Positions 1 through 64,000 of a DNA stretch of 64,000 bases are shown here, piece after piece. A program made the position numbers and the translations under genes. The stretch is from Marsupella aquatica. Taxonomy: Eukaryota; Plantae; Marchantiophyta. Under the pieces are notes generated by a model. That model was not told where the DNA came from. It was given only the letters and a program-made list of their open reading frames with translations, and did no database searches. The stretch spans positions 23,021,722 to 23,085,721 of the forward strand of contig OZ316896.1 in NCBI GenBank assembly GCA_973895155.1. Direction: 5' to 3'. Position 1 is the first letter of the stretch. Every line of letters begins with the position of its first letter.

Positions 1-80
1 GGATTAGTTTGGAACTGAAAGGTCCCAGGTTCAATCCCCCTTCCACACACATGGGGTGTGGAAGATATATGTGTGTGGGT
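1..80 (+). repeat. tRNA-derived (SINE-like) repeat head, cut by window start
   Basis: GGAACTGAAAGGTCCCAGGTTCAATCCCC has a pol III B-box-like GGTTCAATCC and, with the downstream GGGGTGTGGAAG, matches 5290-5350. No full cloverleaf visible. Confidence 0.45.
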
Positions 81-543
81 GTGATGGGTTTTGTGGGTTT
101 AAGGTTTAGGGTTGTGGATGGGAGTTCTCAATATATATCCCCTGGCTTATATCCCCTGGCTCTCGGCCCCTGGTTGTCCATTTGTGACCCTGATTTAATC
201 TTCTCCCCCTCCTAGTCGGATCTTGAGGGCTCACCCTGAAATGGGATCCCTACAATGAATGTATGTCACTATTGGAGTGAAGAGAGACTACTACACTAAG
301 TGTTCTTCCTCAGTTCTTCAATATCCAAACTAAATAAATAGATCTAGTAAAAAGGACTATTCCTTGAATTTTCTCCCTTCTCTGTTCATGCACTTGAAGG
401 TGACATTCTCAACCACGGCAAAATAGAAACCCTCTTCCTTTGTTATGATTGGTCTTACTTTTCTTTCCCTTGTTTAGTGTTTGTACTCTTTGGACCTCTT
501 TTTCTTTCCTTTCATTCTACTTTGTTTTCTTCCTCATTTATCA

Positions 544-792
544 ATTTTGTTGGAAGTTTTTTCTTCTAAAAAATGATTAAAAACAACTACTTTAGTCTGG
601 CATGGGTAAAAACTAATTTTTCCTGATTTATAAATTTTGGTGGAAGTTGCTCTTCTTAAAAATGATTAAAAAAACTACTTTAGTCTGGCATGGGTAAAAA
701 CTACTTTTTCCTGATTTTTATAAATTTTGGTGTAAGTGGCTCTTCTTAAAAATGATTAAAAACGACTACTTTATTCTGGCATGGGTAAAAAC
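544..792. repeat. AT-rich tandem repeat, ~3 units of ~88-91 bp
   Basis: GGCATGGGTAAAA recurs at ~599, ~687 and ~778, each preceded by AAAATGATTAAAA...ACTACTTT. Confidence 0.85.
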
Positions 793-1439
793 CTCCTCTG
801 GCACGGGTGATGGAAATCGGACGGGTAGCCGAGGAGGAGGGAGAGCCGGTGAGCCGTGACCGAGGAGGAGGGAGAACCAAGGAAAAAGATGCATTTATTT
901 AGTCTTCTTGTGGCGGTGCAATTAATAGTGTCTCTTATTGTATCCACACCTTCCCTCAGCAGCAGCAGCGAGCTTCTCAGTTCTCAGCCTCCTCTCACCG
1001 AGCACAATCAGACTCCATTAGCAAGGCGTGCATGGCATGGCTTGGTAATGTAATGTAGCCAAGGATTCTCTCACGAGAAAGATGGTCTGTCATTAGCTTT
1101 GATCCCTCTCTAGACGTAGAGAACTCGTCTCATGAGCTGAAGAGTGGCATGTCTCAGTAGAAAGCTTGCATGATAAGTAGGGCCGTCCATAGCTGCTCGG
1201 GTAATGTGACTTCGTTCGTGAGAGGAAGCAGAGGAGGATCGAGGAGCATCAGGTTTTAGTAGCTCTGTGCAGTTTGTGGTTGATGGACAAATGCTCCTTT
1301 GAGACGAGCTGCAGGGGATCGAGGTTGGAGCTTTGGCAGGAGTGTCTTCTTGCTTTTGTTCATCAGATCCGACTGGATTAAGGTAATGCGATTTTGAGAA
1401 CGAAAGGGGCAGAGGATCGAGTGGGGAGGCGGGGGGAAA

Positions 1440-2315
1440 ATGGGGCTGTTCGAGGCGGTGGACGGGGTGATCTCCAATGTGATCTTCACTGGGTTTGAAA
1501 AGGTACTCGGAAGGAAGCTGAGCGAGTCGAATGTCACAAAGGGGCTCCCCTTCGTGGACAGCCCAACTCCCATTGTGCTTGGCTTATCCTGTTACCTTGC
1601 GTTCGTCATCACGGGACTACTCGTGATCAAGGCTCAGAATCTGAAGCCCAGAGCCAAGGAGCCGCTTACTCTGAAAGTCTTCGTCATCTTCCACAATACC
1701 TGTTGCTTTCTTCTCAGCCTCTACATGTGCTTGGGCATCATTCGGCAGGCCATCTTGAACCGGTACTCGTTCTGGGGCAACGCATATAACCCTAAGCAGA
1801 TTGAAATGGCTCACCTGATCTACATTTTCTACATGTCGAAGTACATTGAGTTCTTGGACACGGTCATCATGATTCTCAAGTCCAGTACCCGACAAATCAC
1901 AGTGCTGCATGTTTACCATCATGCCTCTATTTCTTTTATTTGGTGGGTAATTGCTTACCATGCTCCAGGTGGGGAAGCCTATTTCTCAGCTGCCTTGAAC
2001 TCTGGAGTCCATGTGGCCATGTACCTCTACTATCTGCTAGCTGCAACTCTGGGAAAGGATGAGAAAGTGCGTCGAAAATACCTCTGGTGGGGCAAATACT
2101 TGACGCAATTGCAGATGTTCCAGTTCTGTTTGAACTTGTTGCAGGCGTACACAAACCTTAAGAATGATGCCCCTTACCCGCGATTTCTGTCCACGATTTT
2201 GTTTTACTACATGATCTCTCTGCTGGTCCTGTTTGCCAATTTCTATGTTCACAAATACATTTTTGGATCCGAGAAGAAGGATCGGAAGGTTCGGAAAGCC
2301 AGCAAGGCGGAATGA
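1440..2315 (+). CDS. ELO/GNS1/SUR4-family fatty acid elongase, delta-6 PUFA elongase type (PSE1-like), intronless, 291 aa
   Basis: Motifs KYIEFLDT, LHVYHH, NSGVHVAMYLYY and LTQLQMFQF; several hydrophobic segments; Lys-rich C-terminus. Confidence 0.93.
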   Translation: MGLFEAVDGVISNVIFTGFEKVLGRKLSESNVTKGLPFVDSPTPIVLGLSCYLAFVITGLLVIKAQNLKPRAKEPLTLKVFVIFHNTCCFLLSLYMCLGIIRQAILNRYSFWGNAYNPKQIEMAHLIYIFYMSKYIEFLDTVIMILKSSTRQITVLHVYHHASISFIWWVIAYHAPGGEAYFSAALNSGVHVAMYLYYLLAATLGKDEKVRRKYLWWGKYLTQLQMFQFCLNLLQAYTNLKNDAPYPRFLSTILFYYMISLLVLFANFYVHKYIFGSEKKDRKVRKASKAE

Positions 2316-3867
2316 GGTTTCTTCCCCGAGCTGGGTTTACCCGAATATTGCACTGGAAGGTTTTCTTGGAGGATGAAGCGAAATTTGTTGTAGGCTTTCC
2401 TCTGGGCGCTTCACGTTGTTTGCTGCACTGTTTTGTGCTCCGTAAGCTAGGTCGGATGCAGTGTGAGCATTGGAAGCTTTGCAGGTTATTGCAGAGTTGA
2501 TAGATTCGTTCAGCTTTAGTATCAAAGTCGAAGGTAATAGTTTCGTGCTTGGAGTTAGGGACACGGCGGCCCTTTATTCAACCGTCCACATTGTTGTGAA
2601 AGTTTGGTGATTTCAGTCACCTCACTTAAATTCTGAAATCATTAGTTTAGACACGAACGTGAGGAGGAGATCGCTCGAGGCTTTATGCGCTTCTGACAAT
2701 TTTATGGGACAGTTTCCAGAAGAAAATCGAAGATGTAGCTTCAAAGGATATTTGATTTATGGAAGAGACATGTCAAGCGAATTGTATGCACTGAGAAACT
2801 TTTAATTGTCACCAATGGCTGTCTACTGCATGAGCATTTCGTTACTACTCCCTAGCCTTCGATTTGATTTGAAAATTTCGAATCCTTTGAATGACTTTTC
2901 GCGTGATTCCTACGACGTGTTCTCCTGTCCAGTAGTGACTGTCTCATCCTGGCGATGACAGCGAAGGCTACGGCAGCGAATGTATACCATCGCTGATGAG
3001 AATCCCATCTATGACCTACCCCAGCAGCAGCAGGGAATGTGTACAATGGCTGATGAGATTCTCATATGTTAGGGGGTGCCAAAGCTGCAAGGCGGCCTTA
3101 CTGGCGACTGTTTTGTCGTCTTTACAGGAGTACTTTTGCACACGAAGAATCTTAGGACAAGGAATCTGATGAAATAGGTACAATTAACAAAGGAGAAGAA
3201 TTAGAAATGCAGATATTTGCCCACAGGGCATCAAGTTTTGATCTTTCGCTTGGTTTCTGTAAAATTAAGCTTACGAGTTCCGCCCGACATTATTACACAG
3301 GCTATGCATAAAAGCCTGTTCCTGGACTTGATAATCCGAATGAAAAACAACTTCGTTACTATTGGATATCCACCGTCTGTAAAATGTTCAACCCGGTTGG
3401 TGTCCTTTGGGGCCCTGCGTTTTGTATGCTAGCTTTATGAATGGATTTCATTTTGTTCTTTCAAGGCAAAAACAAAACCCTCGATCGAATCTATGCCATT
3501 AATTTGACGACTGATCAGCCTCTTGTCGGTCAAAACTTACTTAGCCTGTGTAGTGATTGAAATGCACAAGTAGGAAGACCTGTATTGTGGGGTGAAGTTG
3601 GAAGTGACTCAACTGAGCCAATTTTGATTTTGTCCCATGAGCTCAAAGGGCATTGCAACAGTATACAGACAGCAAATGGCTGCTGAATGAAACTCAACAA
3701 CAAAAAATACTACAAGTTTCATTGAAGAAGACGATGATCTACAATTCACGTCACTTTCTTCACTACTCTAGCTAGGCAGGGCATGACTCATATACAAGGA
3801 GCACCGCCTAAGATGCCATCTATCTACATTCATACGGACATACCCTCTCATCTCAGTTCACCTTGCC

Positions 3868-5181
3868 TCAGAAGACAGCCTGATCGCGGAGTTCCTGACC
3901 TACCATGCCGTCTCTTACAACCCTCTCGAAGAACTCTTCGAGTGTATCACTCCCATAGCTCGGAGTAGCATCCGCATCATAGTCCCCAGTCTCAGGGTTC
4001 AGCACCAGCATACTCTCTGCAGCGTAGTACCTACCAATTTTCCCAAATTCAGCAGGATCTTCAAGATTGGGGAAGAGCTTTTTCCAAAAATCTAGCTGAC
4101 CGATGAAAAAATCCATAATTTGTATGGGAACTTTGATAAACTTAGGCTCCTTGCCCAGAATTCTGAACAACATCTCCCCTTGCTCCAGTGGAGTCAATGC
4201 CTTTCCGGGCCCTCCAATGGGCAAGACCTCATTGACCTTCTCCTCATCTGACACACAATCAGCAATGAACCGAGCGAGATCAGCCTCACTAATGGGCTTA
4301 CAGGCAGAGAGTGCCCCATCTCCGAACATCACATACGGCCCACCCCCCTGCACGGATTTCACCTGTCCGCCCAAGCTCTTGAAAAAGGCAGTGGGCCTCA
4401 CAATGCTGTAGGTACATCTTGAACCCTCTCCTTCTTCAGCCATGGCTTGGAGCTCCTCCTCAAACTTCAGCTTAGCTTTTTGAAACTCCAGGAGCGGCTT
4501 CTGAACACATATTGCCGAGAGGAGAACAAAATGGGACGCCCCCAGGGCTCTACCTGCATCCAAACTATTTCTCGTTGCAGTGTAGTCCACCAGCCAGGAG
4601 TCCTTGACTCCACCTCCCCGGCTGGCCAAGCAAGAGATCACCACATCCACCCCACCACCCCCTCGAGTGGCCTTCAGTGCATTCTCCAACGCTGTGGCGT
4701 CTGTCACGTCAGAGAAGCAGACCGTGGCGCCCGCAAGCTCTGCCTGGGTCTTTTCCTTGTCGGATTTTCCACCAATTCCGCTCTTTTCTCGAGACACAGC
4801 GACCACATTGTACCCTCTCTTCACCATCTCCTTGACCACATACTTGCCTATGTACCCGGTGGCGCCAACGATGACCACATTGGTGTCCTTCGGGCTCTTC
4901 GTCCGGAATCCCATCGTCGCAGTCGTCTCCTTCGCTCCATCCGCCCTCACTGTCATCACCCTTCGATTCGACGTCGCTGCAGCTCGAGCTAGAGCTCCAT
5001 CTCTCTTTACGTGTGACAATTGAGCTCCATTTGCTCTGAATAAGGACTTCCACGAGAGATTCAAGCTCCTCCCAGAGAATGCAGGGATTGCAGCAGAGGT
5101 GGAGTGAGTGACGGAGACGGAGCCCGGTGTGGCCAACGGCAGGAGAGGGAGTGCTCCCACCGCCATAGCCTGCAAATCCAT
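3868..5181 (-). CDS. DVR: 3,8-divinyl (proto)chlorophyllide a 8-vinyl reductase, chloroplastic, intronless, 437 aa
   Basis: Ser/Ala/Arg-rich transit peptide, Rossmann motif VVGATGYIG, and DVR segments [56 protein letters not shown]. Confidence 0.96.
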
Positions 5182-6150
5182 CTCTCTCTCTCTCGCTCTG
5201 TCTTTCTCTCTCTCCCGCTCGCTCGGAAGATTAAGCCCCGAGCTTCAGAAAAGAACGACTAAAGTAAGTTCGGTCGGTTAGGAGATAAGGCTGGAACCGA
5301 GAGGTCCCCGGTTCAATCCCCTCTCCACCAGCAAGGGGGGTGTGGAAGCTATGTGTGTGCATCTCTGGCCTGCTCTAATCAGAACACATCAAAATGTGTA
5401 AATATCAGTGTGCGCTCAGTGATTTAAAAAAATTAACAAGTTTTATCATGGCATAGAGGGTTGTCGTATGCACTATGTGTCATATTTTTGACCCCATCTC
5501 TGGGTGGGAAGTAGTGGTGGGGAGTATTGATTTCTCCTCGGCCTTGGGGTGGCCGCTTTGGGGCCCTGGTCCAACCCTCTCTCCTTCCTGGTATGTGATC
5601 TGACAGAGTGGTGCATGGTCCAATGGAGAACGTTTAGGTCTGTTGGATGGGTCTGCTTTGCTTTCGGTTTACAAGGCTTCCTGGCTTGTGGGCTACCCTA
5701 TAGTGTTGCATGCTCCATAGTAGAATGTTTCTCCTGTGTTGGATTGGTGTGCTTTTGGTTTTCAAGGCTTCCCCACTTGTACACTACCCTGTAGTGGTAT
5801 ATGCTCTAGAGTAGAATATTTCTCCTCTGTTGGATGGGTTTGCTTTTGGTTTCAAGGCACCAAAAAAAGAGCAACTAACCAATATATACTTCAATCTTGG
5901 GTATAGTCCCTGCTTGTGGGACCCTACACTGGTGCATGCTCCAAAGTATGGGTTTGCTTTCAGTTTTCAAGGCAAAAAATAAAGAGAAGGACTACTAACC
6001 AGTACATACTTGAACAGCAAGAGAGTTAGCTTACTATGGCCAAATGGACCATAGTTGAGACCTGCCCACAAAATTCAATCCTTACCATGACCTTGTGCTG
6101 ACCAGTACAGTGTTGGTCACAGTAAGTATTTACCATGGTGGCTGGAGATT
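5182..6150. repeat. DVR 5'-flank segment, left arm of a ~1-kb inverted duplication (partners 14485-15575 and 49228-50314)
   Basis: The reverse complement aligns along its length, from the (CT)n tract next to the DVR ATG to TACCATGGTGGCTGGA. The ORF track shows the same peptide at 5549+ and 14875-. Confidence 0.9.
5262..5350 (+). repeat. tRNA-derived SINE-like head upstream of DVR
   Basis: AGTTCGGTCGGTTAG (A-box-like) and GGTTCAATCCC (B-box-like) followed by CTCTCCACCA; related copies at 1-80, ~15393-15460 (-) and 37324-37390 (-). Confidence 0.5.
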
Positions 6151-8850
6151 GGGTTTTGTGAATAGATATTGACTATAGTCCACTTTGTTACATGTTGCTT
6201 ATTAAGCACCTGCCATCAATTGCTAAGAATCTTAGATTTGTAGCTAGAGGCACACTTGTGATCTCATAGCACTACTGGGCCTGTTGCACAGCTAGGTAGT
6301 GGTAAAGGTTATAAGGCAAATGATTCTCTTGTAAACAGGACGGTGCGCAATTCTTGGTATCAAAGCTAACAACTTGGAAAGAAACAATAAAACCCTTGGC
6401 TTGCAATCAAAGTAACCTCAACCAGTATTGGAAGTTGGTGGTGGTTGAGGAGTATTGTGCCAATTCCAAGACCGAAAGGAAACATGACTGATACAAGGAA
6501 AAGTTAGTCAAAGGCCAAGTCAGTCAGTCAAAGGTCAAGTCCATGACAACGTACGGAAGCCCAACGATGAACCTCGACCAGCAAAGAAAAAGGTCTAGCC
6601 AAAGGTTAAATGTAACTAAGGTGGATCCTAAAGATGAAAGCAACAAGTCAGAGGTCAAGTAAGGTCAGCAAGGCAAGCTTGCCTTCGACAACATTGACGA
6701 CACACTTGGTCCTAATAGAGGGAAGAGATCAGCAATTGAATGCACAATGATGGGAAAGATGTTGCCGCCCCACAACTCACCACCGTCGCCAAAACCGTTA
6801 CTTAGCTAAGGAGAATTTAAAGCCAAAATCCAAGGGGAAGATTGTGGCAAGTTTTCGACAGTCTAGAGTTGATAGTAGTAAAGTTGGCACTGCCAAACTC
6901 AAACTGGGGGGAACGTTGCCAAACCAAAGACACAAACAATGCAGAAGGCTAAGCGGGACTCCACAGCATAGTTTATTGATTTTAATAGGGAAATGCCACA
7001 TTTACAAAAGATTACAAAAGGGACATATACATATTGCAATGTGAATTGGACTAGACAAAAACTACTTTGGCCGAGGTGCACCCCGGGGGTGCACCAGACA
7101 CAAGCAATAACGAAGGATTGTTACCTCACAACAAGTTTAGTGAGGTAACCAAACAAGTGTTTGGGAGAGTACAACAGTGAAATTGAATGATTGAGTGGAT
7201 ACTCCTCAAAGGGACATCTACTACATTGATTTCAGATGATCAGATTTAGAGAGGCTGACAGATATCGATTGACAGTACTTTACTTCTGTGGTCACTGCAA
7301 TTGAATTGGACGATGTGGGCTAAGTTAGCTAAGAACTTTTCATTGGAAGCTACCGAAAAATTCAGGACATTCAAATGTCCACCTCCGTCAGATGATCGCC
7401 AATTTTTCGCGGTGCATATGCGGCAATCCCTTGGCCTCGAAACATTGTCTAGTCAGAATTGCAACAATAATGACACAATTTCACTATTGAAATCATCCTT
7501 TGACGAACTCGTGTGCAGAAATATGCTTGCAATGGAATTCATGAACCGAATCAAAGGCCAATGACACGTTGGCCCGCACGTTGGTGAGAAGACGATGTCA
7601 AGGAGTGAGAGCCTCCCTACCCCGATCCTGTTGAAGGACCCGGACCCATTAGTTAACGGCAGTGACGGGTATCCGAGGGTAGCCACCTGAACACCAAGTC
7701 TCAGAGACCAATGAGGCCATCTATGGAACATGAAGAGCCAGGTGAGTCAACGAGACAAACATACTCTATATAATGATCAGGTCGACACTTTCAAGTTTCA
7801 ACATTCTAAAGGGATGGTGGTCCTTCTAGATTGGTACGGTCGGAATGATCGATTGACCGGCACTAGCTTACGTACTTAAACAACATTTCATGCCAGGAGT
7901 CGGATACTTGGCGAATCGGAGGTAGTATGAAAACACTAGGGTACATAGTCAGAGGCAGTAGATGGATTGCAGCTGAGAAAGTCAGTCTCTGGCCGGCCTG
8001 CATTGAGAGGCAGTAGATGGATTCGAGCTGAGAAAGGAACTCATGCATACAAGGCCAGGTCTCGACCAAACTTACACTATATCACCTATGCCTCCCAAAA
8101 AGTCTGTCACCCTTTTACAAAAGGAGAAAAAAACCTGAGCCAATCTTCGCCCCTAGTCAAAAATTGATTTTTTTGGCACCTTAAAATACACCCATACATC
8201 GCTCTTATCAAATTTCTGCCGTAAGTTCAAGTTGCCCAACCTATCCGAAATGAGAATTTTTCACACTCTTGGTAAGAGATAGCTTAGTATAGGGTTGAGT
8301 GATCCCTTATGTACGCCCGTATGTATGAAATGCAGGATGAAAATAATGTCAATTTTTATTTTGAACATGAGGATAAAAATAACATAGTCTAACAACACAT
8401 TGGCAAGACTGAAAAATAAATGTTGACACCTTATCTAATTAAGGCAGATTGAAACGAAAATACATAACAAAAATTTCAATAAAACAAATTTAAACCTGAG
8501 TACCCCAAACTAGGTAACATCAGAATCATCTTGTCTAGCTTATTTGAATGACTTGCTGTATATCTTTATTAATGTCATTCTGGTCCATCCTCTATGCGGG
8601 ACTCTATGGTGGGAACCCTTCTTGCTACCTTGTCTTATTTGAACTACTGCTCAAAGCCTATATCTCAATATTAAATATTCTAGTAACCATTTCTAAAGAG
8701 ATCCTAAAACAGACATCTTTGAGTAGGCTCAAATTTGTTCAGTAGGGTTTTTGATCTTTTCTAGTGGTTGAATATTCTCTGGGTTTCTCGCTCTTCCTTG
8801 GTTTTCCCCTTTGCCTATGGTAGCTCTTTTTCTTTTTTTCTCGTTTTGTG

Positions 8851-8900
8851 ATACTATACTATACTATACTATACTATACTATACTATACTATACTATACT
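8851..8900. repeat. (ATACT)n microsatellite, 10 units
   Basis: Direct reading; 14 units in copy 2 (43574-43643). Confidence 0.95.
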
Positions 8901-9693
8901 AGAGACTCAAATGTGTGAAATGTGTGAAACGTGTCCATCTTCGTCGGTGAAAGCTGTAGGAAGGAAATATGTAGCTCCCTGGCTATTGTTAGAAGACATC
9001 CAGAGTCCCAATAAGTTCGTGAAGGACCATGGGTTATCTCGAAAATTGAAGGACCGTCTCTTCTCTGTGTTGACTGCACGCCTTGTCAAACGGACCTGGC
9101 CCCGGCCCGAATCCACTGGATTCCATGCCAGGACCTTGTAGAAACCATCCCACTATTAAAGGCTCAGACCTCTGCTGAGAACCATATCGGTCTGCCTTGA
9201 TCACCTACACAATCGTGATAATGCAGCTTTCATTCTTGAGCTGCTCACTACACTGGATGCATGCAGACGACTAGCTGGTGTACCTTGGTTTTGATATTTC
9301 AGCGTGTTTAGTTCTTGAGTAATGTGGCTTCTGATCGAACGATTTGTGTGATCGATCAATCACAACAAAAATCGTCAGGCTGCGTGGTTTCTCTTTCTAG
9401 TCTGCCTTTCAGGACACAACAACGAGCCGTGAATAGTTAGTTCGTTCGTGATTGCGAAGCGAATCTGAAGGGAAGAGGCTGAGGTCAGGCTTCCTCCATT
9501 GAGCAACAGTCACATATTGGTGCTTTGAGGAATTCCTTCCCCAAGAAAGCATCCCTTTAAGCTCAACGAGTTTTTCACTGCAGATTCATCCGGCTCGACG
9601 TAGCAGCTGTGAGTTACTTAGGAGCCTATCGAGAGGAGCACAACCTCCAGTAAACCTTCGCCCAGGGTGGTTCGCCCAGGGTGGAGCGGGGCA

Positions 9694-12018
9694 ATGGAGG
9701 TCCCCTTGCTGTGGATATTGGTGTGGTGTACGATCCCCTTAGCTTTCATGTTCCCGGCAGTTGTGCACGGCGACCCAATTAAGGTAACCTTCGATCACTG
9801 CCGGAATTCAACCTCCTTGCTTGATCCACTGCGCGGCAATTCCTCAGAATCCATCCCGTGCTGTCCCGTCATGCCAACTAGGCCGATCGTCAACGGGCCG
9901 CCTCCTCTATTGACGGAACACATCAGAGTTAGACAAGCTGCGCAATGCACGGATGCAGCTTACGCTGCAAAGCTCAACAAGGCGTATGCGTTGATGCGGG
10001 CGCTGCCAGAAGATGACCCACGTTCCTTCTCTCAGCAATGGCAGCTTCACTGCTCTTACTGCGGGGGTGCATTCTTGACCGTTAACAGCAGTGGATCTCC
10101 TCAGGGAATCGACATCCACTGGAGCTGGCTATTCTATCCATGGCACAGGTACGTCAAATCATTACCTGCACCACTACACCAATGTCATCGATTCCAGACC
10201 AGTCTAGTCCTTGAAACATTCAGGAGCTGTTACAAAAAGTAATGTTTCAATTGAAGGATAAATTAGACAGGTTCACAGATGTTTGCGGGTACGTAGTCGC
10301 TACAATGATTTTTCCTTACAGGGTTAATTACGATTCTCAAGGAAGTTTGAATTCGATCTCGATCACTGAGAAGCTGATAAGTGTTGCAACTAATGAATAT
10401 ATGCAGGTGGTACTTGTACTTCCACGAGAGGATCCTGCAGTCGCTCCTGGGAGACCCCGACTTCAGCCTCACTTACTGGAACTGGGATGCTCCCTACAGT
10501 GTAGGAGATGGGTCTTCCAAGAATGGAGCTTGCCTGAAACAGGGACATGATTTCCCAGCCTTCTACGCCGACAATTCCTCCGCCGCATACGATGTCAATC
10601 GATCTGCGAATGCGAAGGGATATGGCCGTCTGCACTTCCCCGATGTCAGTTACACCCCTGTCACACCTGCAATAACACAGGTTCTCTTCAACGCATCTGG
10701 AGAAGACATCATTGAAAGTAATCTGAACATATTGTACCAAGCATTGGTGAGCGGCGGAACATCGAAAGAAACCTTCATGGGTCGGCCATATCGCGCAGGA
10801 AACGCGGCAGGTGTGTATATAAACCGATCGATTTGACTGAGAAAACTCTCCACATAAGCTACTTTAAGCCAGCCATAAAGAAAACAAGACTTTCTACCAT
10901 CCCTAGGTAGCGTTAGTTACAAACAATTTGACTCTTTCCTAAAGAGCTTACTCGAATCATATCTTGAGCGCTTGCAATCCCAACGATGTCGGCTAACTCT
11001 TGTTGGTTTTGAATTCACAGGCACTGGAGGCCCAAATGGAGGTGCTGGAACGCTAGAAAATGGCGCTCACTCTGGTGTTCATTCCTGGGTCGGAACAGAC
11101 CCGCCAGGCAACGACATGGGCCAGCTTTCACGCTCAAGCCGTGACCCTGCCTTCTTCGCTCATCATATCAACCTCGATCGTATGTGGCAGGTACGTCAGT
11201 TAATTAGCTCGAGATAATTGATTATCGAATACAGATCGATGTCATTAATTTCTATGGTCATGGACTGATTAAATTTTGCAGAATTATGTTGATTGTTCAG
11301 CTCGGGAAAGCTGATATATTTCCGTGGTTGGCTGAAACAGGTATGGAAAGATATCGGGCCAGTACTAGGTCAGACTCATGAGGACTACTCGGACCCTGAC
11401 TTTCTGAATGCTGAGTTTCTGTTCTACGATGAAAACAAGGATCTGAGAAGAGTGAAGGTAGGAGACTCGTTAGACTCGAAAAAGTTGGGATATGTTTATC
11501 AAGGCGCTAATGATGCACCATGGGTCTTCTTCAACACTACCAAGTGTAATAAGCTTAGCTACAACGAACTTATTGCCCAAGCCGAAAGCTTGCCAGTGCC
11601 AAGCAAAGACTCGAGAGGATACTACCACCTGAACGGCGGTAAGACATTCACTATGGTGGTGGAAAGACCAGAGAATCCACACGGCCTTGAAGAGTTCCTC
11701 ACCATTGATGGAATCAAACTCGACAGAACTCGGAACACAGGGTTTGACGTGTTTGTGGATTGGGTGAACCCGACCGAGCATTCAGTGCCAACCAAATGCG
11801 CTGAATTCTCTGGGAGATTCACCAACTTGGTTCAGAGCCGATCTGCTACTGAAGGGAAACCGGATTTGGACTGGAAGCAAAGTATTTCCAGAACACTAGA
11901 TGATATTGAAGCTCCAGCAGGCCCTTCAAAGGTCGTCATCACTCTAGTGCCTATGTATCGAAAGGAAGACCCAGATGAGACCTTGATCAAATTCAAATTC
12001 ATCACGATTGACATTTGA
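9694..12018 (+). CDS. PPO: Polyphenol oxidase (type-3 copper), 4 exons 9694-10148, 10407-10810, 11021-11190, 11341-12018; 568 aa with predicted signal peptide
   Basis: GT-AG introns give a continuous 1707-nt frame. CuA LHCSYC...IHWSWLFYPWHRWYLYFHERIL; CuB HSGVHSWVG...RDPAFFAHHINLDRMW; DWL-like DPDFLNAEFLFYDEN; KFDV-like GFDVFV; hydrophobic N-terminus ending AVVHG. Confidence 0.93.
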
Positions 12019-13002
12019 AGAAGGCCGACTTCAGTGACGATATATCTATACGCGATTATTAAACTTCATCGTAGAATCGTACGATGATGAATGATTTGTC
12101 GTTTCTCCTCACCTACATATATATATATATATTTAAATCTCCAGAGAGCCAGAATGGCTCACACAAGTAGACCTTTGACATTTAGCATCACCGCTTTTTC
12201 ACGTTCCTGATAAATTCAGCTACATCAATTAAATGGGTAGAGTTTCACTAGATCCTACATTTGATTGGCGAAAAAAATCAGTGCACAATTGGGCAGAGTT
12301 TCTATGGATTTTCTAGATTATTTGTGCCTAAGTAAGCAATAGACAGAGAATGATTAGGACTTCAATAAATTATACAATTTCTGGCTAAAGTTTCTTAATG
12401 ATCAAATTAAGGAGAACTATCATTTTCTAACCAAAAGAAAGATTAACAACTCAGCCATTCGCATCAAAAACAATCTCTTGGCAAGAAATGGAACAGCTCA
12501 GTCATTCGCGCACCTCTCAGTGCTCCAGACTGTGTTCGCATTTTACTAACGGTATGTAAACTGTTGTACTTAGAACCCTCGATAGAATCTAAGCTCTCGG
12601 TCAAAATTTATTTAGCGTGTGTAGTGATTGAACGCACAAGAAGGAAAACTCTCTGTTTGTCACCGTTCATCGTTCGTAAGTAGCATCCCTGTTCCGGTGT
12701 TTGTTGGCATTTTTTGTTTGGAGCGCACAACGTACCGTAATTTCTTGTTACCGATTCGCCATCCCAGTAGGGTCTAGGTCACCTAAACAATGGTCAGATT
12801 GTCAAAGACGTGGACCACCCCATGAAGAGAATCCGTAATCTGTGGTTGGAATAGAGTTGTCTCATCGTGCATCTCTTTCGTACCAGTGAATAACATGATT
12901 GCATTTTGAAAGGGAGTGGTGACGATGCGAGTTTTGTCATGTTTTGTTCCAATTTTGGAGATTAGATCGTGAAGAATAGTTCCTGCTTCATGAACTTAGC
13001 TG

Positions 13003-14168
13003 TCATCGTCGATTCCCGTTTTTTAAAACCTCGGGAAATGTTTCACTTAATTCTATGACACTCCATTGGTTCTCGAAATGGAGGAGTTCATGCACTGCAT
13101 TCTCAAGTTCCACTGTCTCTCCCAAGAGGGACTTGAGGCTGAAAGTGAGAGCACTGAAGGAGAGCATTGCCGAGTTACTGAGCAATGATCCAGCCGGATT
13201 TTCCCTCTTCGCTGCAATGAATCCAGAAACTACCTCCTCATAGCGGCCCTCAAAGGCCTCCATAGTTGACTGCATACTCAGAGGAGTTCCATCAATAGCT
13301 CGCTGCGTGCACTGCAGGAGCAAGAGAGGGTGGACATGACCAGCCAATTCGCGAAGATCGCCCATGGATCGCGAACCTTGAGTTGGTCCCAGCCCCTTTT
13401 CTTCGTCATCCACCCACGTCCATTTCTTGCTCAAGTGAACAATGTTGTGTTTCTTGACCTGTAATACCCGTTGGAGAAGATCTAAGGATGACAAAACTTC
13501 GTCTTCCAAAGCAACTAAAGATGTTTGAAGAGGCCCCACTAACATCTCGATCTGCTCCTTCAAGCAGTCTTCAGTTGCTGCGTGTAATGAACAAACCATG
13601 AAGAACAAGAGATCGAGCATGCGTCCTTGTATGTGGTTAAGCTTGGAATAGATCTCCATAGGGAATGGAACATTCCACAAATCTGGTTCCATGATTGCCT
13701 CACTTTGTAGATCAGCTTGCTCGGCAAAGCTGGCCCTTAGCTCTTGCTCAAGCTTTTTGATCCCTTGCACTACCATCCGACGATGTTTGGGACAATAGTT
13801 CCCTGTGTATGCAGCAATCACACTCGCAACACAGTCTCTCAAACCCGTCAAACTCGAAACAAGATTCTCTCTACATAGGGATTTTGCTCTGTTTGGCCAC
13901 ACGACTATCTCCACAATGACCAAACTCAAGACCCCAATGAAATTTTCTACTATACGAACTAAGGCAAATTCTTGAATGCTATTGACCTTAACACGGGCTG
14001 GACCTAACATAATTATGGCTGCGGTCAGCCCAGCAATTACTCCAGCAGGTCCAAATATCCTGCAGAAACGGAGATAGCTTAGGAGTGTGACCCATGGAAT
14101 CAAAGAAATAAGGATCAGGTAAGGATGATTATGCGTGATCAATATCGCCAAATAGCCATAGATAGCCC
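13003..14168 (-). pseudogene. C-terminal part of a plant aromatic-acid-exporter/FUSC/ALMT-like membrane protein, 5' part missing
   Basis: 382-aa open frame with AIYGYLAILIT, FALVRIVENFIG, VEIVVWPNRA and EAIMEPDLWNVPFP. No ATG start or upstream exons; similarity stops near 14168, before repeat sequence. Confidence 0.7.
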
Positions 14169-14484
14169 TGAGAGGTCCCTTCCAAAATCTCTTGCTCTTT
14201 GCATTTCTAAGTTTTTACATTTAGAAATTAGCCAGGAATTGGTGAGGGCGCTGGGTTACTTACCGAGACGCTTGGTTGCTTGTGCAGAAGTCCTATGAGG
14301 ACCGTTGAGTAGCGGTTGTGTTGGAGAGCAAGTGCGGCTTCGTGTGGGAGGGACCGCTGGTGGTGCAAAGGGGCACTAGGTTGCTTGCTCAAGGTATTCC
14401 GTGGAGGCATTCAGGCACCAAGGGCACTTAGGCGTGAGTGCTAGGAATTGGTGAGGGCGTTGGGTGGCGAGGTCCGAGGTCCAC

Positions 14485-15511
14485 CACTTCCAGCCACCAT
14501 GGTAGATACTTACAATGACCAACACTCTACTAGTCAACACAAGATCATGGTAAGGATTATTTTACAATGGTGTGTGGGGATTCAATTTTGTTGGCAGGTC
14601 ATAACTATGGTCCATTTAAATAGCCATAGTAAGCTTTATAATACTCTCTCCCTGTTGATCGAAGTATATATATACTGGTTAGTAGTGCTTCTCTTTATTT
14701 CTTGCCTTGAAAACTGAAAGTAGACCCATACTTTGCAGCATGCACCAGTGTAGAGTAGCCCACAAGCCGGCACTATACCCAAGATTGAAGTATAAATTGG
14801 TTAGTTGCTCTTTTTTTTGGTGCCTTGAAACCAAAATTAAGCAAACTAATCCATCAGAGGATAAAGATTCTACTCTAGAGCATATACCACTGCAGGGTAG
14901 TGTACAAGTGGGGAAGCCTTGAAAACCAAAAGCACACCAATCCAACAGAGGAGAAACATTCTACTATGGAGCATGCAACACTATAGGGTGGCCCACAAGC
15001 CAGGAAGCCTTGTAAACCGAAAGCAAAGCAGACCCATCCAACAAACCTAAACCTAAACGTTCTGCTTTGGAGCATGCACCACTCTATCGGATCACATACC
15101 AGGAAGGAGAGAGGGTTGGACTAGGGCCCCAAAGCGGGCACCCCAAGGCCGAGGAGAAATCAATACTCCCCACCACTACTTCCCACCCAGAGATGGGGTC
15201 TTTGTACTAACTGCACATCAAAATATGACATACAGTGCATACAACAACCCTCCATACCATGAAAAACCTTGTTATTTTTTAATCAATGAGTACAAACTCT
15301 ATAGTTGCACATTTTGATCTGTTGTGACTACAACATGATTATAGCAGGGCCAGAGGTGCACACCAAGAGATGCACACACGTAACTGCTACAGAAGGGATT
15401 GAACCCGGGACCTCTCGGTTCCAGGCTTATCTTCTAACCAACCGAAGTTGCTTTAGTCATTCTTTTCTGCAGCTCGGGGCTTCATCTTCACACAGCTCGG
15501 GGCTTCATCTT

Positions 15512-15575
<64 letters not shown>
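14485..15575. repeat. Inverted duplicate of the DVR upstream region, ending in a (GA)n tract (15515-15575)
   Basis: Reverse complement of 5182-6150 with scattered substitutions and a local ~23-bp duplication CAGCTCGGGGCTTCATCTTCACA. Confidence 0.9.
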
Positions 15576-15578
<3 letters not shown>

Positions 15579-16019
15579 GTAGCTAGAGTCCTAACACCCA
15601 TTCAAGGCCACGATCACACCTAGGCTAGCATTAACACATTCTTGACCCTGTAGCGTTATCAAAAAGATAGTTGTGGTTTAACTTTCATGTCAGACATACA
15701 CCTTGTCACTCATAGCCTAGAGTCCAGGTTGCCAAAGCAGATATGATCAAAAAAGCTATGAAAAACAATTGCATGTCAGACGCAGGGCTCCAAGAAACAA
15801 TCTTCATTTATAAAGTCAAAAAGAGTTCTTTGTCATGTCCTGTGTGTAAAAAGTTAAAAACATTTAAAACAGAGCATCTTTCTTAAACTGTGAGTATACT
15901 GTAGCATGCAGTGACTTCTTCTTAATGTGCGGAGGCCAATATCACGTACTGTCATTCACCAGATGTAAGTCCACAAAAGATTAGTTCATAACAAATAAGG
16001 TGCAGCAGTATGCATTTAC

Positions 16020-16310
16020 AGAAGTAAATGAATCTACAATGCAGTGCATCATTACTGGGTTTCAGTCAGTTTGATGTAGATCATTATCTAAAGTGAAGAT
16101 ATGAGTGAAACGGCTCATACCACAGCCCCCATCCTCAGGGTGAATCAGGCCATAGACAAGGATTCGAGTTATACATTTCTGCTGCCAGTAGCTGCGCGCG
16201 GCGGCAACGGGGAGACGTATATCCACTTTAGGCTAGCATTGCAAATGAGATTAATATATGAAATGATGGTACCATGGTGTAAGATTACATACCTGTTGGC
16301 TTTGTGCCAT
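16020..16310 (-). pseudogene. Degraded small gene of unknown family, paralog 1 (MAQSQQ / PKVDIRLPVAA...GLIHPEDGG)
   Basis: 18-nt first exon 16310-16293, GT-AG intron 16292-16233, in-frame second exon with an internal stop; homologous to 17460-17764. Confidence 0.5.
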
Positions 16311-17459
16311 GAGAGGTCTCTGTGCTGTCGTAAGGTGCTGGCAAAGCTTGTTAGTAGATGTTAGTGCAGTACCTGGTAGTCATTCTTGTTGCACTTAGCC
16401 TAGGTCGCTTCTAAATGTGCCACAGTAGTAAAGGACTTAAAGCAGAGTTCTTGGCATATAAGTGTGTGGCCAGAGGACAAGAGTTGATGCGTCAGAGAAT
16501 GTGTGTGAAAGCGTGAAGGAATCAGCCAGAGCACAGTGACTTGAGATGTGACACGAAACCTTTCCTGCCTCTCACATACACACTTGGGACATTTGGAGGG
16601 AAATAGGAGAGCCAGGGGATGTGTACATAGCTTTTTTTAGGGCATTCGCCAAAGTGGGGACTGTTTCAATCACTGTGTACGCTTGCCCTATTTATGTATA
16701 GGTGTATTGGTATCCATTATGTATCTAATATTGTCTGGATGGATGAGTACAGTATAGCTTCTTTTGTTTATACTATAATGTTATTTTATACCTGGTTTTT
16801 AAAGATGACCTAGGATTAGCCGTACCCTTACTAGACCAGAGAGAGATGTTTTATAAAGTAGCAAAAAACACCCAGTCAAGGCCACTTCAAGGAGTTACTT
16901 TGTCCATACATACAGCATGTCTAAGTCCTACAGTAGGGTCTGGGAGGAGTCCTGGATAAATAAACATTACACCTTATAGTCCAAGTCAAAAACTTCATGT
17001 ATTGCCGGTGACAAAGTAAGTTCACAGAAGTACAATGAAAAGTTCTGATGGAGATTAGAGATATCAAAAAGTTAATACTCATACAGTACTCAATCCATTA
17101 ACAAGACATGTCTCCAGATAGCTTCTAAGTCAAAGCATAGTGGCAGGGTCTGCTATTGGAAATACAGAGTAAAACAAGGGATAGAAATAACTAATGACAG
17201 AAGTAACAAGTGTCACAAATAACCAGGATTTGTTAAAAAACTTTTTACAGAGTAATATGTAGATAGATCTCAACGCCAGGGGTATAGAAAGAAGAATTAC
17301 ACTATCAAGTCAACAAAAAACAATTTCTTGGAGATATTAGTGGTGTGGATAAGAGCGAATTGCTGCAGTGTTAAGAACAACAAAAAAAAATTAATAGTTA
17401 GCAGGGTCAGTATACAACATATGTGTAGCTTATTAGAACTGGCATCTAGCTCTAAGCAA

Positions 17460-17764
17460 AGCTCTATGCATGGACTATCGGTGCATCAAATCTGTTTGTC
17501 TTACAGACAGAAGTAGACCATCAACCATAACTGACGTGTAGTTGACATGACTACATTGCAAGCCCCAGGTTCGTCATTCAGCCCCCGTCCCTGGGGTGAA
17601 TCAAGCCAAGTAACTGACAAATTCATGCTATATGTTTCTGTTACCAGATGCCCAGGCGGTAATGGGGAGACATATATCAGTTATGGGCTAGACTAAGCTA
17701 TTCATGAAATATAACAAAAAAGGAATCAATATGAGAAGAGCGGTACCTGTTGAGCGCGCGCCAT
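17460..17764 (-). pseudogene. Degraded small gene of unknown family, paralog 2 (MARAQQ / PITDICLPITA...GLIHPRDGG)
   Basis: 18-nt first exon 17764-17747, intron 17746-17688, same layout as paralog 1 with a frameshift and stops. Confidence 0.5.
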
Positions 17765-18402
17765 AGCTCTGAACACGATTTCTGATCGAACGAGAACTAT
17801 TTCCGCAAACAAGAACTATTTCCGCAAACGAGAAGTGTGTTTTCATTTTCCGCTGAATCTCGCGAAATTGGTGGTTTTTTTAATCAAAAACAGGTTTTTG
17901 GGGAAATAATGTAATCTGTATCGGAGTTCGGATTGAATCAAGAAATTCAGGAATGGTCCAAACCACTGAAATTAATGGTCATAAACATTCAATTTATCAA
18001 GGAAAAATTAGATCCAAAAAATGTTCGCCAGAACCTCATATTCACTCTCTCCAAAGATATATGAAACGTCTTATCTAGAAATCCATATCCACTTTTCAAA
18101 CAAAGTCCGATACCTGTATCAGACTCCGGATTTCAACCATGAAAGTTCCGACCGAATCTCAATTTCCCCAGTTTTTGGTTATTTACTGTAACTATTTTAC
18201 ATCACAGTCGATAAGAAATTACCGCACAATTTGTCAAACTTACCTTGCAGTTACCTCCGCAATTGACCATAGTAACCACATACATGCATAGTCAACATGC
18301 CGTTGTCTCAACAACAATGCGCAGTCCGATAAAATTATCGCGGCAACTCCGGACGACAAAAATACTTGCCGACAATACTAAGATCTTTCGGTTCATCGGT
18401 TA

Positions 18403-18640
18403 AATTTCAAAATTGCAACTATCCATATTACGAAAACACTTTTTGCAATACCAACGTCAGATAAATTTATCGCTGCAATTTCAAAATTGCAAACTTTCCA
18501 TATGAAGGAAACACTTTTTGCAATACCAACATCAAATAAATTTATCGCTGCAATTTTAAAATTGCAACTTTCCATATGAAGGAAACACTTTTTGCAACAC
18601 CAACATCAGATAGATTTATCGCTTAAATTTCAAAACTACA
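18403..18640. repeat. Tandem repeat, 3 units of 74-75 bp, each with a GATAAATTTATC-like palindrome
   Basis: AATTT(C/T)AAAATTGCAA starts at 18403, 18477 and 18552, with a partial unit at 18626. Confidence 0.9.
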
Positions 18641-18727
18641 TAATTTCTCCACGATGCACGTGTAAGAATCAAATTGGAAATCCAAGAAATATACCCTTCT
18701 CTGCTATTTTGTGGTTTAGCGAGATGG

Positions 18728-18776
18728 CCAATCAAAAGTGGCCACGTGGGCCAACCCCTCAACAGACACTATAAAA
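18728..18776 (+). promoter_or_regulatory. Putative transposase promoter: CCAAT-N9-CCACG (ERSE-like, overlapping G-box) plus TATAAAA
   Basis: CCAAT 18728-18732, CCACG 18742-18746, TATAAAA 18770-18776, ~145 bp before the ATG at 18921; same layout in element B. Confidence 0.6.
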
Positions 18777-18920
18777 GGACCACCGTCGATAAGTTTTTGG
18801 CGTCATTATCCAGAGTAGAGTTTCAGGAGTTGTGTTCTTGGAGCAACATTTTGTTGGTTGAGCCATTCGTTTTCCCTGATTGAGGGAGGAATGCAAAGCC
18901 CCATAGTGTCTCGGATAGCC

Positions 18921-20210
18921 ATGTCTCAATCAGACACAGATTCACCTTCAAGTTCAGTTGAATCCTCTCCTAATCTACTCTCTCACAGCAGATAGTGCCC
19001 AAATTTTCTGACGTTGATTCAGATTCTGATGCAAGTTCTGGTCTTGAGCCCAGTTCTTACTATGTATCGCCTAGTAAACCTAAGAAGCGTCGTCTCTTGA
19101 GCGTTCCATCGCCAAGGAATGAGAAAATTACAATCCCAGGTTTAGGTCTGAGACGTCGCTTCAGGCCATCCATCCCGGGTTATGGAGAGGGTATCCGGCG
19201 ACCGATACGCGTATCGCACTCAGCATTCAAGTTGCCACATTCAACACACGTTCAACGACGGATCTTTTAGTCTCAGGGTGAGGATCAGGAGGCAGAAATA
19301 CAAAGACCGATATGGCGATCGGTCTTTGCATTGCCTGGACTGGACGTGCGAGCAAGCAAGGGAATTGGATTGCAAAGTCCAGACTCGGCCCTTTCCCAAA
19401 TGGTCCATGGGAATCGTGGTCAACAAGTGCTCAATTTTCCTGCAGCTCGCGGAGTCGTTGGGATTGCACGTATGAATAGTTCACCGTTCAGAGTTCCAGA
19501 TTCTCCAAGTTCTCCAGGGCGGACTGTGATTGGTTCCAGGCTCCAAGTGTCAAGGAGAGGTCTTAGTGGCGTTCGGGTTACTTATGTATAGAGAGCCACG
19601 GAGTCCAATTGTGTTTTCAGATGAGTCGAGTGGATCAGAGGACGAAGATCAGGAAGGAGATAGAGAATCCGATATCATAGCACAAGTTGTGTCTGAATGT
19701 TTAGAAGGAGCTGTAGAAGGGAATAGTTTTAGTCACCTTTTCAGTGCCCCTCTAAATGCGTTGAGGAGATCTGTGGAGGATGGTAGCTCAACAGAGAGTG
19801 ATGCATCTATTCGTGAGGTACCTGAAGGAGAGGAAAATGCTAATGTTCTCATCGGATTTCAGTCTATAAAGAAGTCAAATGAGCCTAGTAAAAAAGATAG
19901 AGATCGACCGAATTACTAGGAAAGACAATTATGTGATAAATGATAAATTGAATAGAAACAAAATGCAAGAAATTTATAAGTATCCATGTTGTGATAATTT
20001 TTGTCTGAGGAATTTGGGTTTGCAGGATGTGACAAAACAACGCACATATTACTATGGGCTATCCTACCAAGAGAAGAACGTACTTCTAAGAGGATGTGTG
20101 AAGGGTGGGCATGCCTGTGCAAGTGGTTACTCAGTTAGCGGTAGATCCTTTTGTCGGAGTGGTTTTAAGAAATTATTTTCCCTAGGAAATAATCGTCTCC
20201 AAAAAATTTG
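18921..20210 (+). pseudogene. Element A transposase, N-terminal part only
   Basis: Colinear with the element B transposase (KKRRLLSVP, PSIPGYGEGIRR, REPRSPIVF, KYPCCDNFCLR, FCRSGFKKLFSLGNNRLQ); has stops and frameshifts and ends before the DDE core. Confidence 0.85.
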
Positions 20211-20221
20211 AACACATAAAA

Positions 20222-22758
20222 AATTGCAGCAAGCACAAAATTCTTGAACACATACGGGATGTCAGCGGAGGGAACAATAACCTCCCCCGCCACATTATAT
20301 TGCACAGGCGGAACAACTTTATTTTTCTGCTTCGACCCAATCTTCAGCTGTAACAAAGGTCGCACAGAATTCCAATCAGAATGAACTCGCTTAACGAATA
20401 CGAAAGCCGATAAAAATCTCGGGATGATTTTCAAATGAAACGAGTTATGCAAAAATGTACTGATGGAATGGCAAGGCCGATAAAAATCTCGCAATGATTT
20501 TTGAATGGAACGAGGAATGCAAAAATCTACTAATGGAATGGCAAGGCCAATAAAAATCTCGGGGAGAGACGGGTGCTTACCGCTTCGCTCAACTTCTCTG
20601 CCCATGTTCTCAGGACGGAAACATCCATCTCATTTGGAAACATTTCTCTGCACGTTGCCCAGTCGGGCTGCCCAGATATCTGCAAGAATAATTCTTCACC
20701 TTAATTGGAAAGTTTTTTCAGCTTTTCCCCTTCCTTGTGCATTTGATCCAAGGTGATCACTTTCCCAATGACCCTATTCAAGAGCCGCTTAACATGCTCC
20801 TTAGTTGACTGTCCTTGAAGACCTCAAAAAGTATTTAAATTGAGGTCACCTGCAAGTTTATTCATTTTAATCTCTTTCAGCGTTAAAGGTTTAACCTTTC
20901 CCTTTGCATTTGTTGTTGCCACAATCTTGTTGGGTTGTCCCAAGATAGTCCCCTTCTCCCACATCTGGAAAACTTTCTCTTGAAGATCCCAAATTTCACC
21001 TGTTTGAAAAGCAATCTGGAACGTTGGGTCATGTTTGGCCATGCTGTCACGAACACCGGGAGTGTATTCCAGCATACATTCCTGACAACAAGCGTGCCAC
21101 AATATCTTTGTTGAAATGGACAGGAATGTATGTTGGAGTCATCCTACATCCATTTCAACAAAGATATTGTGGCACACACGAACTCTGTCGATATGAGTCA
21201 TGTTCTTCCTATACTCCTGGTCATAATTGTGCTGGAAGCCCAACTTTTGGACCTCCGACTTGGTAAGTCCTGCGTATACCCAAGCTTCCAGCTCACCATA
21301 AATCTGCTTCCCATACATTTTATACAACTCGGCCTTTGCTCGAGCACCATGATTTCCTCCAATAATTCTATACTTCCATACTTTGGACTGTAGAATGTCC
21401 CAATCCTCGATTGTGGGACAATCCTCCGGATCCACACACGGCACAAACGATGCGCTGAAGTTAGTGGGGTTTTTCCTTAGAAGAATCTTGATATTCTCCA
21501 CATGCAATTTGTCCACTGGTCTGATCAAAGTTAACTTCTCTCGAGCTTCATCAAAAATTAAATTGTCGACATGCAAGAGGACAGTTGTCCTTTGAAGCCT
21601 TCGCTGCATCAGCAGACTGAGCTCCGCTTTGATGGCGTCAATCTCATACATCGAAAGAGCAGTCACCTCCTCATCATCAATCTAGAAAACGCCATTTGAA
21701 ATTAGATTACGAAAGAAACAATGAGATTTTTATCGGAATCCTCTTTCGTCAATAGAAAATCAAAGTTTGGTAGCACTTACCGATCAAAGCTCGGTTTATA
21801 TATCTGAACGAGGCAAACGCTCGTCAATCACCAGAGGCTCCATATCGATTGGGGCTTCCACTCCTTCCGGGGCTGTGGATAAACTCTAGGTTGTTCTCTT
21901 TCTCTTAACACTGACTCTAGAACCAGATGGCCCCGATCCCTCAGATCCTCTACTCTCGCTTACATTTATGTAGGGCGCTTCCAAAATGCCTATACCTGCA
22001 CCGGCTGCACAACCTCGACGATTGCCGCTGCCCCTTCTCCCACCCTCGGAGGGACCAGCAACATCTTCCCTGGTGTTCCCTCTCCCTCTCCCTTTCCCCC
22101 TGCCACTTCCCTTCCCCGAACCCCTTTTGGGCTCATCCAAAGCCGTACCTCCAGCGCTTTTTGCCGATGAAGCTCCACTCCCGTTAGAACCAGGCCTCTC
22201 AATAACTATTTTCCGGATGGGTTTGAATTCTTCACTTGTGAGCCTCTTGTACTCTGCATTCACCCTTGGTAGCATGATGAGATCACAATCTTGGACAAAC
22301 TGGCACACCCAAGCTGGGCCCATAAGATTCATTACTTTTGCGGACCTAACTTCCGCGACAAGCACGTCTTCAGGGTAACTCTCAAGGGATTTCTCAAGAA
22401 AGTTCTCCATGGTGACAATGACAGAGGTGAATCCCTTGCCTCCACACATTGTCAAGAAACTCAGACCCTCTTTCAACACTTTTGCCTCTCCTTGGCTAAT
22501 CAAGTACTCACAGATCGCCACACCAACGACGGGGCTAAACGAGAGAGTAACCTTTGCGGATTTTTGCATCTAGACACAAAGGATAGGAGACTCACAGTCT
22601 GCCATATCCTTGGACTGTAACCTAGCGTCGCGGAAGTACCACAGTTTCTTGATGAACTTGACCTCTTCACAAATGTCTTCACTTGTCCAAATCGCGTTCG
22701 TGAGGCTTGTCATGAGACTTTCAGCCTCGGCAGATCCACTCTTCCCACTAGGACCCAT
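20222..22758 (-). pseudogene. Element A ParB-like gene, truncated before the methyltransferase domain
   Basis: AESLMTSLTNAIW..EDICEE, LIRPVDKLHVENIK, YRIIGGNHGARAK and DIPYVFKNFVLAAI match 25903-28560. Introns (21682-21780, donor at 20580) sit at positions equivalent to element B. Confidence 0.85.
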
Positions 22759-23100
22759 GATGACAAAGTCTACAAATCTGAATGCAAGGAGCAATAAATT
22801 TATCGCTCTGACAAACCAAAAAACCAAAAACTGGCATGCAAACATCGATACAATGAACTCAGAAAGTGCTCATTCACGTACAAGCATTAGGTCATTCCAC
22901 GAGCGATACCAACTCCGATAAAATTATTGCAAACAAATATGAGCATGATATAAATTGACGGCCGAGATTACATTATCATATGTGTGAACATCTGAAAATG
23001 CGACCAACACCGATAAAATTATTGCAAAAGTGGTCCAAACAAAAAGTGAACCTTCTTTAAATTGACGGCCGAGTGTACAATCACGTGATAATGTGCCTAA

Positions 23101-23823
23101 TCAATCATCCCACCCAAGATCAAACCGCGCCACAGCGAAGTGAGAGATTAGCTTCTTGGGGCATTGGGGTATATGAGTGATTCTATGATCATAGGCCCAC
23201 AGCCAATGAAAATTTGTGGCACCGGTCTCAGGATTAACTACAGCTACTGAATAGCGGCGTGATGGAACGTTACAACAGGCATTTGTGCAACACTGACACA
23301 TCTCACCATTGTCAAGGACATTTGTCCATAAACAAGATACATAAGTTAACCTAAATAACGGACAAAGAGGCCGAGGGGGGAGTTGACAAGTCCTGTACAA
23401 ATATAACTTCCCACCAGTGTCAATCAAAAACTCGGTAGCAATAGGATTGTCCAGCTGGTCAATCACATCCTGAAACTCATCGAATGCTCTACGTTTGTTG
23501 TGGGCATAGAATTCTGGTTCATAAACAGGATTTCCCTTCACAACATGACAGCAATGCAGTATAAAACGTTTTACTACACCGATTTTAAGAAAGAGCAGGA
23601 TAATACTTCTAGAAAATGCAGCATATCTATCCCACCGGATATAAATTTCTCCCCCTACCTGGTCTATGTAGAAGTGATATGCGTTATTATAAAATGGTTT
23701 TGCTACCAGCCTGCAAATCTTTAAAATTAGTGATTCATCCAGCTTCCTTAGATGGTCCATCAGGGCGCCATTCCCCCATTCCGGAGGATCCACGAAGGGT
23801 ACAAAAATGCGTCGCTCGAGCAT
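23101..23823 (-). CDS. Intact 240-aa ORF of unknown function, weak F-box-like N-terminus and Cys-rich C-terminus
   Basis: ATG-to-stop frame open in both duplicate copies; LRKLDESLILKICRLV; CLW...CQCCTNACC cluster. Confidence 0.55.
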   Translation of the reverse strand: MLERRIFVPFVDPPEWGNGALMDHLRKLDESLILKICRLVAKPFYNNAYHFYIDQVGGEIYIRWDRYAAFSRSIILLFLKIGVVKRFILHCCHVVKGNPVYEPEFYAHNKRRAFDEFQDVIDQLDNPIATEFLIDTGGKLYLYRTCQLPPRPLCPLFRLTYVSCLWTNVLDNGEMCQCCTNACCNVPSRRYSVAVVNPETGATNFHWLWAYDHRITHIPQCPKKLISHFAVARFDLGWDD

Positions 23824-25902
23824 GGCCTGATCAGCGAATAGAAATCAGGAATACATTTTGGAGAACATACTCATTATAATTCTACAAGTTTCATTCAACT
23901 TTACAGTTCCTTGTATAACGGGCTGTGAAGCCAATGCACTTGTCAGCTAATTGTCCGTAGAGGCGCAAAAAACTACACTCTGGACCACACAACCCGAAGT
24001 CAGGCGATCAGGGTTCTGTTGTCTCAGGGAAGGCTTCCAACAATGTGGCCTCCGGCCTCTGTCCTGCCGACAAGCAACAGCTGCTTTCAAAAGAGAAGAA
24101 ACCTTCAGGATCCCCGTCTGCATCAATGGACCCTGAAGATGATGCAAGACAAGGAGCGGAGGTAGAGCCGTTGTCACCACTCTTGCATAGTCGCTCATTT
24201 TCACAACAGGCGCAAGAAATTCAAGCAGATGAGGAGGTTGCACACAACAATGGAGATGAGCATAGTCAAAAATAATTGTCGACATCGACTATCAACTTGC
24301 ATGTTGATTGCTTCACTCCGTCCACCCAGAGTTACATTCAATCTGATGAGGATGATGAAAGTGCTTATTTGCGCCGTAATGATAAAACAAAACAACAAGA
24401 GGTAAGTAAGTACCGTCATGCTGCACTCTTATATTATATATGGTAAATGTATTGCACAGTGACAATACTAAGTCAATCTGTTTACGGTATGTACTTATTC
24501 TGCAGGTAAAGAGGCAAAAAGTGACAGCAATACTGTAGACGAAAACAACCCTCTCTTGTACAAGGTACAAATCTGAACGTGCAATATTTCATTTTGTAGG
24601 TGGATATAATGTGATCAAGTTCCCCTCGTACTACTGTAAGTGATGCTTGAAAAGTTTCTTAGAGGTGCTTTTGAGACTTGATTGATGATTTGCGCTGTGG
24701 TAGGTAAAGTGAGAAAGACAAAGAACAAGATGGAGTCCTTGGAAGCATTGGTAACCTCAATTCACCCTTGACAAGAACACGGCGAGGCAAGGTTAACACA
24801 GTGACGGACCAAACGAGAAGTGTGACCACCCTTCTTGTTTTGCCCAATCGCAAAATCGCGGCTAAGTAAAGAAATCTCCGATACGAAACGCCCATGAGTG
24901 CGAATATCGTTTGTTTTGGACTCGGTTTTGGAGTCTTGAAAGTGAAGAGCGATACGCGGATCGCTCTTCGCATTGCGCAACCAAACAGTAAGAAAAAAAT
25001 CCACTTGAGACAGTAAACTGCATAAACTGCGCGGTTGACTACGAAACTTAATCCATGGTTAATTCTAACTCAACTTTGGTTAACGGAAACTAACCATGGT
25101 TAACGGCCAAAACTATATATATGAGTGCTCGGCCGTTCATTTCTCTTTCGGACAAATACAAACTGCTTGGTGCTCCCTGATCATTGTTTACCAAGCTGCA
25201 AAACTAACCATACAAACCTACATTTGAGTATCAATCGCACGTTTGATACAAGTATCGAAGGTTGCATTTGATCCTTATTTTGAACTTGAAATAGGAAAAT
25301 CGATACCGGTATCGCCTTCTCTATTCCGGTTAGACTTCTTGAGAGGTGTTTTTTTTTTGCTAGGCCATTCGCGAATGCCCTCGACGATACGCGTATCGCA
25401 AATTGGATTGCGGACCCAACTTTTGTGTTAGTGGGAAACTTCTGACACCGATAGCGCCAAAACAATTGAAGATTCACATAGGAAGCTTAGTCTTTTTGCG
25501 AGAAGGTACGGGTACCATACTAGGTTTTGATTTTATTTCCATTATAGCGGCCATTTGCTAACATTGATCGGTGGTTTCTTAAACAGCTTGTAGAGGCACG
25601 AGAAGCATCCGTCACTTTGAAGGTATGGTTACCACACAATCAATGTCGAGCAAACTTATTGGCAAGCTGTATTCATAGGTTGTTTAAGTTCTGGAACTTA
25701 TATTTATGAAACCAAGTTATGTAGCCATATGATTTCCAGCTTCAATATGTTTACATGTTTGTGGTAAATTCTAGGGTTTGGAGAGAGCGAGACGATCTAC
25801 CAGTATCACGGTTGTCATTCCGAAGGCCTACTCCAAAGAGACTGGTATCATAGATATCATTAAGTATATTAATCAATTGCACCTACCCTCTAATCCGTAA
25901 CA

Positions 25903-28900
25903 ATGGCGCCCAATCAGAGGAGTGGTTCTCAAGATGATGAGAGTTTGATGAGTAGCCTCTGCTCTTCAATCTGGCAGAATGAGGAGATTTGTGATGAGCA
26001 GAAATTCCTGAAGAAGAACTGGCATACAGTGCGCGACGCTATCGGAATGTTTCCTGATAAGGAAATTGACAAACCTTTTTTGTGGGTTCGAATCAAGAAG
26101 TCTGAGAAGGTTACCCTTTCATTCGGTCCGGTTGTAGCGTTTGCAGTTTGTGACTACATGAAGAGAAGAGGGAAAGATAAAGAAGCCAAGCAGGCTTTAA
26201 ATTTCTTGACTATGATGGGGACGAAGCCGTTCACTTCTATTATTCTTGATGTGGATTATTTTGACTTGAAGGCGATGGAAGCACACCCAGAGGATGCAGT
26301 TTTCAAGGAGTTGACAGATATTTTCTCTTGCGATTTAAAATTGACCCTTGAATGGTTTGAGAAATATGTTGCAGATTGTGACGAAGTACTGCTGCCACAA
26401 GTTTAGGCAGAATACAAGAAGATTTTTGGGCAGGATTTCAAAAAGACACTAAAATTGAAAGTCAAGAGAAAGACTGCAGAGGTAAGTGGGAGCTTGACAG
26501 CACAGGATCAGGTTGGCAAAGATCATGAGGGAGGATCAACCGGTGGAACAAAAGTAGGAAGTAAAAGTAGAACGGGTGGTCAGCGAAAAGAGACTCGCCA
26601 AGGACCGAGTGAGAAAGCGGTGAGTGGAGGTGCATGAGGGAGCCACCCCAGAAGGAAGCAATCCGGTTCTCGTTTGAGTAAAGATGATGACACCATTGGG
26701 GAAGTGGAAACCAAACATTTGAGTGACGTCCAAAAAGGGAGAGACAGCGCCGCCGCATCCGAGGGAGCTTTAGAAGTTGAAATGTTTCGACAAGACATTG
26801 TAAGTAATGTTTAATCGTTGAATAGTCCAAAGAAAGTGGTTTGATGATATTTTGGATTTCACTACCAATTGCAACATCCCCGTGAGCTTGTGTTACCTCT
26901 TGTGAACAAGCGTTATGTGTGACTTTTCAGACAATCAGGTCACTTGTGTTTTGCTATGAAATTTCTGATACCGGTATCGGTTGAAACATCCCCATTATTG
27001 TTTATAAACCTTTTGTTCCTCTCATGCTTGGAAACCTCATCCTAAGATGTTTTCTATGTAGGATGGAGACGATCTTACCGCACTTGAAAAGTACGAGACT
27101 GATGCCCTGCGCGCGGATCTTTTTGAGTTGATGACGAGTCGTAGAGTACTACAAACTACTGTTATTTTAAGTGTGAAAAATCTCATTCTTGATGAAGGAT
27201 CTGATGAATCTACCCTCATCCGCCCGGTGGATCGTTTACATTTGGAGAATATCAAATCTCTTTTGATCCAAAATCCAACAAATTTTAGCGCACCGTTTGT
27301 TCTTCATGTGGACCCAAGTGATTGCCCAACAGTCAAGGATTGGGACCAGTCTAAGTATATGAACTGGAAGTATAGAGTGATTGGCGGGAATCATGGTGCA
27401 CGGGCGAAGAATGAGTTGTTTGAACAATATGGGAAAAAGATCTTTGGAGAAGTTGAAGCATGGGTTTACGCTGGCCTCTCAAAACCTGAGTTTTGAAAAT
27501 TGGGTTGGAAGCATAACATAGACCAGGAGTACAGGAAGACAATGACAAATACTGATAAACTCAGGGCCTGTCATAATTTGTATTTGGAGTTCATGCAAAC
27601 GAAGAAAAAAGATCTTCGATTTGCTTGTTGTGAGGAGTGTGGCCTTGTGTACAATCCGAAGGATAGAGAGAGTGTTTCAAAATATGATCCAATGTTTCAA
27701 ATTGCATTTCGGCACGGAGAAATATGGGATCTTACAGATACAATTTTGACAATGTGGTCAAAGTTTGAGGTTCTTGGACAGGTGAAGGCAAAGTCTCCTG
27801 TAAAGCCTGCTCCTCCCAAGGGCAAAGGGAAATCAAGAGCAAGAGCAAAACCTGTATCCCGAAAGTTGCACAAACTAGCAGGGGATATCAACTTCTTTCC
27901 ATTCAGAGCACTTCAAGGTTTTGCAAATGAGGAGCAACAAAAGCGGTTATTGAGGAGGGTAATATCCAAAACTATAAGTCTTGATCAGATGCACCGTGAA
28001 GGAGAGCTCTTGAAAAAGCTCTTCAAGATAAGAAATTTGTTTCTCCAAATATCCGGTCAGCCAGATTGGGCTACATGTTGATTCTTATTTCTTGAAGAAA
28101 CTCAGGTTTCAGTTCTGACGACGTGGACGGAGAAGTTGAGCGACCAGGTAAAGGAGTTTTTCATTACTTATATTGTTTTATATAGCTTGAAAGAGAGGAG
28201 CAATACCTTATCTGCTTCTCCATTGAATTATTTGTTATTTTCTTTCATTGTGGGTTCTAGAGTGGAACCCAATACGGATGTTATTTTTTTTAGATTGAAA
28301 AAGGAGATACTGGTATCTACTTCTCCATTGTGGGGTCCTGATTGAATCCCACTACCGGTATCATTTTTTGGAGTTTGAAAGAGAGTAGTGATACTGGTAT
28401 CTGCTTCTCCATTGACTTTTGTGAAGCCTTGCAGCTCAAAGCATACTCCAAAAGGAAAGTGATACCTGTGGAGTAGACCAAGGTTCAGCCGGCAAAGCAG
28501 ATCGAACTCCCGGCTAAAGACATTCCACATTCTTTCCAGAATTTTGTACTTGGAGCGATTGAGAAATACAACCGGCAACAGAACATCGCATCTGTTGAGA
28601 TTGTTTCAACAGATTACACCTGGAAGAACGCTGACGGGGATTCTTTCCCTTATTCATTGCATCTTGGAGATGTTCATCGTTTGGAGGGGTTCTTGAAACC
28701 CCAAAATTATACTTTCGCTGTTGCTGATGTACCATATGGTTTTAATGCCCCCGGGTCTGAGTTTGATGAAGTTCCTTTTTCAGAACAGGATGTCGTCGAG
28801 ATGGTCACCTCTTTTTCCAAGGTGACAACAGCAAAGATTTGGAGATTCGTTGTGATGCATTCTCTTCAACAAGCTAACATGGTGATGCATGCACTTGAAA

Positions 28901-29543
28901 AAGTTTGCAACTGTGGAGTGGAAGCTGGAATATTGCAAAAGACAAATATTCATCAACATCCATCTGGCCCAAGATTAGCTTGGGCCTTTGAGAATTGGAC
29001 CATTGGGTACTACTCGGAGGAAGGAATTTGAAAAAAAGATATGTACAATTTTGAGCCAATTCAACGGATTTGAGGGTTAACATCATCAGTATCCCTTGTG
29101 TCACAACAAAAGCCCTAACACCACTGGGGTTTATTGTTAACCCTTATCAGAAGCCAGTTGGAGTGTCTGATTGGTTTGTGAATTATTTTAGCAACAAGGG
29201 AGATTGGGTGGCAGACTTGTGCTGCGGGACAGGGGCAACTTTGGTCGCGGCCCTTTTGAATTCTCGCAACGGATGCACGGTGGATAAGAGCTCTACTCAA
29301 ATTGAGTATGTCAAAAGTTGAATCATGACTTTGGACTCTGCTTGGAGTCTATTTGACAAAGCCTCAATTGTCGGAGATGGAGAAAGCTCTAAGGAGGTTC
29401 AACCTCCCATTGGCGGTGAGCTAGGTTTGATTGGAACGGATGCTTATGTAAACGAGTCGCCAAGGGAAGATGAAACTGAAAATGAAGAGCAGCTTCCGCA
29501 GACGCCCAACGATGAGGATCTTAATGAAATGTTGTTAGATTAG
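25903..29543 (+). pseudogene. Spliced gene: unknown N-terminal domain + ParB/Srx-like domain + beta-class N6-adenine/N4-cytosine DNA methyltransferase, disrupted
   Basis: Exons 25903-26799, 27062-28147, 28435-29543. ParB-like IRPVDRLHLENIK...YRVIGGNHGARA (27371-27400). MTase LHLGD...ADVPYG (DVPY 28726-28737), NPYQKP (29139-29156), WVADLCCGTG (29205-29234). Several TAG/TGA stops and a frameshift near 29055. Confidence 0.88.
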
Positions 29544-30640
29544 CTAAATAAAACATTATGTAATATGCCACTCTTAGTTGTCATTATTAGAGCTACATGG
29601 GATTTGTACTTAGTAAATAGTAAATCTGATACCAGTATCTGGAATATCATTTGTAGCTTTATATTAGTATGTACACTTTCTAGATGATAAATACTACTTG
29701 TGATACCAGTATTGGAAATCATATTCCAAACGGAGAAGGAATCAAATAGAACCCAAACTGCACTTTGGATGTCTATTCTAAACTGATGTGGGACTGTTTT
29801 CTGTCGAGTGAAATAGTGCGACACTTTCTATGCAACTCAAACTTCAGTAGTTCATCAAGAAAATTCAGGGTGATTACTAAATGTGAACTTGTGTAAATTG
29901 TCTAGACAACTTCTGTGCAATGGATCATTATATCCAAAGCACAGAGGTTGTCAAGACAGTCTACATGAGTTATGTTTACATTTTTACAAGAGGGCAGTTG
30001 GTTTGTTAGTCAACAACCATCAAACTGATATGTGCAAGGCACAAAACAATAAAAAATACAATGGAAACTATAAAATTGACGATGTTTGTACCTCAGATGA
30101 TTTTAAACGTCTGAGGTAACTTCATCATCGATGCTATTCAAAGTATCATTATGCGATGCAATACTATGAATATGACCCCATTTTGGGTTTGCTCTAAACA
30201 GCTCCGAAAGCATACCTTCTCGAGATTGCGAATGCAATATCCAGTCCATTAATATTCGTGAACTCGATCTTGCATTCAATCTCATGAAGGCAAGCTTTCG
30301 GAACAAAGTAACCACATTTAGTGGCTTGAAGGTGGCTTGTTTGTCATTTGGTAAGTTATTGTTTCTATACACGGTTTATATGGCAATCGGTACACAACAA
30401 AGCGAGGAGCGATACTGGTATCGTATCTGGTTTTTGTAGACAATCATCTTTTTACATGTGTGAGAGATACTAATTTTGCTCGACGGAAATTTATTTTCAC
30501 TATAAGGTATTGGTACACATTCGACACTAAAATACATTACCATTCAACAATATGTCCAAAAAAAAGCTGCTTCTTTATAATAAAATACTATTTACGATAC
30601 CAATATCAAAAACCACATTTGTTACAACTACAAAATTTCT

Positions 30641-33600
30641 TCAAGCTGTACAATCATCTAGCATGGCTGCCTGAATAATTCTTCGTGTTTTTGCTGGCAA
30701 GGTGTTGTCTGCATTCAAAGAAAAATTGTAGGCATAAATTGCAGTTTCAGAAAGGCAGATCTCTCCATGCAGAGCTTTGTTTGATGATGCTTCCTTCTCA
30801 GGATAATATTTTCCTTCAATTGTTGACAACTCCTCAGAATCCATCGTGTACCATGTGATACCAATATTGTCAGGCACTTCATCAACCTTGGTCAGTATTT
30901 TGGTAACCTTTGCCAGCCAAAAAGGCCTCCCATTTTGATCTGCATGGGCTGCAACACAAATCATTGAATATTTGTTATTTACTTCAAGATCTTTAAAATC
31001 TCCTACCTCGGAAATCCTCTTCCGAGCTCCAGAGTACATGGCCTTCTCTGGACCTGCAATTTTCTCAATGAGATCAGGTTCAATTGTAGGCGCCCTCCCA
31101 TCCATCACTAGGGTCTCTCGATGCTCGTTTGATTTTGGCCAGACCCAATCAAACATCCACTGTGCTGGCTTTAGGTGATTTTGGATGACATCTTCCTGTT
31201 TGTCAAAGAAATTTAGCCACCACAACTTATCCTTGTCGTCAAAATAATTGAATCCCTCCTCAATCGCTTTCCGATATTTCTCCAATGTTTCTCTTTCTAC
31301 TTCACCAGTAGCATCTGCTCCATCCCCTCCATTGGTGCTTTTCAACGCCATTTGAGGTACGTGCAACCCAGAATGTGGTTGTTGGGATGTAATTCACAAA
31401 CTCCACGGGATCACCCCAACTTGGGGTTGTTGAAATGTGTTTGGCATGAAACAAAACTTTTGGAATTCCATTTTCCCCAATCACACGTTTTATTCGGAAT
31501 TGCTTTTGAAAACTGATCTGATGAAGTGGTTGCAAAACATGCCCGGTTGCCCCAGTCCTGTTGGGGGTTGATCTTTATCGCTCACACGAAAATCCACTGT
31601 TTCTTCTACAAATATTATCTCAGCTTTGGGATTGTACGAACCCTGTATAATGTCAACAAGAGTATCCACTCAGAAAGCTTTGCGTTTGTTCAGTTTTGAG
31701 GAAAATTTGCTGAACATTTGGTCTATCTGATCATGTGTGTGGCCAACCAGCAGAAATCCAACCTTGATCTTCTGGAAAACCCCCAACTCTACAAGCATAT
31801 TTAAGTAAGCAAACAAGAATTTATTCTTGTTCTCCCGAGCAGTGTTATCCAACTGTAAATATAGCACCGGAGGTAGCACTCCCTCCCAAGTATTCAAAAT
31901 ATTCTGAATAACATGGATTGTAAGGTTAGAGTCATTGTGAATATTAGGGTAATTGAGATATACCTTGGCCTTCAACTGACCATTGAATATCAAACTGCCC
32001 ACCACATGAACAGAAATAAAATATTTCTCATCCATGTTTTTTGGACATCTGGTGAAGTGCGGTAACTCCGTCTTCTTTTGGTCCATCCCATCAATACATA
32101 TCCCCAAGTACTTTTCGGGGTGCTTGTAACATTTATTCCGGTGCTTTGCTAATTTCTCCCGCTTGACTCCTTGCGCTATACGATGCTTTTTCAACAACAT
32201 AGCATACTTACCTGAGCAATATCAAATTGGTAACAAAGTTATTATAAAAAAATTATTGCAACACTAGACTGCTGGTCTATTGGCATTTTGAGGTGTGTGG
32301 CAAAAACCATCTTCCAATGCCAAGACCTATAAATTTATAGGTTTTGGTATTCTAAGTTCAATAACACATCCAATTCCAATTCATATGGATAAAACAAAAA
32401 CTTACTTTTCTTTGATTCGAGCGTAGCTTTGTCACGGAGAGCTTTGAATTCTGTGCATGGACCGCAAGTCGAAAAATGACTTCTTTTTGGAATACGAACT
32501 CAAGGAAAATGTTGCTTCCATGTCCGACAGAACCAAGAATATGTAACCCCTTGTTCTTGGCGCAACAGAGTTTCAGTTCGGAAGGCATCAAAGACTTCAG
32601 CTTTCGTCCAATTGTCAGGCAAATGAAAAATTTCCTTATTGGGAAGTCTTTCAACGTTACTCCTAAAAAAATCATTTAACCACTCTATTAAAGTAAGATG
32701 AGTGGAGGATTTTTTTCTACAAAATACATTGTTCTCGATACAAGAGAACATATTTTGGGTTATCCTTTGAAGGCGATTATTTCCAATTGAAAATAATTTC
32801 TTAAAACCTTCTCGACAAAAAGAGTTTCCAGACACACTATACTCGCATGACCCACTCTGGTTATTCCTAACGCATCCTCTTAGAAGTATATTCTTCTCTC
32901 CACGGGTCAGGCCAAAATAATAGGTACGCTCTTTCGTTACTTCAAGTAAACCGAAAGTCCTCAAACACATATTGTCACAACATGGATACTTGAACACTTC
33001 TTTCATTTTTCTCCTCTTTAAATTCTAACTTGTAACAGTGTCTTTCTTGGCTATCCTATCCCTATGTTTCTTACTAGGGACTTTCAGTTTCACCCTATCC
33101 TGAAATTCCCTTGTTGAATCATCACTTCCACGGTCTTCACAAACCTCTTCGATGACGTCCTCATTGTCAGTGTTTGGCTCACTGAAAAGGTGGCTATAGC
33201 TACTCTGTGGCTCATTGCCTCCATCATCAGCTTCTAAACATTCTGACACAACTTGTGCAATTACTTCGGACTCTCTATCGTGTACAGAGACATCTTCCAG
33301 ACTTTCTTCATCACTGGAATCATCAGAAGATTCAAAACATACAATTGGAGTTCTGGGTTCTCTAAACTTGACTCGAACTATTGCATTACGAGAAATACCT
33401 ACCCTAGGTAACCCATACCTTCTAACTAGAAATCTTGAAATAGTACCCGTCTGAACTGGCGTTGTCTGTGGACTATTCTCTTTAGGACCATTATCCTCAT
33501 TTGGACAAGATTCAAAAAGTCTCTGCATACACTTTCCTCAAAGCATTCAAGATTGAGCGGAGATAGGACTTTGGAGTCCCATGAAAGCCACCCTATCAGT

Positions 33601-34078
33601 GGATGTCCGCCCCAACACTGGCAATGCTCAAGGCAATACGTGTATCACCTTTGGTATTCGCGACTCTGTTGGCTCTCGAAAAATCCTCCTTTGCACCTGA
33701 GAGCTAGTGCTCATTGAATTTCTCGGATCCAATCCTGACGCCGATACCCGTATCGTTCTTCGGATTCCTTCTCCATATCCAGGAATGGATGGTTTATAAC
33801 AGCGTCGAGCTCCCAAACCTAGTATTGAAAGTTTCTCTATTCCTGGTCGAGGAACACTCAGTAGACGTCGTTTATTTGGCTTACTAAGTAGGGGAGACAT
33901 AATAAGACCCTATCTCTGGCGTAGAACCACCGTCTGAGTCTGAACCGGAATCCAAGAGTTCGGGTATGACACGGTGGGACGGGGAAAGCTTCTTCAAGAT
34001 ATGAGAAGGTAGAAATCTTGTTCGAACATTAGGAGATGACTCCATAGAACTCTCTTGGGAATCAGATGTATGAGACAT
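30641..34078 (-). pseudogene. Sola-like (DUF7869-type) DDE transposase with a C-terminal SH3/Tudor-like segment, disrupted
   Basis: CCDNMC, RLPNKEIFHLP, FSTCGPC, intron 32405-32212, then CIDGMDQKK (DGMDQ 32078-32092), LQLDNTARENKN (~31820-31858) and VGHTHDQIDQMFS (~31706-31745). In-frame stops and frameshifts present. Confidence 0.88.
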
Positions 34079-34244
34079 GATGAATCAAAAACTCTATGGC
34101 AGTTCACATTCGTCTCTTGAACCTAGTGTTGCAAAGCTTGTCTCATGAACTTAGGGAAGAGAGATAGGGAGCAGAGAGATCTAGACAGCGAAAATGACTC
34201 CCGACCTCTAATGGAATGAAGTCCGATAACTTGAGCGTCCGCAC

Positions 34245-34291
34245 TTTTATAGTCACGGCGGCAGAAGATTTACGTGGCAATTTTTGATTGG
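34245..34291 (-). promoter_or_regulatory. Putative transposase promoter of element B: CCAAT-N9-CCACG plus TATAAAA
   Basis: On the minus strand: CCAAT 34291-34287, 9-nt spacer, CCACG 34277-34273, TATAAAA 34251-34245; ATG at 34078. Confidence 0.6.
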
Positions 34292-35939
34292 CTCCCGCTA
34301 AACGACAAAATAGTCCAGAGTCGGGCCTCCATAATTGGTCCCTGTATCTGAGTTTGGAATTGATGTTTGAATTTGAGCAACATTTAAATTAAGGTGGTCA
34401 AAAAGGTGAATGGCAATACCAGTATCGCTGTTTGCATTGGAGTCATTTAAATGTGATCCTGGAGGACGACAAATACCGGTATTGTTATGTCGTTTCTATC
34501 ATAAAATGGGATACCGGTATGGGAATAGTTTAGTTTTCTTGATCTGTTTTCCTTGTAACCAAAAGTTCTATTTTCAAAATCTAACGAAAATGGAAATATT
34601 TATGGGTTCTATTGTCGCAATGAAAATGTTTGAAGTTAGTGAGGATATTGAAATTCACAATTTGGGATGAAGCCAACATTCCTCACGAAGTTGGGAACGA
34701 TACGAATTAGTTGGTTTTGCAAAAATCATTGATTTTGCAAGAAATGTGTCGCGCACATTGTGAAAATTGGCGAAAATCGATCGAAATTGAAAACACCCTT
34801 CTCCATTAGGCGTCACACTTCTCGTTTGGTCCGTCACAGTGTTGGTTCCAAATCCAGGCAAAGAAAATGTACCTTCATTTAGGGGAATTTCAACAAAAGT
34901 ACAGGAGGATGCACGACAACGGTTGTTGACTGGCAAGAACATGGTATGATTACACATTCCGTCGGTTCAAGATGTTCTTCGTTTAAAGTAATAGATTTGT
35001 TTAAAGTACGATTCATTTGTGTATAATGAGGTGGAGGTAGAACATAATGGTCTTAAGGTTTCATGATCTGCCCATTTTATATATATGTTCAGGAAAACAA
35101 GGTAGAAGTTCCGTGCGCGCAAGGAACTAGGAGCAGATTAAGTGGCAAATCACACGTTGCTGAAGACTCAAACATAGTAAGTACATATATAGTTCAGCCG
35201 CACTACGCAAACATATATAAAAATCCTGTTCAACATCATATGCTATGTAAGTTGTTTTCAGATGTGAGGGGCCGTTGTTGTGCTTTTAAACATCCACCCT
35301 ATCTTTCTGAAACTTTTGCAGGACTTTGACACACTCACTAAAGACGCCAAATTAGTGGTCTGCATGAGAGCCATGGGATTGATGAAGACATGCGAAGTGG
35401 ATGCCAAGCTGCGCATGTTTGTTGCAGATACAAACAAGCGATCAAAGACTTCCCCCAAACCATTCACCAAACATGCTCAAAAGACTGCGTCTGAGTTATT
35501 AGACATGGTGGCCAGGTGGGCTCTAGAGCAGAACAGAGTAATCATTAGAGATCTACCGGTTCTCAATGCGAAAGGCAAGCAAAGGATCTTCCCCAAGAAT
35601 GCTGTATAGAATGTTGCTGAAGACTGAGGTAGTCAGATACCTAGAACATTGTCTGGTGAAGGGGCTTGGGGTTTATATATGTCTAGTTTTGTGACTCGTG
35701 CACGCGCTCCTAAATAATCAAACATTGTCACATCTGTATGTCTGTCAATTTGAATGAAGTAACCCCAAGTATCCATGAATTTTTCCACGGATCCACCTCC
35801 CATGTACGCCTCCAATAACACTACATCCCCGGAATACCTTCAAAATACCGGCACACAAGATCCACGGATGGCACACAGTGGACCCCTGGATGCCTCCAAT
35901 CTGCGCACATCCGACAAATAACATCAGAATACCTCAGAA

Positions 35940-37025
35940 ATACCCCCTCCCAAGTCAAAATACCCCAGCAATACCCCATCGCAATTAGGACTTTCACCAT
36001 CCTCACGGGGGGTAGTTGGATGGTTGCGATGATGCACATCATCCTCCAATACATCCATGGACGCCACATCATACACCTCCACGCCTGCAATTGGAGCACA
36101 TCCGTCTGAATACACAAGCAATACCCTCACACGTAGGACTTTCACCATCCTCACGGGGGGAAATTGGATGGTTGCGATGCACATCATCCTCCAATACATC
36201 CACGGACACCACAGCCTACTGACACCTGTACGCCTTCAATTGGAGCGCATCCGTCACAATACCATAGCAATACCCCCTCGCAAGTAGGACTTTCACCATT
36301 CCTGGGGGGGGGGGGGGGAATTTGATGGTTGCGATGCACTTTTCCTCCAATACATCCACGGATGCCACAGCCTACACCTGCACGCCTTCAATTGGAGCAC
36401 ATCCGTCACAATACCCCAGCAATACCCCCTCGCAAGTAGGACTTTCACCATCCTTGCGGGGGGAACTTGGATGGTTGCGATGCACATCATCCTCCAATAC
36501 ATCCACGGACGCCACAGTCTACACCTGTACGCCTTCAATTGGAGCACATCCGTCACAATACCCCAGCAATACACCCTCGCAAGTAGGACTTTCACCATCC
36601 TCGCGGGGGCAATTGGATGGTTGCGATGCACATCATCCTTCAATACATCCACGGATGCCACAGCCTACACCTGCACGCCTTCAATTGGAGCACATCTGTC
36701 ACAATACCTCAGCAATACCCAATTGCAAGTAGGACTTTCACCATCCTCGCGGGGGGAAATTGGATGGTTGCGATGCACATCATCCTCCAATACATCCACG
36801 GACCCCATAGCCTACACCTGTACACCTTCAATTGGAGCACATCCGTCATAATACCTTAGCAATACCCCCTCGCAAGTAGGACTTTCACCATCCTCGCAGG
36901 GGGAAATTGGATGGTTGCGATGCACATCATCCTCCAATACATCCACGGACGCCACAGCCTACACCTGCACGCCTGCAATTGGAGCCATCCGTCAGAATAG
37001 CCCAACAATACCCCCTCACAAGTGG
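35940..37025. repeat. Tandem array of ~7 units of ~147 bp
   Basis: AGGACTTTCACCAT at 35987, 36135, 36286, 36438, 36585, 36731 and 36878 (spacings 146-152 bp). Confidence 0.95.
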
Positions 37026-37238
37026 GTGGTTGTACGTAGCTAAATTCCCCGGAGACACGTAGGGGAGAGGTCAAAATACTCAGAGTGTGATATACCCTGG
37101 TACCTGTGGGCTTCAGTAGGTAATTTGGGTGCATTACCCCAAGATGGCCGGAATACCTACTTCTTTGTTATCAAACAATGAATTACCGGGGGAATGTTGG
37201 GAAATACCCTGCACCCAAACCATGCATATCCTCCTTGT

Positions 37239-37434
37239 GAGCTCTAGCTTGAGTTGCAGCGACGTCGAATCAAAGGGTGGTGACAATGAGGGCGGATGGA
37301 GTGAAGGAGATGACTGCGACTATGGGATTGAACCGGGGATCTCTCGGTTCCAGGCTTATCGTCTAACCAACCAAAGTTGCTTAATTTAGTCTTTCTTTTC
37401 TGCAGCTCAAGGCTTCATCTTCCGAGAGAGAGAG
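37239..37434 (+). pseudogene. Rearranged DVR fragment: 91 bp of coding sequence joined to DVR upstream sequence
   Basis: 37239-37329 is the reverse complement of 4907-4997; 37324-37434 matches the reverse complement of ~5220-5320; the pieces overlap on GGGATT. Confidence 0.9.
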
Positions 37435-37495
37435 TACTCAACTCAGCTTAGTTAGTGTAAAGGCCCTTAGATATTCTACTCTTAGAGACAACACC

Positions 37496-38792
37496 AACAA
37501 AGTGATGAACCAAACGAGAAGTATGACCACCAAATGAGAAGTGTGTTTTTGATTTCCCAAAAAATGGCAAAAAATGACAAAAATTAATATCAAAAATGCT
37601 ATTTTCAGGATGAATCCAGAATTTCATCCAACATTGGATTTCAAGTTGAGATATTGTCGACCCAAAAACAAACAATTGTCACAATCCAGAATTTCGAGAC
37701 ACTTCACTTGTAAAAAGGGCAAAAACCCAAAACCTGGAAAACAGTGCTTTTCACGTCATCCCTTGACTTTGTTTTTGACCATAGTTGGATAAGGCGTATC
37801 CAAAGCTGATAAGGTGTATCCCCACGGCCTCTTATTAAACCAAATATATTTCATGGAGCAGATGGGGTTGATTCAAGGGTAGAATCCCAAAAACTCATCA
37901 TTCATCCAAAAATGTGCTACAAAATAAAGTTCATATTCTTGAAAAGTATCTTTACAAAGAGCCCAAGATCATGAGCAGACCAAAACATGAACGGAAGCAC
38001 AGGAATGAAGCTAACTCTAAGCTTCACGATACATATCCACGAGCCTTGCTTGCTGATCTTTCTCAAGATTGTGCCAGTCTTCTTGAAATCAACTTAGTTC
38101 AGACCTTGAAAATAAACCCAAAGAAATCGATTGGTGAAAGATTTGGGGTTTCCATCCTAAAAAACCAACATGAACATTCTGAAGGGGTTCTCCTTCGGGA
38201 ATGTTTGTCAGCATTTCATTTACTTCCTCAAACTGGCTTCTTTCTAGTCTAAACATACCCCAGACTCGTGTACAAATTACGAGCTGGTTCCATTTCTTTG
38301 AGAATGATGCATGGACCAAGCCACACCATTGTTTTTAATTGCTTCAATCTTTCCTCAGCTGAGATCTTGGAGGAATCAAATTCATCCTCTATGCAACAAA
38401 CTTTCAAAATGGGCCACATGAAAGTTTCAACGATCTCATCAGAAAGTCCATCCAAAAGCAATCTGGATTCCCTTCCCAAATTTCATCGCAGTTGGTTAAA
38501 AGTTACCATTGAAAAGAATCATATGGGAATATTCTTAAAAGGTAAATCGATCTCAAAACTTTTACTACGTTTAATTTTTGTTTTTTTAGAATTCCGCGGT
38601 GGGATCCGAAATGGGATACGCTGTATCACTGGTTCGTATTCAAGTCAATTTTCCCATTTTTTAAAATCTAAAAACTAGTTTCTTGAGGGAATACCAATTC
38701 CGCATCCAGGACCTTTTTGCCTTAGACATTTTTTCCGTCGCGGGAAAAATGAGAAGTGTGGTCACACTTCACGTTTGGTCTGTCACTGTGTT
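37496..38792. mobile_element. Element C: 1,297-bp non-autonomous member of the same TIR family
   Basis: Left end AACAAAGTGATGAACCAAACGAGAAGTATGACCAC; right end GTGGTCACACTTCACGTTTGGTCTGTCACTGTGTT; CACC on both flanks (37492-37495, 38793-38796). Confidence 0.92.
38089..38479 (-). pseudogene. F-box-like gene remnant inside element C
   Basis: LLDGLSDEIVETFMWPIL followed, after a frameshift, by SFSKKWNQLVICTRVW, matching the two halves of an F-box-like pattern. Confidence 0.45.
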
Positions 38793-39542
38793 CACCTATC
38801 TTCCCTAGGCCCTCACTCTATGTAAAAGAAGTGGACGCCCTGCGATCGGGCACTTTTCTTGTTTACCCCTTGTTATTTCCATTTTACTATTAAAAGTTCC
38901 CTTATTACCGGTAATAATTATAATTATTAGTTCAAAATGAATAAAAATTACCCTTCGAGCGTTTGCACGTCCTCCACGTATTAGTTAAGACTGAGGGCCC
39001 AGGGCCTATCTTGCAATCTTTGCGACAGGTATTAAGTGCTCCAAGCCCAAAGACTCTAGGGGGTATTTGTTAAATTCTAGATTATATCATTCATGTAAGA
39101 ATGAGAGGTACGTAGAGGACACAATGCTAGCCCTCACTGGTGAGTATATATTCCTTAATAGTACTCTCTTTAGCCCTTGCTGATGTGTCATTGTTTTCTA
39201 TAAAAAGAATGGACCCTTTTTACTCAAGGCCTTGTATTCATTATAGCTACATCATTCTAGTGCTTCATTATTTTAACTTATTGAAAAATATATCAAACCT
39301 AAGCTATACTATCATTTCTAAATTTATTAAAATACAATTTAAAAAAAAAAAATGAAAATATAAAGTAACCATAAAACTTGCAATTATGAAGAGCATGTGA
39401 ATTGAAGCCCATCGAAAAATCTCAAACTCTGTGCCCAGGACAGGGAGGCGCCGGCCCAGAGGAGAGGTTGTTGGTCATGGAAATGTCAGAATGATTTCTA
39501 CGTTAGATCTAATTAAGGTACAGCCTTGTCTCAATACATCTT

Positions 39543-39600
39543 TGTGGTGCAGTGGTGGAGGGTTCCAGTTTGAACCTTGACGTCACGAGTTCAAATCAAT
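39543..39600 (+). repeat. Degenerate tRNA-derived head (SINE-like)
   Basis: TGGTGCAGTGGT (A-box-like) and GAGTTCAAATC (B-box-like) at tRNA-like spacing; no acceptor stem. Confidence 0.35.
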
Positions 39601-41125
39601 AATAGTTTTTCCTTTCCCTCCAATTAATGGCAGAGAAAAGGTGACAAAGATCTCAATTAATTAAACCTAAAGGGGTTCAATCAATTTTTCTACATTGAAT
39701 AATAAATGGAACATATATGGGGGTCCAAGTAATTCACACATAGAAAAAAATACAAGGAAGCCAGCCATGGGAGAACCAAATAAAAATAAAAATAATCACC
39801 AAAACAAATTAGAGTTGTGAGACTGAAACAGTGATGTACCATAAGGGGAAGTCCCAAAAAATCTGTAGTCAGTATCTCTAAACCTGACATACTTGGCTCA
39901 TGTATTTTAGCTTTAGTGTCTGCGATGGATCTTAAAGTTACCCGAAGCTCGTGTTTTTGTAAAGCCCTCCTAAAAGTTTAGACAAAATAAGCTCTCCACC
40001 TGGGCCCACTCCTTGGCGTGTAGGATTGGTAGATCCATACGTGTATGGCCCCACTTCTTGTACAACCAACAGCTGCAACAGTTTTCACTCCAATGGTGGA
40101 GATTTAATTTCAGAGTAATAAAATTAAATTAGTTCATGGACCCCCTGGTTACATTTCTTAGGCCTTGTTTGAGTAAAAAGAATGTATGTAATACTAGCTT
40201 TAACTCAAGTTGTGAGAGTCTATTAATATGGTCCAAAATGCTATGGTATCACAGATTATTCTGATGAGATAGTTTTACAAATTTTAGGGAAAGCATAATA
40301 GAAATTAATTACCTCATCCAAATGTGATTTTGCAATCTTCTTCATAATGACCAGGAAAATAAGGGCCTTTATCTTGCGTTTTGAGAGGCTAATGTGGTCC
40401 ATAATGCTCAGCTGGCATACATTAAAACACTTAAGATCTATGAGATATTTTCACTAATTTTAGAACATTAATTAATAAACCCAAGGCACAATTTTTTTCC
40501 ATTAGTTGATTTAGGCATTTAATGACACTATATTTGACCACTGAAGTGCCCTGGGTACTCAATTTGAGTTGAGAAGATTAATTTCTCAAGATCAATTGAG
40601 ATATCTGCTTTTCTCAACAAGGAACCTTAAGCTTTCTAGTAGCTGAGTCCTCTTTAGAATATTTGTCGCCCGATTTGTCAATGTACTTTCAAATAATTGG
40701 AAATCTTGGAGATTTCATTGAAGTCTGAATTTGACAAGTTTGGAATTAAAGGTTAATAGCCTCATGACCTTCACTTAGAAGATAGAGTCTGATTAGGAAA
40801 GGAAACTTGCATTGTTTAGATTAGATTTTCTCACAAAATTACGATGGACCCGTTTAACCATGGCCTGAGCAATTTGACAGTTTTTCAACGGCCACATGGA
40901 TACTTTGCTTTGCAGGCCAAAATTGACAGGGTGATAATCACACATGAATACTCTGCTTTGCAGGCCAAAATGGTAGTTTGCCTAAATTACAAAAGACTAA
41001 AAATCTTACTCCATGTGCTAGTTACACTTTATCAAGTTAGTATTAGTTATTGTTTATTATATGAAAATGCTTTTCAAATTTTTGAATTTAATTTTGGAAG
41101 GTACCTCTCTGGGTCGGTAATGAGA

Positions 41126-41431
41126 AGATTTAGAGAGGCTGACAGATACCGATTGACAGTACTTTACTTATGTGGTCACTTTACAGTACTTTACTTATGT
41201 GGTCACTGCAATTGAATTGGACGATGTGGGCTAAGTTAGCTAAGAACTTTTGGAAGCTACCGAAAAATTCAGGACCTTCAAATGTCCACCTCCGTCAGAT
41301 GATCGCCAATTTTTCGCGGTGCATATGCGGCAATCCCTTGGCCTCGAACATTGTCTAGTCAGAATTGCAACAATAATGACACAATTTCACTATTGAAATC
41401 ATCCTTTGACGAACTCGTGTGCAGAAATATG
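41126..41431 (+). repeat. Older diverged copy of 7242-7525, directly before the duplication junction
   Basis: Aligns with 7242-7525 apart from a 27-bp internal duplication, 4-bp and 1-bp deletions and a few substitutions. Confidence 0.9.
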
Positions 41432-44400
41432 GTCCTAATAGAGGGAAGAGATCAGCAATTGAATGCACAATGATGGGAAAGATGTTGCCGCCCCACAACT
41501 CACCACCGTCGCCAAAACCGTTACTTAGCTAAGGAGAATTTAAAGCCAAAATCCAAGGGGAAGATTGTGGCAAGTTTTCGACAGTCTAGAGTTGATAGTA
41601 GTAAAGTTGGCACTGCCAAACTCAAACTGGGGGGAACGTTGCCAAACCAAAGACACAAACAATGCAGAAGGCTAAGCGGGACTCCACAGCATAGTTTATT
41701 GATTTTAATAGGGAAATGCCACATTTACAAAAGATTACAAAAGGGACATATACATATTGCAATGTGAATTGGACTAGACAAAAACTGCTTTGGCCGAGGT
41801 GCACCCCGGGGGTGCACCAGACACAAGCAATAACGAAGGATTGTTACCTCACAACAAGTTTAGTGAGGTAACCAAACAAGTGTTTGGGAGAGTACAACAG
41901 TGAAATTGAATGATTGAGTGGATACTCCTCAAAGGGACATCTACTACATTGATTTCAGATGATCAGATTTAGAGAGGCTGACAGATATCGATTGACAGTA
42001 CTTTACTTCTGTGGTCACTGCAATTGAATTGGACGATGTGGGCTAAGTTAGCTAAGAACTTTTCATTGGAAGCTACCGAAAAATTCAGGACATTCAAATG
42101 TCCACCTCCGTCAGATGATCGCCAATTTTTCGCGGTGCATATGCGGCAATCCCTTGGCCTCGAAACATTGTCTAGTCAGAATTGCAACAATAATGACACA
42201 ATTTCACTATTGAAATCATCCTTTGACGAACTCGTGTGCAGAAATATGCTTGCAATGGAATTCATGAACCGAATCAAAGGCCAATGACACGTTGGCCCGC
42301 ACGTTGGTGAGAAGACGATGTCAAGGAGTGAGAGCCTCCCTACCCCGATCCTGTTGAAGGACCCGGACCCATTAGTTAACGGCAGTGACGGGTATCCGAG
42401 GGTAGCCACCTGAACACCAAGTCTCAGAGACCAATGAGGCCATCTATGGAACATGAAGAGCCAGGTGAGTCAACGAGACAAACATACTCTATATAATGAT
42501 CAGGTCGACACTTTCAAGTTTCAACATTCTAAAGGGATGGTGGTCCTTCTAGATTGGTACGGTCGGAATGATCGATTGACCGGCACTAGCTTACGTACTT
42601 AAACAACATTTCATGCCAGGAGTCGGATACTTGGCGAATCGGAGGTAGTATGAAAACACTAGGGTACATAGTCAGAGGCAGTAGATGGATTGCAGCTGAG
42701 AAAGTCAGTCTCTGGCCGGCCTGCATTGAGAGGCAGTAGATGGATTCGAGCTGAGAAAGGAACTCATGCATACAAGGCCAGGTCTCGACCAAACTTACAC
42801 TATATCACCTATGCCTCCCAAAAAGTCTGTCACCCTTTTACAAAAGGAGAAAAAAACCTGAGCCAATCTTCGCCCCTAGTCAAAAATTGATTTTTTTGGC
42901 ACCTTAAAATACACCCATACATCGCTCTTATCAAATTTCTGCCGTAAGTTCAAGTTGCCCAACCTATCCGAAATGAGAATTTTTCACACTCTTGGTAAGA
43001 GATAGCTTAGTATAGGGTTGAGTGATCCCTTATGTACGCCCGTATGTATGAAATGCAGGATGAAAATAATGTCAATTTTTATTTTGAACATGAGGATAAA
43101 AATAACATAGTCTAACAACACATTGGCAAGACTGAAAAATAAATGTTGACACCTTATCTAATTAAGGCAGATTGAAACGAAAATACATAACAAAAATTTC
43201 AATAAAACAAATTTAAACCTGAGTACCCCAAACTAGGTAACATCAGAATCATCTTGTCTAGCTTATTTGAATGACTTGCTGTATATCTTTATTAATGTCA
43301 TTCTGGTCCATCCTCTATGCGGGACTCTATGGTGGGAACCCTTCTTGCTACCTTGTCTTATTTGAACTACTGCTCAAAGCCTATATCTCAATATTAAATA
43401 TTCTAGTAACCATTTCTAAAGAGATCCTAAAACAGACATCTTTGAGTAGGCTCAAATTTGTTCAGTAGGGTTTTTGATCTTTTCTAGTGGTTGAATATTC
43501 TCTGGGTTTCTCGCTCTTCCTTGGTTTTCCCCTTTGCCTATGGTAGCTCTTTTTCTTTTTTTCTCGTTTTGTGATACTATACTATACTATACTATACTAT
43601 ACTATACTATACTATACTATACTATACTATACTATACTATACTAGAGACTCAAATGTGTGAAATGTGTGAAACGTGTCCATCTTCGTCGGTGAAAGCTGT
43701 AGGAAGGAAATATGTAGCTCCCTGGCTATTGTTAGAAGACATCCAGAGTCCCAATAAGTTCGTGAAGGACCATGGGTTATCTCGAAAATTGAAGGACCGT
43801 CTCTTCTCTGTGTTGACTGCACGCCTTGTCAAACGGACCTGGCCCCGGCCCGAATCCACTGGATTCCATGCCAGGACCTTGTAGAAACCATCCCACTATT
43901 AAAGGCTCAGACCTCTGCTGAGAACCATATCGGTCTGCCTTGATCACCTACACAATCGTGATAATGCAGCTTTCATTCTTGAGCTGCTCACTACACTGGA
44001 TGCATGCAGACGACTAGCTGGTGTACCTTGGTTTTGATATTTCAGCGTGTTTAGTTCTTGAGTAATGTGGCTTCTGATCGAACGATTTGTGTGATCGATC
44101 AATCACAACAAAAATCGTCAGGCTGCGTGGTTTCTCTTTCTAGTCTGCCTTTCAGGACACAACAACGAGCCGTGAATAGTTAGTTCGTTCGTGATTGCGA
44201 AGCGAATCTGAAGGGAAGAGGCTGAGGTCAGGCTTCCTCCATTGAGCAACAGTCACATATTGGTGCTTTGAGGAATTCCTTCCCCAAGAAAGCATCCCTT
44301 TAAGCTCAACGAGTTTTTCACTGCAGATTCATCCGGCTCGACGTAGCAGCTGTGAGTTACTTAGGAGCCTATCGAGAGGAGCACAACCTCCAGTAAACCT

Positions 44401-44436
44401 TCGCCCAGGGTGGTTCGCCCAGGGTGGAGCGGGGCA

Positions 44437-46761
44437 ATGGAGGTCCCCTTGCTGTGGATATTGGTGTGGTGTACGATCCCCTTAGCTTTCATGTTCCCGG
44501 CAGTTGTGCACGGCGACCCAATTAAGGTAACCTTCGATCACTGCCGGAATTCAACCTCCTTGCTTGATCCACTGCGCGGCAATTCCTCAGAATCCATCCC
44601 GTGCTGTCCCGTCATGCCAACTAGGCCGATCGTCAACGGGCCGCCTCCTCTATTGACGGAACACATCAGAGTTAGACAAGCTGCGCAATGCACGGATGCA
44701 GCTTACGCTGCAAAGCTCAACAAGGCGTATGCGTTGATGCGGGCGCTGCCAGAAGATGACCCACGTTCCTTCTCTCAGCAATGGCAGCTTCACTGCTCTT
44801 ACTGCGGGGGTGCATTCTTGACCGTTAACAGCAGTGGATCTCCTCAGGGAATCGACATCCACTGGAGCTGGCTATTCTATCCATGGCACAGGTACGTCAA
44901 ATCATTACCTGCACCACTACACCAATGTCATCGATTCCAGACCAGTCTAGTCCTTGAAACATTCAGGAGCTGTTACAAAAAGTAATGTTTCAATTGAAGG
45001 ATAAATTAGACAGGTTCACAGATGTTTGCGGGTACGTAGTCGCTACAATGATTTTTCCTTACAGGGTTAATTACGATTCTCAAGGAAGTTTGAATTCGAT
45101 CTCGATCACTGAGAAGCTGATAAGTGTTGCAACTAATGAATATATGCAGGTGGTACTTGTACTTCCACGAGAGGATCCTGCAGTCGCTCCTGGGAGACCC
45201 CGACTTCAGCCTCACTTACTGGAACTGGGATGCTCCCTACAGTGTAGGAGATGGGTCTTCCAAGAATGGAGCTTGCCTGAAACAGGGACATGATTTCCCA
45301 GCCTTCTACGCCGACAATTCCTCCGCCGCATACGATGTCAATCGATCTGCGAATGCGAAGGGATATGGCCGTCTGCACTTCCCCGATGTCAGTTACACCC
45401 CTGTCACACCTGCAATAACACAGGTTCTCTTCAACGCATCTGGAGAAGACATCATTGAAAGTAATCTGAACATATTGTACCAAGCATTGGTGAGCGGCGG
45501 AACATCGAAAGAAACCTTCATGGGTCGGCCATATCGCGCAGGAAACGCGGCAGGTGTGTATATAAACCGATCGATTTGACTGAGAAAACTCTCCACATAA
45601 GCTACTTTAAGCCAGCCATAAAGAAAACAAGACTTTCTACCATCCCTAGGTAGCGTTAGTTACAAACAATTTGACTCTTTCCTAAAGAGCTTACTCGAAT
45701 CATATCTTGAGCGCTTGCAATCCCAACGATGTCGGCTAACTCTTGTTGGTTTTGAATTCACAGGCACTGGAGGCCCAAATGGAGGTGCTGGAACGCTAGA
45801 AAATGGCGCTCACTCTGGTGTTCATTCCTGGGTCGGAACAGACCCGCCAGGCAACGACATGGGCCAGCTTTCACGCTCAAGCCGTGACCCTGCCTTCTTC
45901 GCTCATCATATCAACCTCGATCGTATGTGGCAGGTACGTCAGTTAATTAGCTCGAGATAATTGATTATCGAATACAGATCGATGTCATTAATTTCTATGG
46001 TCATGGACTGATTAAATTTTGCAGAATTATGTTGATTGTTCAGCTCGGGAAAGCTGATATATTTCCGTGGTTGGCTGAAACAGGTATGGAAAGATATCGG
46101 GCCAGTACTAGGTCAGACTCATGAGGACTACTCGGACCCTGACTTTCTGAATGCTGAGTTTCTGTTCTACGATGAAAACAAGGATCTGAGAAGAGTGAAG
46201 GTAGGAGACTCGTTAGACTCGAAAAAGTTGGGATATGTTTATCAAGGCGCTAATGATGCACCATGGGTCTTCTTCAACACTACCAAGTGTAATAAGCTTA
46301 GCTACAACGAACTTATTGCCCAAGCCGAAAGCTTGCCAGTGCCAAGCAAAGACTCGAGAGGATACTACCACCTGAACGGCGGTAAGACATTCACTATGGT
46401 GGTGGAAAGACCAGAGAATCCACACGGCCTTGAAGAGTTCCTCACCATTGATGGAATCAAACTCGACAGAACTCGGAACACAGGGTTTGACGTGTTTGTG
46501 GATTGGGTGAACCCGACCGAGCATTCAGTGCCAACCAAATGCGCTGAATTCTCTGGGAGATTCACCAACTTGGTTCAGAGCCGATCTGCTACTGAAGGGA
46601 AACCGGATTTGGACTGGAAGCAAAGTATTTCCAGAACACTAGATGATATTGAAGCTCCAGCAGGCCCTTCAAAGGTCGTCATCACTCTAGTGCCTATGTA
46701 TCGAAAGGAAGACCCAGATGAGACCTTGATCAAATTCAAATTCATCACGATTGACATTTGA
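44437..46761 (+). CDS. PPO: Polyphenol oxidase, duplicate copy
   Basis: Translations match 9694-12018 (offset 34743). Confidence 0.93.
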
Positions 46762-47745
46762 AGAAGGCCGACTTCAGTGACGATATATCTATACGCGATT
46801 ATTAAACTTCATCGTAGAATCGTACGATGATGAATGATTTGTCGTTTCTCCTCACCTACATATATATATATATATTTAAATCTCCAGAGAGCCAGAATGG
46901 CTCACACAAGTAGACCTTTGACATTTAGCATCACCGCTTTTTCACGTTCCTGATAAATTCAGCTACATCAATTAAATGGGTAGAGTTTCACTAGATCCTA
47001 CATTTGATTGGCGAAAAAAATCAGTGCACAATTGGGCAGAGTTTCTATGGATTTTCTAGATTATTTGTGCCTAAGTAAGCAATAGACAGAGAATGATTAG
47101 GACTTCAATAAATTATACAATTTCTGGCTAAAGTTTCTTAATGATCAAATTAAGGAGAACTATCATTTTCTAACCAAAAGAAAGATTAACAACTCAGCCA
47201 TTCGCATCAAAAACAATCTCTTGGCAAGAAATGGAACAGCTCAGTCATTCGCGCACCTCTCAGTGCTCCAGACTGTGTTCGCATTTTACTAACGGTATGT
47301 AAACTGTTGTACTTAGAACCCTCGATAGAATCTAAGCTCTCGGTCAAAATTTATTTAGCGTGTGTAGTGATTGAACGCACAAGAAGGAAAACTCTCTGTT
47401 TGTCACCGTTCATCGTTCGTAAGTAGCATCCCTGTTCCGGTGTTTGTTGGCATTTTTTGTTTGGAGCGCACAACGTACCGTAATTTCTTGTTACCGATTC
47501 GCCATCCCAGTAGGGTCTAGGTCACCTAAACAATGGTCAGATTGTCAAAGACGTGGACCACCCCATGAAGAGAATCCGTAATCTGTGGTTGGAATAGAGT
47601 TGTCTCATCGTGCATCTCTTTCGTACCAGTGAATAACATGATTGCATTTTGAAAGGGAGTGGTGACGATGCGAGTTTTGTCATGTTTTGTTCCAATTTTG
47701 GAGATTAGATCGTGAAGAATAGTTCCTGCTTCATGAACTTAGCTG

Positions 47746-48911
47746 TCATCGTCGATTCCCGTTTTTTAAAACCTCGGGAAATGTTTCACTTAATTCTATG
47801 ACACTCCATTGGTTCTCGAAATGGAGGAGTTCATGCACTGCATTCTCAAGTTCCACTGTCTCTCCCAAGAGGGACTTGAGGCTGAAAGTGAGAGCACTGA
47901 AGGAGAGCATTGCCGAGTTACTGAGCAATGATCCAGCCGGATTTTCCCTCTTCGCTGCAATGAATCCAGAAACTACCTCCTCATAGCGGCCCTCAAAGGC
48001 CTCCATAGTTGACTGCATACTCAGAGGAGTTCCATCAATAGCTCGCTGCGTGCACTGCAGGAGCAAGAGAGGGTGGACATGACCAGCCAATTCGCGAAGA
48101 TCGCCCATGGATCGCGAACCTTGAGTTGGTCCCAGCCCCTTTTCTTCGTCATCCACCCACGTCCATTTCTTGCTCAAGTGAACAATGTTGTGTTTCTTGA
48201 CCTGTAATACCCGTTGGAGAAGATCTAAGGATGACAAAACTTCGTCTTCCAAAGCAACTAAAGATGTTTGAAGAGGCCCCACTAACATCTCGATCTGCTC
48301 CTTCAAGCAGTCTTCAGTTGCTGCGTGTAATGAACAAACCATGAAGAACAAGAGATCGAGCATGCGTCCTTGTATGTGGTTAAGCTTGGAATAGATCTCC
48401 ATAGGGAATGGAACATTCCACAAATCTGGTTCCATGATTGCCTCACTTTGTAGATCAGCTTGCTCGGCAAAGCTGGCCCTTAGCTCTTGCTCAAGCTTTT
48501 TGATCCCTTGCACTACCATCCGACGATGTTTGGGACAATAGTTCCCTGTGTATGCAGCAATCACACTCGCAACACAGTCTCTCAAACCCGTCAAACTCGA
48601 AACAAGATTCTCTCTACATAGGGATTTTGCTCTGTTTGGCCACACGACTATCTCCACAATGACCAAACTCAAGACCCCAATGAAATTTTCTACTATACGA
48701 ACTAAGGCAAATTCTTGAATGCTATTGACCTTAACACGGGCTGGACCTAACATAATTATGGCTGCGGTCAGCCCAGCAATTACTCCAGCAGGTCCAAATA
48801 TCCTGCAGAAACGGAGATAGCTTAGGAGTGTGACCCATGGAATCAAAGAAATAAGGATCAGGTAAGGATGATTATGCGTGATCAATATCGCCAAATAGCC
48901 ATAGATAGCCC
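47746..48911 (-). pseudogene. Aromatic-acid-exporter/FUSC-like fragment, duplicate copy
   Basis: Same 382-aa frame as 13003-14151. Confidence 0.7.
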
Positions 48912-50254
48912 TGAGAGGTCCCTTCCAAAATCTCTTGCTCTTTGCATTTCTAAGTTTTTACATTTAGAAATTAGCCAGGAATTGGTGAGGGCGCTGGGTT
49001 ACTTACCGAGACGCTTGGTTGCTTGTGCAGAAGTCCTATGAGGACCGTTGAGTAGCGGTTGTGTTGGAGAGCAAGTGCGGCTTCGTGTGGGAGGGACCGC
49101 TGGTGGTGCAAAGGGGCACTAGGTTGCTTGCTCAAGGTATTCCGTGGAGGCATTCAGGCACCAAGGGCACTTAGGCGTGAGTGCTAGGAATTGGTGAGGG
49201 CGTTGGGTGGCGAGGTCCGAGGTCCACCACTTCCAGCCACCATGGTAGATACTTACAATGACCAACACTCTACTAGTCAACACAAGATCATGGTAAGGAT
49301 TATTTTACAATGGTGTGTGGGGATTCAATTTTGTTGGCAGGTCATAACTATGGTCCATTTAAATAGCCATAGTAAGCTTTATAATACTCTCTCCCTGTTG
49401 ATCGAAGTATATATATACTGGTTAGTAGTGCTTCTCTTTATTTCTTGCCTTGAAAACTGAAAGTAGACCCATACTTTGCAGCATGCACCAGTGTAGAGTA
49501 GCCCACAAGCCGGCACTATACCCAAGATTGAAGTATAAATTGGTTAGTTGCTCTTTTTTTTGGTGCCTTGAAACCAAAATTAAGCAAACTAATCCATCAG
49601 AGGATAAAGATTCTACTCTAGAGCATATACCACTGCAGGGTAGTGTACAAGTGGGGAAGCCTTGAAAACCAAAAGCACACCAATCCAACAGAGGAGAAAC
49701 ATTCTACTATGGAGCATGCAACACTATAGGGTGGCCCACAAGCCAGGAAGCCTTGTAAACCGAAAGCAAAGCAGACCCATCCAACAAACCTAAACCTAAA
49801 CGTTCTGCTTTGGAGCATGCACCACTCTATCGGATCACATACCAGGAAGGAGAGAGGGTTGGACTAGGGCCCCAAAGCGGGCACCCCAAGGCCGAGGAGA
49901 AATCAATACTCCCCACCACTACTTCCCACCCAGAGATGGGGTCTTTGTACTAACTGCACATCAAAATATGACATACAGTGCATACAACAACCCTCCATAC
50001 CATGAAAAACCTTGTTATTTTTTAATCAATGAGTACAAACTCTATAGTTGCACATTTTGATCTGTTGTGACTACAACATGATTATAGCAGGGCCAGAGGT
50101 GCACACCAAGAGATGCACACACGTAACTGCTACAGAAGGGATTGAACCCGGGACCTCTCGGTTCCAGGCTTATCTTCTAACCAACCGAAGTTGCTTTAGT
50201 CATTCTTTTCTGCAGCTCGGGGCTTCATCTTCACACAGCTCGGGGCTTCATCTT

Positions 50255-50317
<63 letters not shown>

Positions 50318-52510
50318 GTAGCTAGAGTCCTAACACCCATTCAAGGCCACGATCACACCTAGGCTAGCATTAACACATTCTTGACCCTGTAGCGTTATCA
50401 AAAAGATAGTTGTGGTTTAACTTTCATGTCAGACATACACCTTGTCACTCATAGCCTAGAGTCCAGGTTGCCAAAGCAGATATGATCAAAAAAGCTATGA
50501 AAAACAATTGCATGTCAGACGCAGGGCTCCAAGAAACAATCTTCATTTATAAAGTCAAAAAGAGTTCTTTGTCATGTCCTGTGTGTAAAAAGTTAAAAAC
50601 ATTTAAAACAGAGCATCTTTCTTAAACTGTGAGTATACTGTAGCATGCAGTGACTTCTTCTTAATGTGCGGAGGCCAATATCACGTACTGTCATTCACCA
50701 GATGTAAGTCCACAAAAGATTAGTTCATAACAAATAAGGTGCAGCAGTATGCATTTACAGAAGTAAATGAATCTACAATGCAGTGCATCATTACTGGGTT
50801 TCAGTCAGTTTGATGTAGATCATTATCTAAAGTGAAGATATGAGTGAAACGGCTCATACCACAGCCCCCATCCTCAGGGTGAATCAGGCCATAGACAAGG
50901 ATTCGAGTTATACATTTCTGCTGCCAGTAGCTGCGCGCGGCGGCAACGGGGAGACGTATATCCACTTTAGGCTAGCATTGCAAATGAGATTAATATATGA
51001 AATGATGGTACCATGGTGTAAGATTACATACCTGTTGGCTTTGTGCCATGAGAGGTCTCTGTGCTGTCGTAAGGTGCTGGCAAAGCTTGTTAGTAGATGT
51101 TAGTGCAGTACCTGGTAGTCATTCTTGTTGCACTTAGCCTAGGTCGCTTCTAAATGTGCCACAGTAGTAAAGGACTTAAAGCAGAGTTCTTGGCATATAA
51201 GTGTGTGGCCAGAGGACAAGAGTTGATGCGTCAGAGAATGTGTGTGAAAGCGTGAAGGAATCAGCCAGAGCACAGTGACTTGAGATGTGACACGAAACCT
51301 TTCCTGCCTCTCACATACACACTTGGGACATTTGGAGGGAAATAGGAGAGCCAGGGGATGTGTACATAGCTTTTTTTAGGGCATTCGCCAAAGTGGGGAC
51401 TGTTTCAATCACTGTGTACGCTTGCCCTATTTATGTATAGGTGTATTGGTATCCATTATGTATCTAATATTGTCTGGATGGATGAGTACAGTATAGCTTC
51501 TTTTGTTTATACTATAATGTTATTTTATACCTGGTTTTTAAAGATGACCTAGGATTAGCCGTACCCTTACTAGACCAGAGAGAGATGTTTTATAAAGTAG
51601 CAAAAAACACCCAGTCAAGGCCACTTCAAGGAGTTACTTTGTCCATACATACAGCATGTCTAAGTCCTACAGTAGGGTCTGGGAGGAGTCCTGGATAAAT
51701 AAACATTACACCTTATAGTCCAAGTCAAAAACTTCATGTATTGCCGGTGACAAAGTAAGTTCACAGAAGTACAATGAAAAGTTCTGATGGAGATTAGAGA
51801 TATCAAAAAGTTAATACTCATACAGTACTCAATCCATTAACAAGACATGTCTCCAGATAGCTTCTAAGTCAAAGCATAGTGGCAGGGTCTGCTATTGGAA
51901 ATACAGAGTAAAACAAGGGATAGAAATAACTAATGACAGAAGTAACAAGTGTCACAAATAACCAGGATTTGTTAAAAAACTTTTTACAGAGTAATATGTA
52001 GATAGATCTCAACGCCAGGGGTATAGAAAGAAGAATTACACTATCAAGTCAACAAAAAACAATTTCTTGGAGATATTAGTGGTGTGGATAAGAGCGAATT
52101 GCTGCAGTGTTAAGAACAACAAAAAAAAATTAATAGTTAGCAGGGTCAGTATACAACATATGTGTAGCTTATTAGAACTGGCATCTAGCTCTAAGCAAAG
52201 CTCTATGCATGGACTATCGGTGCATCAAATCTGTTTGTCTTACAGACAGAAGTAGACCATCAACCATAACTGACGTGTAGTTGACATGACTACATTGCAA
52301 GCCCCAGGTTCGTCATTCAGCCCCCGTCCCTGGGGTGAATCAAGCCAAGTAACTGACAAATTCATGCTATATGTTTCTGTTACCAGATGCCTAGGCGGTA
52401 ATGGGGAGACATATATCAGTTATGGGCTAGACTAAGCTATTCATGAAATATAACAAAAAAGGAATCAATATGAGAAGAGCGGTACCTGTTGAGCGCGCGC
52501 CATAGCTCTG

Positions 52511-55500
52511 AACACGATTTCTGATCGAACGAGAACTATTTCCGCAAACAAGAACTATTTCCGCAAACGAGAAGTGTGTTTTCATTTTCCGCTGAATCTC
52601 GCGAAATTGGTGGTTTTTTTAATCAAAAACAGGTTTTTGGGGAAATAATGTAATCTGTATCGGAGTTCGGATTGAATCAAGAAATTCAGGAATGGTCCAA
52701 ACCACTGAAATTAATGGTCATAAACATTCAATTTATCAAGGAAAAATTAGATCCAAAAAATGTTCGCCAGAACCTCATATTCACTCTCTCCAAAGATATA
52801 TGAAACGTCTTATCTAGAAATCCATATCCACTTTTCAAACAAAGTCCGATACCTGTATCAGACTCCGGATTTCAACCATGAAAGTTCCGACCGAATCTCA
52901 ATTTCCCCAGTTTTTGGTTATTTACTGTAACTATTTTACATCACAGTCGATAAGAAATTACCGCACAATTTGTCAAACTTACCTTGCAGTTACCTCCGCA
53001 ATTGACCATAGTAACCACATACATGCATAGTCAACATGCCGTTGTCTCAACAACAATGCGCAGTCCGATAAAATTATCGCGGCAACTCCGGACGACAAAA
53101 ATACTTGCCGACAATACTAAGATCTTTCGGTTCATCGGTTAAATTTCAAAATTGCAACTATCCATATTACGAAAACACTTTTTGCAATACCAACGTCAGA
53201 TAAATTTATCGCTGCAATTTCAAAATTGCAAACTTTCCATATGAAGGAAACACTTTTTGCAATACCAACATCAAATAAATTTATCGCTGCAATTTTAAAA
53301 TTGCAACTTTCCATATGAAGGAAACACTTTTTGCAACACCAACATCAGATAGATTTATCGCTTAAATTTCAAAACTACATAATTTCTCCACGATGCACGT
53401 GTAAGAATCAAATTGGAAATCCAAGAAATATACCCTTCTCTGCTATTTTGTGGTTTAGCGAGATGGCCAATCAAAAGTGGCCACGTGGGCCAACCCCTCA
53501 ACAGACACTATAAAAGGACCACCGTCGATAAGTTTTTGGCGTCATTATCCAGAGTAGAGTTTCAGGAGTTGTGTTCTTGGAGCAACATTTTGTTGGTTGA
53601 GCCATTCGTTTTCCCTGATTGAGGGAGGAATGCAAAGCCCCATAGTGTCTCGGATAGCCATGTCTCAATCAGACACAGATTCACCTTCAAGTTCAGTTGA
53701 ATCCTCTCCTAATCTACTCTCTCACAGCAGATAGTGCCCAAATTTTTCGACGTTGATTCAGATTCTGATGCAAGTTCTGGTCTTGAGCCCAGTTCTTACT
53801 ATGTATCGCCTAGTAAACCTAAGAAGCGTCGTCTCTTGAGCGTTCCATCGCCAAGGAATGAGAAAATTACAATCCCAGGTTTAGGTCTGAGACGTCGCTT
53901 CAGGCCATCCATCCCGGGTTATGGAGAGGGTATCCGGCGACCGATACGCGTATCGCACTCAGCATTCAAGTTGCCACATTCAACACACGTTCAACGACGG
54001 ATCTTTTAGTCTCAGGGTGAGGATCAGGAGGCAGAAATACAAAGACCGATATGGCGATCGGTCTTTGCATTGCCTGGACTGGACGTGCGAGCAAGCAAGG
54101 GAATTGGATTGCAAAGTCCAGACTCGGCCCTTTCCCAAATGGTCCATGGGAATCGTGGTCAACAAGTGCTCAATTTTCCTGCAGCTCGCGGAGTCGTTGG
54201 GATTGCACGTATGAATAGTTCACCGTTCAGAGTTCCAGATTCTCCAAGTTCTCCAGGGCGGACTGTGATTGGTTCCAGGCTCCAAGTGTCAAGGAGAGGT
54301 CTTAGTGGCGTTCGGGTTACTTATGTATAGAGAGCCACGGAGTCCAATTGTGTTTTCAGATGAGTCGAGTGGATCAGAGGACGAAGATCAGGAAGGAGAT
54401 AGAGAATCCGATATCATAGCACAAGTTGTGTCTGAATGTTTAGAAGGAGCTGTAGAAGGGAATAGTTTTAGTCACCTTTTCAGTGCCCCTCTAAATGCGT
54501 TGAGGAGATCTGTGGAGGATGGTAGCTCAACAGAGAGTGATGCATCTATTCGTGAGGTACCTGAAGGAGAGGAAAATGCTAATGTTCTCATCGGATTTCA
54601 GTCTATAAAGAAGTCAAATGAGCCTAGTAAAAAAGATAGAGATCGACCGAATTACTAGGAAAGACAATTATGTGATAAATGATAAATTGAATAGAAACAA
54701 AATGCAAGAAATTTATAAGTATCCATGTTGTGATAATTTTTGTCTGAGGAATTTGGGTTTGCAGGATGTGACAAAACAACGCACATATTACTATGGGCTA
54801 TCCTACCAAGAGAAGAACGTACTTCTAAGAGGATGTGTGAAGGGTGGGCATGCCTGTGCAAGTGGTTACTCAGTTAGCGGTAGATCCTTTTGTCGGAGTG
54901 GTTTTAAGAAATTATTTTCCCTAGGAAATAATTGTCTCCAAAAAATTTGAACACATAAAAAATTGCAGCAAGCACAAAATTCTTGAACACATACGGGATG
55001 TCAGCGGAGGGAACAATAACCTCCCCCGCCACATTATATTGCACAGGCGGAACAACTTTATTTTTCTGCTTCGACCCAATCTTCAGCTGTAACAAAGGTC
55101 GCACAGAATTCCAATCAGAATGAACTCGCTTAACGAATACGAAAGCCGATAAAAATCTCGGGATGATTTTCAAATGAAACGAGTTATGCAAAAATGTACT
55201 GATGGAATGGCAAGGCCGATAAAAATCTCGCAATGATTTTTGAATGGAACGAGGAATGCAAAAATCTACTAATGGAATGGCAAGGCCAATAAAAATCTCG
55301 GGGAGAGACGGGTGCTTACCGCTTCGCTCAACTTCTCTGCCCATGTTCTCAGGACGGAAACATCCATCTCATTTGGAAACATTTCTCTGCACGTTGCCCA
55401 GTCGGGCTGCCCAGATATCTGCAAGAATAATTCTTCACCTTAATTGGAAAGTTTTTTCAGCTTTTCCCCTTCCTTGTGCATTTGATCCAAGGTGATCACT

Positions 55501-57839
55501 TTCCCAATGACCCTATTCAAGAGCCGCTTAACATGCTCCTTAGTTGACTGTCCTTGAAGACCTCAAAAAGTATTTAAATTGAGGTCACCTGCAAGTTTAT
55601 TCATTTTAATCTCTTTCAGCGTTAAAGGTTTAACCTTTCCCTTTGCATTTGTTGTTGCCACAATCTTGTTGGGTTGTCCCAAGATAGTCCCCTTCTCCCA
55701 CATCTGGAAAACTTTCTCTTGAAGATCCCAAATTTCACCTGTTTGAAAAGCAATCTGGAACGTTGGGTCATGTTTGGCCATGCTGTCACGAACACCGGGA
55801 GTGTATTCCAGCATACATTCCTGACAACAAGCGTGCCACAATATCTTTGTTGAAATGGACAGGAATGTATGTTGGAGTCATCCTACATCCATTTCAACAA
55901 AGATATTGTGGCACACACGAACTCTGTCGATATGAGTCATGTTCTTCCTATACTCCTGGTCATAATTGTGCTGGAAGCCCAACTTTTGGACCTCCGACTT
56001 GGTAAGTCCTGCGTATACCCAAGCTTCCAGCTCACCATAAATCTGCTTCCCATACATTTTATACAACTCGGCCTTTGCTCGAGCACCATGATTTCCTCCA
56101 ATAATTCTATACTTCCATACTTTGGACTGTAGAATGTCCCAATCCTCGATTGTGGGACAATCCTCCGGATCCACACACGGCACAAACGATGCGCTGAAGT
56201 TAGTGGGGTTTTTCCTTAGAAGAATCTTGATATTCTCCACATGCAATTTGTCCACTGGTCTGATCAAAGTTAACTTCTCTCGAGCTTCATCAAAAATTAA
56301 ATTGTCGACATGCAAGAGGACAGTTGTCCTTTGAAGCCTTCGCTGCATCAGCAGACTGAGCTCCGCTTTGATGGCGTCAATCTCATACATCGAAAGAGCA
56401 GTCACCTCCTCATCATCAATCTAGAAAACGCCATTTGAAATTAGATTACGAAAGAAACAATGAGATTTTTATCGGAATCCTCTTTCGTCAATAGAAAATC
56501 AAAGTTTGGTAGCACTTACCGATCAAAGCTCGGTTTATATATCTGAACGAGGCAAACGCTCGTCAATCACCAGAGGCTCCATATCGATTGGGGCTTCCAC
56601 TCCTTCCGGGGCTGTGGATAAACTCTAGGTTGTTCTCTTTCTCTTAACACTGACTCTAGAACCAGATGGCCCCGATCCCTCAGATCCTCTACTCTCGCTT
56701 ACATTTATGTAGGGCGCTTCCAAAATGCCTATACCTGCACCGGCTGCACAACCTCGACGATTGCCGCTGCCCCTTCTCCCACCCTCGGAGGGACCAGCAA
56801 CATCTTCCCTGGTGTTCCCTCTCCCTCTCCCTTTCCCCCTGCCACTTCCCTTCCCCGAACCCCTTTTGGGCTCGTCCAAAGCCGTACCTCCAGCGCTTTT
56901 TGCCGATGAAGCTCCACTCCCGTTAGAACCAGGCCTCTCAATAACTATTTTCCGGATGGGTTTGAATTCTTCACTTGTGAGCCTCTTGTACTCTGCATTC
57001 ACCCTTGGTAGCATGATGAGATCACAATCTTGGACAAACTGGCACACCCAAGCTGGGCCCATAAGATTCATTACTTTTGCGGACCTAACTTCCGCGACAA
57101 GCACGTCTTCAGGGTAACTCTCAAGGGATTTCTCAAGAAAGTTCTCCATGGTGACAATGACAGAGGTGAATCCCTTGCCTCCACACATTGTCAAGAAACT
57201 CAGACCCTCTTTCAACACTTTTGCCTCTCCTTGGCTAATCAAGTACTCACAGATCGCCACACCAACGACGGGGCTAAACGAGAGAGTAACCTTTGCGGAT
57301 TTTTGCATCTAGACACAAAGGATAGGAGACTCACAGTCTGCCATATCCTTGGACTGTAACCTAGCGTCGCGGAAGTACCACAGTTTCTTGATGAACTTGA
57401 CCTCTTCACAAATGTCTTCACTTGTCCAAATCGCGTTCGTGAGGCTTGTCATGAGACTTTCAGCCTCGGCAGATCCACTCTTCCCACTAGGACCCATGAT
57501 GACAAAGTCTACAAATCTGAATGCAAGGAGCAATAAATTTATCGCTCTGACAAACCAAAAAACCAAAAACTGGCATGCAAACATCGATACAATGAACTCA
57601 GAAAGTGCTCATTCACGTACAAGCATTAGGTCATTCCACGAGCGATACCAACTCTGATAAAATTATTGCAAACAAATATGAGCATGATATAAATTGACGG
57701 CCGAGATTACATTATCGTATGTGTGAACATCTGAAAATGCGACCAACACCGATAAAATTATTGCAAAAGTGGTCCAAACAAAAAGTGAACCTTCTTTAAA
57801 TTGACGGCCGAGTGTACAATCACGTGATAATGTGCCTAA
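52511..57839. mobile_element. Element A, duplicate copy (transposase fragment 53660-54949 +; ParB-like fragment 54961-57497 -)
   Basis: Offset 34739 from copy 1; left end AACACGATTTCTGATCGAACGAGAA at 52511. Confidence 0.8.
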
Positions 57840-58562
57840 TCAATCATCCCACCCAAGATCAAACCGCGCCACAGCGAAGTGAGAGATTAGCTTCTTGGGG
57901 CATTGGGGTATATGAGTGATTCTATGATCATAGGCCCACAGCCAATGAAAATTTGTGGCACCGGTCTCAGGATTAACTACAGCTACTGAATAGCGGCGTG
58001 ATGGAACGTTACAACAGGCATTTGTGCAACACTGACACATCTCACCATTGTCAAGGACATTTGTCCATAAACAAGATACATAAGTTAACCTAAATAACGG
58101 ACAAAGAGGCCGAGGGGGGAGTTGACAAGTCCTGTACAAATATAACTTCCCACCAGTGTCAATCAAAAACTCGGTAGCAATAGGATTGTCCAGCTGGTCA
58201 ATCGCATCCTGAATCTCATCGAATGCTCTACGTTTGTTGTGGGCATAGAATTCTGGTTCATAAACAGGATTTCCCTTCACAACATGACAGCAATGCAGTA
58301 TAAAACGTTTTACTACACCGATTTTAAGAAAGAGCAGGATAATACTTCTAGAAAATGCAGCATATCTATCCCACCGGATATAAATTTCTCCCCCTACCTG
58401 GTCTATGTAGAAGTGATATGCGTTATTATAAAATGGTTTTGCTACCAGCCTGCAAATCTTTAAAATTAGTGATTCATCCAGCTTCCTTAGATGGTCCATC
58501 AGGGCGCCATTCCCCCATTCCGGAGGATCCACGAAGGGTACAAAAATGCGTCGCTCGAGCAT
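57840..58562 (-). CDS. 240-aa unknown ORF, duplicate copy (two amino-acid differences)
   Basis: FDEIQDAIDQ here versus FDEFQDVIDQ in copy 1. Confidence 0.55.
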   Translation of the reverse strand: MLERRIFVPFVDPPEWGNGALMDHLRKLDESLILKICRLVAKPFYNNAYHFYIDQVGGEIYIRWDRYAAFSRSIILLFLKIGVVKRFILHCCHVVKGNPVYEPEFYAHNKRRAFDEIQDAIDQLDNPIATEFLIDTGGKLYLYRTCQLPPRPLCPLFRLTYVSCLWTNVLDNGEMCQCCTNACCNVPSRRYSVAVVNPETGATNFHWLWAYDHRITHIPQCPKKLISHFAVARFDLGWDD

Positions 58563-59533
58563 GGCCTGATCAGCGAATAGAAATCAGGAATACATTTTGG
58601 AGAACATACTCATTATAATTCTACAAGTTTCATTCAACTTTACAGTTCCTTGTATAACGGGCTGTGAAGCCAATGCACTTGTCAGCTAATTGTCCGTAGA
58701 GGCGCAAAAAACTACACTCTGGACCACACAACCCGAAGTCAGGCGATCAGGGTTCTGTTGTCTCAGGGAAGGCTTCCAACAATGTGGCCTCCGGCCTCTG
58801 TCCTGCCGACAAGCAACAGCTGCTTTCAAAAGAGAAGAAACCTTCAGGATCCCCGTCTGCATCAATGGACCCTGAAGATGATGCAAGACAAGGAGCGGAG
58901 GTAGAGCCGTTGTCACCACTCTTGCATAGTCGCTCATTTTCACAACAGGCGCAAGAAATTCAAGCAGATGAGGAGGTTGCACACAACAATGGAGATGAGC
59001 ATAGTCAAAAATAATTGTCGACATCGACTATCAACTTGCATGTTGATTGCTTCACTCCGTCCACCCAGAGTTACATTCAATCTGATGAGGATGATGAAAG
59101 TGCTTATTTGCGCCGTAATGATAAAACAAAACAACAAGAGGTAAGTAAGTACCGTCATGCTGCACTCTTATATTATATATGGTAAATGTATTGCACAGTG
59201 ACAATACTAAGTCAATCTGTTTACGGTATGTACTTATTCTGCAGGTAAAGAGGCAAAAAGTGACAGCAATACTGTAGACGAAAACAACCCTCTCTTGTAC
59301 AAGGTACAAATCTGAACGTGCAATATTTCATTTTGTAGGTGGATATAATGTGATCAAGTTCCCCTCGTACTACTGTAAGTGATGCTTGAAAAGTTTCTTA
59401 GAGGTGCTTTTGAGACTTGATTGATGATTTGCGCTGTGGTAGGTAAAGTGAGAAAGACAAAGAACAAGATGGAGTCCTTGGAAGCATTGGTAACCTCAAT
59501 TCACCCTTGACAAGAACACGACGAGGCAAGGTT

Positions 59534-62500
59534 AACACAGTGACGGACCAAACGAGAAGTGTGACCACCCTTCTTGTTTTGCCCAATCGCAAAATCGCGG
59601 CTAAGTAAAGAAATCTCCGATACGAAACGCCCATGAGTGCGAATATCGTTTGTTTTGGACTCGGTTTTGGAGTCTTGAAAGTGAAGAGCGATACGCGGAT
59701 CGCTCTTCGCATTGCGCAACCAAACAGTAAGAAAAAAATCCACTTGAGATAGTAAACTGCATAAACTGCGCGGTTGACTACGAAACTTAATCCATGGTTA
59801 ATTCTAACTCAACTTTGGTTAACGGAAACTAACCATGGTTAACGGCCAAAACTATATATATGAGTGCTCGGCCGTTCATTTCTCTTTCGGACAAATACAA
59901 ACTGCTTGGTGCTCCCTGATCATTGTTTACCAAGCTGCAAAACTAACCATACAAACCTACATTTGAGTATCAATCGCACGTTTGATACAAGTATCGAAGG
60001 TTGCATTTGATCCTTATTTTGAACTTGAAATAGGAAAATCGATACCGGTATCGCCTTCTCTATTCCGGTTAGACTTCTTGAGAGGTGTTTTTCTTTTGCT
60101 AGGCCATTCGCGAATGCCCTCGACGATACGCGTATCGCAAATTGGATTGCGGACCCAACTTTTGTGTTAGTGGGAAACTTCTGACACCGATAGCGCCAAA
60201 ACAATTGAAGATTCACATAGGAAGCTTAGTCTTTTTGCGAGAAGGTACGGGTACCATACTAGGTTTTGATTTTATTTCCATTATAGCGGCCATTTGCTAA
60301 CATTGATCGGTGGTTTCTTAAACAGCTTGTAGAGGCACGAGAAGCATCCGTCACTTTGAAGGTATGGTTACCACACAATCAATGTCGAGCAAACTTATTG
60401 GCAAGCTGTATTCATAGGTTGTTTAAGTTCTGGAACTTATATTTATGAAACCAAGTTATGTAGCCATATGATTTCCAGCTTCAATATGTTTACATGTTTG
60501 TGGTAAATTCTAGGGTTTGGAGAGAGCGAGACGATCTACCAGTATCACGGTTGTCATTCCGAAGGCCTACTCCAAAGAGACTGGTATCATAGATATCATT
60601 AAGTATATTAATCAATTGCACCTACCCTCTAATCCGTAACAATGGCGCCCAATCAGAGGAGTGGTTCTCAAGATGATGAGAGTTTGATGAGTAGCCTCTG
60701 CTCTTCAATCTGGCAGAATGAGGAGATTTGTGATGAGCAGAAATTCCTGAAGAAGAACTGGCATACAGTGCGCGACGCTATCGGAATGTTTCCTGATAAG
60801 GAAATTGACAAACCTTTTTTGTGGGTTCGAATCAAGAAGTCTGAGAAGGTTACCCTTTCATTCGGTCCGGTTGTAGCGTTTGCAGTTTGTGACTACATGA
60901 AGAGAAGAGGGAAAGATAAAGAAGCCAAGCAGGCTTTAAATTTCTTGACTATGATGGGGACGAAGCCGTTCACTTCTATTATTCTTGATGTGGATTATTT
61001 TGACTTGAAGGCGATGGAAGCACACCCAGAGGATGCAGTTTTCAAGGAGTTGACAGATATTTTCTCTTGCGATTTAAAATTGACCCTTGAATGGTTTGAG
61101 AAATATGTTGCAGATTGTGACGAAGTACTGCTGCCACAAGTTTAGGCAGAATACAAGAAGATTTTTGGGCAGGATTTCAAAAAGACACTAAAATTGAAAG
61201 TCAAGAGAAAGACTGCAGAGGTAAGTGGGAGCTTGACAGCACAGGATCAGGTTGGCAAAGATCATGAGGGAGGATCAACCGGTGGAACAAAAGTAGGAAG
61301 TAAAAGTAGAACGGGTGGTCAGCGAAAAGAGACTCGCCAAGGACCGAGTGAGAAAGCGGTGAGTGGAGGTGCATGAGGGAGCCACCCCAGAAGGAAGCAA
61401 TCCGGTTCTCGTTTGAGTAAAGATGATGACACCATTGGGGAAGTGGAAACCAAACATTTGAGTGACGTCCAAAAAGGGAGAGACAGCGCCGCCGCATCCG
61501 AGGGAGCTTTAGAAGTTGAAATGTTTCGACAAGACATTGTAAGTAATGTTTAATCGTTGAATAGTCCAAAGAAAGTGGTTTGATGATATTTTGGATTTCA
61601 CTACCAATTGCAACATCCCCGTGAGCTTGTGTTACCTCTTGTGAACAAGCGTTATGTGTGACTTTTCAGACAATCAGGTCACTTGTGTTTTGCTATGAAA
61701 TTTCTGATACCGGTATCGGTTGAAACATCCCCATTATTGTTTATAAACCTTTTGTTCCTCTCATGCTTGGAAACCTCATCCTAAGATGTTTTCTATGTAG
61801 GATGGAGACGATCTTACCGCACTTGAAAAGTACGAGACTGATGCCCTGCGCGCGGATCTTTTTGAGTTGATGACGAGTCGTAGAGTACTACAAACTACTG
61901 TTATTTTAAGTGTGAAAAATCTCATTCTTGATGAAGGATCTGATGAATCTACCCTCATCCGCCCGGTGGATCGTTTACATTTGGAGAATATCAAATCTCT
62001 TTTGATCCAAAATCCAACAAATTTTAGCGCACCGTTTGTTCTTCATGTGGACCCAAGTGATTGCCCAACAGTCAAGGATTGGGACCAGTCTAAGTATATG
62101 AACTGGAAGTATAGAGTGATTGGCGGGAATCATGGTGCACGGGCGAAGAATGAGTTGTTTGAACAATATGGGAAAAAGATCTTTGGAGAAGTTGAAGCAT
62201 GGGTTTACGCTGGCCTCTCAAAACCTGAGTTTCGAAAATTGGGTTGGAAGCATAACATAGACCAGGAGTACAGGAAGACAATGACAAATACTGATAAACT
62301 CAGGGCCTGTCATAATTTGTATTTGGAGTTCATGCAAACGAAGAAAAAAGATCTTCGATTTGCTTGTTGTGAGGAGTGTGGCCTTGTGTACAATCCGAAG
62401 GATAGAGAGAGTGTTTCAAAATATGATCCAATGTTTCAAATTGCATTTCGGCACGGAGAAATATGGGATCTTACAGATACAATTTTGACAATGTGGTCAA

Positions 62501-64000
62501 AGTTTGAGGTTCTTGGACAGGTGAAGGCAAAGTCTCCTGTAAAGCCTGCTCCTCCCAAGGGCAAAGGGAAATCAAGAGCAAGAGCAAAACCTGTATCCCG
62601 AAAGTTGCACAAACTAGCAGGGGATATCAACTTCTTTCCATTCAGAGCACTTCAAGGTTTTGCAAATGAGGAGCAACAAAAGCGGTTATTGAGGAGGGTA
62701 ATATCCAAAACTATAAGTCTTGATCAGATGCACCGTGAAGGAGAGCTCTTGAAAAAGCTCTTCAAGATAAGAAATTTGTTTCTCCAAATATCCGGTCAGC
62801 CAGATTGGGCTACATGTTGATTCTTATTTCTTGAAGAAACTCAGGTTTCAGTTCTGACGACGTGGACGGAGAAGTTGAGCGACCAGGTAAAGGAGTTTTT
62901 CATTACTTATATTGTTTTATATAGCTTGAAAGAGAGGAGCAATACCTTATCTGCTTCTCCATTGAATTATTTGTTATTTTCTTTCATTGTGGGTTCTAGA
63001 GTGGAACCCAATACGGATGTTATTTTTTTTAGATTGAAAAAGGAGATACTGGTATCTACTTCTCCATTGTGGGGTCCTGATTGAATCCCACTACCGGTAT
63101 CATTTTTTGGAGTTTGAAAGAGAGTAGTGATACTGGTATCTGCTTCTCCATTGACTTTTGTGAAGCCTTGCAGCTCAAAGCATACTCCAAAAGGAAAGTG
63201 ATACCTGTGGAGTAGACCAAGGTTCAGCCGGCAAAGCAGATCGAACTCCCGGCTAAAGACATTCCACATTCTTTCCAGAATTTTGTACTTGGAGCGATTG
63301 AGAAATACAACCGGCAACAGAACATCGCATCTGTTGAGATTGTTTCAACAGATTACACCTGGAAGAACGCTGACGGGGATTCTTTCCCTTATTCATTGCA
63401 TCTTGGAGATGTTCATCGTTTGGAGGGGTTCTTGAAACCCCAAAATTATACTTTCGCTGTTGCTGATGTACCATATGGTTTTAATGCCCCCGGGTCTGAG
63501 TTTGATGAAGTTCCTTTTTCAGAACAGGATGTCGTCGAGATGGTCACCTCTTTTTCCAAGGTGACAACAGCAAAGATTTGGAGATTCGTTGTGATGCATT
63601 CTCTTCAACAAGCTAACATGGTGATGCATGCACTTGAAAAAGTTTGCAACTGTGGAGTGGAAGCTGGAATATTGCAAAAGACAAATATTCATCAACATCC
63701 ATCTGGCCCAAGATTAGCTTGGGCCTTTGAGAATTGGACCATTGGGTACTACTCGGAGGAAGGAATTTGAAAAAAAGATATGTACAATTTTGAGCCAATT
63801 CAACGGATTTGAGGGTTAACATCATCAGTATCCCTTGTGTCACAACAAAAGCCCTAACACCACTGGGGTTTATTGTTAACCCTTATCAGAAGCCAGTTGG
63901 AGTGTCTGATTGGTTTGTGAATTATTTTAGCAACAAGGGAGATTGGGTGGCAGACTTGTGCTGCGGGACAGGGGCAACTTTGGTCGCGGCCCTTTTGAAT
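59534..64000. mobile_element. Element B, duplicate copy, left part
   Basis: GGTT (59530-59533) followed by the TIR AACACAGTGACGGACCAAACGAGAAGTGTGAC. Confidence 0.93.
60642..64000 (+). pseudogene. ParB-DNA methyltransferase gene, duplicate copy (cut by window end)
   Basis: Same motifs. The ParB exon is open for 317 aa (61867-62820) because CGA at 62233 is intact where copy 1 has TGA. Confidence 0.88.

What the first reader, a model, noticed from the sequence alone, without database searches (positions are those of the whole stretch)
24795..34843. Cut-and-paste transposon carrying a ParB-fused prokaryote-type DNA amino-methyltransferase
Seen: a 10-kb element bounded by 32-bp TIRs and a GGTT TSD holds two long convergent genes. 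One is a DDE transposase (DGMDQ / QLDN..RENKN / GHTHDQID). The other is a 3-exon gene with a ParB-like domain (RPVD..HLE.IK, YRVIGGNH) and an MTase domain ordered LHLGD, DVPY, NPYQKP, DLCCGTG. Established: catalytic motif IV (DPPY-like) preceding SAM-binding motif I (FxGxG-like) defines beta-class N6A/N4C MTases (Pfam N6_N4_Mtase), and ParB-MTase fusions are typical of phages and prokaryotic mobile DNA. Eukaryotic N4C MTases of bacterial origin are known in bdelloid rotifers and Marchantia. Inference: this family may write its own 6mA/4mC mark and could carry such enzymes into plant genomes. Diverged element A has the same gene pair and intron positions, so the gene is a stable part of the family rather than a one-off capture. 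I know of no description of this architecture in land plants, but I cannot search the literature here.
Basis: partly seen in the sequence, partly recalled or inferred. Interest (0 to 1): 0.95.

Follow-up and report, generated by a model that had tools for sequence, protein, structure and literature searches.

The report
Plant transposon with self-targeting DNA methyltransferase
A decayed 10-kb plant DNA transposon carries a conserved gene predicted to join a bacterial-type palindrome-binding protein (ParB/Noc) to a bacterial-type DNA amino-methyltransferase, and each family member scatters its own short palindrome through its non-coding DNA, so these elements likely write their own DNA mark, probably methyl-adenine.

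Summary
The element has 32-bp TIRs and a GGTT target duplication, a DUF7869 transposase and a convergent three-exon gene. This copy is dead: seven stops and a frameshift in that gene. Relatives in metagenome contigs are about 50-60% identical and keep both phase-0 introns; one is an open 1001-codon frame, two lie beside the same convergent transposase, and selection is purifying. Models of that intact relative match beta-class amino-methyltransferases (CcrM, Z 19.4) and full ParB/Noc/KorB proteins, DNA-binding domain included. Distant ParB-MTase fusions occur in Chara braunii and Ginkgo; no close prokaryotic relative was found. New here: each of five elements carries its own 14-bp palindrome (frame CGA-N8-TCG), 8-21 copies, 69 of 73 outside coding DNA, and a MITE with the same TIRs has none. 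Best reading: a parS-like self-targeting methylation system, likely 6mA and anti-silencing, working like Arabidopsis VANC. Binding, activity, target base and effect are untested. It is not Marchantia DN4MT1. Ten literature searches found no description.

The parts
24791..24794 (.). Left target-site duplication GGTT
24795..24826 (+). Left 32-bp terminal inverted repeat
   Evidence: many different flanks at 24795 in runs X1 and X2
25903..26799 (+). Passenger gene exon 1: conserved N-terminal region of about 190 aa of unknown fold, then a low-complexity linker; stops at 26404 and 26635
   Evidence: no family or solved relative found
27062..28147 (+). Exon 2: ParB/Noc/KorB-like N-terminal domain (GGNH at 27383-27394) followed by a helical DNA-binding domain; stops at 27494 and 28079
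   Evidence: fold from the model of relative L002; HTH_ParB E 8e-4, below its cut-off
28435..29543 (+). Exon 3: beta-class amino-methyltransferase (DVPY 28726-28737, NPYQKP, DLCCGTG 29214-29234) with an acidic tail; stops at 28474, 29029 and 29319, 5-bp insertion near 29057
   Evidence: fold from the model of relative L002
24951..34521 (.). 16 dispersed copies of the palindrome GATAC-NN-GTATC (up to 1 mismatch): 5 upstream of the passenger gene, 3 in its introns, 4 between the genes, 2 in the transposase 5' part, 2 upstream of the transposase, 0 in the three passenger exons
30641..34078 (-). Transposase gene (DUF7869), broken by stops and frameshifts
34812..34843 (-). Right 32-bp terminal inverted repeat
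34844..34847 (.). Right target-site duplication GGTT
17772..23030 (.). Element A: diverged, inverted relative (exon 2 58% identical) with one TIR-like end at 17772, a central deletion of the MTase and transposase cores, and its own palindrome CGATAA-NN-TTATCG, partly in 74-bp and 70-bp tandem repeats
37496..38792 (.). Non-autonomous MITE with the same TIR and a CACC duplication; carries none of the palindromes
59534..64000 (+). Second copy of the element's left half inside a 22.6-kb duplication; three C/T differences, and no stop at the position of 27494

Best explanation
This is a decayed copy of a plant cut-and-paste transposon family whose second gene encodes a predicted ParB/Noc-like DNA-binding protein fused to a predicted beta-class amino-methyltransferase, which likely binds the element's own scattered 14-bp palindromes and likely methylates adenine at or near them, probably to keep the element expressed despite host 5mC silencing. 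Shown: the element, the gene structure, its conservation with the transposase, purifying selection and the element-specific palindromes in non-coding DNA. Predicted from models of relative L002: both folds. Inferred: that the ParB-type domain binds the palindromes as a dimer, as ParB binds parS and Noc binds NBS; that the mark is 6mA, from the D-type motif; and that the effect is anti-silencing, by analogy with VANC.
For: Folds: the MTase model's best matches are all beta-class amino-MTases (CcrM E 5e-12; Z 19.4, 218 residues, rmsd 3.7). The exon-2 model's 9 matches at E <= 0.001 are all Noc or ParB chains; VIA gives PadC Z 11.0 (99 residues, rmsd 2.7) and pNOB8 ParB Z 9.1 (210 residues, rmsd 5.4), and the DNA-binding domains of KorB, ParB and SopB align to model residues 136-338 at Z 3.8-5.3. 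Selection: MTase core pN 0.12-0.21 against pS 0.79-0.85; D[IVL]PY in 26 of the 27 rows that cover it. Linkage: a convergent transposase C-terminus follows the gene in 2 of 4 metagenome loci, and the other 2 contigs end too soon. Palindromes: 15, 11, 18, 21 and 8 copies in B, A, L001, L002 and L003 against 0.1-0.6 in shuffles, with 4 of 73 in coding DNA that makes up 62-77% of each element; all 28 window matches lie in A, B or their duplicates, against 1.13 expected; the MITE has none. ParB and Noc sites are palindromes of similar size (PMC7053999). VANC motifs lie in introns, intergenic and terminal regions and spread by tandem repeats (PMC5735166), as in element A.
Against: No binding, activity or methylome data. 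The motif patterns were drawn from these same sequences, so enrichment is partly by construction, and the B and L001/L003 patterns cross-match. The ParB arginine patch GERRxR reads GGNHGAR in 22 of the 23 rows that cover it, so a CTP-driven sliding clamp is doubtful. The DNA-binding-domain match is weak on its own (E 0.16; Z 4-5). PMC8885841 warns that this MTase domain has repeatedly evolved 6mA or 4mC specificity. Transposases can themselves activate their own copies sequence-specifically (10.64898/2026.08.24.746577, abstract). The window copy shows C-to-T decay typical of 5mC, so any protection failed here. TIRs were not reached in any metagenome locus.
Confidence: 0.5

Rival explanations
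1. The protein binds and methylates the element's own palindromes, but the mark is 4mC, or it serves self-restraint or timing of transposition (as Dam does for bacterial insertion sequences, recalled) rather than anti-silencing.
For: The same anatomy as the best explanation. Each half-site begins with CG in intact copies. N4C enzymes (rotifer N4CMT Z 18.6, PvuII Z 16.3) score close to the N6A enzymes. In rotifers 4mC marks transposons (PMC8885841, passages).
Against: The catalytic motif is D-type in the near family and in most distant rows, while most N4C enzymes carry SPPY.
Confidence: 0.22
2. The palindromes are binding sites for the transposase, and the ParB-MTase acts elsewhere (genome-wide, on RNA, or on the transposition intermediate).
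For: Transposases and TnpA activate cognate copies sequence-specifically (10.64898/2026.08.24.746577, abstract). Several eukaryotic amino-MTases moved to RNA substrates (PMC4738411).
Against: The MITE moved with the same TIRs yet has no palindrome. The copies sit in the passenger gene's introns and between the genes, not only near the ends. A different repeat, AAACGAGAAGTGTG, marks the termini.
Confidence: 0.14
3. The MTase domain is a pseudo-enzyme and the protein is a sequence-specific binder or scaffold, like the probably inactive Dam-like domains of DIRS1 retrotransposons.
For: DIRS1 MTase domains are reported as likely inactive (PMC4738411). Motif IV departs from DPPY at its second position. 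The Ginkgo protein reads DIPH.
Against: Asp, Pro and Tyr of motif IV and the glycines of motif I are kept across saturated synonymous divergence. Eight distant rows have DPPY at the same profile position.
Confidence: 0.1
4. The gene is a passively captured host gene with no role for the transposon.
For: The transposon context of the Chara and Ginkgo homologs was not tested; some could be ordinary host genes.
Against: The same convergent gene pair occurs in B, A, L002 and L003 at about 50-60% protein identity, under purifying selection.
Confidence: 0.04

Closest known systems
VANDAL/VANC anti-silencing system of Arabidopsis (PMC5735166, passages read)
   Same: A DNA transposon with an extra gene and family-specific short motifs in introns, intergenic and terminal non-coding DNA, partly in tandem repeats; motifs differ between families.
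   Different: VANDAL is Mutator-like (recalled) and its 8-9-bp motifs are not palindromes; VANC causes loss of 5mC. Here the binder is ParB-like, the motifs are 14-bp palindromes and the protein has its own methyltransferase domain. No homology to VANC was tested or is claimed.
Bacterial ParB-parS, Noc-NBS and KorB (PMC7053999, passages read)
   Same: Predicted N-terminal ParB domain followed by a helical DNA-binding domain; palindromic sites of similar length.
   Different: The arginine patch GERRxR is replaced by GGNHGAR; about 35 lysine-rich residues are inserted; the protein is fused to an MTase, has spliceosomal introns and no ParA partner in the element.
Beta-class amino-MTases (CcrM, M.BceJIV, M.MboIIA, M.RsrI, M.PvuII; PF01555)
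   Same: Fold and motif order, IV before I.
   Different: 13-21% identity in structural alignments; D[IV]PY motif; ParB fusion; no restriction enzyme.
Marchantia DN4MT1 and bdelloid N4CMT (10.1101/2021.02.12.428880, PMC8885841, PMC10406627; passages read)
   Same: Eukaryotic beta-class amino-MTases of bacterial type.
   Different: They are host genes with (T)SPPY that make 4mC; DN4MT1 has no extra domains and N4CMT has a chromodomain. This protein is transposon-borne, D-type and ParB-fused. Its model matches N4CMT no better than bacterial enzymes (17% identity). No sequence tree with either enzyme was built.
Retrotransposon-borne methyltransferases: SymbioLINE-Dnmt, SymbioDIRS-Dnmt3, charophyte Dnmt3 elements, DIRS Dam-like domains (PMC5890265, PMC4738411; passages read)
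   Same: A transposon carrying a DNA methyltransferase, with self-methylation proposed.
   Different: Those are retroelements with C5-cytosine enzymes or likely inactive Dam-like domains; none is described with a ParB domain or cognate palindromes in the passages read.
Chlorophyte-type Dam with ParB-type HTH in chlorophytes and chytrids (PMC4738411; passages and section 8 read)
   Same: A eukaryotic adenine MTase fused to a ParB-type HTH.
   Different: That clade is placed in the M.EcoKI/M.TaqI-like Group 2, not the permuted beta class, and is not described as transposon cargo or in land plants. Its sequences were not compared here.

Membership tests
TIR (cut-and-paste) DNA transposon | Terminal inverted repeats and target-site duplication | tested here: met
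   32-bp TIR, GGTT duplication; MITE with CACC; empty-site joints
TIR (cut-and-paste) DNA transposon | DDE/D transposase of RNase H fold | tested here: inconclusive
   DUF7869 165.7 bits and three acidic motifs by eye; no solved relative by sequence; not folded
Sola superfamily | Transposase homology to Sola1-3 and Sola-type termini | not testable with these tools
   The resemblance (4-bp duplication, QLDN..ENKN and GHT..D motifs) is recalled; the defining paper is not held and no Repbase profiles were available
Beta-class N6A/N4C DNA methyltransferase (PF01555) | Catalytic motif IV N-terminal to SAM-binding motif I, in a Rossmann MTase fold | tested here: met
   DVPY precedes DLCCGTG; PF01555 above cut-off; Z 19.4 to CcrM
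Beta-class N6A/N4C DNA methyltransferase (PF01555) | SAM-dependent methylation of adenine N6 or cytosine N4 in DNA | not testable with these tools
   Needs an assay
DN4MT1 / N4CMT-type 4mC enzymes | SPPY catalytic motif | tested here: not met
   D[IVL]PY in 26 of 27 rows; TSPPY and SPPY
ParB/Spo0J/Noc proteins | ParB/Srx N-terminal fold | tested here: met
   Z 11.0 to PadC, 8.2 to sulfiredoxin; Foldseek E 1e-4 to Noc
ParB/Spo0J/Noc proteins | Central helix-turn-helix DNA-binding domain | tested here: inconclusive
   Whole-chain matches to Noc, ParB and KorB span it; alone Z 3.8-5.3 and HTH_ParB 20 bits against a cut-off of 22.6
ParB/Spo0J/Noc proteins | Arginine patch GERRxR that binds CTP | tested here: not met
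   GGNHGAR in 22 of 23 rows; the patch as given in PMC7053999
VANC-like anti-silencing system | Family-specific motifs concentrated in the element's non-coding DNA | tested here: met
   69 of 73 copies outside coding DNA in five elements
VANC-like anti-silencing system | The encoded protein binds the motif and relieves silencing in trans | not testable with these tools
   Needs EMSA, ChIP and a transgene

The most novel reading that the evidence does not exclude
An old streptophyte transposon lineage carries a complete bacterial-style address-and-write system: a ParB-derived reader that co-evolves with element-specific parS-like palindromes, and a fused 6mA writer that marks the element as self and counters host 5mC silencing. 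It would be a transposon-encoded, sequence-directed source of 6mA in land-plant genomes and a natural panel of retargetable methyltransferases.
Probability: 0.4. Interest if true: 0.95.

Novelty: new variant of a known kind. Interest (0 to 1): 0.87.

Why it matters
Land plants are reported to have few adenine methyltransferases (PMC4738411), and the source of plant DNA 6mA is debated (own knowledge). This family gives a concrete enzyme, an intact natural gene (L002) and predicted target sites, so the question can be tested directly. It would also be a second, independent solution to sequence-specific anti-silencing after VANC, built from bacterial parts, and a set of natural reader-site pairs for epigenome engineering.

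Tried and rejected
No whole genome is held, so copies could not be counted. Searching for full-length homologs of exon 2 among longer proteins found none (weak test). Pattern scans found no relative in viral contigs or prokaryote genomes; these reach only close relatives. Phage tblastn gave matches of 23-29% identity in the 20 of 162 records listed, and plasmids gave none for exon 2. Bacterial contamination is rejected: spliceosomal introns and plant neighbours. No RNA holder was listed. Exon 1 matched no Pfam family or solved structure and was not folded. No Rfam match in 14000-41500. No second end of element A was found. CpG depletion did not separate the element from host genes. The L001 MTase rows were out of frame and were discarded and redone; the right-hand counts were mis-offset and redone. 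In the 47-row tree the five prokaryote-type rows group apart (SH-aLRT 99), but branches are long, no donor can be named, and the motif labels printed there are first regex matches and unreliable; rows covering under 190 profile positions and six close relatives were left out. The recognition-helix sequences of five elements are too few to test co-evolution with the palindromes. Three look-ups of earlier findings returned nothing. No complex prediction was run.
Full report
Observation. TIRs of 32 bp with one mismatch lie at 24795-24826 and 34812-34843, with GGTT on both sides, and a MITE at 37496-38792 has the same TIR and a CACC duplication, which fixes the ends and the 4-bp duplication. Contigs of public runs skip the element (24794->34851 in X3; 24769->34844 in X1 and X3), and 14 contigs in X1 and 10 in X2 run off at 24795 into differing flanks, so these ends have inserted at many places. 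The host is a land plant, from polyphenol oxidase domains and an ALMT/FUSC-like gene in the window; that it is a bryophyte is my recalled impression and was not tested. No whole genome is held.

Genes. The minus strand holds a broken transposase gene (34078-30641) that matches DUF7869 at 165.7 bits. Its DDE/D nature rests on motif inspection, and a Sola affinity is recalled only. The plus strand holds a three-exon gene (25903-26799, 27062-28147, 28435-29543); both introns are GT-AG and phase 0 in B, A, L001 and L002. Database protein P0053 reads straight across the predicted exon 2-3 junction, as a spliced transcript or an intronless copy would. The window copy has seven stops and a 5-bp insertion near 29057. 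Five of the stops and the insertion are absent from some copies in runs X1-X5 (27494; 28079, 28474, 29029, 29319 and the insertion). The two exon-1 stops were not among the 40 of 316 rows shown, and no contig spans the element, so an intact copy in those runs is likely but not shown. At 29029 and 29319 both C-to-T and G-to-A variants of the same CG occur, the pattern of 5mC decay.

Element A. It has the same gene pair and intron positions, with exon 2 58% identical, but a central deletion near 20210-20222 removed its MTase core and its transposase core. It therefore cannot show that the MTase is a stable part of the family.

Relatives. A metagenome scan gave 4 loci from 360 pattern matches. 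L001-L003 carry exons 2 and 3 at 51-62% identity with an unbroken MTase exon, and L002 is an open 1001-codon frame. A convergent transposase C-terminus follows in L003 (179 aa, 50%) and L002 (31 aa at the contig end); L001 and L004 end too soon, and no locus reaches a TIR. Protein searches gave 28 near homologs of the MTase core and 22 of exon 2. Synonymous sites are saturated while replacements are few: pN 0.12-0.21 against pS 0.79-0.85 in the MTase core, and pN 0.13-0.34 against pS 0.75-0.89 in exon 2. D[IVL]PY is kept in 26 of 27 rows that cover it. A profile search found 1157 representatives at E <= 0.001; 22 of the 147 new ones listed also match the exon-2 profile. Of 10 looked up, 3 bear organism names: Chara braunii CBR_g41648 and CBR_g66820, and Ginkgo biloba Gb_37443. 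Their genomic context was not tested. Pattern scans of viral contigs and prokaryote genomes found no relative, and the listed phage MTases are 23-29% identical. The fusion thus looks old in streptophytes; its donor is unknown.

Folds, predicted from the intact relative L002. The MTase model (pLDDT 78) matches beta-class amino-MTases first: CcrM E 5e-12 and Z 19.4 over 218 residues, with M.BceJIV, M.MboIIA and rotifer N4CMT within about 1 Z unit. The fold does not decide between 6mA and 4mC. The D-type motif leans to 6mA, but PMC8885841 notes that specificity has switched repeatedly in this domain (passages). The exon-2 model (pLDDT 76) matches Noc and ParB in all 9 hits at E <= 0.001. VIA gives PadC Z 11.0, KorB Z 9.5 (rmsd 10.6) and pNOB8 ParB Z 9.1, and aligns the DNA-binding domains of KorB, ParB and SopB to residues 136-338 at Z 3.8-5.3. 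The CTP-binding patch GERRxR (PMC7053999, passages) reads GGNHGAR in 22 of 23 rows, so clamp sliding is doubtful.

Each element carries its own 14-bp inverted repeat in the frame CGA-N8-TCG: CGATAC-NN-GTATCG in B, CGATAA-NN-TTATCG in A, CGAGAC-NN-GTCTCG in L001 and L003, and CGATCC-NN-ACATCG in L002. Counts at up to two mismatches are 15, 11, 18, 8 and 21 against 0.1-0.6 in shuffles, and only 4 of 73 fall in coding DNA, which makes up 62-77% of each element. In the window, all 28 matches to GATACNNGTATC at one mismatch lie in A, B or their duplicates, against 1.13 expected. The bare frame CGA-N8-TCG occurs at 0.6-4.4 per kb in the elements and 0.09 per kb in host DNA. In A several copies sit in 74-bp and 70-bp tandem repeats. 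The MITE has none, so the motif is not needed to be moved in trans. Caveats: the patterns came from these same sequences, and the B and L001/L003 patterns cross-match; the avoidance of coding DNA is not built into the patterns.

Mechanism. A ParB-type reader, palindromes of parS-like size that differ between subfamilies, and a fused writer suggest that the protein docks on its own element and methylates it, most likely on adenine. The placement of the motifs mirrors VANC targets, which lie in introns, intergenic and terminal regions and spread by tandem repeats (PMC5735166, passages), and 6mA is tied to active transcription in algae (PMC4738411, passages). I give 0.5 to self-targeted 6mA as anti-silencing, 0.22 to self-targeting with 4mC or a restraining role, 0.14 to the motifs being transposase sites, 0.10 to a pseudo-enzyme and 0.04 to passive capture. 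Binding, activity, base and effect are all inferred.

Literature. Ten full-text searches found no description of this family; the library lacks most subscription papers and Repbase reports. I read passages of 10.1101/2021.02.12.428880, PMC8885841, PMC10406627, PMC12344493, PMC5890265, PMC5735166, PMC7053999, PMC5751038, PMC9033089, PMC10294476, PMC4455052 and 10.1101/2021.09.26.461848; passages and section 8 of PMC4738411; and the abstract and outline of 10.64898/2026.08.24.746577, where a term search found no mention of ParB or methyltransferase. I read no supplements. The Supporting Information of PMC4738411 and the 2025 Cell version of the Marchantia paper were not seen and could list related proteins. 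DN4MT1 has TSPPY and no extra domains, so this is a different enzyme. The ParB-HTH-fused Dam of chlorophytes and chytrids belongs to another MTase group. Methyltransferases in retrotransposons are known (PMC5890265).

Verdict. The feature is real, and the family appears undescribed: a new variant of transposon-borne methyltransferase that likely works like a VANC system built from bacterial parts. Interest 0.87. If self-targeted 6mA writing is shown, it would be a new kind of system (probability 0.4, interest 0.95).

Noticed in passing
window 6707-29261 and 41430-64000: A 22.6-kb stretch is duplicated at 99.8% identity, including a polyphenol oxidase gene, an ALMT/FUSC-like gene, element A and the left half of element B; a recent tandem duplication or an assembly of two haplotypes.
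   Followed up: partly
window 5181-6146 and 14489-15547: Inverted repeats of about 1 kb at 81% identity enclose the polyphenol oxidase and ALMT-like genes; possibly two copies of one repeat in opposite orientation, or a long-TIR element with captured genes.
   Followed up: no
window 23100-24794 and 34848-37030: Element B sits inside another repeat: an intron-containing gene remnant whose frame continues across the empty site, a 247-aa ORF with no family at 23101-23844 and a 147-bp tandem array at 35954-37023. Flank depth is high in several runs.
   Followed up: partly
window 15395-15465, 37324-37394, 4907-4997: A short dispersed repeat containing GGGATTGAACCCGGG, followed by an AG microsatellite at 15515; possibly a tRNA-derived SINE. 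No Rfam match in 14000-41500.
   Followed up: partly
window 61801-62817 (exon 2 of the second copy): The protein atlas placed residues 20-245 nearest to unnamed eukaryotic clusters (sponges, molluscs) and fungal DUF3723 at score 0.96; DUF3723 is recalled as cargo of fungal Starship elements, which hints at a wider set of ParB-like proteins in eukaryotic mobile DNA.
   Followed up: no
proteins P0145, P0146, P0155, P0228: Very divergent ParB-MTase fusions of 690-980 aa from unnamed contigs, two with DPPY, apparently encoded as single long frames; host unknown, possibly algae or protists.
   Followed up: partly
window 31997-32353: Run X6 (organism C) has very high contig depth over this part of the transposase but little over the MTase gene: a related high-copy element in another species.
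   Followed up: no

Follow-up and report, generated by a model that had tools for sequence, protein, structure and literature searches.

The Sola-type transposon Sola1-1_Ec32 of Ectocarpus was reported to contain a 4-bp target site duplication (TSD) and AAC- termini (AACCG), followed by the presence, on the strand opposite the transposase, of an accessory gene with ParB-like and N4/N6 methyltransferase domains (PMC12477816). The accessory protein of about 1,100 aa was proposed to bind and modify its own element, and similar ParB-methyltransferase proteins were cited from green and red algae (PMC12477816). The main text of that report contained no match for 'palindrom', and no target site was named in it. 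In ParB/parS and Noc/NBS, the parS and NBS consensus sequences are 16-bp palindromes read by two DNA-binding domains (PMC7383237). VANDAL transposons with VANC (PMC5735166) and Spm with TnpA (10.64898/2026.08.24.746577) were described as containing an element-encoded accessory protein and short family-specific motifs in non-coding DNA, the motifs being 8-10-mers, frequently arrayed in tandem, of introns and of intergenic and terminal DNA; demethylation was shown for VANC (PMC5735166). Beta-class amino-methyltransferases are represented by CcrM and M.RsrI, and eukaryotic 4mC enzymes by the rotifer N4CMT (PMC8885841) and Marchantia MpDN4MT1 (10.1101/2021.02.12.428880), the last two being domesticated host genes.

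The window, that is the whole stretch of 64,000 nucleotides of Marsupella aquatica DNA that was analysed, was found to contain three elements, named A, B and C, together with plant genes for an elongase, an NAD-binding reductase, a polyphenol oxidase and a FUSC/ALMT-like protein. Positions 6707-29261 recur at 41430-64000 as a tandem duplication of 22.6 kb, and all counts were therefore restricted to 1-41429; the palindromes at 52848-63129 lie inside the duplication and are not independent. The features are as follows.

17772..23100, unstranded: element A, an internally deleted sister family in the opposite orientation, with a ParB exon 58% identical to that of B
24791..24794, unstranded: left TSD of B, GGTT (right copy 34844-34847)
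24795..34843, unstranded: element B, a decayed Sola-like cut-and-paste DNA transposon of 10,049 bp, delimited by terminal inverted repeats (TIRs), TSD and empty site
24795..24826, plus strand: left TIR of B, starting AACAC (the right TIR finishes at 34843)
24951..25849, unstranded: five palindromes upstream of the ParB-methyltransferase gene (24951, 25245, 25302, 25386, 25838)
25903..26799, plus strand: predicted exon 1 of the ParB-methyltransferase gene, with two in-frame stops and a homologous exon in the related loci L001 and L003
26967..26978, unstranded: palindrome in intron 1
27062..28147, plus strand: exon 2, for which the predicted fold is a ParB/Noc-like N-terminal domain and then a helical DNA-binding domain
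28306..28401, unstranded: two palindromes in intron 2 (28306, 28390)
28435..29545, plus strand: exon 3 (start predicted), a beta-class amino-methyltransferase, broken here (Pfam N6_N4_Mtase, E 5.8e-8)
29628..30607, unstranded: four palindromes in the gap between the two convergent genes (29628, 29702, 30411, 30596)
30641..34090, minus strand: DUF7869 transposase gene, broken (Pfam E 5.2e-43), with a predicted intron at about 32212-32405
33635..33754, unstranded: two palindromes in the 5' coding region of the transposase gene (33635, 33743), matching 19308 and 19203 of A
34415..34521, unstranded: upstream of the transposase gene, palindromes at 34415 and 34510 and one with two mismatches at 34472
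37496..38792, unstranded: element C, non-autonomous, 1,297 bp, with B-like TIRs and TSD CACC
41430..64000, plus strand: second copy of 6707-29261 (99.83% identity), with A and the left part of B, kept out of the counts

Element B was found to contain Sola-type TIRs and a 4-bp TSD (GGTT in B, CACC in C), and the residues D47, D125 and D167 of the transposase were invariant, with D44 nearly so, among 29 aligned sequences. D47, D125 and D167 are presumably the catalytic DDD triad. The element is probably Sola1-like, an assignment made from the TIRs, the TSD and the acidic residues. The domain search of the B transposase returned DUF7869 alone, and no paper naming DUF7869 was found in the literature search. 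The empty site was represented by contigs from sequencing runs X4 and X5, which join 24790 to 34844 with 4 letters shared, and hundreds of variant contigs on B were present. B is a multi-copy element. The transposase gene on the minus strand and the three-exon ParB-methyltransferase gene on the plus strand are convergent. The copy is dead, with stops that are mostly TGA or TAG and a frameshift in the methyltransferase exon; one stop was found to be an arginine codon in the duplicate copy. No Rfam match was found in 1-41500, and no parA gene in B, where the ORF list and six-frame translations gave just two genes, the check at 29560-30600 being that of the 100-aa ORF list only.

Element B shares with Sola1-1_Ec32 the Sola type, the 4-bp TSD, the AAC- termini (AACAC in B) and the accessory gene opposite the transposase strand, with a predicted protein of about 1,030 aa, but differs in occurring in a land plant and in its length of 10 kb compared with 21.5 kb, the proteins of the two having been compared by description only (PMC12477816). 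It is not a VANDAL element, as it belongs to another superfamily and contains DUF7869 rather than a MULE transposase and a ParB-methyltransferase rather than VANC. Its accessory protein includes a DNA-modifying enzyme, unlike VANC and TnpA, and its candidate target word is a palindrome, unlike the motifs of VANC and TnpA, although the location of the motifs is alike (PMC5735166, 10.64898/2026.08.24.746577).

The initial annotation had listed 14 places of a palindrome, GATAC-NN-GTATC, in the non-coding DNA of B. The motif was found at all 14, 10 of them exact, three with one mismatch and one (34472) with two mismatches; the list was incomplete, the sites at 24951, 25838 and 33635 having been overlooked, and the location in non-coding DNA held in general except for 33743, which lies in the transposase gene, inside its conserved 5' ORF. 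The exact word was present nine times in B (0.03 expected), and 16 times with at most one mismatch (0.38 expected), the expected counts being taken from 150 third-order Markov simulations trained on B. As had been stated for the flanking host genes, the motif was missing from the 24.8 kb of non-element, non-duplicated window DNA, gene flanks included. The count proposed as a check, GATAN4TATC with at most one mismatch, gave 19 in the 10,049 bp of B (5.4 expected) versus nine in 24,754 bp outside, in agreement with the enrichment. When every 4-mer dyad was scanned without bias, the palindrome ranked first (P 6e-21), a value matched by none of 20 simulations. A chance origin was thus ruled out by the simulation counts and the dyad scan.

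The spacer was found to be 2 bp in nine of 10 exact GATAC...GTATC pairs when spacers of 0-11 were scanned, and the longer consensus is approximately (G)CGATAC-NN-GTATCG(C). Among the 32 half-sites, C was the outer base in 18 and T in eight, and CG, TG or CA spacers were present in 11 of 16 sites versus 17% of the background (P 6e-6). The spacers and outer bases are consistent with CpG decay of CGATAC-CG-GTATCG, and the earlier suggestion that the cores are products of CpG deamination was borne out by the same spacer count. The B copy was not protected from 5mC, because CpG decay is present in and around its sites. Non-coding positions were occupied by 14 of the 16 sites, compared with a non-coding share of 37% in the element (P 4e-5), and this distribution fits the analogy with VANDAL that had been drawn. 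For the most part the flanks were unrelated, with a median of 16 and a maximum of 23 identical positions in 40, and with nine groups when the threshold was lenient, so that expansion of a single repeat was ruled out as the source of the B sites. The two coding sites, 33635 and 33743, align with palindromes in the homologous ORF of A, and at 33635 the palindrome was kept although the amino acids differ, which is, as a hint from the alignment, suggestive of site retention. Among copies, three of the 21 variant places of a 196-bp stretch fell in its 30 arm bases, so that the arms were not spared, in a small comparison of three sites.

Related elements were found to contain words of their own. In A, the palindrome was CGATAA-NN-TTATCG, located in non-coding DNA in 10 of 11 sites and partly in tandem arrays of 74 bp and 70 bp; the top dyad, ATAA-N2-TTAT (P 1e-8), was reached by none of 40 simulations, and two exact B-type sites were present at 18109 and 19204. 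The second terminus of A was not found in the window, the right limit of 23100 being a working boundary. Five related loci, L001-L005, came from one metagenome scan, four of them sharing one assembly prefix, and their exon limits were placed by hand from tblastn. L001-L003 were 52-56% identical to B and contained GCGA(G/T)AC-NN-GT(C/A)TCGC at 22, eight and three sites, respectively, of which 19/22, 8/8 and 3/3 were non-coding; L004 (31% identical) contained CATGA-NN-TCATG and L005 contained CATGC-TA-GCATG. The top dyads of L001-L004 exceeded all of 40 simulations, whereas L005 alone was not significant, its best dyad being another word that was reached by one of 40 simulations; the non-coding bias was not significant in L003-L005 (P 0.11-0.19). 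Exact GATAC-type words were present in B (nine), A (two) and L001 (one), exact GAGAC-type words in L001 (seven) and L002 (five) and in neither A nor B, and exact CATGA-type words, five in number, in L004 only.

One centre geometry, the 2-bp spacer, was common to the words of A, B and L001-L005, and the introns flanking the ParB exon were found to hold sites in A, B, L001 and L002 despite the differing words; L003, which is cut, holds sites in intron 1, and L002 was also found with the convergent transposase end. The co-divergence of word and element serves as a description and does not test co-evolution, because about three clades are represented and four loci have an assembly prefix in common. 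As the motif diverges together with the element as a whole, the transposase co-varies too.

The exon 2 model, which was built from the duplicate copy at 61801-62817 (pLDDT 85.6), was found to resemble ParB, Noc and KorB in its N-terminal part as well as in its DNA-binding part, with a Foldseek E of 3.5e-7 against 6sdk and a moderate VIA Z of 11.4 against 7bnk (132 aligned, rmsd 9.2); residues 158-319 of the model matched the parS-bound Spo0J chain 4umk with Z 6.1 (100 aligned, rmsd 4.1). Exon 1 gave no Pfam match. Searches of PDB, Pfam, PHROGs and NCBIfam with the ParB exon sequence gave no match except a sub-threshold Pfam zinc finger, and the word-index search among longer proteins gave none. 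The Atlas pointed, with a score of 0.96 and a recognition of 2306, to DUF3723 clusters of fungi, which serves as a lead only. The recognition helix may lie near residues 200-215, judging from the order of helices in the model, and the segment of about 196-208, which is predicted to contain it, was the least conserved of five tabulated stretches. In the homodimer prediction, one control scored equally high.

Among 93 homologues, R54, G108-G109, H111 and N152 (GGxH, HN) were conserved, followed by the absence of the GxxR (Box II) arginine, position 112 being occupied by S in 46, G in 13, T in 10, C in five and L in five, thus by S, G or T in 69, with R not among the five commonest residues. Nucleotide binding depended on this arginine in those ParB-fold proteins that were tested (10.1101/2025.10.10.680097), and a canonical CTP clamp, with its spreading along DNA, is therefore doubtful for the element protein, as read from the homologue alignment. 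The initial annotation had suggested parS-like self-recognition: the predicted ParB/Noc fold including its DNA-binding part, the parS/NBS-like geometry and the family-specific variants all point towards it, and CTP-dependent loading was weakened by the replacement of the arginine in most homologues. The element is like ParB/parS and Noc/NBS in the predicted N-terminal and DNA-binding fold, in a multi-copy palindrome of 14-16 bp (in geometry only) and in specificity-switched paralogues, and unlike them in containing no ParA gene, GGNH(S/G) in place of GxxR, a methyltransferase fusion and a eukaryotic, intron-containing gene (PMC7383237).

Exon 3 was found to contain the motifs D(V/I)PY (DVPY in B), YQKP and DLCCGTG in this order, the catalytic (D/S/N)PPY-like motif preceding the SAM-binding motif as in beta-class amino-methyltransferases. 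CcrM was the best match of the methyltransferase of intact relatives (profile E 3e-20, fold E 1.4e-14), and fold class and motif order agreed with CcrM, M.RsrI, N4CMT (PMC8885841) and MpDN4MT1 (10.1101/2021.02.12.428880). Membership of the MpDN4MT1/N4CMT type was ruled out by the catalytic motif, which is SPPY/TSPPY in those two proteins, and the element enzyme is further distinguished from them in being transposon-borne and fused to ParB (PMC8885841, 10.1101/2021.02.12.428880). From the D-type motif and the best matches, 6mA is favoured over 4mC as the product.

The palindromes are best read as family-specific docking sites of the ParB-fold protein of the element, with the fused methyltransferase marking the element copies, a reading to which a probability of roughly 0.57 was given. 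Two ParB-type DNA-binding domains would read the two half-sites of 6-7 bp, which is likely by analogy with the reading of parS by ParB. The bound protein would then bring the methyltransferase to element promoters, introns and gene ends, where the tethered enzyme may, with reasonable probability, methylate nearby element DNA, depositing what is probably N6-methyladenine on element copies. The mark or the bound protein could keep the element expressed against silencing by host cytosine methylation, in the way of VANC or TnpA, and this last step is tentative, being somewhat less probable than even. Site recognition is thus the firmest step and anti-silencing the weakest. The unspared arms, the CpG decay, the missing arginine, the weak L005 and the near-end variants of C were noted as counting against the docking reading, and so were the lack of a significant non-coding bias in L003-L005 and the low number of long homologues, seven of 28, that passed the N6_N4_Mtase cut-off.

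The transposase, or some product of the transposase gene, could instead read the same sites, either in the synapsis of the ends or in self-activation of the kind known from Spm TnpA and the AtMu1 transposase; a transposase can act as an activator with sequence specificity, and such motifs diversify together with the families (10.64898/2026.08.24.746577). Of the 16 B sites, seven are no more than 1.1 kb away from an element end, and the MITE C was found to contain three 3-bp-spaced variants, GATA(A/C)-N3-GTATC, at 37788, 37808 and 38615, which lie 165-312 bp from its ends and of which the two adjacent ones are probably one duplication. However, the distance to the nearest end is 3.5-4.9 kb for six B sites, the introns of the accessory gene repeatedly hold sites, and the TIRs bear a different word, GAGAAGTG. 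Element C carries the TIR of B (88% over 51 bp) and a TSD of its own, yet no 2-bp-spaced palindrome was found in its sequence scan; apart from the TIRs, its interior showed no convincing similarity to A, B or L001-L005. Recognition by the transposase is accordingly unlikely, and subterminal transposase sites, which had been offered as a second option, are less favoured.

Alternatively, the sites, bound by the ParB-fold protein, would act as operators in a KorB-like network by which the element is repressed or organised, with methylation being secondary or serving the regulation of the protein itself and not anti-silencing. The clusters upstream of both genes (five sites, and two plus a degenerate one) agree with such a network, the ParB homologues KorB and VirB regulate transcription (10.1101/2025.10.10.680097), and some homologues, e.g. 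P0059 of abalones, contained no methyltransferase match. The enzyme itself argues the other way: the methyltransferase exon was intact in L001 and L002, the catalytic and SAM motifs had invariant D, P and G residues in 28 sequences, and strong purifying selection was found on both exons (L001 versus L002 dN 0.15 and 0.17, with synonymous sites saturated). An operator network without a central role for methylation is an improbable account, and docking followed by marking is preferred to it.

The palindrome itself might also be recognised and methylated by the methyltransferase, like an interrupted restriction-modification site. An A was present at position 3 of the 6-bp half-site in all seven elements with 2-bp-spaced sites, and the enzyme contains a DPPY-like motif; the methyltransferase domain, however, can be aligned over its full length with enzymes of the CcrM type, whose recognition sites are short, and a ParB-type part for DNA binding is present separately in the protein, so this was considered quite improbable compared with docking by the ParB fold. 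An origin of the word as a site for a host transcription factor, or by neutral expansion of local repeats, as the short-period arrays of A, L001 and L002 might suggest, is scarcely credible, as the word is missing from the other 24.8 kb of window DNA, gene flanks included, and changes with the element family, and as the B flanks are mostly unrelated.

The accessory-protein design and the idea of self-marking were already published for the Ectocarpus Sola1-1; the family-specific candidate target sites are added here. No report of palindromic targets was found in the literature searches; Petroll 2025 (red alga), Bao 2009 and Iyer 2011 may describe them, and the element family was not described in the available parts of PMC4738411, PMC4455052 and PMC5751038. 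The sites provide candidate targets for the proposed self-binding ParB-methyltransferases, together with a series of matched protein-site pairs (B, A and L001-L005), by which self-binding is therefore testable in a cross-binding matrix. If the docking reading is true, plants would possess a DNA modification system that is encoded by a transposon and addressed by sequence. Such a system would supply 6mA or 4mC locally, would be the counterpart of VANC and TnpA with a different mechanism, and could possibly yield a set of orthogonal epigenome-editing modules. A broader proposal, that a transposon lineage of streptophyte algae, land plants and marine invertebrates repurposed ParB/parS for a private 6mA anti-silencing mark, the 14-16-bp address, placed by each family across its non-coding sequence, and its reader, the ParB-methyltransferase, co-diversifying as orthogonal programmable DNA markers, is held to be possible and is put forward as the more speculative view.

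The accessory protein was found to have 135 homologues at E up to 0.001, and seven of the 28 long homologues scanned passed the N6_N4_Mtase cut-off. The locus searches of viral and prokaryotic collections gave no relative. The named homologues among the 20 looked up were from Chara, Riccia, Adiantum, Ginkgo, a sea cucumber and abalones. Consecutive locus tags (R1sor_010795 and R1sor_010796) were found for a DUF7869 gene and a ParB-methylase gene of Riccia sorocarpa.

The window was found to contain a near-identical tandem segment of 22.6 kb (99.83% identity, 14 substitutions), which either arose by duplication recently or is a haplotype artefact of the assembly.

6707-29261 and 41430-64000, duplicated segment: polyphenol oxidase (PPO) gene, ALMT/FUSC-like gene and transposons

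The PPO and ALMT-like genes were found to be bracketed by an inverted pair of about 1 kb (5181-6146 versus 14489-15547, 81% identity), and 91-bp repeats were present inside this pair. Two other repeats were present.

15395-15575, 37324-37434 and 5181-5342, dispersed repeat with AG microsatellites at its end
35954-37023, tandem repeat: 147-bp unit, 7.2 copies, 87% matches

The dispersed repeat, which presumably resembles a tRNA-derived SINE, gave no match in Rfam. The insertion target (23101-24794 and 34844-37100) of the Sola-like element B was found to be multi-copy in its own right, and is possibly another transposon or the remainder of element A, the internally deleted sister family. It contained three uncharacterised ORFs, none with a Pfam match.

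23101-23844, minus strand, ORF
23961-24275, plus strand, ORF
35268-35609, plus strand, ORF

MITE C, which was found in high copy number in sequencing run X4, contained the half-sites of the B-type palindrome separated by a spacer of 3 bp, as GATA(A/C)-N3-GTATC at 37788-37820 and 38615-38627. This spacer may represent a further family with shifted spacing. The related metagenomic locus L002 (L002:18-1470) contained a second dyad, ATTC-N7-GAAT, in alternation with the main palindrome across the 45-bp intron arrays.

In the Atlas search, the clusters closest to the ParB-MTase-related protein P0001 were found to be fungal DUF3723 proteins. DUF3723 is cargo of Starship elements and may be a ParB-fold relative. 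In the P0059 cluster, a homologue with a weak Tudor-like match and no methyltransferase match was found to be kept in four abalone species, a possible domestication. The Chara gene model P0013 contained two ParB-MTase units in tandem.
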